From the sequence record SRR20825010_2901: 43,172 nt of DNA. One strand, written 5' to 3'. Shown one piece after another: positions 1 through 43,172 of the stretch. The translations under genes and the position numbers were made by a program. Under the pieces are notes generated by a model that was given only the letters and a program-made list of their open reading frames with translations, was not told where the DNA came from and searched no databases. Every line of letters starts with the position of its first letter. The stretch's first letter is position 1.

Positions 1-139
1 GCAGGTATTCAGGGTATCCCAACTGGTTAAATACCTCTACCCAGTCGGGCGTTTTCATAATGTTCATGATAGAACCTGGAAGCAGAAAAAAGAGCATTAG
101 ACCGATGGATATCCAATAATAGATGTTGAGATTTTTCAT
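1..139 (-). CDS. DoxX-like family membrane protein (5' part only; runs off the window edge)
   Basis: Not in the ORF track. ATG at 139 reads MKNLNIYYWISIGLMLFFLLPGSIMNIMKTPDWVEVFNQLGYPEYL. The 'YWI...' TM helix followed by 'LGYP' is typical of DoxX_2 proteins. Confidence 0.7.
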   Translation of the reverse strand, partial: MKNLNIYYWISIGLMLFFLLPGSIMNIMKTPDWVEVFNQLGYPEYL

Positions 140-366
140 TTTGTTACGTGCTGTTGTTAGTCAAATATGAATCAAATGGGTATTGCCTCAAGACGATTGT
201 TCGGTTAATTTAATATGCTTTTGGTTGAAAAAAGTCGAAAGTGTGAAACTGAAAGTGGAAAATCATAAAAAGTGAAAGGTATGTACTTTGTGGTAGTTTG
301 AAGTGGTCAGATGGCTGGATTGCAGGTATATGAATTGAAAATGGATAATTTTTAATGAAAAATGAA

Positions 367-413
367 AAGTCCCCAATAACCCAAAAGCCAAAGCCAAAGG
401 CCACCGTCAAGCG
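367..413. repeat. Intergenic repeat, copy 1 (AAGTCCCCAATAACCCAA + GCCAAAG-like heptamers + GCCACCGTCAAGCG)
   Basis: Shares an identical 18-mer and a near-identical 14-mer with 1254..1314. Confidence 0.85.
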
Positions 414-505
414 ATTAGCGTGAAGCAAATTTTAAAATGATGAAAGAAAATGGAATTATGAAATTGCGGAATCTCGTTATGACCAGTAATCGGGTATCAC
501 TGGAA

Positions 506-865
506 TTAGTCTCTCCGCTTCTTTAATTCATTGAAAAGTGCAAAGGACTCACGCTCAAGATTTGGTTCCAAATCGCTTAGCCTTTCCAATACATTCATAC
601 TCATGTGCCTTATAGCCAGCACAAAAATATCATCACCATGGATGTCACAAATTAACCAATGCTTTTTAACTTGATGCACTTTGAATCTGGCGGATACCCC
701 TGACTTTGTGATGAGTAGTTGAGGAGAAGACTCAACCAATACAAAAAACTCCTGAAAAGCTTCAAGGTAAGAATCTGCTACTTGCTCACCCCATTCCACT
801 AGCGAATAATCGTATATTTCCTGAAGGTCTTCCAAAGCCCTGTGCGTCAGGTGAACGTGAGCCAT
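506..865 (-). CDS. parE: Type II toxin, ParE/RelE superfamily
   Basis: N-terminus 'LTHRALEDLQEIYDYSLVEWGEQVADSY' and C-terminal 'VLAIRHMSM' match the ParE pattern. Lies 1 nt downstream of the antitoxin. Confidence 0.85.
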   Translation of the reverse strand: MAHVHLTHRALEDLQEIYDYSLVEWGEQVADSYLEAFQEFFVLVESSPQLLITKSGVSARFKVHQVKKHWLICDIHGDDIFVLAIRHMSMNVLERLSDLEPNLERESFALFNELKKRRD

Positions 866-866
866 A

Positions 867-1130
867 CTATTTGCTCGCTTTGAAACTTTGAAGGTCTTTT
901 TTCAAGTCTCCTGAAAATTTCATTGTCCGACGATGAATCGCATCCTGGTATCCTTCAATGATGGAACTTCTGATTTCGGAGGCCTCTTTCCTGTCTTTTT
1001 CGTGGCGGATCAAGTCGCGCACATATTCGCTCGGCGTGCTGAATAATGTTCCCTCACCGGATTGGTTTTGGATGAATTTTTTCAATTCATCTGTGAGGTT
1101 GAGGTTTAATGAATTTGACAATTTGCTCAT
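867..1130 (-). CDS. parD: Type II antitoxin, ParD-like ribbon-helix-helix protein (87 aa)
   Basis: 'LNLNLTDELKKFI...G..FSTPSEYVRDLIRHEK' is the ParD/CopG RHH signature. Start re-assigned to ATG 1130 because the longer ORF runs through a promoter and repeat. Confidence 0.85.
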   Translation of the reverse strand: MSKLSNSLNLNLTDELKKFIQNQSGEGTLFSTPSEYVRDLIRHEKDRKEASEIRSSIIEGYQDAIHRRTMKFSGDLKKDLQSFKASK

Positions 1131-1145
1131 GCTATTCGAACCGTT

Positions 1146-1187
1146 GAGTACTCCTACAATGGTAATCAATCCTTCATTTAATGTCAA
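1146..1187 (-). promoter_or_regulatory. Candidate parDE promoter (TTGACA-N17-TACCAT) with an adjacent GAGTACTC palindrome
   Basis: On the minus strand TTGACA is at 1187..1182, the spacer is 17 nt and TACCAT is at 1164..1159. The 8-bp palindrome at 1146..1153 is near the expected +1 and may be an RHH operator. Confidence 0.5.
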
Positions 1188-1236
1188 TAATTGCAGGAAA
1201 TCAAATTGAAGAAAGGAACGAAGAATTGAAAACAGA

Positions 1237-1314
1237 AAGTCCCCTAAAAACCCAAGTCCCCAATAACCCAAGAGCTAAAGCCAAAGGCCAAGGGCCAAGA
1301 GCCACCGCCAAGCG
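1237..1314. repeat. Intergenic repeat, copy 2 (with partial internal duplication and extra heptamers)
   Basis: AAGTCCCCTAAAAACCC-AAGTCCCCAATAACCCAA...GCCAAAG GCCAAGG GCCAAGA GCCACCGCCAAGCG. It abuts the stop codon of the HD gene. Confidence 0.85.
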
Positions 1315-1315
1315 C

Positions 1316-2542
1316 TCAATACGGACTTGGTCCTTTTAAGAAAATCTCAGCAAAAGCAAAAGACAAAACGGCCACCACGAAACCAAACATGAAAATGGTG
1401 TAGGAAATGCGTAGCATTTTATACTTTTTGCCCAGCACCGTGCCCAGAAAATAGATGTCGCGGATCAGACTGGTGTAGAGGTAGTCCGCATCCTTCATCA
1501 TTTCCTTCATGCCCCATTCGTATTTTTCCATGTCCATATTGTGGAAATTTCCAAAGAACAGTAGGTTGGTGCGTTTGCTCAAAATGTCTTCCTCTGTGAA
1601 GGTCCCCTTAGAAATATTTGGCCTTGTGGCCAGGATGGCAAAAACGATGGTAGTAAGGCACACGGCCGTCATGATGACAGAGGGAATCACGAGGTGTGGG
1701 TACTCTTCCAGTTTTCTAAAAAGGACAGTGATCAACACTGACAGGATAATGGAGTTCACCGAAATCATGATATTGGCCTTGGTGTCGGCCATGGAGCTGA
1801 GATCCAGATGGTTTTTAGACGTCAAGCGAAACATGGTCTCCACACCGCGCGTCGGGGTGATTTCCTTTGCTGCTTTTACCTTTAGTTTCAGCTTTTCTAC
1901 CTGCGCTTCCAGCTCCAATACCTTATCCTTTTTAGCACTCATTTTCTTTAGCTTCTTTTTTATTTTCTTCAGGTTCTTCATCTTCTTTTCACGGTACGCC
2001 TGCCGCGCATACTCCGTGAAAAACACATGATTTTCAATAAAATCGGCATTCCCTTTCAACCAAGCTTCATCCGGTATCTCCACCCCTTTCATCCGTCCCA
2101 TCTCAAGGTGTAGCAATTCCGATTTGCTGAAATAGTCCTCATACGCCAAATGAATCATATCGGCATCACAGAGTATTTCCTCCAAACTATTTTTGGGCGA
2201 TTGTGGCATTTTGGTGGCTCGGATGCAGCCCGCCACACGGGCAATTTTCGCTGCGTCGTAGTTGCGTTTAGTGAGGTAGTCCTCCGCCATGTGTACACTC
2301 ACTTCTTCATGGCCCTCGGTCTTCTCGCTATAACCCAAATCATGAAACCAGGCGGCCAGTTCTACGATCTCTAATTCCTCTTCGGACACCTTGCAGCCCT
2401 CAGCAATTTCGACTGCCGCACGCACCACATCAAATGTATGTGTGCCGCAATGGTAAGTCAAATCCGGAGACACGTGATTTCGTAGAATCTCTTCAGCAAA
2501 CTGCTGTGCCCCCATTACCAGTTCCGACTTCTCTTTGGCCAT
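1316..2542 (-). CDS. HD-domain phosphohydrolase fused to a Pycsar effector (PycTM/DUF5706-like) membrane domain
   Basis: HD motifs YHxxxHT, AAWFHDLG, HEE and CDAD; a basic coiled linker; C-terminal 'RGVETMFR..NH..LS..ADTKA' followed by 3 hydrophobic helices and 'KKYKMLR'. Confidence 0.85.
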   Translation of the reverse strand: MAKEKSELVMGAQQFAEEILRNHVSPDLTYHCGTHTFDVVRAAVEIAEGCKVSEEELEIVELAAWFHDLGYSEKTEGHEEVSVHMAEDYLTKRNYDAAKIARVAGCIRATKMPQSPKNSLEEILCDADMIHLAYEDYFSKSELLHLEMGRMKGVEIPDEAWLKGNADFIENHVFFTEYARQAYREKKMKNLKKIKKKLKKMSAKKDKVLELEAQVEKLKLKVKAAKEITPTRGVETMFRLTSKNHLDLSSMADTKANIMISVNSIILSVLITVLFRKLEEYPHLVIPSVIMTAVCLTTIVFAILATRPNISKGTFTEEDILSKRTNLLFFGNFHNMDMEKYEWGMKEMMKDADYLYTSLIRDIYFLGTVLGKKYKMLRISYTIFMFGFVVAVLSFAFAEIFLKGPSPY

Positions 2543-2619
2543 TTCTATTGATTTACCTTTAGGGTTTGAAAATACAACAATTTACCCGCATCGTGGGCGA
2601 ATAAACCTAATTTTAGGAC

Positions 2620-3558
2620 GTGAATTCCAATAACGAAAGAAGAACCTGTTTAATGCCCCTTTTTATAGCACTCTTTTGTGGGCTGACCACTTTGTACTCC
2701 GTGGGCTGCACCACGGGCTCTTTCCGGGAGCGCGCCGACAGTCTTTTTTTGATCACCGACCATGTTCGGTACTATTACGATCTCAAAAGTCCAGATGAGA
2801 AACATTTTTTGCCTTATGCCCTCGCTGAAGTTAGTGGATTGACCCACCTCCGAGGCTCGCGGATTTTATGTGTGGAAGATGAACGGGGCAAGGTGTATGA
2901 ATACGACTTGAAAACCAGAAAAATTGTAAACGCCATCACATTTGAAGGTTCCGGCGATTTTGAAGGAGTGGAATATGTGAACGATACCGTGTATGTGCTC
3001 GAAAGTGACGGGGACATTTATGCCTTTGCCTACACCACAGAAAACAGCACACGGCCTATTAAGTATGAAAACAAACTGGCTATAAAGAACGATACCGAAG
3101 GACTGGGGTACAATCCCCTATCGGGAAATTTATTGATCTCCTGCAAAGAAGAAGAGGACATCAAGGGTGTAGATGCCAAAGGAAAAACGGTGTATGAATT
3201 TGACCTAGGCACAAAGGAACTGATCGAAACGCCATTCTTTGAAATCACCATTAAAAAGATGGAAGCCTTCTTCGAAGCGAATCGGGATTTCGATTATGAA
3301 ACCGAACGAATCAAGTTTAAACCTTCCGGGATCGCCTTCAATCCATTGGACAACTATTTCTACCTGCTGGCATCCGTCGGCAAGCTGATGATTGTGATCG
3401 ATGCAAAGGGAACCATAATGGCCACCTACCCCATCGCGCCGGGAATTCTCGGCCAACCGGAAGGTTTGTTTTTCGACCCAAAGGGAAATCTTTACATCAG
3501 TTCGGAAGGCGAAGGAGACAAGGGATACATCATAAAATTTAGCGCAAGAGAAAAATGA
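2620..3558 (+). CDS. SdiA-regulated/YjiK-like beta-propeller, probably exported or a lipoprotein (start GTG 2620 or ATG 2653)
   Basis: Repeated blade motifs EVSGL, DFEGV, DTEGL, KPSGI and QPEGL, plus 'LYISSEG'. Hydrophobic N-terminus ending SVG-C. ATGA overlap with the next gene. Confidence 0.75.
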   Translation: MNSNNERRTCLMPLFIALFCGLTTLYSVGCTTGSFRERADSLFLITDHVRYYYDLKSPDEKHFLPYALAEVSGLTHLRGSRILCVEDERGKVYEYDLKTRKIVNAITFEGSGDFEGVEYVNDTVYVLESDGDIYAFAYTTENSTRPIKYENKLAIKNDTEGLGYNPLSGNLLISCKEEEDIKGVDAKGKTVYEFDLGTKELIETPFFEITIKKMEAFFEANRDFDYETERIKFKPSGIAFNPLDNYFYLLASVGKLMIVIDAKGTIMATYPIAPGILGQPEGLFFDPKGNLYISSEGEGDKGYIIKFSAREK

Positions 3559-6500
3559 GGAGACTTTTACTGATAAGCCAACTATTTCTGCTTGGCCTAA
3601 ATAGCGTTTTCGCGCAGGACGTCACCGTTTATGCCATCGGCGATGCAGGTGCACCACACGCCCCGATAGATGCCACCCTCGACTACCTCAGGGAAATTTC
3701 CGGCAAGGGAAACACGCAGGACGTCCTCCTTTTCCTGGGCGATGACTTGTACCCACAAGGACTGCCAGACAAAGAAGCCCCTAACCGCAAGGAAATGGAA
3801 GCTGCGCTGGACAAATCATTGGAGATTATGAAAGCGTTTAAGGGCACAGCCATCATGGTGCCGGGAAATCACGACTGGGCCAATGGCCGAAAAGCAGGAT
3901 GGAAGCAGGTGATCAATATGCAGGAATATGTGGATGCCTACATGGGCGCACCTACTGTTTTCCTGCCGCGAGGTGGCTGCCCCGGTCCCGTAGAAATAGA
4001 GATCAGCCCGGAAATATTGCTACTTATCATGGACACCCAATACCTGCTACACCCGTGGGAAAAACCCGATCAGGAAGATGGATGCGAAGCACAATCCAGT
4101 GCAGATGCCATCGCCCTTTTGGATGATCTCTTAGGTAGAAATAAAGACAGACATGTGATTGTCGCTGGGCACCACCCTATGTATTCCTACGGCCCGCATG
4201 GTGGCAAACACACATTAAAGCAACACGTTTTTCCCCTTACAGATGTCAACCGCAAACTGTGGATTCCGCTTCCGGTCATCGGTAGTATTTATCCCTTGTT
4301 TAAGTCTGTTTTTGGCAGCCGGCAGGACATCACCAATCCACGCTACAAACAAATCCGCAATGCGATGGTGAAGTCATTCGGTCAAGTGGATCACCTGGTT
4401 TATCTGAGTGGTCACGAACATTCGCTCCAATACATTCAGCGTGATTCCGCCCATTACATCGTCAGTGGAGCGGGCACCAAGTCTTCGAATGTCAAAGCGG
4501 GAAAGGGCACTCAATTTTTTAAAGAGACAAAAGGTTTTGCCAGCTTGACCTATTCGGGAAATCAGCCAGTAAACCTGAAGTTTTACGATGGAGACGCCCA
4601 GAAAACGATTTACGACAACAGCATTTTTACTAAGGAATTAAGAACTCAGCAATCAAGTACCGGTCAATCAGCCATTGCAAAAAGTACCATCCTCGCCCCG
4701 ATCAGCGATCGTTACGTACATCCCGATTCCCGCAACCGCACCTATTGGCTTGGCGGAAATTACCGGGAAGTGTGGGCCACCCCAGTTGAAATGCGGGTTT
4801 TTGACCTTGACAAAGAACAAGGAGGGCTGGAGATTCTGAAACTCGGTGGAGGCAATCAAACCAAATCCCTTCGACTGGAAGCCAAAGACGGTCGTCAATA
4901 TGTGCTACGCTCGCTAGACAAATACACCGATAAATTGTTGCCCGCCCCGCTCCAGCATACCCTGGCATCCGACATCCTGCAAGATCAGATCTCGGCAGCC
5001 AATCCTTTTGGGGCTTTTGCCATCCCTCCGCTTGCCGATGCAGCGGGCATCTATCACACCAATCCCGAATTGGTCTTCATTCCTGATGATCCACGTTTCG
5101 GGAGATATCAAGGGATTTTTGCCAACCTGCCAGTCGTTTTCGAAGAGCGCCCAACCACGGAAATGGCCGAAGAATCCTTTTTCGGAAACGGAGAAAAGAT
5201 AGCCGGAACACCCGACGTGATTGAAACAATTCAAAAAGATAACGATGAAACGGTGGATCAGCCCTTCGCCTTGCGCAACCGCCTTTTCGACATGGTCATT
5301 GGCGATTGGGATCGCCATGAGGATCAATGGAGATGGGTGCGCACCGACAAGGAACCTGGTGGTCATCTCTGGCGACCCATTCCCCGCGACCGGGATCAGG
5401 CCTTTTTTGTGAATGAAGGACTCTTTGGTTGGGTGGCATCCAGAAAATACGCTTTGCCCAACACCGAAGGATTTGATGAATACATGAATTACCCTCCGGG
5501 GTTCAACAAAAGTGGACGATTTTTTGACCGCACGTTTCTAAACGAACTGGACTGGAGCGACTGGAAAACACAGATCGAAGACCTTCAGAATAAGTTATCT
5601 GATGAAGCCGTGGCAGCTGCCTTTAAAGTCTGGCCGGATACGATTCAGCGACAGGTAGCCGATGAAACAGCCAGGGTGCTGAAAGCCCGGCGCAACGATA
5701 TGCTGCGCTTTGCTCGTATCCATTATCTATTTCTTTCCAAAGAAGTGGAAATCGTTGGATCGAACAAACACGAATATTTTCTGGTAGAGCGCTACAGCGA
5801 CTTAGAAACCAAAGTGACCGTCTACAAACGGAAAAAAGACGGAGAGCTGGAACAGATCATTTACCAGCGCACATTCTTAAATGAAGAAACTGAAGAAATC
5901 AGACTGTTTGGACTGGAAGGGGAAGATGTCTTTGACATAGAAGGTCAGGTTTCCAAAGGAATCCGGGTAAGGATTATTGGAGGTGAAGATGAAGATGTAA
6001 TCACCGATCACTCGAAGGTGAAAGGATTAGGAAAGAAAACAGTAGTGTACGACTTGACCAATAACACCACACTATCGTCTTCCTCCGAAACCAAATCACG
6101 ATTGAGCAACAGCTCCGAAATTAACTCTTATAACCGGACAGCCTTTGAATACGATAATTTCATGCCTCTGGTAAGTTTTCAGTTTAACCCGGACGATGGG
6201 CTATTTCTGGGAGCGGGTTTCACCTTCACCAAGGAGGGCTGGCGCAAAGATCCTTTTGCATACCAACACAGTTTGAAAGCCAATGCGGCATTGGAAACAG
6301 GTGCGATAAATCTTTATTACGAAGGAACCTTAACCGATGTAATCGGGAAATGGGATTTACATGCAGATGTGACCGTGCAGCGACCGTATGGAGTTGCCAA
6401 TTTCTTTGGTATGGGCAATGAGTCCACCTACGATTATAAAGGAAAGGGAGAATCTGGAAACTTCGAAGATGAAATCGACTACTACCGCATTCGTTACGAA

Positions 6501-7223
6501 CGCATCCAGGCCTATATCAATCTCACCTACAATCTGGGTCAAAAAGGTTTGCTGAGAATCGGGCCAGAGCTGCTTACTTTCGAACTGGGCGAAGAAGTGA
6601 CTAACAAATACATCAACGACCCGACCAACGGACTAGACCCAGCTACGCTTTACAACAGTCATCAGTACATCGGTTTCAAAACAGAAATTCAGGCAGACAC
6701 ACGGGATCACCCAAATCTTCCGTCGCAAGGTGTTTTCGCCAAAATGGCTTACGCCAATTACCATTCGGTGAGTAACACGTCCAAAGATTTTGCAACATTA
6801 AGTGGTGAATTTCAATTCTTGTTATCCACCCGCATCCCGTCCAGACTGACGATGGCCAATAAAATTGGCGCACAGTACAATCTGGGTGATGTGACCTACT
6901 TCAACGGTGCGTATCTGGGAAAAGAAACCATTCGTGGCTACAGACGCACCCGGTTTATTGGAGATGCATCGCTCTATCACAATCTGGATTTGCGGCTTCA
7001 CCTCTTTTCATTCAAGACGTATCTACTTCCTGCTGGTGTAGGCCTCATTGCCTTTCATGATGTGGGTCGGGTTTGGCTGGATGGCGAAAAGTCAAGTAGC
7101 TGGCACGCAAGCAAAGGATTTGGTCTTTGGCTGGCACCACTAAACCAGTTTGTATTTGCATTTAATCTGTCATTTACGGATGAAGAGACTTTGCCAACGG
7201 TAACTTTTGGCTATCAGTTTTAG
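3555..7223 (+). CDS. Outer-membrane Omp85/BamA-TamA-like barrel protein with an N-terminal calcineurin-like metallophosphoesterase and a central kinase-like domain
   Basis: Signal peptide (VFA-Q). Metallophosphoesterase motifs IGDAG, GDDLY, PGNHDW, GHHP and GHEH. Central 'GGGNQTKS...DWDRHEDQW...DRDQAF'. C-terminal amphipathic strands with IRGY, FHDVGRVW and terminal Phe. Confidence 0.85.
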   Translation: MRRLLLISQLFLLGLNSVFAQDVTVYAIGDAGAPHAPIDATLDYLREISGKGNTQDVLLFLGDDLYPQGLPDKEAPNRKEMEAALDKSLEIMKAFKGTAIMVPGNHDWANGRKAGWKQVINMQEYVDAYMGAPTVFLPRGGCPGPVEIEISPEILLLIMDTQYLLHPWEKPDQEDGCEAQSSADAIALLDDLLGRNKDRHVIVAGHHPMYSYGPHGGKHTLKQHVFPLTDVNRKLWIPLPVIGSIYPLFKSVFGSRQDITNPRYKQIRNAMVKSFGQVDHLVYLSGHEHSLQYIQRDSAHYIVSGAGTKSSNVKAGKGTQFFKETKGFASLTYSGNQPVNLKFYDGDAQKTIYDNSIFTKELRTQQSSTGQSAIAKSTILAPISDRYVHPDSRNRTYWLGGNYREVWATPVEMRVFDLDKEQGGLEILKLGGGNQTKSLRLEAKDGRQYVLRSLDKYTDKLLPAPLQHTLASDILQDQISAANPFGAFAIPPLADAAGIYHTNPELVFIPDDPRFGRYQGIFANLPVVFEERPTTEMAEESFFGNGEKIAGTPDVIETIQKDNDETVDQPFALRNRLFDMVIGDWDRHEDQWRWVRTDKEPGGHLWRPIPRDRDQAFFVNEGLFGWVASRKYALPNTEGFDEYMNYPPGFNKSGRFFDRTFLNELDWSDWKTQIEDLQNKLSDEAVAAAFKVWPDTIQRQVADETARVLKARRNDMLRFARIHYLFLSKEVEIVGSNKHEYFLVERYSDLETKVTVYKRKKDGELEQIIYQRTFLNEETEEIRLFGLEGEDVFDIEGQVSKGIRVRIIGGEDEDVITDHSKVKGLGKKTVVYDLTNNTTLSSSSETKSRLSNSSEINSYNRTAFEYDNFMPLVSFQFNPDDGLFLGAGFTFTKEGWRKDPFAYQHSLKANAALETGAINLYYEGTLTDVIGKWDLHADVTVQRPYGVANFFGMGNESTYDYKGKGESGNFEDEIDYYRIRYERIQAYINLTYNLGQKGLLRIGPELLTFELGEEVTNKYINDPTNGLDPATLYNSHQYIGFKTEIQADTRDHPNLPSQGVFAKMAYANYHSVSNTSKDFATLSGEFQFLLSTRIPSRLTMANKIGAQYNLGDVTYFNGAYLGKETIRGYRRTRFIGDASLYHNLDLRLHLFSFKTYLLPAGVGLIAFHDVGRVWLDGEKSSSWHASKGFGLWLAPLNQFVFAFNLSFTDEETLPTVTFGYQF

Positions 7224-8313
7224 GCTGTTTTTCGCCTTTGTGAACGGCATAGATGTCGGAGAATTCTTCTTTACCTGTCACCTTCACCGTGTCTACTTTC
7301 ACAAGCTCCAAATTGGAACCATCGGTATTCATAATCAGATTGGTGACGAGCAGCTTCTCTTTATACACCTTGCAAAGCTTCTGCACACGGGCAGCTGTGT
7401 TCAGCACATCTCCATGATAGGCAAGCTCACTTTTGATGTCGCCGACTTCCGCTACGGTCACTTTTCCAGCATTGATGGCCGCATAGAAATTGGGGGTGAG
7501 CCCGTATTTGTCTTGATAATACGCGTTCTTCGATTGCAATAACGTCTCAAATGCAAAGAATAAGTTAAGACTATTGAGGTCCTCCTCCCCTTCGGCACAT
7601 TTCCAGGTGAGCACGGCTTCATCGCCCACAAATTGATAAACAGACGCCCGATACCTAAGCAAGAGATCAGACAGATCGTGGAAACAATCCTGCAGCAATA
7701 AACTAAACTTCAGATGCCCGAGTTTCTCGGCAATGTGCGTAGACGACTGCAGATCAAGAAACATAAAAATTCGATCCTCCTCACGTGGATGAAAGTATTT
7801 CCCACTCAGCAAATTGCTCACCGATCCCGGCCCCATGCGCTGATTGATGCGGATGAAAAAATCCATAAGGGCACTGATCGCCAGCAGATAAATAAAGGAA
7901 GAGAAAAATGACGAAGAACCCAGATAGAGTAATAACCTACTCAACACCTCATTGCCGTAGATCGTTTCTTCCTCATAATAGATGAAAGCACCCAGCACAT
8001 TAGTCAAAAACACAATGCCGATAAACACCACCGTACGAAGCAAAATACCATATCCAAAGGAATGCTGCCTGACAGTGTTAGGGTAAACAAATATTTCCAA
8101 AACACCCATGATACTACCTATCAGCACACCCATGAGTGTAGCCAAACCAAAGAGGCTATGGATATCCGATAGTTTCGTCAGTGCTCCCGGTTCCGGATTG
8201 GCCGCATTGCCATAGTAACGCACCACCACGTAGAGGTTGAGGGCAAAGGCCCAAAACAACACGATGAAACACACCTTTTGCAGTTTATATTTTGTGTCGG
8301 CTGAAAAGCTCAT
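7174..8313 (-). CDS. Membrane-anchored class III nucleotidyl (adenylate/guanylate-family) cyclase
   Basis: About 4 N-terminal TM helices. Catalytic motifs FLDLQSST, QFVGDE and GDVLNTAAR, and a C-terminal V.GK. Confidence 0.9.
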   Translation of the reverse strand: MSFSADTKYKLQKVCFIVLFWAFALNLYVVVRYYGNAANPEPGALTKLSDIHSLFGLATLMGVLIGSIMGVLEIFVYPNTVRQHSFGYGILLRTVVFIGIVFLTNVLGAFIYYEEETIYGNEVLSRLLLYLGSSSFFSSFIYLLAISALMDFFIRINQRMGPGSVSNLLSGKYFHPREEDRIFMFLDLQSSTHIAEKLGHLKFSLLLQDCFHDLSDLLLRYRASVYQFVGDEAVLTWKCAEGEEDLNSLNLFFAFETLLQSKNAYYQDKYGLTPNFYAAINAGKVTVAEVGDIKSELAYHGDVLNTAARVQKLCKVYKEKLLVTNLIMNTDGSNLELVKVDTVKVTGKEEFSDIYAVHKGEKQPKTDSQKLPLAKSLHP

Positions 8314-8512
8314 TTCGAATTTAGGGCAAAGGAGAAATCATGGTCAAAGTACGTTGATTCGATAGCAATAGCCACGCTGACCCGAAAACTATTTGCTAGA
8401 ATACGGGGAAACAGACAGAAGAGTTCAATGCACCACAATAAAACGGCAATTAGAACCTGACTTTGGGGGAGGTGATGAATAGTTAAAGGGAATAAACTTT
8501 TCAAATCAAAGT

Positions 8513-8547
8513 GCCAAAGGCCAACGGCCAAAAGCCAAAGGCCAAAA
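8513..8547. repeat. Five tandem GCCAA(A/C)(G/A) heptamers
   Basis: GCCAAAG GCCAACG GCCAAAA GCCAAAG GCCAAAA lies just past the stop of the hydroxylase gene. Same unit as in the repeats at 367 and 1237. Confidence 0.85.
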
Positions 8548-8552
8548 GCTCC

Positions 8553-9149
8553 CTAAGGCATTGTTCTAAATACATAATCCCACAACGGCGATGAAACACC
8601 GAAAGCTTTCTTTTGACTTTTGTAGTGATGTAGGCTGTGAAACACCCACCATTGCTTCAGGAAATTTTTGGGTGGCGGGTAGGCATGCACCATGTAGTGA
8701 ACAAACAGATATCCGGCATAACCAAACAAAAAGCCTGGCAGAAAGGCAAATACAAAATCGCCGATGAGCGCTTTGAATCCAAACAGCAAAAGCGTGGAGA
8801 TAGCAATACTCAGAATCGGAGGCATAGCCAGTCGGTCTTTGTCTTTCGGGTACTCATGATGCACCTGATGGATTTTATATTGTACGTCCTTTCTGAATGC
8901 AGTTCGTGTATTCATATGAAACAGGAATCGGTGCATGCTGTATTCCACGAATGTAAAAAAAAACAAACCACCAAAAAACAGGGAGGTAGTAAGCAAGGGC
9001 GATAAGGCCACCGTGGTGATGTTCCAATAGAGCAATCCCAGGCCATACAAGATGAATAGGGAGATTGGAACAGTGATATGTGTTTTGGTGAGGCGCTCTA
9101 AAATGGGGTTTTCGAATATTCTCCCGGCTCCTTTGTGTTGTACTTCCAT
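8553..9149 (-). CDS. Fatty acid hydroxylase / sterol desaturase family protein
   Basis: Four His boxes HRFLFH, HQVHH, HYMVH and HSLHH; C-terminal FGVSSPLWDYVFRT; TM helices. Confidence 0.9.
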   Translation of the reverse strand: MEVQHKGAGRIFENPILERLTKTHITVPISLFILYGLGLLYWNITTVALSPLLTTSLFFGGLFFFTFVEYSMHRFLFHMNTRTAFRKDVQYKIHQVHHEYPKDKDRLAMPPILSIAISTLLLFGFKALIGDFVFAFLPGFLFGYAGYLFVHYMVHAYPPPKNFLKQWWVFHSLHHYKSQKKAFGVSSPLWDYVFRTMP

Positions 9150-9461
9150 GATCTGTTATTGGTCAGTAACTGCTCGTATCTTATATGCGCTGATTGTTTT
9201 CCCAAATATCTGCACGCGATTAAGAAGTAAGACCTACGTCTCTCCAGCGAGTTGTGAAGGTAATACGTCAAACCCTCTTTACGGTTAGTTTTATTGATAG
9301 ATAAATTACAAAAATGATATTCCTATCCATTATCAAATAGACACAGCATTCTTTAAAACGTTTCCGAAACCGGCTCGTTGAGCTCTATTATGCAATAAAA
9401 TAATAGGATGTAACCAAATTGCATTTCACAGTCTAAATAAAAATCATACAAACGCTAACCG

Positions 9462-10154
9462 ATGAATGCCAAATATACTGTGACTGTCCACTCCATTGAT
9501 GAAATCCACGAGCTGCCCGGCGGCTGGACCAATGATCGGTACAGGACCCTTCTTGAGCTAGCCGATTTTGATGGATATGCGGACATAGATGAAAACGAAT
9601 TAAAAGACTATGCCATCCTTGCCCTGCAGGACATGGATGTGGAAGATGCGGCCATGCTGGTATTGCAGTATCGCTTTGCGGGGCAATTCACCAAAGGGCA
9701 GATCCAAAACCTGGCTTTTGAGCTGATGAACGATAAACTGTGGGAAGAATATCAGGACATAAGCAAACATGAAGAAATGTACCATTGCACCGTGCTACTG
9801 AAAGCCGCCTTTCCCAGAAAATTTCCTGAAACAGATGCTGTCAAACTTAGCTTCGAGGTGCAAGCCACCGACGCGAACGGACGGGAAGCATTGGCGCAAC
9901 CCTCAAAAACATTACTTACGCGACTGCTCGCCCATGACATGGACAACCATGCTGTATTGAAGCGGCTTTTTAGCGGGCCATTGGCCGGTGGTTCGTTTCC
10001 AGAAGCCAACGCAATAATCTGGCAGTTCGAAACGATGAAACTGGAAAGCAGCAGTCACTTCACCGTTTATTCTTCGTGGTATTGGCTCAGACCCATGGAA
10101 GATGTATCCGACTTCAATGCTTCCATAAGCATGGATTCGATCTCGCCCCGGTAA
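9462..10154 (+). CDS. Hypothetical acidic soluble protein
   Basis: 230-aa ORF with an AT-rich leader and coding-like composition. No family recognised. Confidence 0.75.
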   Translation: MNAKYTVTVHSIDEIHELPGGWTNDRYRTLLELADFDGYADIDENELKDYAILALQDMDVEDAAMLVLQYRFAGQFTKGQIQNLAFELMNDKLWEEYQDISKHEEMYHCTVLLKAAFPRKFPETDAVKLSFEVQATDANGREALAQPSKTLLTRLLAHDMDNHAVLKRLFSGPLAGGSFPEANAIIWQFETMKLESSSHFTVYSSWYWLRPMEDVSDFNASISMDSISPR

Positions 10155-10324
10155 TTGCCTTTCATTTACTACCAATTTGTTCGAGCAAACATGATTCGTG
10201 GTTCAACCGGGCAGTTGAGTAAATTTGAAATAAATTTGTGAAACGTGCACATCAAATGCCATCGTACCTAAACACCAATAGTTGAGGTAAACGGCAATAG
10301 GAAGAAATTAACCCGACGATACTT

Positions 10325-11476
10325 GTGAAAAAGCTGAAACAATTGGATTTAACCAAAATTGATTTAACCAGACCGGACAAACTGCTTCTTTCCGGTCTGA
10401 GGACACTCGGCAACCTTTCGCTCAACCTCTACAGCGAAGAAAAAAGCGAATCGAAAGGAAGGGGAGAGATCACCTTTATAGGTAAAAAGAAGGTTGAGAA
10501 GGTTCAAAACCAGCTCTATGTTTACGACGAAAAGGAAGCTGTCGATCAGGAGGAGATCGCGGATTTCGGCTTCTTTGATGGGCTCGATTCGGGCAAAGTA
10601 CATTGGCTCAATGTACACGGACTTCATGAAGTAGCCATTATCGAAAATATCGCACGGGCGCTTGATCTTGACCGGATCACGCTGAAACAAACGCTGGATA
10701 CCACCCTGCGTCCTAAGGTAGAAGAATACGACCACTACCTTTTCTTCAGTGTGAAATCCGTGCTTCGCGACGATGATAGCGGCTTGCAAATCGAGCAGAT
10801 GTCGTTTGTGCTGGGTCAAAGTTATGTGGTCTCCTTTCAGGAGGAACGCGGTGACCACTTTGATCACATTAGACATAAAATCAAGGAGGGACTGGGAATT
10901 GTGCGAAAAAAAGGAACGGGCTTTCTGATCTATCAGCTATTGGATGCCATTCTGGACAATTACTTCGAGACCATAGAAAATGCCAACCTGGAAATGCGGG
11001 AATTGGAAAAAATCATTTTCAAAAGACCATCGCAGGCCTCTCTGGTACATCTGGAGCGCATGAAGCAGGATACCGAAATGATCAAGAAATCCCTGACGCC
11101 ATTCAAGGATGCCCTCAAGGTTATTCTCAATCGCCAAACGCCCTTTATCGATCCCGATGACAACAAGTATTTTCAGGACCTGATGAACAACTGCGAAAGT
11201 GCCATCGAAGAAATTGATTCTACTTCAAAATCGCTGGAAGGGCTGACCAACATCTACTTCTCCTCGCTTAGCCAAAAAATGAACGAAACGATGAAGGTGC
11301 TTACCACGGTGGCCACCATCTTCATACCGCTTACGTTCATCGCCGGAGTGTATGGCATGAACTTCGAAAACATGCCGGAGTTAAAAAACCCGAACGGCTA
11401 TTTCTATACCTGGGGAGTGATGGGGTTCGTGTTTATCGGGATGATTATTTATTTCAAGAGGAAGAATTGGTTGTGA
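10325..11476 (+). CDS. corA: Magnesium/cobalt transporter CorA
   Basis: YGMNF and MPEL signatures, two C-terminal TM helices, and the 'WLNVHGL' and 'RPKVEEY' motifs. Confidence 0.95.
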   Translation: MKKLKQLDLTKIDLTRPDKLLLSGLRTLGNLSLNLYSEEKSESKGRGEITFIGKKKVEKVQNQLYVYDEKEAVDQEEIADFGFFDGLDSGKVHWLNVHGLHEVAIIENIARALDLDRITLKQTLDTTLRPKVEEYDHYLFFSVKSVLRDDDSGLQIEQMSFVLGQSYVVSFQEERGDHFDHIRHKIKEGLGIVRKKGTGFLIYQLLDAILDNYFETIENANLEMRELEKIIFKRPSQASLVHLERMKQDTEMIKKSLTPFKDALKVILNRQTPFIDPDDNKYFQDLMNNCESAIEEIDSTSKSLEGLTNIYFSSLSQKMNETMKVLTTVATIFIPLTFIAGVYGMNFENMPELKNPNGYFYTWGVMGFVFIGMIIYFKRKNWL

Positions 11477-11560
11477 GGGGGTTTTAGTAGCCTATTTTTT
11501 TGGGGATGTTGGGATGTATCAGTATTTCATTGAGGCAACATGGTCATTCACACACAAATT

Positions 11561-12019
11561 TTAAATTTCTTTTCCAGTGAGTGCAAGAATTTCATCCCGC
11601 TCTTCTATTGAATTAAAGACAAGCATTATATCGTAGCATTTTGAGTCAATGCGTAGCTGTTTGGGTTTGGATTCAATGATGTATGTTTCCAAGATAGAAT
11701 TGTAAGTAATTCTTATCTCTTTTTTTCCTCTTATTTGTATCTGATTTTCAGTTACTGTTAACTCACCGAAACGCCACTTCATTAGATTTAAAATTGTCCC
11801 GAGAACTATCATTCCGATTCCAGTAAACAATAATGGATTGAGTGGTTCAGTTAGACCGGACCGTAGAATGAATCTCATCCCGCTGGGAATATCTTGGAGT
11901 AAATAAGCTAGAATCAAATACGGCAACAGGAGAATTCCACCAAACTTAAACATTGTCATGGCTAGTTTTTTAGATACTGTCGGTTCGTATTCAAGGAAGA
12001 ACTTTATCTTCATATCCAT
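11561..12019 (-). CDS. Hypothetical membrane protein (2 TM + small soluble domain)
   Basis: 152-aa ORF with two hydrophobic segments. Visibly AT-richer than its neighbours. Confidence 0.7.
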   Translation of the reverse strand: MDMKIKFFLEYEPTVSKKLAMTMFKFGGILLLPYLILAYLLQDIPSGMRFILRSGLTEPLNPLLFTGIGMIVLGTILNLMKWRFGELTVTENQIQIRGKKEIRITYNSILETYIIESKPKQLRIDSKCYDIMLVFNSIEERDEILALTGKEI

Positions 12020-12054
12020 TTCAGAGTTTTTTTTTAATGACTGCTTTTGAATTG

Positions 12055-12074
12055 CCTCTGGATTTATCCAGAGG
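12055..12074. repeat. Short palindrome (REP-like or terminator hairpin)
   Basis: CCTCTGGAT-TT-ATCCAGAGG has perfect 9-bp arms and lies 14 nt past the antiporter stop. Confidence 0.6.
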
Positions 12075-12088
12075 ATAACAATAGCTCA

Positions 12089-13351
12089 TCACTCCTTCTT
12101 CAGCTCTTTTACCTCGGCATCCAGCTCCTCCCAATCGCCAAATGACAGCTCGTCCACTTCTTCTATGTCCTCTTTCTTGGCAATGAGGCCACCGGACATA
12201 ATGAAGCTACTGGCCAAAATCACAATCAACAAAATGGTAGGATTGAAACGGTCATCCAGAAACTGCAAGGGAATGGAAAAGAACAAAAGTACCGTGATCA
12301 GCCCCCTAGGGGCTAACCAAAGCTGTGGAGTAATGCTTTTGCCAACGAATAACTTCAGTAGTATAAATCGAAGCAAATATGTAATAATCAAAACACCAGT
12401 AGCTATAAGTATGGAGGGAACGTCCGAGATTCCCGAAAAGTCGAGTGTCATCCCGAAAATCACAAAGAAAAAGGTGCGCACCACAAAGGCCGTCTCCATA
12501 ATGACCACATGAAAGTCTTCGGTGATATGTTCCAGGGCTTCCGGACGGATCAGCTTTTTTAGTTTCCCCCTGAAAAAAATCTGATAGTTATTGAGCACAA
12601 GACCAAATACCATTATTATAAGCAGCGACGAAAGGTGAAACATCTTGCCCGTGGAATATAGAAGCACCAATATGGCGATAAGGAAAAAGAGTTTCACTTT
12701 CGCCTCCAATTGCTGCAGGAGCACCACCATCAGATAACTAATCACCAGCGAAAGCACGATAGTGATCAGAATGCTGCTCGATACCTCAAGCACCACTTCC
12801 CCCGTGTTGGCGGCATCAGCTCCTCCAATCAGGAAATAGAAAAACATGATCCCGAGGATGTCGGAGAATGTGCTTTCATAAATCATAAATTCACGCTTTT
12901 CTCCCAGTAAGGAGGTAACGCTTGGTATGATGATGGCACTACTTAAAATGGAAAGCGGAATAGCATACACCAGCGACTTGAAAAAATCGTGAAAAATGAA
13001 GGCGTGAAACACGTAAGCGATCGCAAAAGCAGTCCCAATTAGTGCCAGCAACGCAACGAAAAATGATTTGACCAGCAGTGGTTTCTTTTCGCGTCGCAGC
13101 TCCAGATCCAGCGCGGCTTCCAACACAATCATAATCAGCCCGACGATACCTAGCACCTCAAGTGCTTCCATGATGTAGGCATCCAGGTTTATTTCCAGAT
13201 GAACGAAAAGTCGTTGTACACCGACACCCAAACCTATAAGCAAGAGCACGCTAGGTATCTTTGTTTTTTTAGAAATAAAATTGAAAAAATAGGAAATGAT
13301 GATGATTAAAGAGATTCCTATCGTTTCTGTGTAGGCATTTAAAATATCCAT
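12089..13351 (-). CDS. Cation:proton antiporter (CPA1/NhaP-like)
   Basis: About 12-13 TM helices; motifs 'SSAIIIP', 'YESTFSDILG' and 'APRGLITVLL'. Confidence 0.9.
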   Translation of the reverse strand: MDILNAYTETIGISLIIIISYFFNFISKKTKIPSVLLLIGLGVGVQRLFVHLEINLDAYIMEALEVLGIVGLIMIVLEAALDLELRREKKPLLVKSFFVALLALIGTAFAIAYVFHAFIFHDFFKSLVYAIPLSILSSAIIIPSVTSLLGEKREFMIYESTFSDILGIMFFYFLIGGADAANTGEVVLEVSSSILITIVLSLVISYLMVVLLQQLEAKVKLFFLIAILVLLYSTGKMFHLSSLLIIMVFGLVLNNYQIFFRGKLKKLIRPEALEHITEDFHVVIMETAFVVRTFFFVIFGMTLDFSGISDVPSILIATGVLIITYLLRFILLKLFVGKSITPQLWLAPRGLITVLLFFSIPLQFLDDRFNPTILLIVILASSFIMSGGLIAKKEDIEEVDELSFGDWEELDAEVKELKKE

Positions 13352-13481
13352 GAAGATGCTTTTTCTACTGTGACAAGTAAATCAGAATAAAGTCACACAA
13401 ATTATGGTATATTTTGGTGACATAACACAACAAGTGGAGTCATAAAGCAAGTGCTTTCATTTAATTCATTAATTTCATCGC

Positions 13482-16400
13482 ATGGCGAAGAGCAATAAAT
13501 TCGGAACGTTTGGTGGAGTATTCGTTCCTTCCATTTTAACCATCCTTGGTGTAATCATGTACCTGAGGCTCCCAATGATCGTGGGAGAAGCTGGGCTTTG
13601 GGCGACCATCGGCATCATCGTGGTGGCGCATATCATATCGGTCACCACCGGGTTGAGCGTTTCATCCATAGCCACGGACAGAAAAGTAGAGGCTGGCGGC
13701 ACCTACTACATGATTTCCAGAAGTCTCGGTTTACCCATCGGTGGCACATTGGGGTTGGCACTTTTCGTTGGTCTTTCCTTTAGTGTCAGTTTATACCTGA
13801 TTGGTTTTTCAGAAAGCTTTTTGGGGTACTGGGGATTCTCTACCGAAATCAACAACATCCGGCTTACGGGAACAATCATCCTTTTGGCCGTCACCACTTT
13901 AACCTTCATCAGCACTTCGCTGGCCATTAAAACACAGTACTTTATCCTGGTAGCCATCTTACTTTCACTTGGCTCCATCTTTCTGGGCAATCACGACTAC
14001 ACGCCCGAAGCACCTGTTTTTTCCAATCCAGGCTCCACCATTCCATTGATGGTGTTGTTCGGTATATTTTTCCCTGCAGTGACCGGTTTTGAAGCCGGCG
14101 TATCCATGTCCGGCGATTTAAAGGATCCGAAAAAGTCGATCCCCGGAGGATCTATAATGGCCATTGGCGTTGGATTTGTGGTTTACATTGGCCTTGCATT
14201 TTTCTTTGCCTATACGGTAAGTGGAACTGCCCTCGCCAGCGACTCTCAAGTGCTATTGAATATTTCCTGGATTCCTGAATTAGTGATCGCGGGTATCTGG
14301 GGAGCAACACTATCTTCTGCATTAGGCAGTATCCTGGGAGCACCTCGTATCCTTCAGGCCACAGCCGTCGATAAGATCAGTCCGAAAATATTTGCGGCTG
14401 GCTATGGCGCTACCAACGAGCCAAGAAACGCCCTTCTGCTCACTTTCGTGATTGCCGAGGCAGGGATTCTAATTGGGCAACTAGACGTTATCGCCCGGAT
14501 TGTTTCCATCTTTTTCATCACCACATATGGTTTTCTCAATATCAGTGCAGCATTTGAGCGATGGACGAGTGCCGACTTCCGGCCCGAATTTAAAGTTTCC
14601 GGTTGGATCAGTTTGATTGGCGCCTTAGCGTGTATACTGGTGATGATCCAGCTTGACATTGTGGCTATGATTGGTGCTATCGTGCTATTGGGACTACTCT
14701 TTTTATACCTAAAAAGAAAGGAACTAACCCTCGATTCTGGAGATGCCTGGAGTGGGGTCTGGGCGGCTCTGGTGAAAACAGGCTTGACCAATTTGATGGA
14801 GGACAAACTGCACAAAAGGAACTGGCGGCCTAACATTATCATGTTTAGCGGCAATCCTGCTACCCGCCATCACATGGTTCACATGGGAAAGGCCATTGCC
14901 GGAAAACTTGGTATTCTCTCCGCTTTTGAATTGGTAAAAAGCGAGGACAAGGTATTAGCGAAAACGGAATCCAACCTGGCCAAAGACAAAGATGCCATCG
15001 GCTATTTTCAGCGCAAACTCTACTGCCGCGACATCTATGAAGGCATGGATCAGATCGCACGGGTATACGGTTTTTCCGGAGTGGAGCCAAACACCGTGCT
15101 TATGGGCTGGAGCAAACAGCCGACCAATAAGGAAAAATTCATTGAATTAATTGGTGGGCTTTCGCAGAGTCGGTTCAACACCTTGTTTCTCAACTACAAC
15201 CACGAAAATGCATATGGATCTAGCCAAAGCATTGATATCTGGTGGGCAGGCACTGGGCGTAACCTGGCGTTCTCCATCAATCTGCTGCGACAGATCACCA
15301 ATTCGCCAATATGGAAAAAAGCGAAAGTCCGCGTTTTGATTATCAATCCGAAAAATGCAGAAGCAGAAAACATTTACAAAGCGACCAAATTGATTCTGGA
15401 TAATTTCCGTTTTGATGCCGAAATACGAATCGTGAACAATGAAATGGATCCGCTCCCGGAAAATGAGATAATCGGAGTAGAATCCGGCAGCACTGACCTG
15501 GTTATACTTGGTCTTCCGGATAAGCGATTCAGGCAACTTGACAAATACTACGAAGATGTTAATTGTATACTGGATGGCATTGGCTCGACCTTAATTGTAA
15601 ATGCCTCTGAAGATTTCGAAGACTTTGAAGTTCTCGTGAATGGCAAATCAAAAACAGGGAATCAAAAAGGCGATCCAGTAAACCTGGAATTACCGGACAT
15701 GATCCCTTCCCTTTATGAAGAGATCAATTATGACATCCGCAAAGTGGATGAAAACGGCCAAAAAGTGTTGGCTCTTTTCTTTAAAAAATCACTGCAGCCG
15801 GTATTAGAAGACAACACTTCCATACTGAAAGAGCTAGACGAGCAGCTTGACACTATCAGACAAGAGTTGGATAAAATCAAAAATACGCCCGAAAGTTACA
15901 AGCGTAAAAAGGCCATCGACCGATTAAAAAATGACGTTTATTTTAAAATCAATGCCCTGCTTAATGAGGAGTTGAAGACGATCTTACTTCCCAAACAGGC
16001 GCTCAAACTAGAGGATGGGCTCACCTGGTACCTTCAACGATTGCAGGATGATTTCAGAAAATATCCCAAACATCTGAAGATTGCTCATGACAAAGAAATT
16101 TTCAAAATAAATAAGGAGGATAGGCTTGGTCTTCGGTTGCTGAAACGCTCCAAACGATTCAAACATTTCTTTGTCGGGCAGCCCATCACTCAAAAGATAG
16201 CTTATCGGGAAGTGGCCAGATACTACCAGCTAAATACTCGTTTCGTCTTTTTAGAACATTTCTTAAGCCGATTCCTCGAAGAACGACTGGCTTTTTATAA
16301 ACGCTTGAGAAACATTACCGCGAGCATCTCCAATCAACTGGAGCTCATTGACCGGAAAATCTGGCTCGACCACACGGATTGGGAATTGACGATACTCAAT

Positions 16401-18548
16401 GAACTGGCGCTTGACGTATCTGAAGCATTGGATGAAAGCCAACAGGACCTCCTATGTAATAAAGGACGGCTACAGGTAGAATTCAGAAAGAACCTGCAAC
16501 AAATGAGCAATGACATGGGAAAAGTAGATGTAAACCATCTCATTGAAAAAAAATCCAGAAAGAGCGGGTATTACAAGGGTGTTGCTAACAAGGCGGGCAA
16601 TTTTCCGGAAGACTTTGAGCTTCGTATCAAAACCATGCTCAATATGGTAACCATGGAACTTGCTGTGAATGCTACGAAAAACAGACTGGAGGCCGTACAT
16701 GAAGAGCATAAAGAGAAAATCAGGCAGTCAATTAAATCAAACTACTTCCGCCAGCTTGATGCTGTTATCAAAACCATAGGTACCAAAAACGACAAATCGG
16801 AAAAGCAAAAATTTGATCCTGTTTTCGAAAGCGAATTGCAGGAATCCTTCGACGAGCACCATGAGCGAATGATACAACTGGTCGAAGACCTACCTGAAAG
16901 CTCAGAAGTGTATTCCATACATCAGGATCATAAGCAGCAGGAAATAGAAACTTTGTCAATACCAGTGGCCCGCATGGCAGAGCATTATGTGAAAACGCAA
17001 TACACTTCCCCTTCAGTGGAAGCATTCGATAGCCTTATTGATTTCTTAAAAAGGTCGGTGTACACTTCACAGGATATCATCAACCTCACACATTTTAATT
17101 TTGAAAACGTAAAAGACGGTAACTCGGAACTGACTCTTGAGGAAATAATTAAAGATTGCGTAACAAAATTGAAACGGGAAAAAGAATTCACTGAGGACAA
17201 AATCAGACAATATGAATCGCTGATTGGAGGCCAGTTTGACAAAATCTTCGAACCCCTTCACATTATGCGCATTGAAGAAAGTGCTGGTGAATTTACGTCC
17301 AGTCTGCGAACCTATCAGGGTAAGCAAGTCATCACCAGCATTGGCGATGTGTTCGAGCAGGCCGGTTTGCTCTCGCAAAAATTAATCACCCGTTTGTTTT
17401 ATAGCCGCAGCGAAGGAATACTGATGGCCAAACGTCTTAATAAAGGAGAAAATGCCACTTCCATAAACAGCAAACTACTGGACCTGGTGGATCAGCTAAG
17501 CCCCAAAAAGGAAGTACTCACTTCGCTACCTCCCTACTACATTACACTCTACAATGGGAAATCAAGTATCGGTAAAGATTTTTGGGTCAAACGAAAGCAG
17601 GAAGAACAGGTATTCAGGAAGGCTTTCAAGCGTCATCAGGCGGGATTTGCTGGGGGTATTCTAGTATTAGGCGAACGCAACTCTGGTAAAACCGCATTTG
17701 CTCGTCATATGTCTCAGCAGTTTGGCAAAAGCCTAAGTGTATTTTCCGTTTTTCCTCCAGTAAATGGAACCAGCACCATGGAAGGATTCAATTCGGCCGT
17801 CTCGAAAGCAACCAAACTGCATGGCCAAACCCACGAGATCCTGGCACGAATTCCATCGGGCAGCATACTGATTATTAATGATTTAGAGCTATTTTGGGAG
17901 CGATCCCAAAATGGTTTGGCAGTAATTCACAAGTTGGAAGAACTGATGGACACATTCGCGAATCGAATCCTTTTCGTGGTGAACCTCAACCCCCACGCCT
18001 ATAAACTCATCAACGAAATGACCAGTCTTAGCGATCACTTCATCGAGGTGATAAACATGCTCGCCTTTGATGCAGAAGAACTCAAAGATCTGGTACTTAA
18101 GCGTCACCAATCAAGCGGATTGTCCTTTGGTTACGATCGAGATCAGCCTCAACTGAGCGAAGTAAAAATAGCTGGTTTATTCAATGCATATTTCGATTAC
18201 AGCGACGGAAACCCCGGAACAGCCCTGAATGGATGGCTCTCGAATATCAAAAAAGCAAGTTCCGAAGGATTGCTGATTCAAAAACCGGACGCTCCTTCTT
18301 TGGCTGTATTCAAATCCTTAAACGAAGACTGGACCATGCTACTGATCCAGTTTGTACTGCATAAACGACTGACCAAAGAAAAAATCCGCCGAATAACATC
18401 GTGGAATGAGCGTGAGGTAGAAACCCTGTTACTCGCCATGTTGCGATCGGGAATTGTTGCAGAAAAAGCCACAGGCGTGTTTCACATTGCGCCTTACGTA
18501 CTCCCATTTATGATCGAGGCATTCAAAGGAAGAGAGGTACTGGCATGA
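13482..18548 (+). CDS. SLC12/cation-chloride cotransporter-like APC permease fused to a long helical region, P-loop ATPase and winged-helix-like tail
   Basis: 'FGTFGGVFVPSILTILGVIMYLR', 'GGTYYMISRSLG', 'FFPAVTG...G.SMSGDLKDP', 'NWRPNI', 'IDIWW'. Walker A GERNSGKT at about aa 1397 and Walker B-like ILIINDLE. Confidence 0.9.
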   Translation: MAKSNKFGTFGGVFVPSILTILGVIMYLRLPMIVGEAGLWATIGIIVVAHIISVTTGLSVSSIATDRKVEAGGTYYMISRSLGLPIGGTLGLALFVGLSFSVSLYLIGFSESFLGYWGFSTEINNIRLTGTIILLAVTTLTFISTSLAIKTQYFILVAILLSLGSIFLGNHDYTPEAPVFSNPGSTIPLMVLFGIFFPAVTGFEAGVSMSGDLKDPKKSIPGGSIMAIGVGFVVYIGLAFFFAYTVSGTALASDSQVLLNISWIPELVIAGIWGATLSSALGSILGAPRILQATAVDKISPKIFAAGYGATNEPRNALLLTFVIAEAGILIGQLDVIARIVSIFFITTYGFLNISAAFERWTSADFRPEFKVSGWISLIGALACILVMIQLDIVAMIGAIVLLGLLFLYLKRKELTLDSGDAWSGVWAALVKTGLTNLMEDKLHKRNWRPNIIMFSGNPATRHHMVHMGKAIAGKLGILSAFELVKSEDKVLAKTESNLAKDKDAIGYFQRKLYCRDIYEGMDQIARVYGFSGVEPNTVLMGWSKQPTNKEKFIELIGGLSQSRFNTLFLNYNHENAYGSSQSIDIWWAGTGRNLAFSINLLRQITNSPIWKKAKVRVLIINPKNAEAENIYKATKLILDNFRFDAEIRIVNNEMDPLPENEIIGVESGSTDLVILGLPDKRFRQLDKYYEDVNCILDGIGSTLIVNASEDFEDFEVLVNGKSKTGNQKGDPVNLELPDMIPSLYEEINYDIRKVDENGQKVLALFFKKSLQPVLEDNTSILKELDEQLDTIRQELDKIKNTPESYKRKKAIDRLKNDVYFKINALLNEELKTILLPKQALKLEDGLTWYLQRLQDDFRKYPKHLKIAHDKEIFKINKEDRLGLRLLKRSKRFKHFFVGQPITQKIAYREVARYYQLNTRFVFLEHFLSRFLEERLAFYKRLRNITASISNQLELIDRKIWLDHTDWELTILNELALDVSEALDESQQDLLCNKGRLQVEFRKNLQQMSNDMGKVDVNHLIEKKSRKSGYYKGVANKAGNFPEDFELRIKTMLNMVTMELAVNATKNRLEAVHEEHKEKIRQSIKSNYFRQLDAVIKTIGTKNDKSEKQKFDPVFESELQESFDEHHERMIQLVEDLPESSEVYSIHQDHKQQEIETLSIPVARMAEHYVKTQYTSPSVEAFDSLIDFLKRSVYTSQDIINLTHFNFENVKDGNSELTLEEIIKDCVTKLKREKEFTEDKIRQYESLIGGQFDKIFEPLHIMRIEESAGEFTSSLRTYQGKQVITSIGDVFEQAGLLSQKLITRLFYSRSEGILMAKRLNKGENATSINSKLLDLVDQLSPKKEVLTSLPPYYITLYNGKSSIGKDFWVKRKQEEQVFRKAFKRHQAGFAGGILVLGERNSGKTAFARHMSQQFGKSLSVFSVFPPVNGTSTMEGFNSAVSKATKLHGQTHEILARIPSGSILIINDLELFWERSQNGLAVIHKLEELMDTFANRILFVVNLNPHAYKLINEMTSLSDHFIEVINMLAFDAEELKDLVLKRHQSSGLSFGYDRDQPQLSEVKIAGLFNAYFDYSDGNPGTALNGWLSNIKKASSEGLLIQKPDAPSLAVFKSLNEDWTMLLIQFVLHKRLTKEKIRRITSWNEREVETLLLAMLRSGIVAEKATGVFHIAPYVLPFMIEAFKGREVLA

Positions 18549-18868
18549 AATGGAGAATTATCGGATGGAATCCGCTGAAATTATTGAAAGGACAAAACCT
18601 AAGCGAAAAACCTTTGGAAGAAAAAAGTAGATCAGGGGTGATCGAATATTCTTTCTCGTGCGAATTCCCGAAGGATGCTACCATTACTCTAAAGGATTTA
18701 AAATTAGTGATATTACAAAACCCATGGGTGATCACATCAACACCTCCTCTGGTAACCAGTCAGTCAAAAGAACAGAACACCGACTTGCTCAAAATATCAT
18801 TTCTGGCAATAAGTGAGTCAAAAGCAAAGTTGGTAGAAGAGCAAATCAGGCATCTTATAGTTCAATAG
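18545..18868 (+). CDS. Small hypothetical protein, possibly resembling an MscS C-terminal domain
   Basis: ATGA-coupled to the SLC12 fusion. Alpha/beta pattern '..ILQNPWV....P.V'. The family guess is inference. Confidence 0.6.
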   Translation: MKWRIIGWNPLKLLKGQNLSEKPLEEKSRSGVIEYSFSCEFPKDATITLKDLKLVILQNPWVITSTPPLVTSQSKEQNTDLLKISFLAISESKAKLVEEQIRHLIVQ

Positions 18869-18989
18869 TAAAATTAAAAATCAGTCAATAAGCGCCCAAA
18901 TCGTGTCAAAACAACTTCAAATTGCGTTACATTTTTATATCTACGTTCGTTGAATGTTCCCTTTACAAAGCAATTAAAAACAGTAAAAA

Positions 18990-20087
18990 ATGAAAAAGCT
19001 ACTCGTACTTACAGGTGGAGGCGACTGCCCGGGATTGAATGCGGTTATACGCGGTATCGTAAAACGATCGCTACAGGAAAAAGACTGGAAGGTATATGGC
19101 AGTATTGAGGCCTACCATGGTGTTTTGCGCAATCCCATGGAAATTGTTGAATTGGATAATGCCAAAGTTGCTGGGATACACGTGAAGGGCGGCACCATCA
19201 TCAAAACCACGACCAAAGGTGACCCCTTCCATTACCCCGTTCTCCAAAAAGACGGTAGCTATATTGAAGAAGATGTTTCCGATGAATTGATCAGCAGAAT
19301 CAAATCACTCGGTATAGATGCTGTCATAAGTATTGGTGGAGATGGTAGCCAGCGATTCTCCCAATTGCTTTTTGAAAAAGGCTTACCAGTTATAGGTGTT
19401 CCTAAGACCATAGATAATGACTTGTCGGCCACTGATTTTACGTTCGGATTTCAAACGGCAGTAGAAGTGGCCACTGATGCCGTGGACAAACTGGTGACAA
19501 CAGCAGAAAGTCATCACCGAGTACTTATACTGGAGGTGATGGGCAGGGATGCCGGGTGGATTGCGCTCCATACGGCGATTGCCGGAGGCGTGGAAGTTTG
19601 TCTAATCCCTGAGATTCCATATGATATAAACAAGGTAGTAGAACGGATTAACGATCGCTACAAGAATGGGAAGGGCTTTGCCAACATTGTAATCGCTGAA
19701 GGTGCTAAACCTATAGGCGGTGATGCCCTGGAAACAGAAAGCGATGAGGTGGGCTATCAGATGAAACGTCTGGGCGGAGTGGCTTACCTGCTCAGTCATC
19801 AAATGAAAAAGGCGGGCTGCCCCGCAGATATCAGAGAAATGGTATTGGGTCACCTTCAAAGAGGTGGCACTCCCATAGCCTTCGATCGGATATTGTCTAC
19901 TGCTTTTGGTGTGAAAGCCTTTGAAATGGCTTTAGATGGTAAATTCGGTAAAATGGTTGTATACAAAAACAACGACTATCTGGAGGTGCCGCTGAGTGAT
20001 GCTACAGGAACCTACAACTACGTTGATCCAAAAACCTCCTTTTTGGTAAAAACAGCAAGAGGAGTTGGGATCTCATTTGGTGACTAG
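18990..20087 (+). CDS. pfkA: 6-phosphofructokinase (group III type)
   Basis: TGGGDCPGLN, GGDGS, PKTIDND, EVMGR and LGHLQRGG. Confidence 0.95.
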   Translation: MKKLLVLTGGGDCPGLNAVIRGIVKRSLQEKDWKVYGSIEAYHGVLRNPMEIVELDNAKVAGIHVKGGTIIKTTTKGDPFHYPVLQKDGSYIEEDVSDELISRIKSLGIDAVISIGGDGSQRFSQLLFEKGLPVIGVPKTIDNDLSATDFTFGFQTAVEVATDAVDKLVTTAESHHRVLILEVMGRDAGWIALHTAIAGGVEVCLIPEIPYDINKVVERINDRYKNGKGFANIVIAEGAKPIGGDALETESDEVGYQMKRLGGVAYLLSHQMKKAGCPADIREMVLGHLQRGGTPIAFDRILSTAFGVKAFEMALDGKFGKMVVYKNNDYLEVPLSDATGTYNYVDPKTSFLVKTARGVGISFGD

Positions 20088-20103
20088 AGCTTAGCTCCCA
20101 CCG

Positions 20104-20137
20104 AGTCCTTTCAATTGCCATTTGAGAGGGCTTTTTT
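20104..20137 (+). terminator. Intrinsic terminator after pfkA
   Basis: AGTCCTTTCAA / TTGAGAGGGCT stem (with G-U pairs) followed by a T run, between convergent genes. Confidence 0.6.
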
Positions 20138-20153
20138 GCCTAACCCGACTATC

Positions 20154-21185
20154 TTAAAAATGCTTCCAACCTTGAGCTTGCAAAGCAACCGTGTTGTTGT
20201 TCCTAGTTACCATCACTTTCCCTTTTTCCACCTCGTGCATGTAGCCAATGGTGTGAATGTCCGCATGATTTTTGATTTTCTCAAACTCGGATTGTGGAAT
20301 AGTGAAAAGTAGCTCATAGTCCTCACCTCCATTCATCACGCAGGTATTCGGGTCAATACTGAATTCCGCTGCGGTCTCATAGGTTTCTTTGTCTATGGGC
20401 AGTTTGTCTTCATAGACAGCCACTCCAAGATTGGATTGTTTGCAGATATGAAAAATTTCCGATGCAAGCCCATCCGAAATATCAATCATAGATGTAGGGA
20501 CTATTCCGAGCGTTTCCAACTCGTGTATGATGTCCATTCTGGCTTTCGGCTTTAACTGGCGTCCCACCACATACGGGTAATTATCCAACTTCGGCTGCAT
20601 GTTTGGGTTGGCGACAAATTCCGCCTTTTCTCTAGCCAACACCTGAAGCCCAACATAGGCCCCTCCTAAATCGCCCGTCACACAAAGAATATCTTTGTTC
20701 TGAGCCGTGTTTCTATAGGTTATCTTATCCGCAGTGGTTGTGCCCATCACGGATATGGAAATGACCAACCCGGCTTTGGAAGACGTAGTATCTCCTCCGA
20801 CCAAATCGACATTATAGGCCTCACAAGCCGCATGAATCCCTTCATAAAGCGCTTCCACTGCTTCCACTGAAAAGCGGTTACTCAGGCCCAATCCAACAGT
20901 CACTTGTTTTGGAATACCATTCATAGCAGCTATGTCAGAAACGTTTACAGATATGGCTTTGTAACCCAAATGTTGTAATGGAGCGTAAGACAAGTCGAAA
21001 TGAACACCTTCCAGTAGCATATCAGTAGAAAGCAAAATCAATTCATCACCCGATGCATATACTGCAGCATCGTCACCAATACTTTTGATGGTTTTTTCAT
21101 TGTACTTAATTGCCTTGCTCGCTAGCCGGTCAATCAGCCCAAACTCACCAATCTCACCGATTTCTGTTCTCTTTTCTTCGCTCAT
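20154..21185 (-). CDS. thiL: Thiamine-monophosphate kinase
   Basis: GEFGLI, IGDDAA, NVSDIAAM, GGDTT, DISDGL and GGEDYELLF. Confidence 0.97.
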   Translation of the reverse strand: MSEEKRTEIGEIGEFGLIDRLASKAIKYNEKTIKSIGDDAAVYASGDELILLSTDMLLEGVHFDLSYAPLQHLGYKAISVNVSDIAAMNGIPKQVTVGLGLSNRFSVEAVEALYEGIHAACEAYNVDLVGGDTTSSKAGLVISISVMGTTTADKITYRNTAQNKDILCVTGDLGGAYVGLQVLAREKAEFVANPNMQPKLDNYPYVVGRQLKPKARMDIIHELETLGIVPTSMIDISDGLASEIFHICKQSNLGVAVYEDKLPIDKETYETAAEFSIDPNTCVMNGGEDYELLFTIPQSEFEKIKNHADIHTIGYMHEVEKGKVMVTRNNNTVALQAQGWKHF

Positions 21186-21211
21186 AAATTCTTATTAAAA
21201 TGACGTTATCC

Positions 21212-21616
21212 TTACGCCTTAATTTGCTGACACAATTCCACCAACACTCCATTGGTTGATCTTGGATGAAGGAAGCATACCAGCTTATTGTCTGCTCCCT
21301 TTTTTGGCTCTGCATTTAGCAATTCAAAACCTTCCCCACTCAATCGCTTCATTTCGGCATGAATATCATCCACTTCAAAGGCGATGTGATGAATGCCTTC
21401 CCCTTTTTTGGTAATGAATTTTGAAATTGCCCCTTCTCCTTCAACAGCTTCCAATAGCTCTATTTTATTTGGCCCTACCTGAAAAAAGGCAGTAGAAACA
21501 TGCTCAGATTCCACTTTTTCTGTTTTGTAGGCTTGCTCACCGAAGAGCTTACCAAAAAGCGCATTCGCCTCGTTCAAATCTTTCACTGCTATGCCAATGT
21601 GTTCGATACGTACCAT
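21212..21616 (-). CDS. mce: Methylmalonyl-CoA epimerase
   Basis: HIGIAV, IELLE, GIHHIAF and FLHP...GVLVELCQ. Confidence 0.95.
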   Translation of the reverse strand: MVRIEHIGIAVKDLNEANALFGKLFGEQAYKTEKVESEHVSTAFFQVGPNKIELLEAVEGEGAISKFITKKGEGIHHIAFEVDDIHAEMKRLSGEGFELLNAEPKKGADNKLVCFLHPRSTNGVLVELCQQIKA

Positions 21617-21756
21617 GATCTGCTCTTTGTGTAGTAGTTTTGCAAAAATGAGGAAACTTTTACTCGTATTGAAAGGTTTCCTGTGTTGATATGATGAATC
21701 ACGCAGTGCTGTGAGGCCTGACGTGATAATAGAATAGACTAAAAGCCATCAGTGAT

Positions 21757-22083
21757 ATGATAAGCGTAACAGAAAAAGCAAAGGAAAGATTAACCGTTTT
21801 AAGACAAGAGGAAGGACATACTCCGAGCCACAATGTTCGCGTCGCAGTAAAAGGCGGAGGTTGTTCCGGTCTTATGTACGACCTATTATTTGATGACAAG
21901 CTATCAGATAGTGATCAGGTGTTCGAAGACAGGGGCGTGAAAGTAATTGTGGATAAGAAAAGTTTGCTGTATCTGATTGGGACCACCCTCGACTTTTCAG
22001 ATGGGCTCAATGGAAAAGGATTTCAGTTTGTAAACCCGAATGCGAGTCGAACCTGTGGATGTGGAGAAAGCTTCTCGATCTAA
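21757..22083 (+). CDS. iscA: Iron-sulfur cluster assembly accessory protein (IscA/HesB family)
   Basis: GGCSG and C-terminal [14 protein letters not shown]. Confidence 0.95.
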
Positions 22084-22105
22084 TCAGAAAAACAATAAAG
22101 CCGTT

Positions 22106-22133
22106 TAAAGCCACACAATTGTGGCTTTATTTA
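22106..22133 (+). terminator. Intrinsic terminator after iscA
   Basis: TAAAGCCACA-caat-TGTGGCTTTA followed by T-rich sequence. Confidence 0.7.
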
Positions 22134-22312
22134 TGTCCTTTAATATTTCAAATATCGCCTAGACACTTAATCCAATAGAATCTTAAAAGATTCATATTTG
22201 ATCGCCCAATAAGCCCCTTACTTTTAACAATAATCTGAAATAATCCACTTTTTATCGAAATTCCGATAATTCGGACTGCATTATTTGCTATATTGAAGTT
22301 AAAATTAACAAC

Positions 22313-22489
22313 ATGAAAACATTGGGAATCCTAGGGGTTACAATTCTTGCTCCGCTTGCGGCTTTATTCTTTATTCTTACCATTATATGGAAAACATTCG
22401 AAGCGTTAACTGAATATTTGTTTCATTCTGAACGTGGGGTTCAAAACGAATCCGTTCCAATGAAACTAGATAAGTCCTCTTCGGAATAA
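22313..22489 (+). CDS. Small 58-aa single-TM protein (below the ORF-track cutoff)
   Basis: MKTLGILGVTILAPLAALFFILTIIWKTFEALTEYLFHSERGVQNESVPMKLDKSSSE, preceded by the A-rich leader AAAATTAACAAC. Confidence 0.6.
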   Translation: MKTLGILGVTILAPLAALFFILTIIWKTFEALTEYLFHSERGVQNESVPMKLDKSSSE

Positions 22490-22702
22490 GGTCTTTTTCT
22501 ATTAATTGACGCGACCTGAACACACCTGGTCGGTGTTCTACTATTCACTTCTCAGTACGCTTCTTTCACCTTTATCCTTTGTATATAGCACATTGTTTGA
22601 CCGATTATTTCAGCGCATCGGCCAAAGTCCTTGACGATCCCTTGTTCTAATCCCTTAGTGTTAGTAATATAGCGTCTCAGGTAACCCTTTATACAAAGCC
22701 AG

Positions 22703-23446
22703 ATGCTACGATCCCTCTCACTGCTCCTAATCTTATCTCTTTTTTCATGCGATCAAATCAAGAAATACACGAGCGAAAATGCCGATTCCGAAACGGAAGA
22801 CACAGGGATAATTAAGAAATACCATGCAAATGGCAAACTAAAAAGCATCTATGAACTAAACGAGCTAAAACAGAAACACGGCGAATCCAAATTCTACAAT
22901 GAGAAAGGTATCATCACCAAAAGTTTTGTTTACGAGAATAACGAAAAGTTAAAGGCAGTTCAATACTACGAAAATGGTAATGCGCTCTTAGAGATCAACT
23001 ATAAAAATGACGTAAAAGATGGCCCACTGAGAAGGTTCTACGAAAACGGACAAATGGAATCAGAAATCATCTATCGTGATAATTACCCAGGGGCAGGCCT
23101 TAAAGAATACAGTAAATCGGGCAAACTTCGAACCCACTACCCTTCTCTGGTTGTGAAGCCGATTGATCAACTGGCCACTACTGGCAAATACATCATTCAG
23201 GTGTATTTTGATGAACAGGCCGGACGAGGCACTTACTACGTCGGCGAACTGACAGATGGTGTATTCATGAACTATAAACTCAATAAAATGGAGGAATCCA
23301 ATTATAGGGGCCAGTTAATACTACAACCACCTCCTGGTATGATTCTGATGGAAAAGCTTCACTTTGTCGGAGAGTTTAAAACACCGACCGGAAATAAATA
23401 CATTGTTGAAAAAACCTTCAATCTCGCCCTAGACAATATTTATTAG
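22703..23446 (+). CDS. MORN-variant repeat (YwqK-like) lipoprotein
   Basis: Lipobox LFS-C; repeats YHANGKL, FYNEKG, YYENGN, FYENGQ and YSKSGK. Confidence 0.8.
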   Translation: MLRSLSLLLILSLFSCDQIKKYTSENADSETEDTGIIKKYHANGKLKSIYELNELKQKHGESKFYNEKGIITKSFVYENNEKLKAVQYYENGNALLEINYKNDVKDGPLRRFYENGQMESEIIYRDNYPGAGLKEYSKSGKLRTHYPSLVVKPIDQLATTGKYIIQVYFDEQAGRGTYYVGELTDGVFMNYKLNKMEESNYRGQLILQPPPGMILMEKLHFVGEFKTPTGNKYIVEKTFNLALDNIY

Positions 23447-25020
23447 TCCGCATTCGTATTGAGCATGTATTTACGCATGCGAAGTTCCTGACTGTCTGGG
23501 GCATATTGCAAGCCGGTTGTGAGCACACTACGAGCCGATGAATACCTACCCAACCTGAAATAATAGACCACTCCTTTCGAATAGGCTCTGCCTACTTCAT
23601 ATTCACTGAAGCTTGCTCCCGGGTTCTCCGACACATGCTTTTCAAATTTCTCCTTGTATTCTGTTGCCGCCGAAGGCTTTCGATTGTCAAAGTTGGTGGC
23701 CATACCGTCCAAATAAAGCGACAAGAGCAACTTCGAGATATGCCCATTGGTGATTAGACCAGGGTAGTTCGAATACAGGGATTCTATCAGCTTTAAACCT
23801 TCATCGGTATTTACACTTTTAGAAACAAGCATGTTATTGATGTTCCCCGAGAGTAGGTTTTCCGCATCCGCATTGCCAGGCTGAGCCGCATAGGCCTTTT
23901 CAGCAAATGGTTGGGCATCCCGATAACTCGCCCTGTTGTACAACAACCTTCCACGCTCGTAATTATAAATGAAATTCAACTCGCTGACAGACTCCTCTTT
24001 CATCATATTTGGAACTAGCATTTCGAAAGCCCTGCGCGCATAAACCGTATCGTTTCTTTTGACCAGACTTAGATTGAGCAGACGCCCGAATTCCTGAACC
24101 ACTTCCGCTTCGGTGATCTCCTCATCAGCAAAGAGCGGTAGGAAAGAAAGAATTTCTATGTCCGTGATTTCCGTATAATCGGATTTGGACACATGGCTGA
24201 TACATGCGAGCAATGCTGTTTTGTTTATCCGTTCATAAGGATAGAGGTAATGAGCCTTTTGAAGTGAAGAGAACGCAGCGTAATAATCCTTAGTGTCAAG
24301 CTTTTCTATGCCCTGATTGTAATACTGAATACCCGTCAACTGCTTCAAGTCCAGGTCGATTTTGGTGAAATAGTACTTGTCAAAAACGGTATTTACACCG
24401 CTCGACAACTCTGAAATATCAATCAACTTACTGGTGGTTAGAAGGGATACAAACCCTTCCTTGAAACCGGGACTGAAGGTCATATAACCTGATACAGGAT
24501 CTGTTGTTTCGATAACTATCTGATAGGAATCGGGATACGTGATAATGTAAACATGCGACGGTGTTTCCTTTATGGTGTAGGGAATGCCTATCTCGTCGAA
24601 AACCAGTGCATAAATGGCACAGGCCGTCACACAGTTATAAACCCCGTTTTCAAATATCTGATGAAAATAGGCGTTGGTCTCGTATTTCCGAAGAAAGGTA
24701 TCGTGAACAAAGTCATAAACGACTTTTACATATTTTTCATCCTTCTTAGGTCGTTTGATTGCCCGAAGCTCCGCTATTTTATGATCAAAAAAATCCTTCC
24801 ATTTGACCACATCAAGGGAATCAAAATCACTGAGAACCATAAAGCCTGAAAAATAATCCCCTTCCAAAGTATGGTTAAATAAGTCCCGTTCGAAATTGGA
24901 GGAAAACTTCAAATCGGACGACTTAAACAGGGAGTCCTGAGTGCTTTGGCAAAACACCTCACCAAGTAAAAATTGAAGACAAATAAAACAGAGAATACGC
25001 AGGAACATAGATTGAATCAT
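23443..25020 (-). CDS. Exported protein with a transglutaminase-like core and TPR-like helical repeats
   Basis: Signal peptide after ATG 25020 (or 25008). 'GVYNCVTACAIY..V...GIP......PSHVY....IVIETT' followed by YYNQG and YNYERG TPR-like segments. Confidence 0.7.
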   Translation of the reverse strand: MIQSMFLRILCFICLQFLLGEVFCQSTQDSLFKSSDLKFSSNFERDLFNHTLEGDYFSGFMVLSDFDSLDVVKWKDFFDHKIAELRAIKRPKKDEKYVKVVYDFVHDTFLRKYETNAYFHQIFENGVYNCVTACAIYALVFDEIGIPYTIKETPSHVYIITYPDSYQIVIETTDPVSGYMTFSPGFKEGFVSLLTTSKLIDISELSSGVNTVFDKYYFTKIDLDLKQLTGIQYYNQGIEKLDTKDYYAAFSSLQKAHYLYPYERINKTALLACISHVSKSDYTEITDIEILSFLPLFADEEITEAEVVQEFGRLLNLSLVKRNDTVYARRAFEMLVPNMMKEESVSELNFIYNYERGRLLYNRASYRDAQPFAEKAYAAQPGNADAENLLSGNINNMLVSKSVNTDEGLKLIESLYSNYPGLITNGHISKLLLSLYLDGMATNFDNRKPSAATEYKEKFEKHVSENPGASFSEYEVGRAYSKGVVYYFRLGRYSSARSVLTTGLQYAPDSQELRMRKYMLNTNAD

Positions 25021-25150
25021 CTTGAGGGTTGAAAATAGAGAAAACCATCCACTTTTCAAGCCGTTGCAATCAAAAACCTTCAAAATACAACTCTTGACTT
25101 GAATTCGATAATTTCCTAAATTCAGGGCACTTAACCATCCTACCCAAACA

Positions 25151-26128
25151 ATGAACACCGTATTGAAAATCATTCTGGCATTGATTTTAGGTCTGGTTGC
25201 CTTGATCCTTATCGCTATTACTTATGTGAAGGTGTCGCTCCCCGATGTGGGAGATGCTCCTGAATTAACTATCAGCGCTACCCCCGAGCTTGTTGCACGT
25301 GGGAAATACCTCGCCAACAGTGTTTCTGTATGTATGGACTGCCATTCTACCCGCGACTGGATGAAATTCTCCGGTCCATTGGTTCCGGGGACACTTGGGC
25401 AGGGTGGAGAGGTTTTTAATCAGGACTTTGGCTTTCCCGGCTCCTACACATCCAAAAATATTACTCCTTTTGCCATGAGCAGTTGGTCGGATGGCGAATT
25501 GTATCGGGCTATCACAAGTGGAGTAAGCAAAGACGGACATGCGCTTTTCCCAATAATGCCCTACCAAAGATATGGTAAAATGGCCAAGGAAGATGTTCAT
25601 GCCATTATTGCCTATATACGAACACTGGCCCCACTGGAAAAATCCAATGAACCATCCATTTCTGATTTTCCAATGAACCTCATCATAAATACTATTCCTC
25701 AGGCCGCCTCACACGAAAGCAGACCAGAAAAGAGCGATGTAATCGCTTACGGGGAATACATCACCAATGCTGCTGCTTGTGGCGACTGCCATACTCCGCA
25801 AGACAAGGGAGAGCCTATAGCTGGAATGGACTTTGCAGGAGGATTTGAGTTCAAAATGCCTTATTTTGGAATCGTCAGATCGGCAAACATAAGTCCGGAT
25901 TCTGCAACAGGTATCGGCTCCTGGGATGAAGCAACATTTGTTGCTAGATTCAAGAGTTATGCCGATTCAAGCTACATACCTCATTCTGTTTCAAAATCTC
26001 AGTTCCAAACGGTAATGCCATGGATGATGTATGCCTCCATGGAAGAAGACGATCTGAAAGCAATATTTGCTTATTTAAAATCAATAACCCCCGTTGAAAA
26101 CAAAGTGGTGAAATTCACGTCGTTCTAA
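25151..26128 (+). CDS. Membrane-anchored di-heme cytochrome c
   Basis: Two CxxCH motifs (CMDCH, CGDCH), NITP/NISP and MP axial-ligand motifs, and an N-terminal TM helix. Confidence 0.92.
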   Translation: MNTVLKIILALILGLVALILIAITYVKVSLPDVGDAPELTISATPELVARGKYLANSVSVCMDCHSTRDWMKFSGPLVPGTLGQGGEVFNQDFGFPGSYTSKNITPFAMSSWSDGELYRAITSGVSKDGHALFPIMPYQRYGKMAKEDVHAIIAYIRTLAPLEKSNEPSISDFPMNLIINTIPQAASHESRPEKSDVIAYGEYITNAAACGDCHTPQDKGEPIAGMDFAGGFEFKMPYFGIVRSANISPDSATGIGSWDEATFVARFKSYADSSYIPHSVSKSQFQTVMPWMMYASMEEDDLKAIFAYLKSITPVENKVVKFTSF

Positions 26129-26175
26129 ACTCGCATCTGGGCACAAACTGACTACCTTAGCCAGCAAACGCGCTC

Positions 26176-27708
26176 ATGAAACTCATAAAACCCTTATTCC
26201 TATTTATTCTGTGTTTGCCGTTACTTTCATTGGCACAATTGTCTCAGCCAAAAGAAAGTGCCATTTACTTCGATACCGATGTTCCCCGAATCGACATCAC
26301 TATTGCGCAAATCGATCTGGACTATCTATTGAATCCAGAAAATGAAGATAATGACGAAGAGTTTCCAGCTACCTTCAAATTTGCATCCGGCAGTTTTAAT
26401 GCAATAGAGGAAAATATCGGCTTTCGCCTACGCGGAAACACTTCAAGATCTGCTGAAAAAAAATCATTCAAAGTTTCGATAAACGAATATCAGAAGGGGC
26501 GCGATTTGGATGGTTTTGAGAAATTTAACCTGAACGGAGAACACAACGACCCATCTATCATCCGATCAAAATTATGTTGGGATTTAATGAATGAAATTGG
26601 AGTCCCTTCGTCCAGAGCCAATCTAGTGGAGCTTTACATCAATGGCGATTATTACGGTGTTTATGCCAACATAGAGCATGTGGACGAGGAGTTTGTCGAG
26701 GAACGATTTGGGAACAAAGACGGTAACCTATTTAAATGCCTCTACCCGGCCGATCTTAAATACAAGAGTTCCGACCCGAATGTTTACAAGGAAGAGTATT
26801 GGGGCCGAAGAGCCTACGAATTATCAACCAATGAAGAAATAGATGACTACACAGGTCTGGCCAATTTGATTCGTGTACTCAACCAAACTTCCAATAGTGT
26901 ATTTGAGTCCGAAATAGAAGAAGTATTTGATGTACTGAGTTACCTGAAAGCGCTGGCAGTTGAGGTTTTGGTTGCGCACTGGGACAATTACGGAATTAAT
27001 CAAAACAACTTCTACCTATACGAAAATCCAGCTGATGGAAAGTTCTATTACATCCCGTACGATCTGGACAACACGCTCGGTGTGGACTGGTTCAATGTCG
27101 ACTGGGCTGATTGGGACATTTATGAATGGTACAATGACAACCGACCATTGACCAGAAGAATCCTACAAGTCAGCAAATACAGGGAAGAATTTACCCGAAT
27201 CATGGATAGGCTACTTAAAGACCAGTTTCTCCCGGCAAACATCAACCCAAGAATCGATGAATTAAAAGCAATGATTCAGGATGCTGCCGAACGAGACCAG
27301 TATAGAACCTATGATTATGGCTTTACTATTGATGATTTCAATAAAAGTTATACTCAATCGCTGGATTATTTTCAGGTTCGGTATGGTTTAAAAGAATATA
27401 TCCAAAGGAGACACACCACAGCCCTTAGCCAGCTAGATGATGTAATACCTCTGGCAAACACGGCCATCACAGCCTCTTTTTCCATCTACCCAAATCCGTC
27501 AAAAGATGTCATCAATATCACTCTGCCCTTTGAATACACAAGTGCTGAAGTAGACCTGTTTACCCTTGACGGGAAAAAGATCCTTACAAAAACTTTTGAG
27601 CAACAGAATCTAAGAATTCAACACGACCTTCCCGAAGGGGTTTACCTGCTCCAAATCAGAGCAGCATCCAGCGCTCCTATTAACCGAAAAGTTTACATTT
27701 CTGACTAA
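26176..27708 (+). CDS. CotH kinase family protein with a T9SS type A sorting domain
   Basis: RLRGNTSR..KKSFK, INGDYYGVY..IE, WDNY...NNFYLY and IPYDLD; C-terminal IYPNP...GVYLLQI; signal peptide. Confidence 0.92.
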   Translation: MKLIKPLFLFILCLPLLSLAQLSQPKESAIYFDTDVPRIDITIAQIDLDYLLNPENEDNDEEFPATFKFASGSFNAIEENIGFRLRGNTSRSAEKKSFKVSINEYQKGRDLDGFEKFNLNGEHNDPSIIRSKLCWDLMNEIGVPSSRANLVELYINGDYYGVYANIEHVDEEFVEERFGNKDGNLFKCLYPADLKYKSSDPNVYKEEYWGRRAYELSTNEEIDDYTGLANLIRVLNQTSNSVFESEIEEVFDVLSYLKALAVEVLVAHWDNYGINQNNFYLYENPADGKFYYIPYDLDNTLGVDWFNVDWADWDIYEWYNDNRPLTRRILQVSKYREEFTRIMDRLLKDQFLPANINPRIDELKAMIQDAAERDQYRTYDYGFTIDDFNKSYTQSLDYFQVRYGLKEYIQRRHTTALSQLDDVIPLANTAITASFSIYPNPSKDVINITLPFEYTSAEVDLFTLDGKKILTKTFEQQNLRIQHDLPEGVYLLQIRAASSAPINRKVYISD

Positions 27709-27748
27709 ATAGGTATATATAGGCATTACATCTTAAAAACCGATCACC

Positions 27749-28288
27749 ATGCTCACCACTAAAACCATTCGGTTCCTCAACAAAAACGGCTATGGTTTTA
27801 CGCAATCAAAAAATGTGATCTCGTTCAGCCGACCATGGAACCCTACCTGGCTTATCATTCTGGCAGGTTTTATTGGGGCAATCGTGCTCATGCTCAACAT
27901 TCGGAATTTATGGATTGGTGGTGGGATTTGCTTGGTAATTGCAGTGGCCGTGGATCTCATCATTCGCCTAACGAAAAGAAAACCCTATTTCCTGATTGAC
28001 ACTTCTAAAAGGAGAATCTTGCTGAAAAAAGGAAGCAAATCCATTCACGAGGCTTTCAAAAGTCTTCAAGAGTTGTCAATAGGCTCTTCCTACGAAGGTT
28101 CTTTTACAAGTGCTTCAAAGCAAACCTCGGATGATTATGAAATTCGTATCGACATGAAATTGGGAAACGAAACCTATACTTTGTTCAAATTCGAATCCGA
28201 CTATCGAGAGCCTGGTCTGGAAATCAATGAAGTATATGGCCTACTAAAAGAAAGTATGGGCAATCCATCTCCCATTGAAACTCACTGA
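27749..28288 (+). CDS. Hypothetical membrane protein (2 TM)
   Basis: 179-aa ORF with two hydrophobic helices then a soluble domain. Confidence 0.75.
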   Translation: MLTTKTIRFLNKNGYGFTQSKNVISFSRPWNPTWLIILAGFIGAIVLMLNIRNLWIGGGICLVIAVAVDLIIRLTKRKPYFLIDTSKRRILLKKGSKSIHEAFKSLQELSIGSSYEGSFTSASKQTSDDYEIRIDMKLGNETYTLFKFESDYREPGLEINEVYGLLKESMGNPSPIETH

Positions 28289-28291
28289 ATT

Positions 28292-28324
28292 AAAAAAGGC
28301 CGTCCCGAGCGGAACGACCTTTTT
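28292..28324 (-). terminator. Intrinsic terminator ending the sulfur operon (possibly bidirectional)
   Basis: Minus strand reads AAAAAGGTCGTTCCGCTCGGGACGGCCTTTTTT; the stem pairs fully with G-U on this strand. Confidence 0.75.
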
Positions 28325-28391
28325 CTCATCATTAACCTAACCATCAACCTCAGCACTATGACCCGGTTTGAGGAAAAATGGATGGAATATT

Positions 28392-29000
28392 TTATTTCTT
28401 ATCCTTCAAAACAGAAGTGATTTTATTGAGTTCCTTCACTTTATCTTCAAAATTTCCTTTGAGTTTGTCGCGGATCGATTTGAGGTTCGCCAGCAATTCG
28501 TCCGTTTCCTCGGGAATGGTTTCTTCCAGTATTTCTCTGAATCGCTTCGCAAAAGTGGGTGACTGACCATTTGTGCTGATACCTACCTTAAGGTTACCCC
28601 GCTTCACGGTAGAGCCCAAATAGAAATCACACAAATCAGGCGTATCCGCTACATTCACCAGAAGGTGGCGCTTGTCCGCCAGCTTCTTAATCTTCTTATG
28701 TAAATCAGGTTTGTCTGTCGCGAGAATAGCCAAATCAACGCGTTTCAGATCACTCTTTTCAAATTTCCGTTCCTTTAAAATCAGGTTTGGTGCGTCGACA
28801 AGAAGTTCCTTAATCTCCTTTCTGATTTCTGGTGCAACCAACTTCACTCTAGCGTTTATGTCGTTCTTCAGAAGTGCTTCCAATTTCTCCAGGCCAACAT
28901 TTCCTCCTCCCACAACCAGGGTTTGAATCTGATCCAGTTTCAAAAAAATAGGAAAAAGTGGATTTCCTTTATTCGATTCCTTTGACGACTGATCCAACAT
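28392..29000 (-). CDS. Precorrin-2 dehydrogenase / sirohydrochlorin ferrochelatase (CysG N-terminal/Met8/SirC family)
   Basis: LFPIFL, Rossmann VVGGGNVG, NVADTP..CDFY and ISTNGQSP. Confidence 0.92.
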   Translation of the reverse strand: MLDQSSKESNKGNPLFPIFLKLDQIQTLVVGGGNVGLEKLEALLKNDINARVKLVAPEIRKEIKELLVDAPNLILKERKFEKSDLKRVDLAILATDKPDLHKKIKKLADKRHLLVNVADTPDLCDFYLGSTVKRGNLKVGISTNGQSPTFAKRFREILEETIPEETDELLANLKSIRDKLKGNFEDKVKELNKITSVLKDKK

Positions 29001-29003
29001 ACG

Positions 29004-29741
29004 CTATTCTTTAAAAGATTGAATGGAATGTGCCTGAGCGGCACCTTCACCAAAGATAAGCAAGGTTGGCGCCTCCGGCTTTTTCTCGTCGAAGATATCA
29101 ACAATGGTATCAACCGTACCAGTAAACATCGTGCCGGATTCTAAAGACCCATTCGATATGACAGCCACGGGTAGTTTCCCGCGACCTGCTTTTTGATATT
29201 CGTTCACGATTAAATCGAGCTTCCTTGAGCCCATAAAGAAGACGGTAGAAGCCGAATATTTAGCAGCATTGGTTACTTCTTCGCTCAACTCTCCCTCAGC
29301 AGTAGTTGCCGTCACCGCTGTAAAACTCTGGTTGATTCCCCTGATGGTTAAGGGAATACCATAATACCCGGGCAACATGATGCTGCTAATCCCAATAACG
29401 ACAGATGATTTGATTCCGAATTTTTCTGCATAGCCGATTTCTTCCAACCCTCTGGCAAAAACAAATGGATCACCGCCTTTAAGACGCACCACGTGCTGGC
29501 CTTTCAAGGCGTGATGAACGATTAATTCGTTGATTTCCTTTTGAGAAACACTGTATTTGCCAGCTCGCTTGCCGACAAAAATCAATTCGGCATGAGCAGC
29601 GTGCTCCAGCATATCTGGATGCACGAGCGCATCGTAAAGAACCACATCGGCCACTTTTAGTGCTTTGACTCCCTTGAGGGTAATCAAATCTGGATCACCG
29701 GGACCCGCACCAACCAGCGTAAGTCTTGGCTCCCTTGCCAT
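29004..29741 (-). CDS. cobA: Uroporphyrinogen-III C-methyltransferase
   Basis: LVGAGPGDPDLITLKG, YDALV and VRLKGGDPFVFARG.EE. Confidence 0.95.
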   Translation of the reverse strand: MAREPRLTLVGAGPGDPDLITLKGVKALKVADVVLYDALVHPDMLEHAAHAELIFVGKRAGKYSVSQKEINELIVHHALKGQHVVRLKGGDPFVFARGLEEIGYAEKFGIKSSVVIGISSIMLPGYYGIPLTIRGINQSFTAVTATTAEGELSEEVTNAAKYSASTVFFMGSRKLDLIVNEYQKAGRGKLPVAVISNGSLESGTMFTGTVDTIVDIFDEKKPEAPTLLIFGEGAAQAHSIQSFKE

Positions 29742-29744
29742 CAA

Positions 29745-31868
29745 TTATGCTTTGTAAAAATTGCTTACCACCATTTTATCTTCGTTCTCTGCGTTTCGAA
29801 GGTCGATTATTTTAGTGCAAACTTCTTTTGCACTAGCAAAGTACGCCCTTGCAAAAGCTTCCGTAGGCTCATTTTTGTTGATTTCAAGCACAATTTCGCT
29901 GAATGGCCTGGCTAATTGAACAAGTCCTTCACCTTGCACTTTCTCTTCAAAATCCGAAATGATAGCTATGTGCGTATTGCACTGAATGTCTTTACCTAGA
30001 AGAGTCGCTTTCGCTCCGATCACCAGCGCATTGTAAGTGTAATAGATTGCATTTGCCCACAAACCAGCTTCCAGTGATTGCTGCGCAGAAGTGTAACGAT
30101 CCTGAGCATCACCGAGAATCGTTCCAACTAAATCCATCATCACACCTGCACATTCACCCACACCTATTTCAGGAATAAAATCGGCTTCCTTGCCCCAATC
30201 CTGAAAACCATCATCATCCAATGTGGTCAGATCTGCGAGCGGCTTAAGTAGATCGTAAAAATAAATTTTACCTTGTCTTCTCACATACTCGTTGAAGTAT
30301 TCCGTTTCCTCTGCTTTCTCTTCGTAGTTATTCAGCAACCAACGAACGGCTTCAGGAATTCTTTTTGAAGGTATTTTAATTACTTTATCCGCGATGTAGC
30401 CTTTCCCGTCAGGGTCAATACCGCCACCAAGAACAACCTGTTGTGCCGGGCAAACTTTGCTGCCATGCTTGATACTGCTGCCATGAAACCCAATATTGGC
30501 AATCATGTGCTGACCGCATGAGTTCATACAACCACTAATTTTTATTTTGATCAGAGACTCATCTACCAAATGGGGATATTCGTCTCTTATAAGCTTTTCC
30601 AACTCTAATGAAAGCGCCGTACTATTGGTTACACCCAGATTACAAGTGTCCGTTCCGGGACAAGCTGTCACATCCGCCAATGTATCAAAACCTGGATCCG
30701 ACAAATTCACTTTTCCTAGTTCTTCGTAAACCTTTTTGATGTTTTCCGGTAGGATATTTCTAAATAGCAAACCTTGATTTACTGTGATCCGAATATCGTC
30801 TGCGGCATATTTATCAACTATTGCGGCTAATTCATGAGCAATATCGGGTTTGATATCACCCAGAGGAATCCGCACTTTTACTGCATAAAGTCCTTTTTGC
30901 TTTTGCTCAAAAATGTTGGTTCCTACCCAGGTCAAAAACTCCGGATCTTTCTCACCTTCGAAGATCGAAGACAAATCACCGGAACCACCAACCGCTTCCG
31001 CGTGTTCAGCTGGATTGATTTCAAAGGATTGATACGGCAATGATTTTCTTTCTTCATCCACCAATTTCAGGAAACCATCAAGACCAAGTCCTTTTTTCGG
31101 TTCTACTAAAAACTTCAATCGTGCCTTGTGTCTTCTTTCTCTCTCTCCGTATCGGTCGAAAACCCGCAAAGAGGCCTCTACAAAAGGAATAAGCTGGTCG
31201 GTTGGTAAAAATTCATACGCCTGAGGCGCCATGAATGCCTGAGCACCAAGCCCACCACCCACAAGCACACGAAATCCTCGCTTACCGTCCTTAATTACTG
31301 GTGTGAAACCAAAATCGTGGATATAAGTGAGCGCATCATCTTTGTCGCTCGAAGAAAAAGCTATTTTGATTTTTCTACCCATATCCTGACAGATTGGGTT
31401 TCGAAGGAAATATTTAAACGTAGCATCGACATAAGGAACAACATCAAATGCCTCGTCTGGATCGATTCCTGCAAAAGGGGATGCTGTGATGTTTCTAACC
31501 GTGTTTCCGCAAGCCTCGCGTGAAGTCATGCCGGCAGCTTCTAAGGCTTCATAGACCATCGGACTATCCGCCAATTTCACATAATGAAGCTGAATATTCT
31601 GGCGAGTGGTCAAGTGAAGGTTGCTACTTCCGTAGTTTACCGAAAGGTCAGCCACTACACGAAGTTGATCAGCCGTGATTTTACCATAAGGCAGTTTCAA
31701 TCGGTACATGTGTACACCCAATTGACGCTGACCATAAACGCCTCTTGTCAAACGAAACGCTTTGAATCGGTCTTCATCCATTTGACCAGAATTGAACCGA
31801 TCAATTTTGGTTAACAACTCTTCAACGTCCGCTTGTGCTTCCTTATTCATTTCCTTCGTTACGCTCAT
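29745..31868 (-). CDS. Siroheme sulfite/nitrite reductase with a C-terminal HEPN-like domain
   Basis: GVYGQRQ, HLTTRQNIQ, GNTVRN; siroheme/4Fe-4S cysteines CPGTDTC and SGCMNSCGQH. Operon context favours sulfite as substrate. Confidence 0.92.
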   Translation of the reverse strand: MSVTKEMNKEAQADVEELLTKIDRFNSGQMDEDRFKAFRLTRGVYGQRQLGVHMYRLKLPYGKITADQLRVVADLSVNYGSSNLHLTTRQNIQLHYVKLADSPMVYEALEAAGMTSREACGNTVRNITASPFAGIDPDEAFDVVPYVDATFKYFLRNPICQDMGRKIKIAFSSSDKDDALTYIHDFGFTPVIKDGKRGFRVLVGGGLGAQAFMAPQAYEFLPTDQLIPFVEASLRVFDRYGERERRHKARLKFLVEPKKGLGLDGFLKLVDEERKSLPYQSFEINPAEHAEAVGGSGDLSSIFEGEKDPEFLTWVGTNIFEQKQKGLYAVKVRIPLGDIKPDIAHELAAIVDKYAADDIRITVNQGLLFRNILPENIKKVYEELGKVNLSDPGFDTLADVTACPGTDTCNLGVTNSTALSLELEKLIRDEYPHLVDESLIKIKISGCMNSCGQHMIANIGFHGSSIKHGSKVCPAQQVVLGGGIDPDGKGYIADKVIKIPSKRIPEAVRWLLNNYEEKAEETEYFNEYVRRQGKIYFYDLLKPLADLTTLDDDGFQDWGKEADFIPEIGVGECAGVMMDLVGTILGDAQDRYTSAQQSLEAGLWANAIYYTYNALVIGAKATLLGKDIQCNTHIAIISDFEEKVQGEGLVQLARPFSEIVLEINKNEPTEAFARAYFASAKEVCTKIIDLRNAENEDKMVVSNFYKA

Positions 31869-31911
31869 TCTACTAATTTTAATTATTCCTTAATCGACAG
31901 CCTGCTGTCCT

Positions 31912-33087
31912 TTATTTTAAATTTTTACTAGCCTCCAGGGCCTGATCGATATCCGCGATGATATCATTGATGTTTTCTAATCCTACCGAAATACGAACCA
32001 AACCGGGAGCAATTCCCACTATTGTTCTTTCCTCTTCCGTCAACTTACTATGTGTGGTAGATGCCGGATGTGTCGCCGTACTACGTGTATCGCCCAGATT
32101 AGGCGTCAAACTCAGCATTTTCAAGCCATTCAAAAAGCCCGCTCCACGTTCCAGTCCTCCTTTGACTATAAAGGTCACTACGCCACCCCCTTGTCGCATT
32201 TGCTTCTTGGCTATTGCAAACTGAGGATGAGATTCTAGAAACGGATATTTCACTTGTTCTAGTTCCGCATGTGATTCCAAATAGCGTGCAATTTTCAATG
32301 CATTGTCGCAGTGGCGATCCATTCGCACAGCAAGGGTTTCCAAACTTTTGCTGAGTACCCATGCATTAAATGGTGACATACTTGGCCCTGTATGTCGCGC
32401 AAAAAATCGTATTTCTTCTATTAACTCTTTCTTTCCAAGGATGGCTCCTCCCAATGTTCTGCCCTGACCGTCGATGAATTTGGTAGCCGAATGGGTGACA
32501 ATATGCGCACCAAAATCCGCCGGATTTTGCAAATAAGGTGTGGCAAAACAATTGTCAACATTGAGAATGATATTGTGCTTTTTCGCCAATTTCCCTAGAT
32601 ACTCCAGATCTACCAAATCCAAACCCGGGTTCGATGGCGTTTCCACAAAAATCATCCTGGTATTCGTTTTGATTAATTTCTCACAATCCCCCGGTGAGGA
32701 CAAGTCGAAATACGAACTTTCGATCCCCCATTTCGGGAAAACTTTGGTGAAAAGCTGATGGGTAGACCCAAAAATGGCTCGTGATGAGATAATGTGGTCC
32801 CCGGATTTGAGCAATGCCGCGATACTCGTGAACATGGCCGACATCCCTGTAGCCACAGAAATACCGTCTTCTGTATTTTCCAATTGACACAGTTTGTTAA
32901 TAAACTCGTCGGTATTCGGATTGGAATATCTGGAATAAATGTTGCCGGGTATTTCGTCATTAAACATCGCCCGGGCTTCTTCCGCATCGGAAAATGTAAA
33001 ACTGCTGGTCAGGTAAAGCGGAACTGAATGCTCCCTTTGAGAGGCATTGCTTACCTGCGTTCGTATAGCTTTCGTTTCAAAATTCAT
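31912..33087 (-). CDS. metZ: O-succinylhomoserine sulfhydrylase-like PLP trans-sulfuration enzyme
   Basis: YSRYSNP, ETPSNP, VDNCF, HSATK (PLP lysine), NLGD.RS...HPASTTH and RISVGLE. Confidence 0.85.
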   Translation of the reverse strand: MNFETKAIRTQVSNASQREHSVPLYLTSSFTFSDAEEARAMFNDEIPGNIYSRYSNPNTDEFINKLCQLENTEDGISVATGMSAMFTSIAALLKSGDHIISSRAIFGSTHQLFTKVFPKWGIESSYFDLSSPGDCEKLIKTNTRMIFVETPSNPGLDLVDLEYLGKLAKKHNIILNVDNCFATPYLQNPADFGAHIVTHSATKFIDGQGRTLGGAILGKKELIEEIRFFARHTGPSMSPFNAWVLSKSLETLAVRMDRHCDNALKIARYLESHAELEQVKYPFLESHPQFAIAKKQMRQGGGVVTFIVKGGLERGAGFLNGLKMLSLTPNLGDTRSTATHPASTTHSKLTEEERTIVGIAPGLVRISVGLENINDIIADIDQALEASKNLK

Positions 33088-33128
33088 TTATGAATACTCG
33101 ATTATTAGTTTGTGTTTCGATCAGAAAA

Positions 33129-33215
33129 TCAAAAACAAACGGAACAACAACAATTCCCTGAATTGGAAAGAAAGGTATTAATCGTGCTTACGCCTGAAGT
33201 AAAAATTGTTTTCAT
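33129..33215 (-). CDS. Putative Cys-rich leader peptide (28 aa, MKTIFTSGVSTINTFLSNSGNCCCSVCF)
   Basis: ATG 33215 to TGA 33129, with four TGT codons among the last seven sense codons. Lies between the SAM riboswitch and metZ. Confidence 0.7.
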   Translation of the reverse strand: MKTIFTSGVSTINTFLSNSGNCCCSVCF

Positions 33216-33221
33216 ATCTCA

Positions 33222-33332
33222 ATTCATATTCTCTGCAAAATCACAGATCAGGATTTAGCACCGCAATCAGCTGGGTAGCTGACAGGTTGCTAGCGTTTCG
33301 TCGAGCCTGTCTCTCCGCGCTTCTTTATAAAT
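33222..33332 (-). ncRNA. SAM-I family riboswitch
   Basis: Minus strand TTATAAAGAAGCGCGGAGAGACAGGCTCGACGAAACGCTAGCAACC...GGTGCTAAATCCTG...ATATGAA matches the S-box pattern. It lies upstream of Met/Cys genes. Confidence 0.9.
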
Positions 33333-33357
33333 CAATCAATCTTTATTGAATGAGGGG

Positions 33358-33388
33358 CAAAGGTGGGCGATAAGATTGAAACATCAAA
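33358..33388 (-). promoter_or_regulatory. Candidate Bacteroidota housekeeping promoter for the riboswitch/sulfur operon
   Basis: TTTG-N19-CACCTTTG, one mismatch to the TAnnTTTG -7 element, about 25 nt before the riboswitch. Confidence 0.4.
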
Positions 33389-33564
33389 AGAATCTTTAAT
33401 AAGAATCCAAAAATTCAGTTTGAGAATTTCGAATGTTACCAAAAAATAAAGAAAATATTTTGTCGTGAATTGTTCATTTATCGGTTGAGGTGTTACAATT
33501 AGCCAAAGTTTTTATATGACAAAAACTTATGTTTTATTTGGGCACATTATCCACTCATACCGCT

Positions 33565-34185
33565 ATGAAAAAATTCCTTTTTGTTCTTGCCGTTTTGCTC
33601 CTATCAGGATGTGCCAAAAGGTATTATGAAATTTCGCCCTCCTCTTTCAATTATGAAAACAGAATAAGCGCCACCGGACCGATCAGGATCACTTATGTGT
33701 ATGATGCACAATACGAAGAGCACAACAAGGTCTATTCCAAATTTGAAAGAAATGCCAACTTAAAACTGATTGGCCTCAAAATAGAAAACACGAGCGACGA
33801 ACCTGTTCAATTAAGACAGGACAACTTCTTTGTTCTGTCTGCGAGCGGAAGAATGATCACGGTGGTAGATGCCTCGTTCTATTCATCTAAGGTTCGTCAA
33901 AAACCGGAATTTTACGTGCTATACTACGGGCTGGCTGGAATTGGTGTTTACGGACAGCAAGATTCCAATGGAAAAACAGATGTACGATTAACCTATAACC
34001 CTATTCCTCTTGCAATAGGAATTGGTAATGCCATATACGCCGGAATAGCAAACAATAAAATGAAACAGAATCTCAAACGAGAATATGTATTAGGCAAAAC
34101 AATCGCTCCAAGAGGTCAAATAAATGGACTACTTGCGATTAGCGAAAGAGGATATCCTGAACTTATATTTGAATATGCTGAATAA
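33565..34185 (+). CDS. Hypothetical lipoprotein
   Basis: MKKFLFVLAVLLLSG-C lipobox from ATG 33565, plus an internal Gly-rich hydrophobic hairpin. Confidence 0.8.
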   Translation: MKKFLFVLAVLLLSGCAKRYYEISPSSFNYENRISATGPIRITYVYDAQYEEHNKVYSKFERNANLKLIGLKIENTSDEPVQLRQDNFFVLSASGRMITVVDASFYSSKVRQKPEFYVLYYGLAGIGVYGQQDSNGKTDVRLTYNPIPLAIGIGNAIYAGIANNKMKQNLKREYVLGKTIAPRGQINGLLAISERGYPELIFEYAE

Positions 34186-34191
34186 CCTGAG

Positions 34192-36081
34192 TTAATAAGC
34201 ACGTACTTCAACTCCCTTCATGAAGTTGACAAATGCCTTATTTACCACCTTATTCCCACCCGGGGTAGGATAATCACCAGTGAAATACCAGTCTCCCGAA
34301 TGATTTGGGCAAGCTTTGTGTAAGTTCTCCACGGTTTGATAGACCACTTCCAACTCCGCTTTCATTTTCTTAGGTTTCACTATCTGAGTGATTTTCGCTG
34401 AAACCTGTTCGTAAGTGAACGGCGCATAAAGTTCCTTCACATAGTTTGGAGCATTATTCTTGTTTCCAGAGGCCAAGCATTTATCATAAACCTCATCAAG
34501 CAAATAGCTTTTCCCACTATCCTCCAACAACGCCAAAACCGCTCTGAACGCCACAAATTCTTTCATCTTACTCATATCTATCCCGTAGCAATCCGGAAAA
34601 CGAATCTGAGGAGCTGATGATACAATCACTACTTTTTTAGGCTCTAATTTATCAAGCAATGTTAAAATGCTCTTTTCAAGCGTAGTACCACGAACGATGG
34701 AATCATCGATAATTACCAATGTATCCCTGTTTTTCTTGACCACTTCATATGTGGTATCATAGACATGAGCAACAAGCTCATCCCGACTGGCATCATCAGT
34801 AATGAAGGTTCGTAGCTTAGCATCTTTCAAAACAAGCTTTTCGACACGGGGTGTAAAGGACAAAATATCCTCAACAGAATCCGCTGTTGGCTTATTATCG
34901 ATGATAATGTCTTTCCGTTGATTGATCAAATATTGATCAACACCTCTGAGCAACCCTAAAAAGGACGTTTCGGCAGTATTGGGGATATAGCTGAAAATGG
35001 TGTTTTTCAGATCAAAATTAACCGCCTTCAATACTTGAGGAATCAACAACTCACCAAGTTTCCGTCGTTCGTTATAAATATCCGGATCGGTTCCTCTGGA
35101 AAAATAGATTCGTTCGAATGAACAAGATTTCTTTTCAAGCGGTTTGATAAATTGTTCTTCCTTAAAATTTCCTTCCTTATCAATAATAAGGGCGTGCCCT
35201 GGCTTAACCTCCTTTATCTCCGAATATTCGCAATTCGTAGTTGTTTTGATGGCCGGCTTCTCAGAAGCAACAATAACTACCTCATCGTCTGCGTAATAAT
35301 AGGCAGGTCGGATTCCATTCGGATCACGAGCTACAAAGGCCGCTCCGTACCCTACCATACCAGTCATGGTATATCCTCCGTCAAAATCACGACATGATCG
35401 TTCGAGTACCCGACGTAAATCGAGTTCTTTTTCGATCAGGGCAGTCATTTCCTTGTTGGAAGGAATCCGATCTTTGTATTTATTAAAAATAATCTGATTT
35501 TCTTCATCGAGAAAGTGTCCGATTTTTTCCATCACGGTAACTGTATCCACCACTTCTTTGGGGTGCTGGCCTAGCGAAACGAGCTTATCAAAAAGCTCGT
35601 CCACATTGGTCATATTGAAGTTTCCGGCAACTACAAGGTTTCTGCTTCTCCAATTATTCTGCCTCAAAAACGGATGACAGCTTTCGATGCTATTCTTTCC
35701 GTGTGTTCCGTAGCGTAAATGCCCCATCCAAACCTCTCCGGTGAAGGCTGTGTTTTCCTTCATCCATTGGGCATCCATGTATTTCTTCTTGCTTTCGTCC
35801 TGAGCCTTGCTGTATTTTTTCTTAATCTTGGCGAAAATCTCGTCGATGGGCTGCTGATTGATGGTTCGGTAGCGGCTGATGTATCGCGAGCCAGGCTCCA
35901 TATCCAACTTGATGTTGGCTACCCCGACTCCATCTTGACCTCTGTTGTGCTGCTTTTGCATCAGAATGTACATTTTCTGAGCTGCGTAAGCAGGTGTACC
36001 GTATTTATCGATATAGTACTGGAGGGGTTTTCTCAGGCGAAGTAAAGCCACGCCGCATTCGTGTTTTATCGGATCACTCAT
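34192..36081 (-). CDS. purF: Amidophosphoribosyltransferase
   Basis: MSDPIKHE-CG propeptide/Ntn Cys, QHNRGQDG, GHLRYGT, CSFERIYFSR, PRPP motif IIDDSIVRGTT, and YGIDM. Confidence 0.95.
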   Translation of the reverse strand: MSDPIKHECGVALLRLRKPLQYYIDKYGTPAYAAQKMYILMQKQHNRGQDGVGVANIKLDMEPGSRYISRYRTINQQPIDEIFAKIKKKYSKAQDESKKKYMDAQWMKENTAFTGEVWMGHLRYGTHGKNSIESCHPFLRQNNWRSRNLVVAGNFNMTNVDELFDKLVSLGQHPKEVVDTVTVMEKIGHFLDEENQIIFNKYKDRIPSNKEMTALIEKELDLRRVLERSCRDFDGGYTMTGMVGYGAAFVARDPNGIRPAYYYADDEVVIVASEKPAIKTTTNCEYSEIKEVKPGHALIIDKEGNFKEEQFIKPLEKKSCSFERIYFSRGTDPDIYNERRKLGELLIPQVLKAVNFDLKNTIFSYIPNTAETSFLGLLRGVDQYLINQRKDIIIDNKPTADSVEDILSFTPRVEKLVLKDAKLRTFITDDASRDELVAHVYDTTYEVVKKNRDTLVIIDDSIVRGTTLEKSILTLLDKLEPKKVVIVSSAPQIRFPDCYGIDMSKMKEFVAFRAVLALLEDSGKSYLLDEVYDKCLASGNKNNAPNYVKELYAPFTYEQVSAKITQIVKPKKMKAELEVVYQTVENLHKACPNHSGDWYFTGDYPTPGGNKVVNKAFVNFMKGVEVRAY

Positions 36082-36088
36082 AAATCGG

Positions 36089-37519
36089 TTACCATTCGAC
36101 TGCTTTGAAATTAAGCACAATGTTATTCAATATTTCCGGGCTTAGGAAAAACCAGAACAGTAACATGACCAAAATAGTTGCGAATAGTTTTGGGAAAGAC
36201 TTTATATCAAATTGAAACGTTTTATCAACCGAACCTAAGAAAAAATAGTACGGAATCCTGAGGTAGTAGAAGAGCGACAAAATGACACTTAATACTGCTA
36301 CCATGAAATACGAAAGAATGAAACCATCGCCAAGCCGCTCAAAAGTATACCAGAGGCCAGAAAAAAGGTAAAATTTAGCAGTAAAACCAGCGGTAGGTGG
36401 TAGTCCGATCAGCGAAATCAATACAAGCAAAAACAAGACGCCCATGTATGGGTGCTTCTTGCCCAAACCAGAAAATTCAGCTATTGAAGTAATTCCTTCT
36501 TCCTCAAAAACCGAAACCAAATAAAACAGCGCCAGATTCATAGTAGCGTAAATAAATGCATACCAGAAAAATGCTGTAGACCCCATCTCACCGGTTATCA
36601 AAAGACAGCTCAGAAACAAGCCAGAGTGGGCAATGGCTCCATAGGCCATCAGTCGCTTCACATTCCTCTGTTTCAAGGCACCAAAAGTTCCTAAGAGAAT
36701 GGTAGCCATTCCCACAACCGCCAATAATGGCATCAACCAATAGATTGAATCCAAATCGACAATAAATACAATTCTATGAAGCAGAACCAGGGCAGCTATT
36801 TTAGGCACCACGCTCAGTACTGCAACGGCATCTGTTGGAGCTTCCTGATAGGTGGATGGCGTCCAAATATGAAAAGGAAACACACTGATCTTAAACAAAA
36901 GTCCACCAACCAAAGCCAAAATACCGATGGCTAAAAAGGGGTCTTCACCTGATAAATTCAATTCATTTAAGTTCAGGCTTCCTCCAAGGCCATAAATAAT
37001 TGAAATACCATAAAGCATCACCGCGGAGCTTACTCCACCGAACAACAAATACTTTAGCCCTGCCTCGAATGAGCGTTTTTTAAAGTTGAAATTGGTGATC
37101 AGGTAAGATGAAAAGGAAGTTAACTCGATTGAGATATAAGCCACCAGTAAATGATTCGCTGACGTCATAAAAACAGAGCCTATCAAAATGGAAAGCACCA
37201 AAAAGTAAAACTCTGGACTCTGATCTTTGGCATTGGAATAAAACACAATCCAAATACAAAAACCAACCAACAAGAGTTTAACCAAACTTTCGAGCGGTCC
37301 GATAGCCAGTGTGTTGGTCAGTATCTCTTGAGGGTATAAAAAATGATCTTTAGCAACAAAGGCAACTACAAGTACAGTACAAAAAGCGATACGATGAACA
37401 AGGTTGTTTTTATTGATAAGACCAAGGATCAAAAACATGAGCGCACCACCAATCAGCAGCATTTCCATTTTCAGGAATGCCAATTGGTCAATGATCTGTA
37501 CGAGCTGCTCTTTCAACAT
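36089..37519 (-). CDS. nuoN: NADH-quinone oxidoreductase subunit N
   Basis: EAGLKY, FKISVFPFHIWTP and GLPPTAGF.AKF; last gene of the nuo series. Confidence 0.95.
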   Translation of the reverse strand: MLKEQLVQIIDQLAFLKMEMLLIGGALMFLILGLINKNNLVHRIAFCTVLVVAFVAKDHFLYPQEILTNTLAIGPLESLVKLLLVGFCIWIVFYSNAKDQSPEFYFLVLSILIGSVFMTSANHLLVAYISIELTSFSSYLITNFNFKKRSFEAGLKYLLFGGVSSAVMLYGISIIYGLGGSLNLNELNLSGEDPFLAIGILALVGGLLFKISVFPFHIWTPSTYQEAPTDAVAVLSVVPKIAALVLLHRIVFIVDLDSIYWLMPLLAVVGMATILLGTFGALKQRNVKRLMAYGAIAHSGLFLSCLLITGEMGSTAFFWYAFIYATMNLALFYLVSVFEEEGITSIAEFSGLGKKHPYMGVLFLLVLISLIGLPPTAGFTAKFYLFSGLWYTFERLGDGFILSYFMVAVLSVILSLFYYLRIPYYFFLGSVDKTFQFDIKSFPKLFATILVMLLFWFFLSPEILNNIVLNFKAVEW

Positions 37520-37521
37520 CT

Positions 37522-39177
37522 TTAGTTGTTTAGCATATCTCTACCAGTGGTCAACACCTGATTCACGAAGAAATTGATTGAATTATCCAGCGGATCGAGA
37601 ATGAGACCAGGGAATATTCCAAAGAGTAAAACAAGGATAGCCAAAGGTAAAAGCATCAACCATTCCCGCTGATCCAAATCAAGCATTTTGGAATCCCACT
37701 CTTCTTTTCGTGTCCAATATTTTCCAAAAAACATGCGCTGGAGCGCCCACAAATAATACGCAGCAGAGATGATAATACCCAACACGGCAACCATCCCCAA
37801 CCAGCGAGGAAGTAGCCCGTTAATGTTTTGCGATCCAATACCCCCAATCAAAGTAAGAAGTTCTCCTACAAACCCGGAAAAGCCCGGCAATCCCAAAGAG
37901 GCAAAAAAGAAAATTACTGTAAAGAAGGTGTAAACAGGCATTTTGCTAGCCAACCCGCTCAAATTATCAATTTTACGATCGTGCGTGCGGTCATAAACAA
38001 CCCCAACAATCAAAAACAAGGCCCCTGAAATCAATCCATGTGAGATCATCTGAAACAAGGATCCAGAGACGCCCTCAACTGTCAAACTTGCTAAACCTAA
38101 CAACACAAAGCCCATATGGGAGACGGAAGAATAGGCAATCAGACGCTTGAGGTCCGTTTGTGCCATGGCCACAAGGCCTCCATAAACAATGGACAAAACA
38201 CCGAAAACAGCCACAGGATAAGCAAATTCAATTGCTCCATCCGGGAAAATCCCATACGCTATTCTAAAAAACCCATAGCCCCCTACTTTCAACAATATCC
38301 CTGCTAAAATGACAGAAATGGCAGTTGGTGCTTCTACGTGCGCATCGGGAAGCCAGGTATGAAAAGGAACAACTGGCAATTTGATAGCGAACCCAAGCAT
38401 CAACAGGATGAACGCCCAATATCTAAATGAAAGCCCCCAAAGGGTTGCTTCATTATCAGGAGCTAAAATGGAGTCAAAGAGATAGTTTCCTTCCATCATT
38501 TGCACCATACTGAACGTGTGCACAGTTTCAATTTTCCCGCTTTCATCTGCCAGTTCCAGTGCTCTTGTCGGATCTTCTACGGAAATAAAAAGGGCAATCA
38601 TTACTATCAAAATAAGCAATGAACCAAGCAGTGTGTAAAGGAAGAATTTGATTGATGCGTATGCCCTTCTTGGCCCTCCCCAAATTCCGATAAGGAAGAA
38701 CATCGGGAGCAACATAAATTCAAAAAATACATAAAAGAGGAATAAATCCAGAGCAACAAAACACCCGATGATGCTTGTGCTTAATATCAGATACAGGATA
38801 AAGTATCCTTTTACTTTTTCTTTCAGGTTCCAGGAGGATATCACACCAATGACCAATAGCAATGCACTCAGAACAACCAGCGGTAAGCTGATTCCATCAA
38901 CACCTACAAAATAATCAATAACAAAAACGCCGTAATTACCCAGACTCAACTGAATCCAATCGGATTTCTCTACAAAAAGAAAGGCCTCCGACCATTGAGA
39001 AGGGATGAAACTACCATCAAAGTCAATGAATAGTTTTAAAGAAAGGACGAGTTGAAGGGTGGTGGCTACCAGAGCAGCCACCTTTATTACTAAATGTTTC
39101 TCTTTTGGAATAAAGAAGACACCCAATGCAAAGAGCAGCGGTATAAATATGATCAGGCTTATCAGGTGTTCACTCAT
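37522..39177 (-). CDS. nuoM: NADH-quinone oxidoreductase subunit M
   Basis: GVDGIS, FYVFFE, PFHTWLPDAHVEAPT and IAYSSVSHMG. Confidence 0.97.
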   Translation of the reverse strand: MSEHLISLIIFIPLLFALGVFFIPKEKHLVIKVAALVATTLQLVLSLKLFIDFDGSFIPSQWSEAFLFVEKSDWIQLSLGNYGVFVIDYFVGVDGISLPLVVLSALLLVIGVISSWNLKEKVKGYFILYLILSTSIIGCFVALDLFLFYVFFEFMLLPMFFLIGIWGGPRRAYASIKFFLYTLLGSLLILIVMIALFISVEDPTRALELADESGKIETVHTFSMVQMMEGNYLFDSILAPDNEATLWGLSFRYWAFILLMLGFAIKLPVVPFHTWLPDAHVEAPTAISVILAGILLKVGGYGFFRIAYGIFPDGAIEFAYPVAVFGVLSIVYGGLVAMAQTDLKRLIAYSSVSHMGFVLLGLASLTVEGVSGSLFQMISHGLISGALFLIVGVVYDRTHDRKIDNLSGLASKMPVYTFFTVIFFFASLGLPGFSGFVGELLTLIGGIGSQNINGLLPRWLGMVAVLGIIISAAYYLWALQRMFFGKYWTRKEEWDSKMLDLDQREWLMLLPLAILVLLFGIFPGLILDPLDNSINFFVNQVLTTGRDMLNN

Positions 39178-39180
39178 TTG

Positions 39181-41127
39181 TCAAAACAAAAACCAATAAA
39201 TTAAAAATACCAAAACGCTCAACATAACCATCAACTGCGTCTGAATACCCGGCGCTTGTATTCGTGTCAGCAGGCTGCCGATCCATCTGAAAAACCCCGC
39301 CAGTAAATTGACGAAACCATCCACCACGTAGCGGTCTACCACTCCAAGTGTTTTCCCAATAATAATTCCACCAACACCCACACCCTCTACTGCCCGGTCA
39401 ACAACTTTTTTATCCAGCCAAAACGCGAAGGTACTGACTATTAAAAAACCGCGATTAATCAGATTGTAAAACCTGTCTATATACCAGCCTTCCTTCCAAA
39501 AAGCCGAAAGAAAAGAAGTCCTGCTTTCGTTCTTATAATCGAGTACATACTGCGAGCCCGGTTTGTATTTCCTGATGGCTAGAAAAAGCCCTGTCGTTAC
39601 CAAAACAATGGAGGCAATGAGGGTTATTAAACCCAAACTGGATTTGGTGACTTCAAGATGACTTCCAAAAAGAAATTCATTTAAATGCCATCCGTGCCCA
39701 TCGAACGGATTAAAAGTAACCAAGAGCCAAACAGAGCCTAACGAAAGAAGAATCAAAGGTAATTTCACGACCATCCACGGCTCAAAATCTTCCTTCCCCG
39801 CACCAACCAATTCGGTACGCGGTTGACCAAGGAACACCAATAAAATCTGGCGCGTAATGTAAAAAGGCGTTAAAAGTGCAGTAGTAAAGGCAAGCATCAA
39901 CACAAATAATGTCAAGCCACTATTGAGATTCGACGTAGCAAACCATTCCAGCACAGCTCCCAAAATTCCTTCTTTGGAGAGAAAGCCAGAAGTAAAAGGC
40001 AGGCCTGCCAATGCCGCTCCGCAAACGACATAAGTCACGAATGTGAAAGGCAAGAAACGCTTCAATCCACCCATGTTCCGCATCTCCTGGGCATCTGCAT
40101 CATGATTGGCTTTGTGTATGAAATGGATGACGTTTCCTGCAGCCAGAAACAAGCCCGCTTTGAAAAAAGCGTGCGTCCATAAATGAAAGATTGAAGATTG
40201 AAAAGCCCCTACACCAACTCCAAGAATCATATACCCCAGCTGTGAAATAGTGGAATACGCAAGAACAGCCTTAATGTCGTTTTGAAATAGCGCTGAAACC
40301 CCGGCCATAAAAGCCGTAAAGGCTCCAACAAATGCAACGATCATCAGAACCTCCTCTGTCAAAAACGGAAAAACGCGAACCAATAAATAAATACCCGCTG
40401 TGACCATGGTAGCGGCATGAATCAATGCTGAAACCGGTGTTGGTCCGGCCATGGCCTTATTTAACCAACCAAAAAACGGAAACTGAGCGGATTTCCCAAA
40501 AGCACCAATGGCCAGGGCAATTCCCGTAAATGTGATCAAAGCGGATGATCCAGAAGCTTTCATTTCCGAAATGAACGATAAATCAAACACAGAAATCAAA
40601 AGGATAATACCAATCAACAAGGCAGCATCCGCCATCCGATTGACCATGAAAGCTGTTTTGGCACTCGTTGCTTTTTCAATATCCTTAAACCAAAAACCTA
40701 TGAGTAAATAAGATGAAAAACCCACCAGCTCCCAAAAAACAAAAACGAGCAGCAAATGATCTGCAGCCAGCAAACCAAGCATAGACGTAGTGAAGAATCC
40801 CAATTTGAAAAAATACCGTTTGATCCCGGGATCACCCTTCATATAATGCAAAGAGAAAACATGCACCAAAAAGGAAATGAGATAAACCAGTGAGATGAGG
40901 ATAGCGCTGAGCTGATCAATATGCACACCAAACTCGATAGTAGATGTCCAGCCCCAACGGATAACCAAAGGCTGAACAAATACAAGACTTATCGCTCCCA
41001 AGAAACCTAAGCCAACAAATAAGGAAGCCAGCCAATTCGTATTTTTCGATTGAATGAAATAACCCAACGTTCCTCCAATCAAAGGAAGAAATAAAATAAG
41101 GGCGATATGTAAAATCGAATTATCCAG
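39181..41127 (-). CDS. nuoL: NADH-quinone oxidoreductase subunit L (start probably upstream of the TTG at 41082; CTG 41127 proposed)
   Basis: FWELVG, KSAQFP, AMAGPTPVSALIHAATMV and THAFFKA. The in-frame upstream 'ILHIALILFLPLIGG' is TM1. Confidence 0.93.
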   Translation of the reverse strand: MDNSILHIALILFLPLIGGTLGYFIQSKNTNWLASLFVGLGFLGAISLVFVQPLVIRWGWTSTIEFGVHIDQLSAILISLVYLISFLVHVFSLHYMKGDPGIKRYFFKLGFFTTSMLGLLAADHLLLVFVFWELVGFSSYLLIGFWFKDIEKATSAKTAFMVNRMADAALLIGIILLISVFDLSFISEMKASGSSALITFTGIALAIGAFGKSAQFPFFGWLNKAMAGPTPVSALIHAATMVTAGIYLLVRVFPFLTEEVLMIVAFVGAFTAFMAGVSALFQNDIKAVLAYSTISQLGYMILGVGVGAFQSSIFHLWTHAFFKAGLFLAAGNVIHFIHKANHDADAQEMRNMGGLKRFLPFTFVTYVVCGAALAGLPFTSGFLSKEGILGAVLEWFATSNLNSGLTLFVLMLAFTTALLTPFYITRQILLVFLGQPRTELVGAGKEDFEPWMVVKLPLILLSLGSVWLLVTFNPFDGHGWHLNEFLFGSHLEVTKSSLGLITLIASIVLVTTGLFLAIRKYKPGSQYVLDYKNESRTSFLSAFWKEGWYIDRFYNLINRGFLIVSTFAFWLDKKVVDRAVEGVGVGGIIIGKTLGVVDRYVVDGFVNLLAGFFRWIGSLLTRIQAPGIQTQLMVMLSVLVFLIYWFLF

Positions 41128-41134
41128 GGTAACT

Positions 41135-41443
41135 CTAGTATTTTAACTCATCCAATTGATCCAATTCTGTAGTTTCGTACTGTTTGTAAATGTTCAACAA
41201 AATTGCCAATGCAATAGCCACTTCAGCTGCTGCAAGCACCACTGAGAAGACAGCAAACACCTGCCCATCTAAACTAGGGTCAAACCTCGAAAAGGCAACC
41301 AAATTTAGATTCGCCGCATTCAAAATCAATTCTATTCCGAGCAAAACAAAGACCGCATTCTTTTTAATCAAAACGATCAAAATGCCTGCGCTAAAAAGGA
41401 ACGCCGAAAGAAACAGATAATAGTTCAAAGGGATGGCGCTCAT
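41135..41443 (-). CDS. nuoK: NADH-quinone oxidoreductase subunit K
   Basis: IELILNAANLN and AAAEVAIALA; 102 aa with 3 TM helices. Confidence 0.97.
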   Translation of the reverse strand: MSAIPLNYYLFLSAFLFSAGILIVLIKKNAVFVLLGIELILNAANLNLVAFSRFDPSLDGQVFAVFSVVLAAAEVAIALAILLNIYKQYETTELDQLDELKY

Positions 41444-41943
41444 TGGTCTGATTTTTTAGCTAAAAAGGCGGCTCCAACCAGAGCAATCAGCAATAACAAA
41501 GCAATCAATTCGAATGCAACCAAATGATCTGTGAGATAAAGCACCCCTATTCTTTCAGATTGACCCATACTGCTCTCAAGCCCTTCTGGCCATTTTTGAT
41601 CTGAAACGATGACAGCTTTCACCAAAAAGAAAAAGAGGACACCTGCAACCAAAATCCCAGGGATGACCAAATGTTGTTCGGTAAAAACGCCCGCCTTAGT
41701 GGTGCGTTTGGTTAGCATCACGCCAAAAATCAACAAAATAACAATGCCCCCAGCATAAACCAGTATCTGAACCACCGCCATAAATTCTGCATTCAACAAA
41801 ACATAGATAGCTGCAATGCCGAGCAAGCTCACTGCAAACGCGAAAGCAGCCCGAATGATGTTCTTAGTAAAAACCAAATAGAACACTGGCAGAATCACCA
41901 TCGATGCAAACCCAAAGAACAATATATCAAGAGGCATCTCCAT
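41440..41943 (-). CDS. nuoJ: NADH-quinone oxidoreductase subunit J
   Basis: AEFMAVVQILVYAGGI..L.IF.VML and FELIALLLLIALVGA. Confidence 0.96.
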   Translation of the reverse strand: MEMPLDILFFGFASMVILPVFYLVFTKNIIRAAFAFAVSLLGIAAIYVLLNAEFMAVVQILVYAGGIVILLIFGVMLTKRTTKAGVFTEQHLVIPGILVAGVLFFFLVKAVIVSDQKWPEGLESSMGQSERIGVLYLTDHLVAFELIALLLLIALVGAAFLAKKSDQ

Positions 41944-42859
41944 CGTCTTTAGGTTTTCTTATGATCGGTCTTGGCCGAAACTTGGGCTTCTCTTTTACAG
42001 GCTTTTCTCCGGATAGTTTTGGTTCCTCGTCTGCCTTTTTGATTACTGGTTTGACTTTCATCACCGGTTTTGATTTCGGAGTGTCAGTTATGGACTCGTC
42101 CACGGTCTTTTTAATCATTGGTTTCGGGCGAAACTTAGGCTTAGGTTTTTCCTCACTAACTTCACCGGTATCCGGCGCAGGTTTAGCAGCTGGCAGTTTC
42201 ACCTTCGGTCGGAAAACCGGTTTTGGTTTTACTTCACCTACCGTACTTACGTTTTCTTCCGTAGTTTCGATAGAAGATTTCTTAGCCTCAACTTCCAATT
42301 TTTGCGCCGCTTTTTGTTTCTCTACCTCAGCGGCCTCCTTCTGTTTTTGTGCGATCTCAACCAAACTCATTTCACCAAACTCATATTTATGATCACGCAC
42401 ATCAAACTCGCTGAAATCATAAACCTTCGTCATAGTGAGGCATTCCGTAGGGCAAACAGTTGTGCATAACCCACAGAAGCAGCACTTAGCCATGTCAATA
42501 TCAAATTTCGCTGCGTAGATCCGCTTTGGCGTCCCGTCTGAGGTCAGACCGATTGTTTCGGATGACTTAATGGGTTCGATATCTATACAATCAACCGGAC
42601 AAACTTTTGCACACTTATCACATACGATACAGTCATCTATTTCATTATGAAGGCGGTATCTACCTGTATCTGGAACAGGAAACGATTCATGGGGATATTG
42701 AAGTGTGAAAATTCCTTTGTCCGCTTCAAAATAAGTTTCATCCGCTACCCCAACAGGCTTTCTGGATGCTGTTGCCTCGGAAAGGTATTTTAAAGTGAGT
42801 TTCAAACCACTCGACAAAGTCCTGAAGGAATCCCTTATGCTTTTGAAATAGCTGCTCAT
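41927..42859 (-). CDS. nuoI: NADH-quinone oxidoreductase subunit I with a long Pro/Lys-rich C-terminal tail
   Basis: TLQYP and two 4Fe-4S motifs, CIVCDKCAKVCP and CCFCGLCTTVCP. ATG 42859 overlaps the nuoH TGA (ATGA). Confidence 0.93.
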   Translation of the reverse strand: MSSYFKSIRDSFRTLSSGLKLTLKYLSEATASRKPVGVADETYFEADKGIFTLQYPHESFPVPDTGRYRLHNEIDDCIVCDKCAKVCPVDCIDIEPIKSSETIGLTSDGTPKRIYAAKFDIDMAKCCFCGLCTTVCPTECLTMTKVYDFSEFDVRDHKYEFGEMSLVEIAQKQKEAAEVEKQKAAQKLEVEAKKSSIETTEENVSTVGEVKPKPVFRPKVKLPAAKPAPDTGEVSEEKPKPKFRPKPMIKKTVDESITDTPKSKPVMKVKPVIKKADEEPKLSGEKPVKEKPKFRPRPIIRKPKDDGDAS

Positions 42860-43172
42860 ATCACCCACAATTTCCAGATGCCAACAATGAACAACAAGGC
42901 AATTGCTGCCGGAGTTAGATATTTCCAGCTCAATGACATCAGCTGATCCACCCGCAAACGTGGGTAGGTCCATCGAGCCATCATTTGAAAAAAGATGAAT
43001 ACCATGGCTTTGCTCACAAGCCAAAACACACCCCAGACTGAACCGTTAGTCATTTCAGCCAGGTGAAATGATCCTATGTTTGGAAGTGGGGAATACCAGC
43101 CTCCAAAAAACAACACCGCTCCCAAAAACGAAATCAGGAGCATCATTCCATATTCAGCCAACATAAACAAAC
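42856..43172 (-). CDS. nuoH: NADH-quinone oxidoreductase subunit H (3' part; truncated by the window edge)
   Basis: LAEY, LFFGGW and RWTYPRLRVDQLM..SWK.L.P. Confidence 0.95.
   Translation of the reverse strand, partial: LFMLAEYGMMLLISFLGAVLFFGGWYSPLPNIGSFHLAEMTNGSVWGVFWLVSKAMVFIFFQMMARWTYPRLRVDQLMSLSWKYLTPAAIALLFIVGIWKLWVI

Follow-up and report, generated by a model that had tools for sequence, protein, structure and literature searches.

Four adjacent genes in a 43,172-nucleotide stretch of DNA from sequence record SRR20825010_2901 (hereafter the window) include one that joins an HD hydrolase to a membrane domain homologous to that of Pycsar effectors, which raises the question of whether the locus serves phage defence or some other function at the cell envelope. 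An earlier note, made from the sequence alone, had proposed a Pycsar-like cyclic-nucleotide circuit used either for defence or for phosphate/nucleotide sensing. The four genes recur together in many Bacteroidota and look like an inherited module for the cell envelope and phosphate handling, with a membrane part apparently borrowed from a phage-defence effector, rather than like phage defence. We found no published description of this module.

Layout of the locus

506-865: ParE (Pfam, 6.6e-13)
867-1271: ParD (NCBIfam, 7.9e-8, under the model's cut-off)
1268-1312, 8507-8549 and also 380-406: GCCAAAG-like heptamer arrays
1316-2542, minus strand: HD-PycTM gene (gene i), ORF of 408 aa
2543-2619: divergent intergenic region of 77 bp between the HD-PycTM and propeller genes
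2620-3558, plus strand: propeller gene (gene ii), ORF of 312 aa
3555-7223, plus strand: metallophosphoesterase/Omp85 gene (gene iii), ORF of 1222 aa
7174-8313, minus strand: class III cyclase gene (gene iv), ORF of 379 aa

Open reading frames and Pfam matches agree with the four genes as first described (HD plus PycTM-type 3TM, propeller, metallophosphoesterase/Omp85 and four-TM class III cyclase), and the coordinates bear out each claimed junction: the 77-bp divergent gap, the ATGA coupling of genes ii and iii (a 4-base overlap, with the ATG of gene iii at 3555 inside the stop of gene ii) and the overlap of the convergent genes iii and iv (50 bp, 7174-7223). The window cyclase is convergent to, and on a separate transcript from, the rest of the module. 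The divergent HD-PycTM/propeller arrangement is also found at loci L001-L010, L017, L025, L036 and L043.

The block does lie between heptamer arrays and next to a toxin-antitoxin pair, which matches ParDE; the ParD ORF is probably over-extended, since the model match begins only at residue 56. The heptamer double unit, allowing up to two mismatches, was matched 9 times against 0.41 expected, a count reached in 0 of 100 shuffles. Nothing in the analysis ties the ParDE pair or the repeats to the four-gene module. The remainder of the window holds housekeeping genes (PFK, sulfite reductase and nuo genes), and among the 10 window proteins scanned with PADLOC, only the cyclase and an ORF at 9462-10154 (restriction-enzyme model, 0.0075) were matched besides HD-PycTM.

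The HD-PycTM protein

2018-2542, minus strand: HD phosphohydrolase domain, YpgQ-like (residues 1-175)
1865-2014, minus strand: Lys-rich long helix between the HD domain and the membrane part (residues 177-226)
1319-1852, minus strand: PycTM / pJV1-spdB3-type 3TM domain (residues 231-408)

Gene i matches the Pfam families PycTM (6.9e-38, residues 277-387) and HD (2.7e-7, residues 34-131), and its product is predicted to be an inner-membrane protein, modelled by AF2 at a pLDDT of 83.4. Three PADLOC PycTM models match (best 1.7e-18, positions 14-154 of a 160-position model), and the 3TM domain corresponds to an entire stand-alone PycTM effector, with about 88% of the PADLOC effector model covered. 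Its modelled helices span residues 231-277, 282-305 and 352-401, and it is the best-conserved part of the protein, with the motifs RGxETMFRxTSKNH, ATRPN and TNLLFFGNF; the linker is modelled as one helix (177-226) and is variable in sequence among homologues. Seven CBASS 2TM-effector models of PADLOC also match the membrane part (residues 242-401, 3.5e-13 to 1.8e-4), although the locus holds no CD-NTase or other CBASS gene. Relatives of the protein carry the NCBI label 'Pycsar system effector family protein'.

The membrane domain is thus shared with Pycsar and Pucsar, in which a PycC or PucC cyclase is paired with a PycTM or PucTM 3TM effector, whereas the fusion to an HD hydrolase is not. Residues H31, H35, H67, D68, H78, D126 and H131, which include the His/Asp metal ligands, are invariant across 23 homologues. 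The best fold and sequence-profile matches of the HD domain are YpgQ-type hydrolases (5dqv/5dqw, 2pq7, 2pjq and 3dto), with Foldseek target TM-scores of 0.65-0.75 for 2pq7, 2pjq and 5dqw (YpgQ) and a profile match to 3dto at 3.7e-5; class I phosphodiesterases scored lower, at 0.40-0.46. Unlike HD-PycTM, the solved YpgQ-type proteins are soluble, of about 200 aa and without a membrane domain. YpgQ acts as a pyrophosphohydrolase of (d)NTPs and depends on Mn. The PDB titles of its structures state only 'YpgQ in complex with ADP'. Because the fold is nearer to these nucleotide hydrolases than to cNMP phosphodiesterases, the role of signal 'eraser' that had been proposed for the HD domain is unproven.

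The outer-membrane protein and the propeller

3624-4589, plus strand: purple-acid-phosphatase-like metallophosphoesterase domain (about residues 24-345)
4677-5750, plus strand: unnamed middle domain (residues 375-732)
6156-7220, plus strand: Omp85-type beta-barrel (about residues 868-1222)

Gene iii encodes, in order, a signal peptide, a metallophosphoesterase, the unnamed middle domain, a beta-rich region and a 16-strand Omp85 barrel (Pfam Metallophos 2.7e-10, residues 24-222; Omp85 1.5e-6, residues 972-1214; NCBIfam Omp85_fam 7.1e-30, under its cut-off). Five phosphatase motifs show no variation across 21 homologues: GDxG (G29, D30, G32), GDxxY (G62, D63, Y66), GNHD (104-107), H206/H207 and GHxH (G286, H287, H289). 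They correspond to the full set of metal-ligand motifs of mammalian and plant purple acid phosphatases (1war, 1ute, 1qhw), down to the tyrosine of GDxxY, and the domain's profile finds the human and pig enzymes at 2e-11 to 1e-9, although in gene iii the domain forms just a portion of an outer-membrane protein of 1222 aa. The barrel matches BamA and TamA in Foldseek (8e-10 to 1e-7) and Fusobacterium BamA 9ccg by profile (4.5e-15).

Type Vd autotransporters (e.g. PlpD) consist of an enzyme passenger, a POTRA and an Omp85 barrel, the passenger being a patatin lipase. Gene iii similarly fuses an N-terminal hydrolytic domain to a C-terminal 16-strand Omp85-type barrel, but its putative passenger is purple-acid-phosphatase-like with an unnamed 360-aa domain rather than a patatin lipase, and the AF2 model predicts an all-beta region ahead of the barrel, with no evident POTRA beta-alpha-alpha-beta-beta unit.

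The middle domain matches no Pfam family, is modelled mostly at pLDDT above 90, and carries the invariant motif GDWDRHxDQW...PRDRDQ together with invariant K456, E530, D584, D586, H588, D590, D612 and D614. Its best PDB sequence match is the kinase CtkA (E 0.56, in an alignment that spans the catalytic loop), its Atlas leads are CotH and HipA (scores 0.77-0.78, below 0.8), and hhalign gave a probability of 0.2% against the window's own CotH. These values lend no statistical support to the 'kinase-like' label given earlier, and we regard the domain as possibly kinase-like.

A kinase-like domain and a phosphatase carried on one Omp85 protein could phosphorylate and dephosphorylate lipid A, other lipids or surface glycans, with HD-PycTM as inner-membrane supply or control and PAP2 taking part in some lineages. 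The alignment of the invariant DxDRHxDQ...DRD residues with the CtkA catalytic loop, the resemblance of the barrel to BamA and TamA, and PAP2 neighbours at 5 loci agree with such phospho-modification. We nevertheless consider it distinctly unlikely, given the kinase comparisons above, the lack of recurrence of lipid A or LPS genes in the neighbourhoods, and a periplasm in which no phosphate donor is known. Passages of a preprint describe the pel operon of Streptococcus intermedius, where the gene for a secreted CotH-like kinase is linked to genes for a TM protein and a VTC-like polyphosphate polymerase (bioRxiv 10.1101/2024.04.20.589940). The present linkage is similar in that an extracytoplasmic domain, possibly kinase-like, goes together genetically with a membrane protein and with an enzyme that makes polyphosphate. 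The families differ throughout (the module has PPK1, not VTC, and no significant CotH match), and the likeness, offered only as an analogy in favour of phospho-modification, is a speculative one of function.

Gene ii encodes an SdiA-regulated propeller (PF06977, 8.4e-13); its further Pfam matches, to Phytase-like and other propellers, are weak. Its Cys30 is nearly invariant in 23 homologues, which fits a lipoprotein, and the propeller is probably one.

Distribution and inheritance

Among 8000 scored sequences, 5251 were homologous to HD-PycTM at E <= 0.001, and the best 120 of these 5251 are at least 52% identical to it. A relative is encoded by 575 of the 600 pattern matches listed in genome_contigs, that is, by at least 575. 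The tree tracks taxonomy across Cytophagales, Flavobacteriales, Saprospirales, Sphingobacteriales and Ignavibacteriales, and genera group together; it requires 8 changes of order label, against a minimum of 5 and an average of 35.9 after shuffling, and none of 200 shuffles gave so low a count. No HD-PycTM was found among 50,697 phage records. Of 72,556 plasmids, 3 carry a full-length copy, all three being replicons larger than 230 kb typed as non-mobilizable.

These results bear directly on the defence framing, in which infection would lead the cyclase to make a cyclic nucleotide that activates PycTM-mediated membrane damage, with the HD and metallophosphoesterase domains acting as erasers of the signal. 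The PycTM and CBASS 2TM matches, the NCBI naming of relatives, the adjacent ParDE pair and the enrichment of cyclases beside the HD-PycTM gene (below) all speak for it. Pycsar and Pucsar, as well as CBASS, nonetheless differ from a gene that is vertically inherited across five orders, conserved in thousands of relatives and nearly universal in several orders, that sits in a non-mobile housekeeping context with no defence island, that is near-absent from plasmids and absent from phages, and that has PPK1 and an outer-membrane phosphatase/Omp85 protein as partners. Together with the character and scarcity of the linked cyclases, this makes anti-phage defence highly improbable, and the Pycsar-like framing is not supported.

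Gene neighbourhoods

Genes within 10 kb of HD-PycTM were counted at 80 genome loci. An Omp85 protein is nearby at 51 of the 80 (by ORF order, adjacent in 18 and parted only by module genes in 17), a GAF-domain protein at 36, a propeller at 22, PPK1 (polyphosphate kinase) at 19 with a median distance of 80 bp, a PAP2 phosphatase at 5 and His_Phos_1 at 4. At least one of Omp85 protein, propeller, PPK1, GAF protein and cyclase occurs at 67 of the 80 loci. All nine Saprospirales loci have no Omp85 protein, propeller, PPK1 or GAF protein nearby, and HD-PycTM is therefore able to stand alone; PPK1 was not found in the 43-kb window. Inherited gene order may account for part of the linkage in Flavobacteriaceae, where the same stretch also holds msrA, msrB and selO.

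The core of the module is HD-PycTM genetically coupled to the phosphatase/middle-domain/Omp85 protein. The lipoprotein propeller joins this core in Cytophagales, and in other lineages the core stands beside PPK1, PAP2 or histidine phosphatases, a GAF-domain protein or class III cyclases. The phosphatase domain itself is missing from the Omp85 homologues of Ignavibacteriales and some Sphingobacteriales, and in Sphingobacterium (L060) it is encoded as a separate gene.

The added neighbours (PPK1, PAP2, histidine phosphatase and GAF protein) suit the phosphate/nucleotide sensing that had been put forward as the alternative to defence. They could also belong to a phosphate-scavenging and polyphosphate set without cyclic-nucleotide control, in which the phosphatase/Omp85 protein and phytase-like propeller free external phosphate, HD-PycTM is a phosphohydrolase with the 3TM domain as a mere anchor, and the cyclase is an independent sensor gene. 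The purple-acid-phosphatase motifs, the weak phytase-like matches, the phosphatase and PPK1 neighbours and the cyclase's separate transcript and absence from most loci are consistent with this. Yet the 3TM domain is conserved beyond an anchor's needs, in Flavobacteriales a GAF-domain protein is encoded directly alongside more often than any other neighbour, Ignavibacteriales and Sphingobacteriales retain the middle-domain/Omp85 protein minus its phosphatase, pst/pho families are not prominent among the commonest neighbour clusters (16 named by Pfam), and five protein types are represented among the cyclases enriched at module flanks. We therefore think pure scavenging unlikely.

Class III cyclases linked to the module

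7234-7791, minus strand: cyclase catalytic domain (residues 175-360)

Gene iv matches Guanylate_cyc in Pfam (1.3e-6, residues 183-351, 28.6 bits against a cut-off of 21.9), with four hydrophobic helices, counted by eye, ahead of the catalytic domain. The protein has D187, D231, N305 and R309, and its Lys/Glu specificity position is occupied by Q227. The catalytic domain aligns to the photoactivated adenylyl cyclase OaPAC (2.1e-7); such enzymes are the nearest solved relatives, with no PycC match at E <= 0.01, and the PADLOC PycC model reaches only 8.5e-4 (16.8 bits).

A class III cyclase lies within 10 kb of HD-PycTM at 13 of the 80 loci and is lacking at the other 67, which counts against defence. 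The earlier note had called the cyclase's linkage its weakest part and had proposed a neighbourhood analysis of partner co-occurrence; the linkage proved recurrent, as in Pycsar and Pucsar. Cyclases occupy 11 of 178 flank slots of the module versus 2 of 698 other slots, so that 11 of 13 directly adjoin a module gene (Fisher odds ratio 23, p = 1e-6, uncorrected for the genomes' relatedness). They comprise five types (TM families A and B, cyclase-AAA-TPR, cyclase-TPR and Reg_prop-cyclase) in at least nine arrangements, and explaining their presence at 14 tips of the tree takes 11 changes. Gln stands at the Lys position in 12 of 14 module-linked cyclases, and family B lacks the catalytic Asn. The window cyclase belongs to family A, and homologues of it adjoin HD-PycTM at L033, L047, L081 and L083; among the replicons where this is seen are Fulvitalea axinellae pFA2, whose gene set matches all four of the window, and one from Persicobacter. 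In the closest relatives, Marinoscillum L001 and L004, the cyclase is of a different family and lies on the opposite flank, and the place of the window's cyclase is taken by unrelated genes. Ferruginibacter (L047) has an operon-like series of genes for propeller, Omp85 protein, HD-PycTM, PPK1 and cyclase, all read in one direction and closely spaced, with both end junctions overlapping and inner gaps of about 10 bp.

Membrane-anchored or TPR- or Reg_prop-fused cyclases of this kind are not PycC-like. Immune cyclases are, in passages of the Pucsar preprint, mainly stand-alone or STAND-fused and fast-evolving (10.64898/2026.08.12.744502), a difference in kind that also weighs against defence.

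A proposed cyclic-nucleotide-linked envelope module

The reading we favour, at roughly even odds, is that of a vertically inherited chromosomal envelope module of Bacteroidota and Ignavibacteriota, cyclic-nucleotide-linked and concerned with phosphate or polyphosphate, rather than a system of abortive infection. For the module as a whole, we infer the following working. Upon an envelope or phosphate cue, the membrane cyclase, in which Gln replaces the usual base-specifying Lys/Glu, would make a cyclic nucleotide, which may be sensed at the cytoplasmic face of an oligomeric 3TM domain in the way put forward for PycTM and PucTM. Rather than killing the cell, sensing would lead to graded gating of the 3TM assembly or of the attached HD hydrolase. 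Such gating may couple cytoplasmic phosphoanhydride metabolism (polyphosphate and nucleotides) to the phosphoester chemistry that the propeller and the phosphatase/Omp85 protein would carry out in the periplasm or at the cell surface.

Organization of the four-gene block

The four contiguous genes described in the earlier note were recovered as open reading frames, and Pfam families matched in all of them.

Genes of the block (coordinates, strand, product)
1316-2542 (-): gene i, HD-PycTM, 408 aa; Pfam PycTM 6.9e-38, HD 2.7e-7
2620-3558 (+): gene ii, propeller, 312 aa; Pfam SdiA-regulated propeller 8.4e-13
3555-7223 (+): gene iii, phosphatase/middle-domain/Omp85 protein, 1222 aa; Pfam Metallophos 2.7e-10, Omp85 1.5e-6
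7174-8313 (-): gene iv, cyclase, 379 aa; Pfam Guanylate_cyc 1.3e-6

The arrangement claimed for them is also seen in the coordinates: genes i and ii are divergent with 77 bp between them, genes ii and iii overlap by ATGA, and genes iii and iv are convergent with 50 bp shared. The SdiA-regulated (YjiK-like) propeller family, PF06977, matches residues 68-296 of gene ii with 48.5 bits, above its cut-off of 21. A scan for sigma-70 promoters and terminators returned no more matches than in shuffled sequence, and the sigma-70 consensus is unsuited to Bacteroidota.

An HD domain fused to a Pycsar-type membrane domain

The PycTM domain of gene i (PF18967) scores 129.8 bits in Pfam, where the cut-off is 27.2, and in PADLOC the protein matches three PycTM models (best 1.7e-18) as well as seven CBASS 2TM-effector models. 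Whereas the PycTM models of PADLOC span 154-165 positions, the product of gene i has 408 aa, with an HD domain at the N-terminus and then a helical linker; because it covers positions 14-154 of the 160 in the model, its C-terminal 180 residues correspond to a whole stand-alone effector. In the AF2 model (pLDDT 83.4), an all-helical HD domain at residues 1-175 is followed by a linker made of a single long Lys-rich helix (residues 177-226) and by membrane-part helices at 231-277, 282-305 and 352-401. Across 23 aligned sequences the His/Asp metal ligands of the HD domain (H...HD...D) are unchanged, and the membrane part is conserved above all other regions of the protein.

The HD domain itself scores 31.3 bits in Pfam against a cut-off of 22. 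Its closest matches in a fold search are the YpgQ-type hydrolases 2pq7, 2pjq and 5dqw (E 4e-4 to 8e-4, target TM-scores 0.65-0.75), and the sequence profile likewise places it nearest this type; class I cyclic-nucleotide phosphodiesterases appear only from rank 10, with E-values of 6e-3 and weaker and target TM-scores of 0.40-0.46. Profile and model together assign the domain, as a prediction, to a YpgQ-like branch of the HD phosphohydrolase superfamily. Relatives consisting of the HD domain without the 3TM part, annotated "HD domain-containing protein", occur on plasmids (H4-H6; Adhaeribacter swui and Chondrinema litorale), where they align to the window protein over its residues 8-184, with 33-43% coverage and 37-41% identity. 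Chondrinema also encodes an additional full-length HD-PycTM, a divergent paralogue with 31.5% identity whose surroundings are unrelated (replicon locus L082).

Distribution and inheritance of HD-PycTM

A word-seeded search found at least 5251 HD-PycTM homologues at E <= 0.001 among 8000 scored candidates. The best 120 of these 5251 share at least 52% identity, and all but one have a query coverage of at least 95%. With one genome per species, at least 575 relatives were counted (575 of the 600 pattern matches listed). In a maximum-likelihood tree of 81 proteins the order label changes eight times, against a minimum of five and a shuffled mean of 35.9, and a value as low was reached in 0 of 200 shuffles. 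Sequences of the same genus group together (e.g. Maribacter, Tenacibaculum, Polaribacter, Kordia, and Fulvivirga), and the window protein falls with Marinoscillum, at 67% identity. One homologue (P0005), encoded on a 34-kb contig, is 95% identical to it.

Mobile elements hold few copies: tblastn detected no HD-PycTM in 50,697 phage records, and full-length HD-PycTM on 3 of 72,556 plasmids; each of the three exceeds 230 kb and is classed as non-mobilizable. The remainder of the window is of a housekeeping kind: it encodes subunits of NADH dehydrogenase as well as phosphofructokinase and sulfite reductase. The HD-PycTM gene is conserved and passed on vertically, and its distribution is unlike that of defence genes because it is conserved, follows taxonomy, lies off phages and nearly off plasmids, and sits in a housekeeping context.

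Comparison with Pycsar and Pucsar systems

The main text of a 2026 preprint describes PycTM and PucTM as pJV1-spdB3-family 3TM proteins, PucTM forming a hexameric cylinder, and the immune cyclase clades as mainly stand-alone or STAND-fused and fast-evolving; that main text contains none of the terms "HD domain", "polyphosphate" and "Bacteroidota" (10.64898/2026.08.12.744502). Pycsar protects against phage by means of cCMP or cUMP that is produced upon infection. Gene i shares with Pycsar its PycTM (pJV1-spdB3 3TM) domain, and the earlier note proposed a role in Pycsar-like defence or in phosphate/nucleotide sensing. The same note had recognized that the layout departs from the two-gene system, and several differences are evident. 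Pycsar effectors are either 3TM proteins that stand alone, with a length of ~160-180 aa, or CNBD-TIR proteins, whereas gene i encodes an HD fusion. Cyclase and effector form an adjacent pair in Pycsar, whereas in the window they lie 4.6 kb apart, on different transcripts and with two genes between them. Pycsar is patchy and moves horizontally in defence islands and mobile elements, whereas HD-PycTM follows taxonomy among housekeeping genes. Given the tree, the neighbours and the scarcity of copies on phages and plasmids, we consider defence highly improbable as the function of the module. The cyclase-plus-3TM logic of Pycsar would be kept here in a setting that is non-mobile and presumably non-lethal. 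The protein families of the module are already known and annotated; in a search of openly accessible papers we found no published account of the module, of its metallophosphoesterase-Omp85 fusion, or of a PycTM branch that carries an HD domain and is inherited vertically.

Conserved gene neighbourhoods

Neighbourhoods were compared in the best 80 loci, which come from Cytophagales, Flavobacteriales, Saprospirales, Sphingobacteriales, Chitinophagales and Ignavibacteriales. A locus was counted if it had the gene no farther than 10 kb from HD-PycTM, by ORF clustering and tblastn with the window proteins.

Genes within 10 kb of HD-PycTM
Phosphatase/middle-domain/Omp85 protein: 51 of 80 loci (tblastn)
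GAF protein of ~794 aa: 36 of 80 loci, median distance 15 bp
Propeller: 22 of 80 loci
Polyphosphate kinase PPK1, with all four Pfam domains: 19 of 80 loci, median distance 80 bp
PAP2 phosphatase: 5 of 80 loci
His_Phos_1: 4 of 80 loci
DUF2652: 2 of 80 loci

Of the 80 loci, 67 contain one or more members of the set formed by Omp85 protein, propeller, PPK1, GAF protein and cyclase; the 13 loci without any module neighbour include seven of the nine from Saprospirales, and several are short contigs. By ORF order, the Omp85 protein is adjacent to HD-PycTM in 18 loci, separated from it by module genes only in 17 and by other genes in 14, and absent in 31. The most operon-like form of the module is found in Ferruginibacter (L047:5424-14339(+)), where the propeller, phosphatase/Omp85 protein, HD-PycTM, PPK1 and a cyclase of the window's type (family A) are co-directional and tightly packed. 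In the window, which reaches ~1.3 kb past the HD-PycTM gene, tblastn at 1e-3 gave no match to PPK1, the GAF protein or the second cyclase type (family B); with so short a flank, a family B cyclase may still lie past the ParE/ParD pair.

Pfam GAF was matched, weakly, in 13 of 21 members of the 794-aa family and GAF_2 in 7 of 21, while the representative scanned matched no Pfam family. The GAF protein directly adjoins HD-PycTM in 27 of 28 Flavobacteriales loci (e.g. L052:11530-13914(-), with 35 other loci holding the gene), and its C-terminal region is strongly conserved (YFERYKTDGVEHNMYIG...FRMDEKQFDVDGAYNIRYE) without a family match. In Flavobacteriaceae the same stretch often also holds msrA, msrB and selO. 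Taken together, these neighbourhoods point to a module that joins an inner-membrane HD/3TM protein, outer-membrane phosphoester enzymes, polyphosphate synthesis, and cyclic-nucleotide parts (cyclases and GAF).

The cyclase and its linkage to HD-PycTM

By its catalytic motif, gene iv is predicted to encode a class III nucleotidyl cyclase. Its Guanylate_cyc score of 28.6 bits exceeds the cut-off of 21.9, and alignment to OaPAC shows all of the class III residues, the two metal-binding Asp (D187, D231) and the transition-state Asn and Arg (N305, R309); the specificity positions, judged by eye against OaPAC, are Q227 and A, versus K/D or E/C. About four hydrophobic helices were recognized by eye at the N-terminus. 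Among solved structures it comes closest to PAC adenylyl cyclases (2e-7), and no chain of PycC matched at E <= 0.01; the PADLOC PycC model matches only at 8.5e-4 (16.8 bits).

With the window cyclase as a tblastn query, 3 of the 80 loci matched: the matches in L033 and L047 were good, that in L021 weak. A cyclase HMM was positive in 13 of the 80 loci and the window, but it was built from nine domains, so that 9 of these 14 positives are seeds matching by construction; Pfam confirmed the cyclases of L001, L016, L045 and L065, while those of L020 and L061 rest on the HMM. Their protein types are diverse: TM-anchored families A (including the window) and B, cyclase-AAA-TPR, cyclase-TPR, and Reg_prop-cyclase. 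Gln stands at the adenylyl-cyclase Lys position in 12 of the 14, the two exceptions being Saprospirales proteins with Lys. Family B (L001, L003, L004, L005, L021, L030) has GTPVIIASR in place of the class III GDxxNxAxR and so has neither the transition-state Asn nor the Asp before it, but it is well conserved.

Arrangements of the cyclase gene
L001, L004, L005: 3' of HD-PycTM, convergent
L003: same strand, upstream of PPK1
L021, L045: 3' of the Omp85 gene, convergent, like the window
L020: same strand, before propeller-Omp85
L065: divergent to HD-PycTM
L047: 3'-most gene of a packed co-directional five-gene run (propeller, Omp85 protein, HD-PycTM, PPK1, cyclase)

The claimed linkage of cyclase to HD-PycTM was supported in this comparison. 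Eleven of the 13 cyclases directly adjoin a module gene, occupying 11 of 178 module-flank slots versus 2 of 698 other ORFs (odds ratio 23; Fisher p 1e-6, a value that treats the related genomes as independent). Cyclase and HD-PycTM are directly adjacent in L001, L004, L005 and L065 and in the replicon loci L081 and L083. On a Persicobacter replicon a family A cyclase converges on the HD-PycTM gene. The Fulvitalea axinellae plasmid pFA2 is annotated with a metallophosphoesterase and a hypothetical protein and, divergent from these, a "Pycsar system effector family protein" and an "adenylate/guanylate cyclase domain-containing protein"; against the four proteins of the window, those of pFA2 show 40%, 33%, 38%, and 34% identity. 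Two observations count against the link: no cyclase lies within 10 kb of HD-PycTM in 67 of the 80 loci, and in Marinoscillum L001 and L004, which are most closely related to the window, family B is on the opposite flank and other, unrelated genes occupy the position of the window cyclase. Cyclase presence changes 11 times on the HD-PycTM tree for 14 positive tips. Phosphate scavenging with no cyclic-nucleotide control would suit the many loci without a cyclase; with cyclases concentrated at module flanks where they do occur, we regard it as unlikely.

The outer-membrane protein

Gene iii appears to combine three parts. The N-terminal domain is predicted to be a metallophosphoesterase of purple-acid-phosphatase type: its profile matches purple acid phosphatases in the PDB at 2e-11, and the motif set DxG / GDxxY / GNH(D/E) / VxxH / GHxH, including the GDxxY tyrosine, is unchanged in 21 homologues (G29, D30, G32; G62, D63, Y66; G104, N105, H106, D107; H206, H207; G286, H287, H289). 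The C-terminus is modelled as a 16-strand barrel of the Omp85 / BamA-TamA superfamily, with an Omp85 Pfam score of 28.4 bits against a cut-off of 24 and Foldseek matches to BamA and TamA at 8e-10 (AF2 model of residues 361-1222, pLDDT 87.6, pTM 0.83); NCBIfam Omp85_fam reaches 104.8 bits, under its cut-off of 200. Omp85 proteins and type Vd autotransporters carry at least one POTRA domain ahead of the barrel; here the segment just before the barrel (model residues 370-490) is all-beta, without helices, and POTRA had no Pfam match in the protein.

The phosphatase domain is separable, being encoded by a separate 367-aa gene in Sphingobacterium (L060:12021-18028). Ignavibacteriales and some Sphingobacteriales have the Omp85 protein without it, and in L019, L020, L045, L046 and L048 the middle domain and barrel are kept in a protein of about 870 aa. 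A Riemerella metallophosphoesterase was rejected as a relative, because it is described as a T9SS-secreted effector and not as an Omp85 fusion.

The middle domain (residues 375-732) also forms proteins of its own, 420-550 aa long, in Pontibacter, Mucilaginibacter and Hymenobacter. It matched no Pfam family in the scans or in the best 120 of 1266 shorter-protein matches, and a Pfam scan of 31 members gave no recurring family, one of the 31 matching PI3_PI4_kinase at 0.14. A protein-kinase-like fold of the HipA/CtkA/CotH/PI3-4-kinase branch has a DxxxxN catalytic loop and a metal-binding Asp. The invariant GDWDRHxDQW...PRDRDQ of the middle domain aligns to the catalytic-loop DRHNGN of CtkA (E 0.56), and Atlas leads to CotH and HipA stand at 0.77-0.78, within the chance range. 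Comparison by hhalign with the window's own CotH was insignificant (probability 0.2%), and the best 50 Foldseek matches of the 862-residue model were BamA/TamA-type barrels only, none for the middle domain. Because the CtkA, Atlas and hhalign matches are insignificant, "kinase-like" stays a lead only for this domain. Phospho-modification at the outer membrane, as the function of the module, would draw on that lead and on the adjoining phosphatase motifs; we hold it to be quite unlikely.

Other features of the window

Features outside the four genes (coordinates, strand, description)
380-406, 1268-1312, 8507-8549 (+): arrays of GCCAAAG-like heptamers
506-1271: ParE/ParD pair
1237-1272: 16-17-base direct repeat (AAGTCCCCTAAAAACCC, 2.2 copies)
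13482-18548 (+): 1688-aa ORF; amino-acid permease (1.5e-46) in the first 450 residues, the remaining ~1200 without Pfam annotation
26176-27708 (+): CotH kinase (Pfam 5.7e-71) with a T9SS C-terminal sorting domain

The toxin-antitoxin pair reported beside the block was identified as ParE and ParD, and the heptamer repeats reported on either side of it were recovered at 1268-1312 and 8507-8549. The ParE/ParD pair occupies the place where a family B cyclase converges on HD-PycTM in Marinoscillum L001 and L004, and it may be an insertion. The true start of ParD probably lies downstream of the TTG at 1271, because the ParD match starts only at ORF residue 56. Nine double-unit heptamer matches were counted against 0.41 expected, and arrays lie just 3' of HD-PycTM and of the fatty-acid hydroxylase gene, both on the minus strand; between these heptamer or direct repeats and the module, no link was found. 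From its sorting domain, the CotH protein is therefore probably a secreted atypical kinase.

Interpretation and significance

We judge it about an even chance that the linkage pattern reflects a housekeeping module in which phosphate and envelope functions are linked to cyclic nucleotides, a mechanism that we infer from homology and gene neighbourhood. A bolder joint reading, which we offer as a long shot and very unlikely as a whole, is that HD-PycTM might be a housekeeping form, possibly the ancestor, of the Pycsar/CBASS 3TM effector, acting as an oligomeric inner-membrane conduit that a cyclic nucleotide gates. With PPK1 as its partner, it would move polyphosphate or derived phosphoryl groups to the periplasm, where the Omp85-anchored kinase-like and purple-acid-phosphatase domains would write and erase phosphate marks on targets in the envelope, amounting to a trans-envelope phosphorylation powered by polyphosphate, not ATP.

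Phosphate handling is ecologically central to marine Bacteroidota, and the module ties a polyphosphate kinase to an outer-membrane protein whose invariant-motif domain has at least 1266 matches in shorter proteins and no Pfam family. Thousands of Bacteroidota genes are publicly annotated as "Pycsar system effector family protein"; if HD-PycTM is a core envelope/phosphate gene, censuses of the PycTM domain overcount defence in this phylum. Within a family of membrane-disrupting immune effectors, HD-PycTM presumably represents a branch that does not kill and is inherited vertically; it still lies beside cyclases, and is therefore a natural place to study 3TM sensing and the recruitment of immune effectors from housekeeping proteins.

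What the first reader, a model, noticed from the sequence alone, without database searches (positions are those of the whole stretch)
33088..33332. Tandem SAM riboswitch plus Cys-rich leader peptide: a candidate two-input control of sulfur assimilation
Seen: immediately 3' of the SAM-I aptamer is a 28-codon uORF (33215..33129), MKTIFTSGVSTINTFLSNSGNCCCSVCF, ending TGT TGT TGT TCC GTT TGT TTT TGA, 41 nt before the metZ start. I see no strong terminator hairpin after the aptamer, and the uORF start abuts the 3' strand of P1. Established: runs of cognate codons in leader peptides sense aminoacyl-tRNA shortage, and SAM-I senses SAM. Inference: the riboswitch may gate uORF initiation while ribosome stalling at the Cys codons reports cysteine supply, integrating Met/SAM and Cys status, possibly through Rho or translational coupling. 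The ORF is too short for the ORF track and would be missed by standard annotation.
Basis: partly seen in the sequence, partly recalled or inferred. Interest (0 to 1): 0.75.

Follow-up and report, generated by a model that had tools for sequence, protein, structure and literature searches.

The report
SAM riboswitch gating a polycysteine leader ORF
A SAM-sensing RNA switch is followed by a tiny gene ending in a run of cysteine codons, and the same pairing recurs in front of sulfur-assimilation genes in many related bacteria, so these genes probably respond to both methionine/SAM and cysteine supply.

Summary
The minus strand holds a full SAM-I aptamer (33333..33221). Five bases later a 28-codon ORF starts (33215..33129) and ends CCCSVCF-stop. 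After 41 nt comes a MetZ-like sulfhydrylase, then sulfite reductase and siroheme genes. No terminator-like site was found.

It is not chance. I examined 156 SAM-I leaders from 96 genomes, mostly the order of the nearest relative (presumably Cytophagales).
- 55 carry a leader ORF with at least 3 Cys in its last 8 codons. It starts 7-11 nt after the aptamer in 49 of those 55.
- Other small ORFs in the same loci do so in 14 of 3539 cases.
- 55 of 57 TGY runs are in frame with that ORF.
- The runs use 27 different TGT/TGC strings, and the peptide bodies fall into 47 unrelated clusters.
- The Cys tail precedes MetY-type (31/45), MetZ-type (4/7), PAPS reductase, sulfite reductase and permease genes. 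It never precedes MetH (0/45).

Best reading: SAM closes P1 and blocks translation of the leader ORF. Ribosomes on the leader, held longer when Cys-tRNA is scarce, license downstream expression. The downstream step is probably relief of Rho-dependent termination, but this is inferred.

Polycysteine attenuators (mycobacteria) and riboswitch-plus-leader-ORF leaders (mgtA) are known. My searches found no description of this combination.

The parts
33221..33333 (-). SAM-I (S-box) aptamer. P1 5' strand is 33333..33326 and P1 3' strand is 33228..33221.
   Evidence: RF00162 at 67.0 bits (gathering score 44.4), model positions 1-108, no truncation.
33216..33220 (-). 5-nt spacer (GAGAT) between the P1 3' strand and the leader-ORF ATG. 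Together with P1 it forms the G-poor, A/U-rich region upstream of the start codon.
   Evidence: Sequence. In 55 relatives the start lies mostly +7..+11 after the aptamer, with G at 0-11% for most positions from -18 to -4.
33129..33215 (-). Leader ORF of 28 codons plus TGA stop: MKTIFTSGVSTINTFLSNSGNCCCSVCF.
   Evidence: Equivalent ORFs occur in 55 of 156 SAM-I leaders. Close relatives show one I4L change and one in-frame 3-nt deletion.
33135..33152 (-). Cys-codon tail: TGT TGT TGT (33152..33144), TCC, GTT, TGT (33137..33135). This is the putative Cys-tRNA sensing site.
   Evidence: In relatives the runs are 2-8 Cys codons. The last Cys is directly before the stop in 37 of 55 and one codon away in 13 of 55.
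33088..33128 (-). 41-nt spacer between the leader-ORF stop and the metZ-like start. A weak A-U/G-U hairpin (33140..33108) is predicted across the ORF end.
   Evidence: hairpin in the MFE and centroid folds. This is the most variable stretch in close relatives: 6 variable sites plus 1 insertion, not clearly compensatory.
31912..33087 (-). MetZ-like sulfhydrylase (Cys/Met-metabolism PLP enzyme), the first regulated gene.
   Evidence: PF01053 at E 3.5e-129. Best NCBIfam match is O-succinylhomoserine sulfhydrylase at 499 bits against a cut-off of 522.
29745..31868 (-). NirA-family sulfite/nitrite reductase (707 aa), 43 nt downstream on the same strand, probably in the same operon.
   Evidence: PF01077 and PF03460. 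NCBIfam NirA-family and sulfite reductase models score below their cut-offs.
28392..29744 (-). Two siroheme-synthesis genes on the same strand: a tetrapyrrole methylase (29744..29004) and a siroheme synthase N-terminal-type protein (29000..28392).
   Evidence: PF00590, and PF13241 with PF14824. ORF coordinates.

Best explanation
This is a composite 5' leader with two sensors on one RNA: a SAM-I aptamer and a short leader ORF that ends in Cys codons.

- **Step 1 (anatomy shown, function inferred).** The P1 3' strand lies directly upstream of the leader-ORF start codon. Bacteroidota do not use Shine-Dalgarno sequences, so initiation there depends on an unstructured A/U-rich region. When SAM closes P1, that landing site is occluded and the leader ORF is not translated. 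Without SAM it is translated.
- **Step 2 (inferred from conservation and from the mycobacterial precedent).** When Cys-tRNA is scarce, and perhaps Met-tRNA too, ribosomes stall on the terminal Cys codons and stay on the leader.
- **Step 3 (inferred, weakest).** Ribosomes on the C-rich, G-poor leader allow transcription or expression to continue into the metZ-like, sulfite reductase and siroheme genes. A bare leader (SAM bound) or a quickly vacated one (Cys plentiful) is shut off. The most likely route is Rho-dependent termination, since there is no intrinsic terminator.

The net logic is that sulfur-assimilation genes run highest when SAM is low and cysteine is short.
For: **Anatomy in the window**.

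**Conservation**
- 55 of 156 SAM-I leaders carry a Cys-tailed leader ORF, against 14 of 3539 control ORFs.
- 55 of 57 TGY runs are in frame.
- There are 27 synonymous codon strings, and the peptide bodies form 47 clusters at 50% identity or more, so only the tail is conserved.

**Coupling to P1**
- Start offsets are +9 (25 leaders), +10 (11), +7 (6), +8 (4) and +11 (3), out of 55.
- 51 of 55 have the AU-rich 'TATAA'-type P1 3' strand, whereas 39 of 45 MetH leaders have the GATAA/GATGA type.
- The first 39 nt of the ORFs are less structured than shuffles (mean z +0.39, p 0.0016).
- The start context is A-rich and G-poor, like that of the main genes.

**Gene logic**
- Strong Cys tail: MetY-type 31/45, MetZ-type 4/7, PAPS reductase 3/7 (plus 2 weak and 2 with runs further from the stop), AA permease 5/6, sulfite reductase 1/1.
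- No Cys tail: MetH 0/45, MetB/C-type 0/5, homoserine dehydrogenase 0/3, MetK 0/1.
- A leader ORF at +3..+14 is present in 43 of 45 MetY leaders and 1 of 45 MetH leaders.

**Codon choice**
- The rarer codon TGT is preferred in high-GC genomes (68:37), although their main genes prefer TGC (26:8).

**Hints for Rho**
- The ORF body has C/G 1.92 (C>G in 36 of 37 low-GC loci) and 1.58 in high-GC loci. Main genes have about 1.0.
- A C>G patch lies in the first 20-40 nt after the stop (p 0.005).

**Precedents**
- Polycysteine short ORFs are cysteine-responsive attenuators in mycobacteria (10.1101/834739, abstract).
- uORF-dependent Rho attenuation is known for tnaC, mgtL and corL (PMC12360218, passages).
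- Bacteroidetes lack SD sequences, and initiation is tuned by mRNA structure (PMC6847099, abstract start in a search listing).
Against: - No expression, Ribo-seq or 3'-end data were available. No RNA run holds this stretch.
- 12 of the 43 MetY leaders with a leader ORF lack a strong Cys tail, so the Cys run is not obligatory.
- The C>G skew is also present, more weakly, in SAM-I leaders without the ORF (1.15-1.28). It may only reflect selection against structure.
- Strict AND logic (low SAM and low Cys) would be odd for PAPS reductase and sulfite reductase if cysteine is made directly from sulfide.
- In about 10 leaders a hairpin is followed directly by the (TGT)n run, which looks like a weak terminator or pause site. 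The run may therefore also act at the RNA level.
- The instances are phylogenetically related, so the p-values overstate independence.
Confidence: 0.7

Rival explanations
1. Mycobacterial-type translational attenuation. The region around the Cys run pairs with, and hides, the translation initiation region of the downstream gene. A ribosome stalled on the Cys codons melts that duplex and switches translation on.
For: This mechanism was shown for polycysteine short ORFs in M. smegmatis (10.1101/834739, abstract). Individual loci show good pairing: L081, where the Cys run pairs with the ACAAUACAACAA just before the next start, and L134 and L122 (z -2.5 and -2.6).
Against: There is no general signal. 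Pairing of the Cys run with the downstream leader gives mean z -0.23 and median 0.06 (n=55). Pairing of the stalled-ribosome footprint with the main start region gives mean z 0.05, p 0.75 (n=55). The distance from stop to main start is long and variable (41-389 nt, median 130). The main start regions are not more paired than in MetH leaders (0.43 against 0.50).
Confidence: 0.13
2. The leader ORF only transmits the SAM signal (translated = on). The Cys codons are a constant slow-decoding brake that keeps the ribosome in step with RNA polymerase or parked near the stop, and they do not report cysteine supply.
For: 43 of 45 MetY leaders have the ORF, but only 31 have a strong Cys tail. The wobble-read codon TGT is preferred. 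A hairpin precedes the run in a subset (mean z -0.43, p 0.026).
Against: It does not explain why the slow codons are always Cys, with Met enriched beside them (31/271 against 15/1342 non-Cys residues). It also does not explain why they occur only before sulfur-related genes.
Confidence: 0.08
3. The TGT run is a non-coding U/G-rich RNA element, for example the U-rich tract of a weak terminator or pause site after a hairpin. The ORF is incidental.
For: 21 of 55 leaders score as 'terminator-like'. In about 10 of these the '(TGT)n' run serves as the T tract after a hairpin. TGT is kept even in high-GC genomes.
Against: 55 of 57 runs are in frame with an ORF that starts at a fixed distance from the aptamer. 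A stop follows within 0-1 codons in 50 of 55. Runs are interrupted by whole codons for M, T, S, A, P, I and R, not by frame shifts. TGC replaces TGT at varying positions. In the window itself no terminator-like site is found.
Confidence: 0.05
4. The ORF encodes a functional Cys-rich micropeptide, for example one that binds metal or sulfur, or a peptide precursor, co-expressed with sulfur genes.
For: The poly-Cys C-terminus is conserved.
Against: The peptide bodies are unrelated (47 clusters from 55 sequences). Length varies from 23 to 55 codons. The position is fixed relative to the riboswitch rather than to a partner gene, and the downstream genes are diverse.
Confidence: 0.03

Closest known systems
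Polycysteine leaderless short ORFs of mycobacteria, the 'Cys ribulon' (Canestrari et al. 2020; bioRxiv 10.1101/834739, abstract read). Predicted earlier by Seliverstov et al. 2005 (PMC1262725, passages read).
   Same: A short ORF ends in a run of Cys codons near its stop. It lies upstream of cysteine/sulfur metabolism operons, has no obvious intrinsic terminator, and many loci in one genome share the design.
   Different: The mycobacterial ORFs are leaderless, with no aptamer, and there is only one input. Their shown mechanism is unmasking of the downstream RBS, for which I find no general support here. The phylum also differs, and this one does not use SD sequences.
mgtA leader of Salmonella: Mg2+-sensing leader RNA plus the proline-codon ORF mgtL, with Rho-dependent termination. 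Also corA/corL. (Review PMC12360218, passages read.)
   Same: One leader combines a ligand-responsive RNA structure with a short ORF whose translation through particular codons sets the outcome. The output is premature termination without a classical terminator.
   Different: The ligand (Mg2+), the amino acid (Pro), the fold and the lineage all differ. In mgtA, translation of the ORF promotes termination. Here translation must favour expression for the SAM logic to make sense.
tnaC-tnaAB (E. coli): uORF-dependent Rho attenuation (PMC12360218, passages read).
   Same: A ribosome held at the very end of a leader ORF would shield an adjacent C-rich region from Rho. Here the sensing codons also sit at the stop, and a C>G patch follows it.
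   Different: TnaC senses free tryptophan through the nascent peptide, not tRNA charging. It has no riboswitch. Rho involvement here is untested.
SAM-I riboswitch of Xanthomonas campestris with a dual-function expression platform (Tang et al. 2020, PMC7270179, abstract read).
   Same: A SAM-I riboswitch whose expression platform takes a second input related to sulfur amino-acid supply and controls met genes at the level of translation.
   Different: There the second input is uncharged initiator tRNA bound directly by the RNA, acting through an anti-SD helix. Here it would be ribosome stalling on Cys codons of a leader ORF in an SD-less phylum.
Tandem riboswitches such as SAM-I plus AdoCbl on metE (review PMC9481103, searched).
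   Same: Two sensors in series on one leader give two-input logic for a methionine gene.
   Different: The second sensor here is a translated ORF, not an aptamer. The review text contains none of the terms 'leader peptide', 'cysteine' or 'Bacteroidetes'.

Membership tests
SAM-I riboswitch (Rfam RF00162) | Full-length match to the covariance model above the gathering score, covering the P1-P4 four-way junction. | tested here: met
   67.0 bits against a gathering score of 44.4, model positions 1-108, no truncation.
SAM-I riboswitch (Rfam RF00162) | Binds SAM and represses the downstream genes. | not testable with these tools
   Only the gene context (Met and sulfur genes) fits.
Classical ribosome-mediated attenuator (trp/his/leu leader type) | A short leader ORF with a run of codons for the regulating amino acid. 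| tested here: met
   28 codons, with 4 Cys in the last 7. Conserved in 55 of 156 related leaders.
Classical ribosome-mediated attenuator (trp/his/leu leader type) | Alternative antiterminator and terminator hairpins with a U tract downstream of, or overlapping, the ORF. | tested here: not met
   0 terminator-like sites in the window leader. In relatives, hits are mostly a hairpin plus the Cys run itself, with no conserved terminator after the ORF.
Polycysteine short-ORF attenuators of mycobacteria | A polycysteine tract in a short ORF ahead of cysteine/sulfur genes. | tested here: met
Polycysteine short-ORF attenuators of mycobacteria | The short ORF is leaderless, with its start codon at the transcript 5' end. 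| tested here: not met
   A 113-nt aptamer precedes the ATG.
Polycysteine short-ORF attenuators of mycobacteria | [quoted passage not shown] | tested here: inconclusive
   No excess pairing over shuffles (mean z -0.23 and 0.05). More complex folds were not excluded.
Riboswitch plus leader-ORF composite with Rho (mgtA/mgtL type) | A ligand-sensing RNA and a codon-sensing short ORF in one leader. | tested here: met
Riboswitch plus leader-ORF composite with Rho (mgtA/mgtL type) | Rho-dependent termination within the leader. | not testable with these tools
   Only composition is available: ORF body C/G 1.92 and 1.58, and a C>G patch after the stop.

The most novel reading that the evidence does not exclude
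A whole subclass of SAM-I riboswitches in SD-less Bacteroidota works by a route not described for riboswitches: the aptamer's P1 helix gates initiation of a leader ORF, and ribosome occupancy of that ORF is the real output. The ORF's terminal Cys codons, with flanking Met codons, add charged-tRNA inputs. One leader would then integrate SAM, Cys-tRNA and possibly Met-tRNA, and would be the main control of sulfur assimilation in Cytophagales and some Saprospirales and Sphingobacteriales.
Probability: 0.4. Interest if true: 0.88.

Novelty: new variant of a known kind. Interest (0 to 1): 0.8.

Why it matters
- **How riboswitches work in this phylum.** Many riboswitches in Bacteroidota have neither a terminator nor an SD sequence to hide. 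A P1-gated leader ORF would be a general answer to how they act. In the sample, 43 of 45 MetY leaders have such an ORF.
- **Natural multi-input control.** It would be a natural two-input, perhaps three-input, device that ties methionine/SAM status to cysteine status exactly where the two pathways meet: sulfide incorporation, PAPS and sulfite reduction, and transporters.
- **Wider reach of polycysteine attenuation.** This mechanism was shown in mycobacteria. It would now extend to a distant phylum and to a composite form.
- **Annotation.** These 23-55-codon ORFs are missed by standard annotation.
- **Testability.** The system can be tested directly with reporters.

Tried and rejected
- **Own genome:** None is held for the window, so I worked from relatives.
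- **Intrinsic terminator after the aptamer or ORF:** None in the window. No conserved one in relatives.
- **Cys run pairing with the downstream leader:** Mean z -0.23. Rejected as a general feature.
- **Stalled-ribosome footprint pairing with the main start region:** Mean z 0.05. Rejected as a general feature.
- **Hairpin just before the Cys run:** Only a weak trend (mean z -0.43, 16 of 55 with z below -1).
- **Hairpin 33140..33108 in the window:** Substitutions in close relatives are not clearly compensatory.
- **RNA evidence:** No RNA holder is listed for the stretch. Contigs from four DNA runs gave only close-relative variation.
- **metZ orthologue loci:** Only 3 of the 20 loci scanned with Rfam have a SAM-I nearby. 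L021-L080 were not scanned with Rfam. TGY runs at L065 and L077 were not followed up.
- **Named genomes of other orders with no Cys-tailed leader ORF:** Flavobacterium, Polaribacter, Tenacibaculum, Kaistella, Chitinophaga, two Chitinophagales MAGs, Sediminibacterium, Sphingobacterium sp., a Balneolales MAG and Dyadobacter.
- **Literature:** Nine full-text searches found no paper describing a SAM riboswitch joined to a Cys leader ORF. Subscription journals and supplements are not covered.
- **Canestrari et al. 2020:** The journal version (PMC8764745) is not held, so I read the abstract of the bioRxiv version instead.

Full report
**1. The observation**

On the minus strand, Rfam's SAM-I model (RF00162) matches 33333..33221. 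The score is 67.0 bits against a gathering score of 44.4, over all 108 model positions. The P1 3' strand is 33228..33221.

Five bases later an ATG opens a 28-codon ORF at 33215..33129. It reads MKTIFTSGVSTINTFLSNSGNCCCSVCF and ends TGT TGT TGT TCC GTT TGT TTT TGA.

After 41 nt comes the ATG of a 391-aa PF01053 enzyme at 33087..31912. Its best NCBIfam models are O-succinylhomoserine sulfhydrylase. The score is 499 bits against a cut-off of 522, so I call it MetZ-like and not a certified equivalog.

Three more genes follow on the same strand:
- a NirA-family sulfite/nitrite reductase at 31868..29745;
- a tetrapyrrole methylase at 29744..29004;
- a siroheme-synthase-type protein at 29000..28392.

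Together these make a sulfur-assimilation operon.

The consensus scan finds no terminator-like site in 32800..33700. The leader folds no better than shuffles.

**2. Is it more than chance?**

No genome is held for the window, so I worked from relatives.

*Orthologue loci.* I fetched 80 loci encoding relatives of the MetZ-like protein. The best is 79% identical and comes from a record titled as a Cyclobacteriaceae MAG. Rfam found a SAM-I near the gene in 3 of the first 20 loci. All three carry a short ORF that starts just after P1 and ends ...SCCCC...RCCCCCC or ...YCCCCCCQ.

*Whole genomes of those three.* They hold 8 SAM-I aptamers. The two before metH have no such ORF. The other six do, including three before MetY-type genes.

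*Wider sample.* I then searched 151 genomes of the order that holds the nearest relative. By NCBI taxonomy of its record title this is presumably Cytophagales. 121 genomes had SAM-I, with 260 matches in all. I examined the 150 best-scoring matches listed, plus 6 further leaders. That makes 156 leaders from 96 genomes. The 110 lower-scoring matches were not examined.

**3. Results of the survey**

I defined a Cys tail as at least 3 Cys in the last 8 codons of an ORF that:
- has 15-62 codons;
- starts between -8 and +40 of the aptamer end;
- uses ATG, GTG or TTG as its start codon.

Counts:
- 55 of 156 leaders are positive, in 43 of 96 genomes. Another 6 end in two Cys.
- Other small ORFs of the same length in the same loci, on both strands, are positive in 14 of 3539 cases.
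- The leader count takes the best of a few candidate ORFs per leader. This could raise the chance expectation to a few leaders, not 55.

Features of the 55:

| Feature | Result |
|---|---|
| TGY runs (3 or more) in frame with an ORF open to the aptamer end and with an ATG/GTG start | 55 of 57 |
| Start offset from aptamer end | +9 (25), +10 (11), +7 (6), +8 (4), +11 (3) |
| ORF length | median 35 codons, range 23-55 |
| Last Cys relative to stop | directly before in 37, one codon before in 13 |
| Longest Cys run | 2-8 codons |
| Distinct TGT/TGC codon strings | 27 |
| Clusters of peptide bodies at 50% identity or more | 47 |

Of the two frame exceptions, one is an aptamer-boundary artefact (L086) and the other is a second run in L136.

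Other points:
- Interruptions of the runs are whole codons (M, T, S, A, P, I, R), not frame shifts.
- High-GC genomes use a GTG start at +9 with the same Cys end. They still prefer TGT (68:37), although their main genes prefer TGC (26:8).

It is therefore not met.

**4. Which genes carry it**

| Downstream gene class | Strong Cys tail |
|---|---|
| MetY-type sulfhydrylase | 31/45 |
| MetZ-type | 4/7 |
| PAPS reductase | 3/7 (plus 2 weak, and 2 with Cys runs further from the stop) |
| Amino-acid permease | 5/6 |
| Sulfite reductase | 1/1 |
| MetX | 1/13 |
| MetH | 0/45 |
| MetB/C-type | 0/5 |
| Homoserine dehydrogenase | 0/3 |
| MetK | 0/1 |

Classes come from Pfam scans and N-terminal motifs (PAPS reductase detail).

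- Sulfur-incorporation classes against MetH give 39/60 against 0/45, Fisher p 1e-13. Relatedness of the genomes makes this p-value optimistic.
- A leader ORF at +3..+14, with or without a Cys tail, is present in 43/45 MetY, 7/7 PAPS reductase and 6/6 permease leaders. It is present in 1/45 MetH leaders.
- The aptamers differ too. 51 of 55 Cys-tail leaders have an AU-rich 'TATAA'-type P1 3' strand. 39 of 45 MetH leaders have the GATAA/GATGA type.

*Named genomes outside the order.* Cys/Met-tailed leader ORFs occur in:
- Phaeodactylibacter xiamenensis (Saprospirales), ending ...RCCMCCC;
- a Sphingobacteriaceae MAG, ending ...MMACCMCCCCMC.

They also occur in Chryseolinea, Ohtaekwangia and two Cyclobacteriaceae MAGs.

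They are absent from Flavobacterium, Polaribacter, Tenacibaculum, Kaistella, Chitinophaga, two Chitinophagales MAGs, Sediminibacterium, Sphingobacterium sp., a Balneolales MAG and Dyadobacter.

**5. How it probably works**

*Step 1, SAM gates leader-ORF initiation (inferred from anatomy).*
- Bacteroidetes mRNAs lack SD sequences, and initiation is tuned by mRNA structure (PMC6847099, abstract start in a search listing).
- The P1 3' strand occupies about -18..-11 relative to the leader start codon. In the window it is even closer.
- The region from -18 to -4 is G-poor and A/U-rich, and the second codon is A-rich.
- The first 39 nt of the ORFs are less structured than shuffles (mean z +0.39, p 0.0016).
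- Closing P1 would therefore remove the ribosome's landing site.

*Step 2, Cys codons report Cys-tRNA (inferred).*
- The codons are conserved in frame, at the very end of the ORF, with the wobble-read TGT preferred.
- Polycysteine short ORFs have been shown to be cysteine-responsive attenuators in mycobacteria (10.1101/834739, abstract). [quoted passage not shown]
- Met codons are enriched beside the runs: 31 of 271 non-Cys residues in the last ten codons against 15 of 1342 in the bodies. A Met-tRNA input is possible.

*Step 3, the output (weakest).*
- SAM must repress these genes, so ribosome occupancy of the leader has to favour expression.
- There is no conserved intrinsic terminator.
- There is no general pairing of the Cys region with the downstream leader or the main start region.
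- The ORF body is C-rich and G-poor: C/G 1.92, with C>G in 36 of 37 low-GC loci, and 1.58 in high-GC loci. Main genes have about 1.0 and other SAM-I leaders 1.15-1.28.
- The 20-40 nt after the stop are C>G (paired test p 0.005).
- This fits shielding of a Rho loading site by the ribosome, as in tnaC and other uORF-dependent Rho attenuators (PMC12360218, passages). It is not proof.

*Other hints.*
- In two related leaders (L136, L152) a GC hairpin plus T run lies inside the ORF, which a translating ribosome would melt.
- In a subset a hairpin directly precedes the run.

**6. Close relatives of the window**

Contigs from four DNA runs (three distinct sequences, 95-99% alike) were laid on 33000..33400.

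| Region | Length | Variation |
|---|---|---|
| Spacer | 41 nt | 6 variable sites plus 1 insertion |
| Leader ORF | 87 nt | 2 sites in one codon (I4 to L) plus one in-frame 3-nt deletion in the Cys region |
| Aptamer | 113 nt | 3 sites |

The numbers are small. The 3-nt deletion could also be repeat slippage.

**7. Comparison with what is known, and novelty**

The parts are known:
- the SAM-I riboswitch;
- polycysteine attenuators;
- leaders that join a sensing RNA to a codon-sensing ORF (mgtA/mgtL);
- a SAM-I riboswitch with a second, tRNA-based input in Xanthomonas (PMC7270179, abstract).

It is not a classical attenuator, because it has no terminator/antiterminator pair. It is not a member of the mycobacterial class, because it is not leaderless and the duplex is not supported.

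Nine full-text searches found no description of a SAM riboswitch joined to a Cys leader ORF. Three relevant papers also lack it:
- the tandem-riboswitch review contains none of 'leader peptide', 'cysteine' or 'Bacteroidetes' (PMC9481103);
- the Barrick and Breaker survey has no match for 'leader peptide' or 'Rho' and one passing mention of Bacteroidetes (PMC2258182);
- Naville and Gautheret have no match for 'Bacteroidetes' or 'S-box' (PMC2965389).

The library does not cover most subscription journals, and I saw no supplements. I therefore cannot exclude a prior mention.

I rate it a new variant of a known kind.

**8. Verdict**

- The mechanism beyond the ORF is open.
- Interest is 0.8.

Noticed in passing
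L136 and L152 (metY leaders), inside the leader ORF about 70-90 nt after the aptamer: A GC-rich hairpin followed by a T run, which looks like an intrinsic terminator, lies within the leader ORF body upstream of the Cys run. Translation of the ORF would melt it. This could be a Rho-independent version of the same logic.
   Followed up: partly
Tails of the 55 Cys-tailed leader ORFs (for example L101, L107, L083, L255): Met codons flank or interrupt the Cys runs (MCCCCM, CMCCCC, MMACCMCCCCMC). Met makes up 31 of 271 non-Cys residues in the last 10 codons, against 15 of 1342 in the bodies. This may be a third input, Met-tRNA.
   Followed up: partly
L105, L108, L114, L129, L146, L147, L163, L177, L211, L212, L219, L224 (MetY leaders): A leader ORF sits at the same +7..+10 position but has no Cys run. 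Several end with scattered C and M residues, such as RRMCIR and RMCSLCMRFRA. These may be degenerate or alternative versions.
   Followed up: no
L176, L178, L180, L184, L200, L217, L225, L232, L235 (high-GC genomes): The leader ORFs use a GTG start, mostly at +9, and several share a conserved 5' end beginning VDAANN or VDCFPN. TGT is kept in the runs despite the genomes' preference for TGC.
   Followed up: partly
L111, L201, L122, L261/L262, L093/L094: SAM-I plus a Cys leader ORF also precedes a fatty-acid hydroxylase family gene, a TonB-receptor-like gene, a Na+/H+ antiporter family gene and an unclassified gene. SAM-I without the ORF precedes a GH19 chitinase.
   Followed up: no
window 33088-33128: The 41-nt spacer between the leader ORF and the metZ-like gene is the most variable stretch among close relatives, with 6 variable sites plus 1 insertion. 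The ORF and the aptamer are much better kept.
   Followed up: partly
window 29745-31868 (-): The NirA-family reductase is long (707 aa). It has a C-terminal extension with a sub-threshold HEPN match at E 7.8e-4 and 20 bits, against a cut-off of 22.
   Followed up: no
window 26176-27708 (+): A CotH-kinase-family protein with a Por secretion (T9SS) C-terminal sorting domain, which fits a Bacteroidota origin for the window.
   Followed up: no
L085 and other MetH leaders: SAM-I leaders of metH have a different platform. The P1 3' strand is of the GATAA/GATGA type, there is no leader ORF, and the main start lies 40-110 nt after the aptamer. In L085 a hairpin visibly covers the start region.
   Followed up: no
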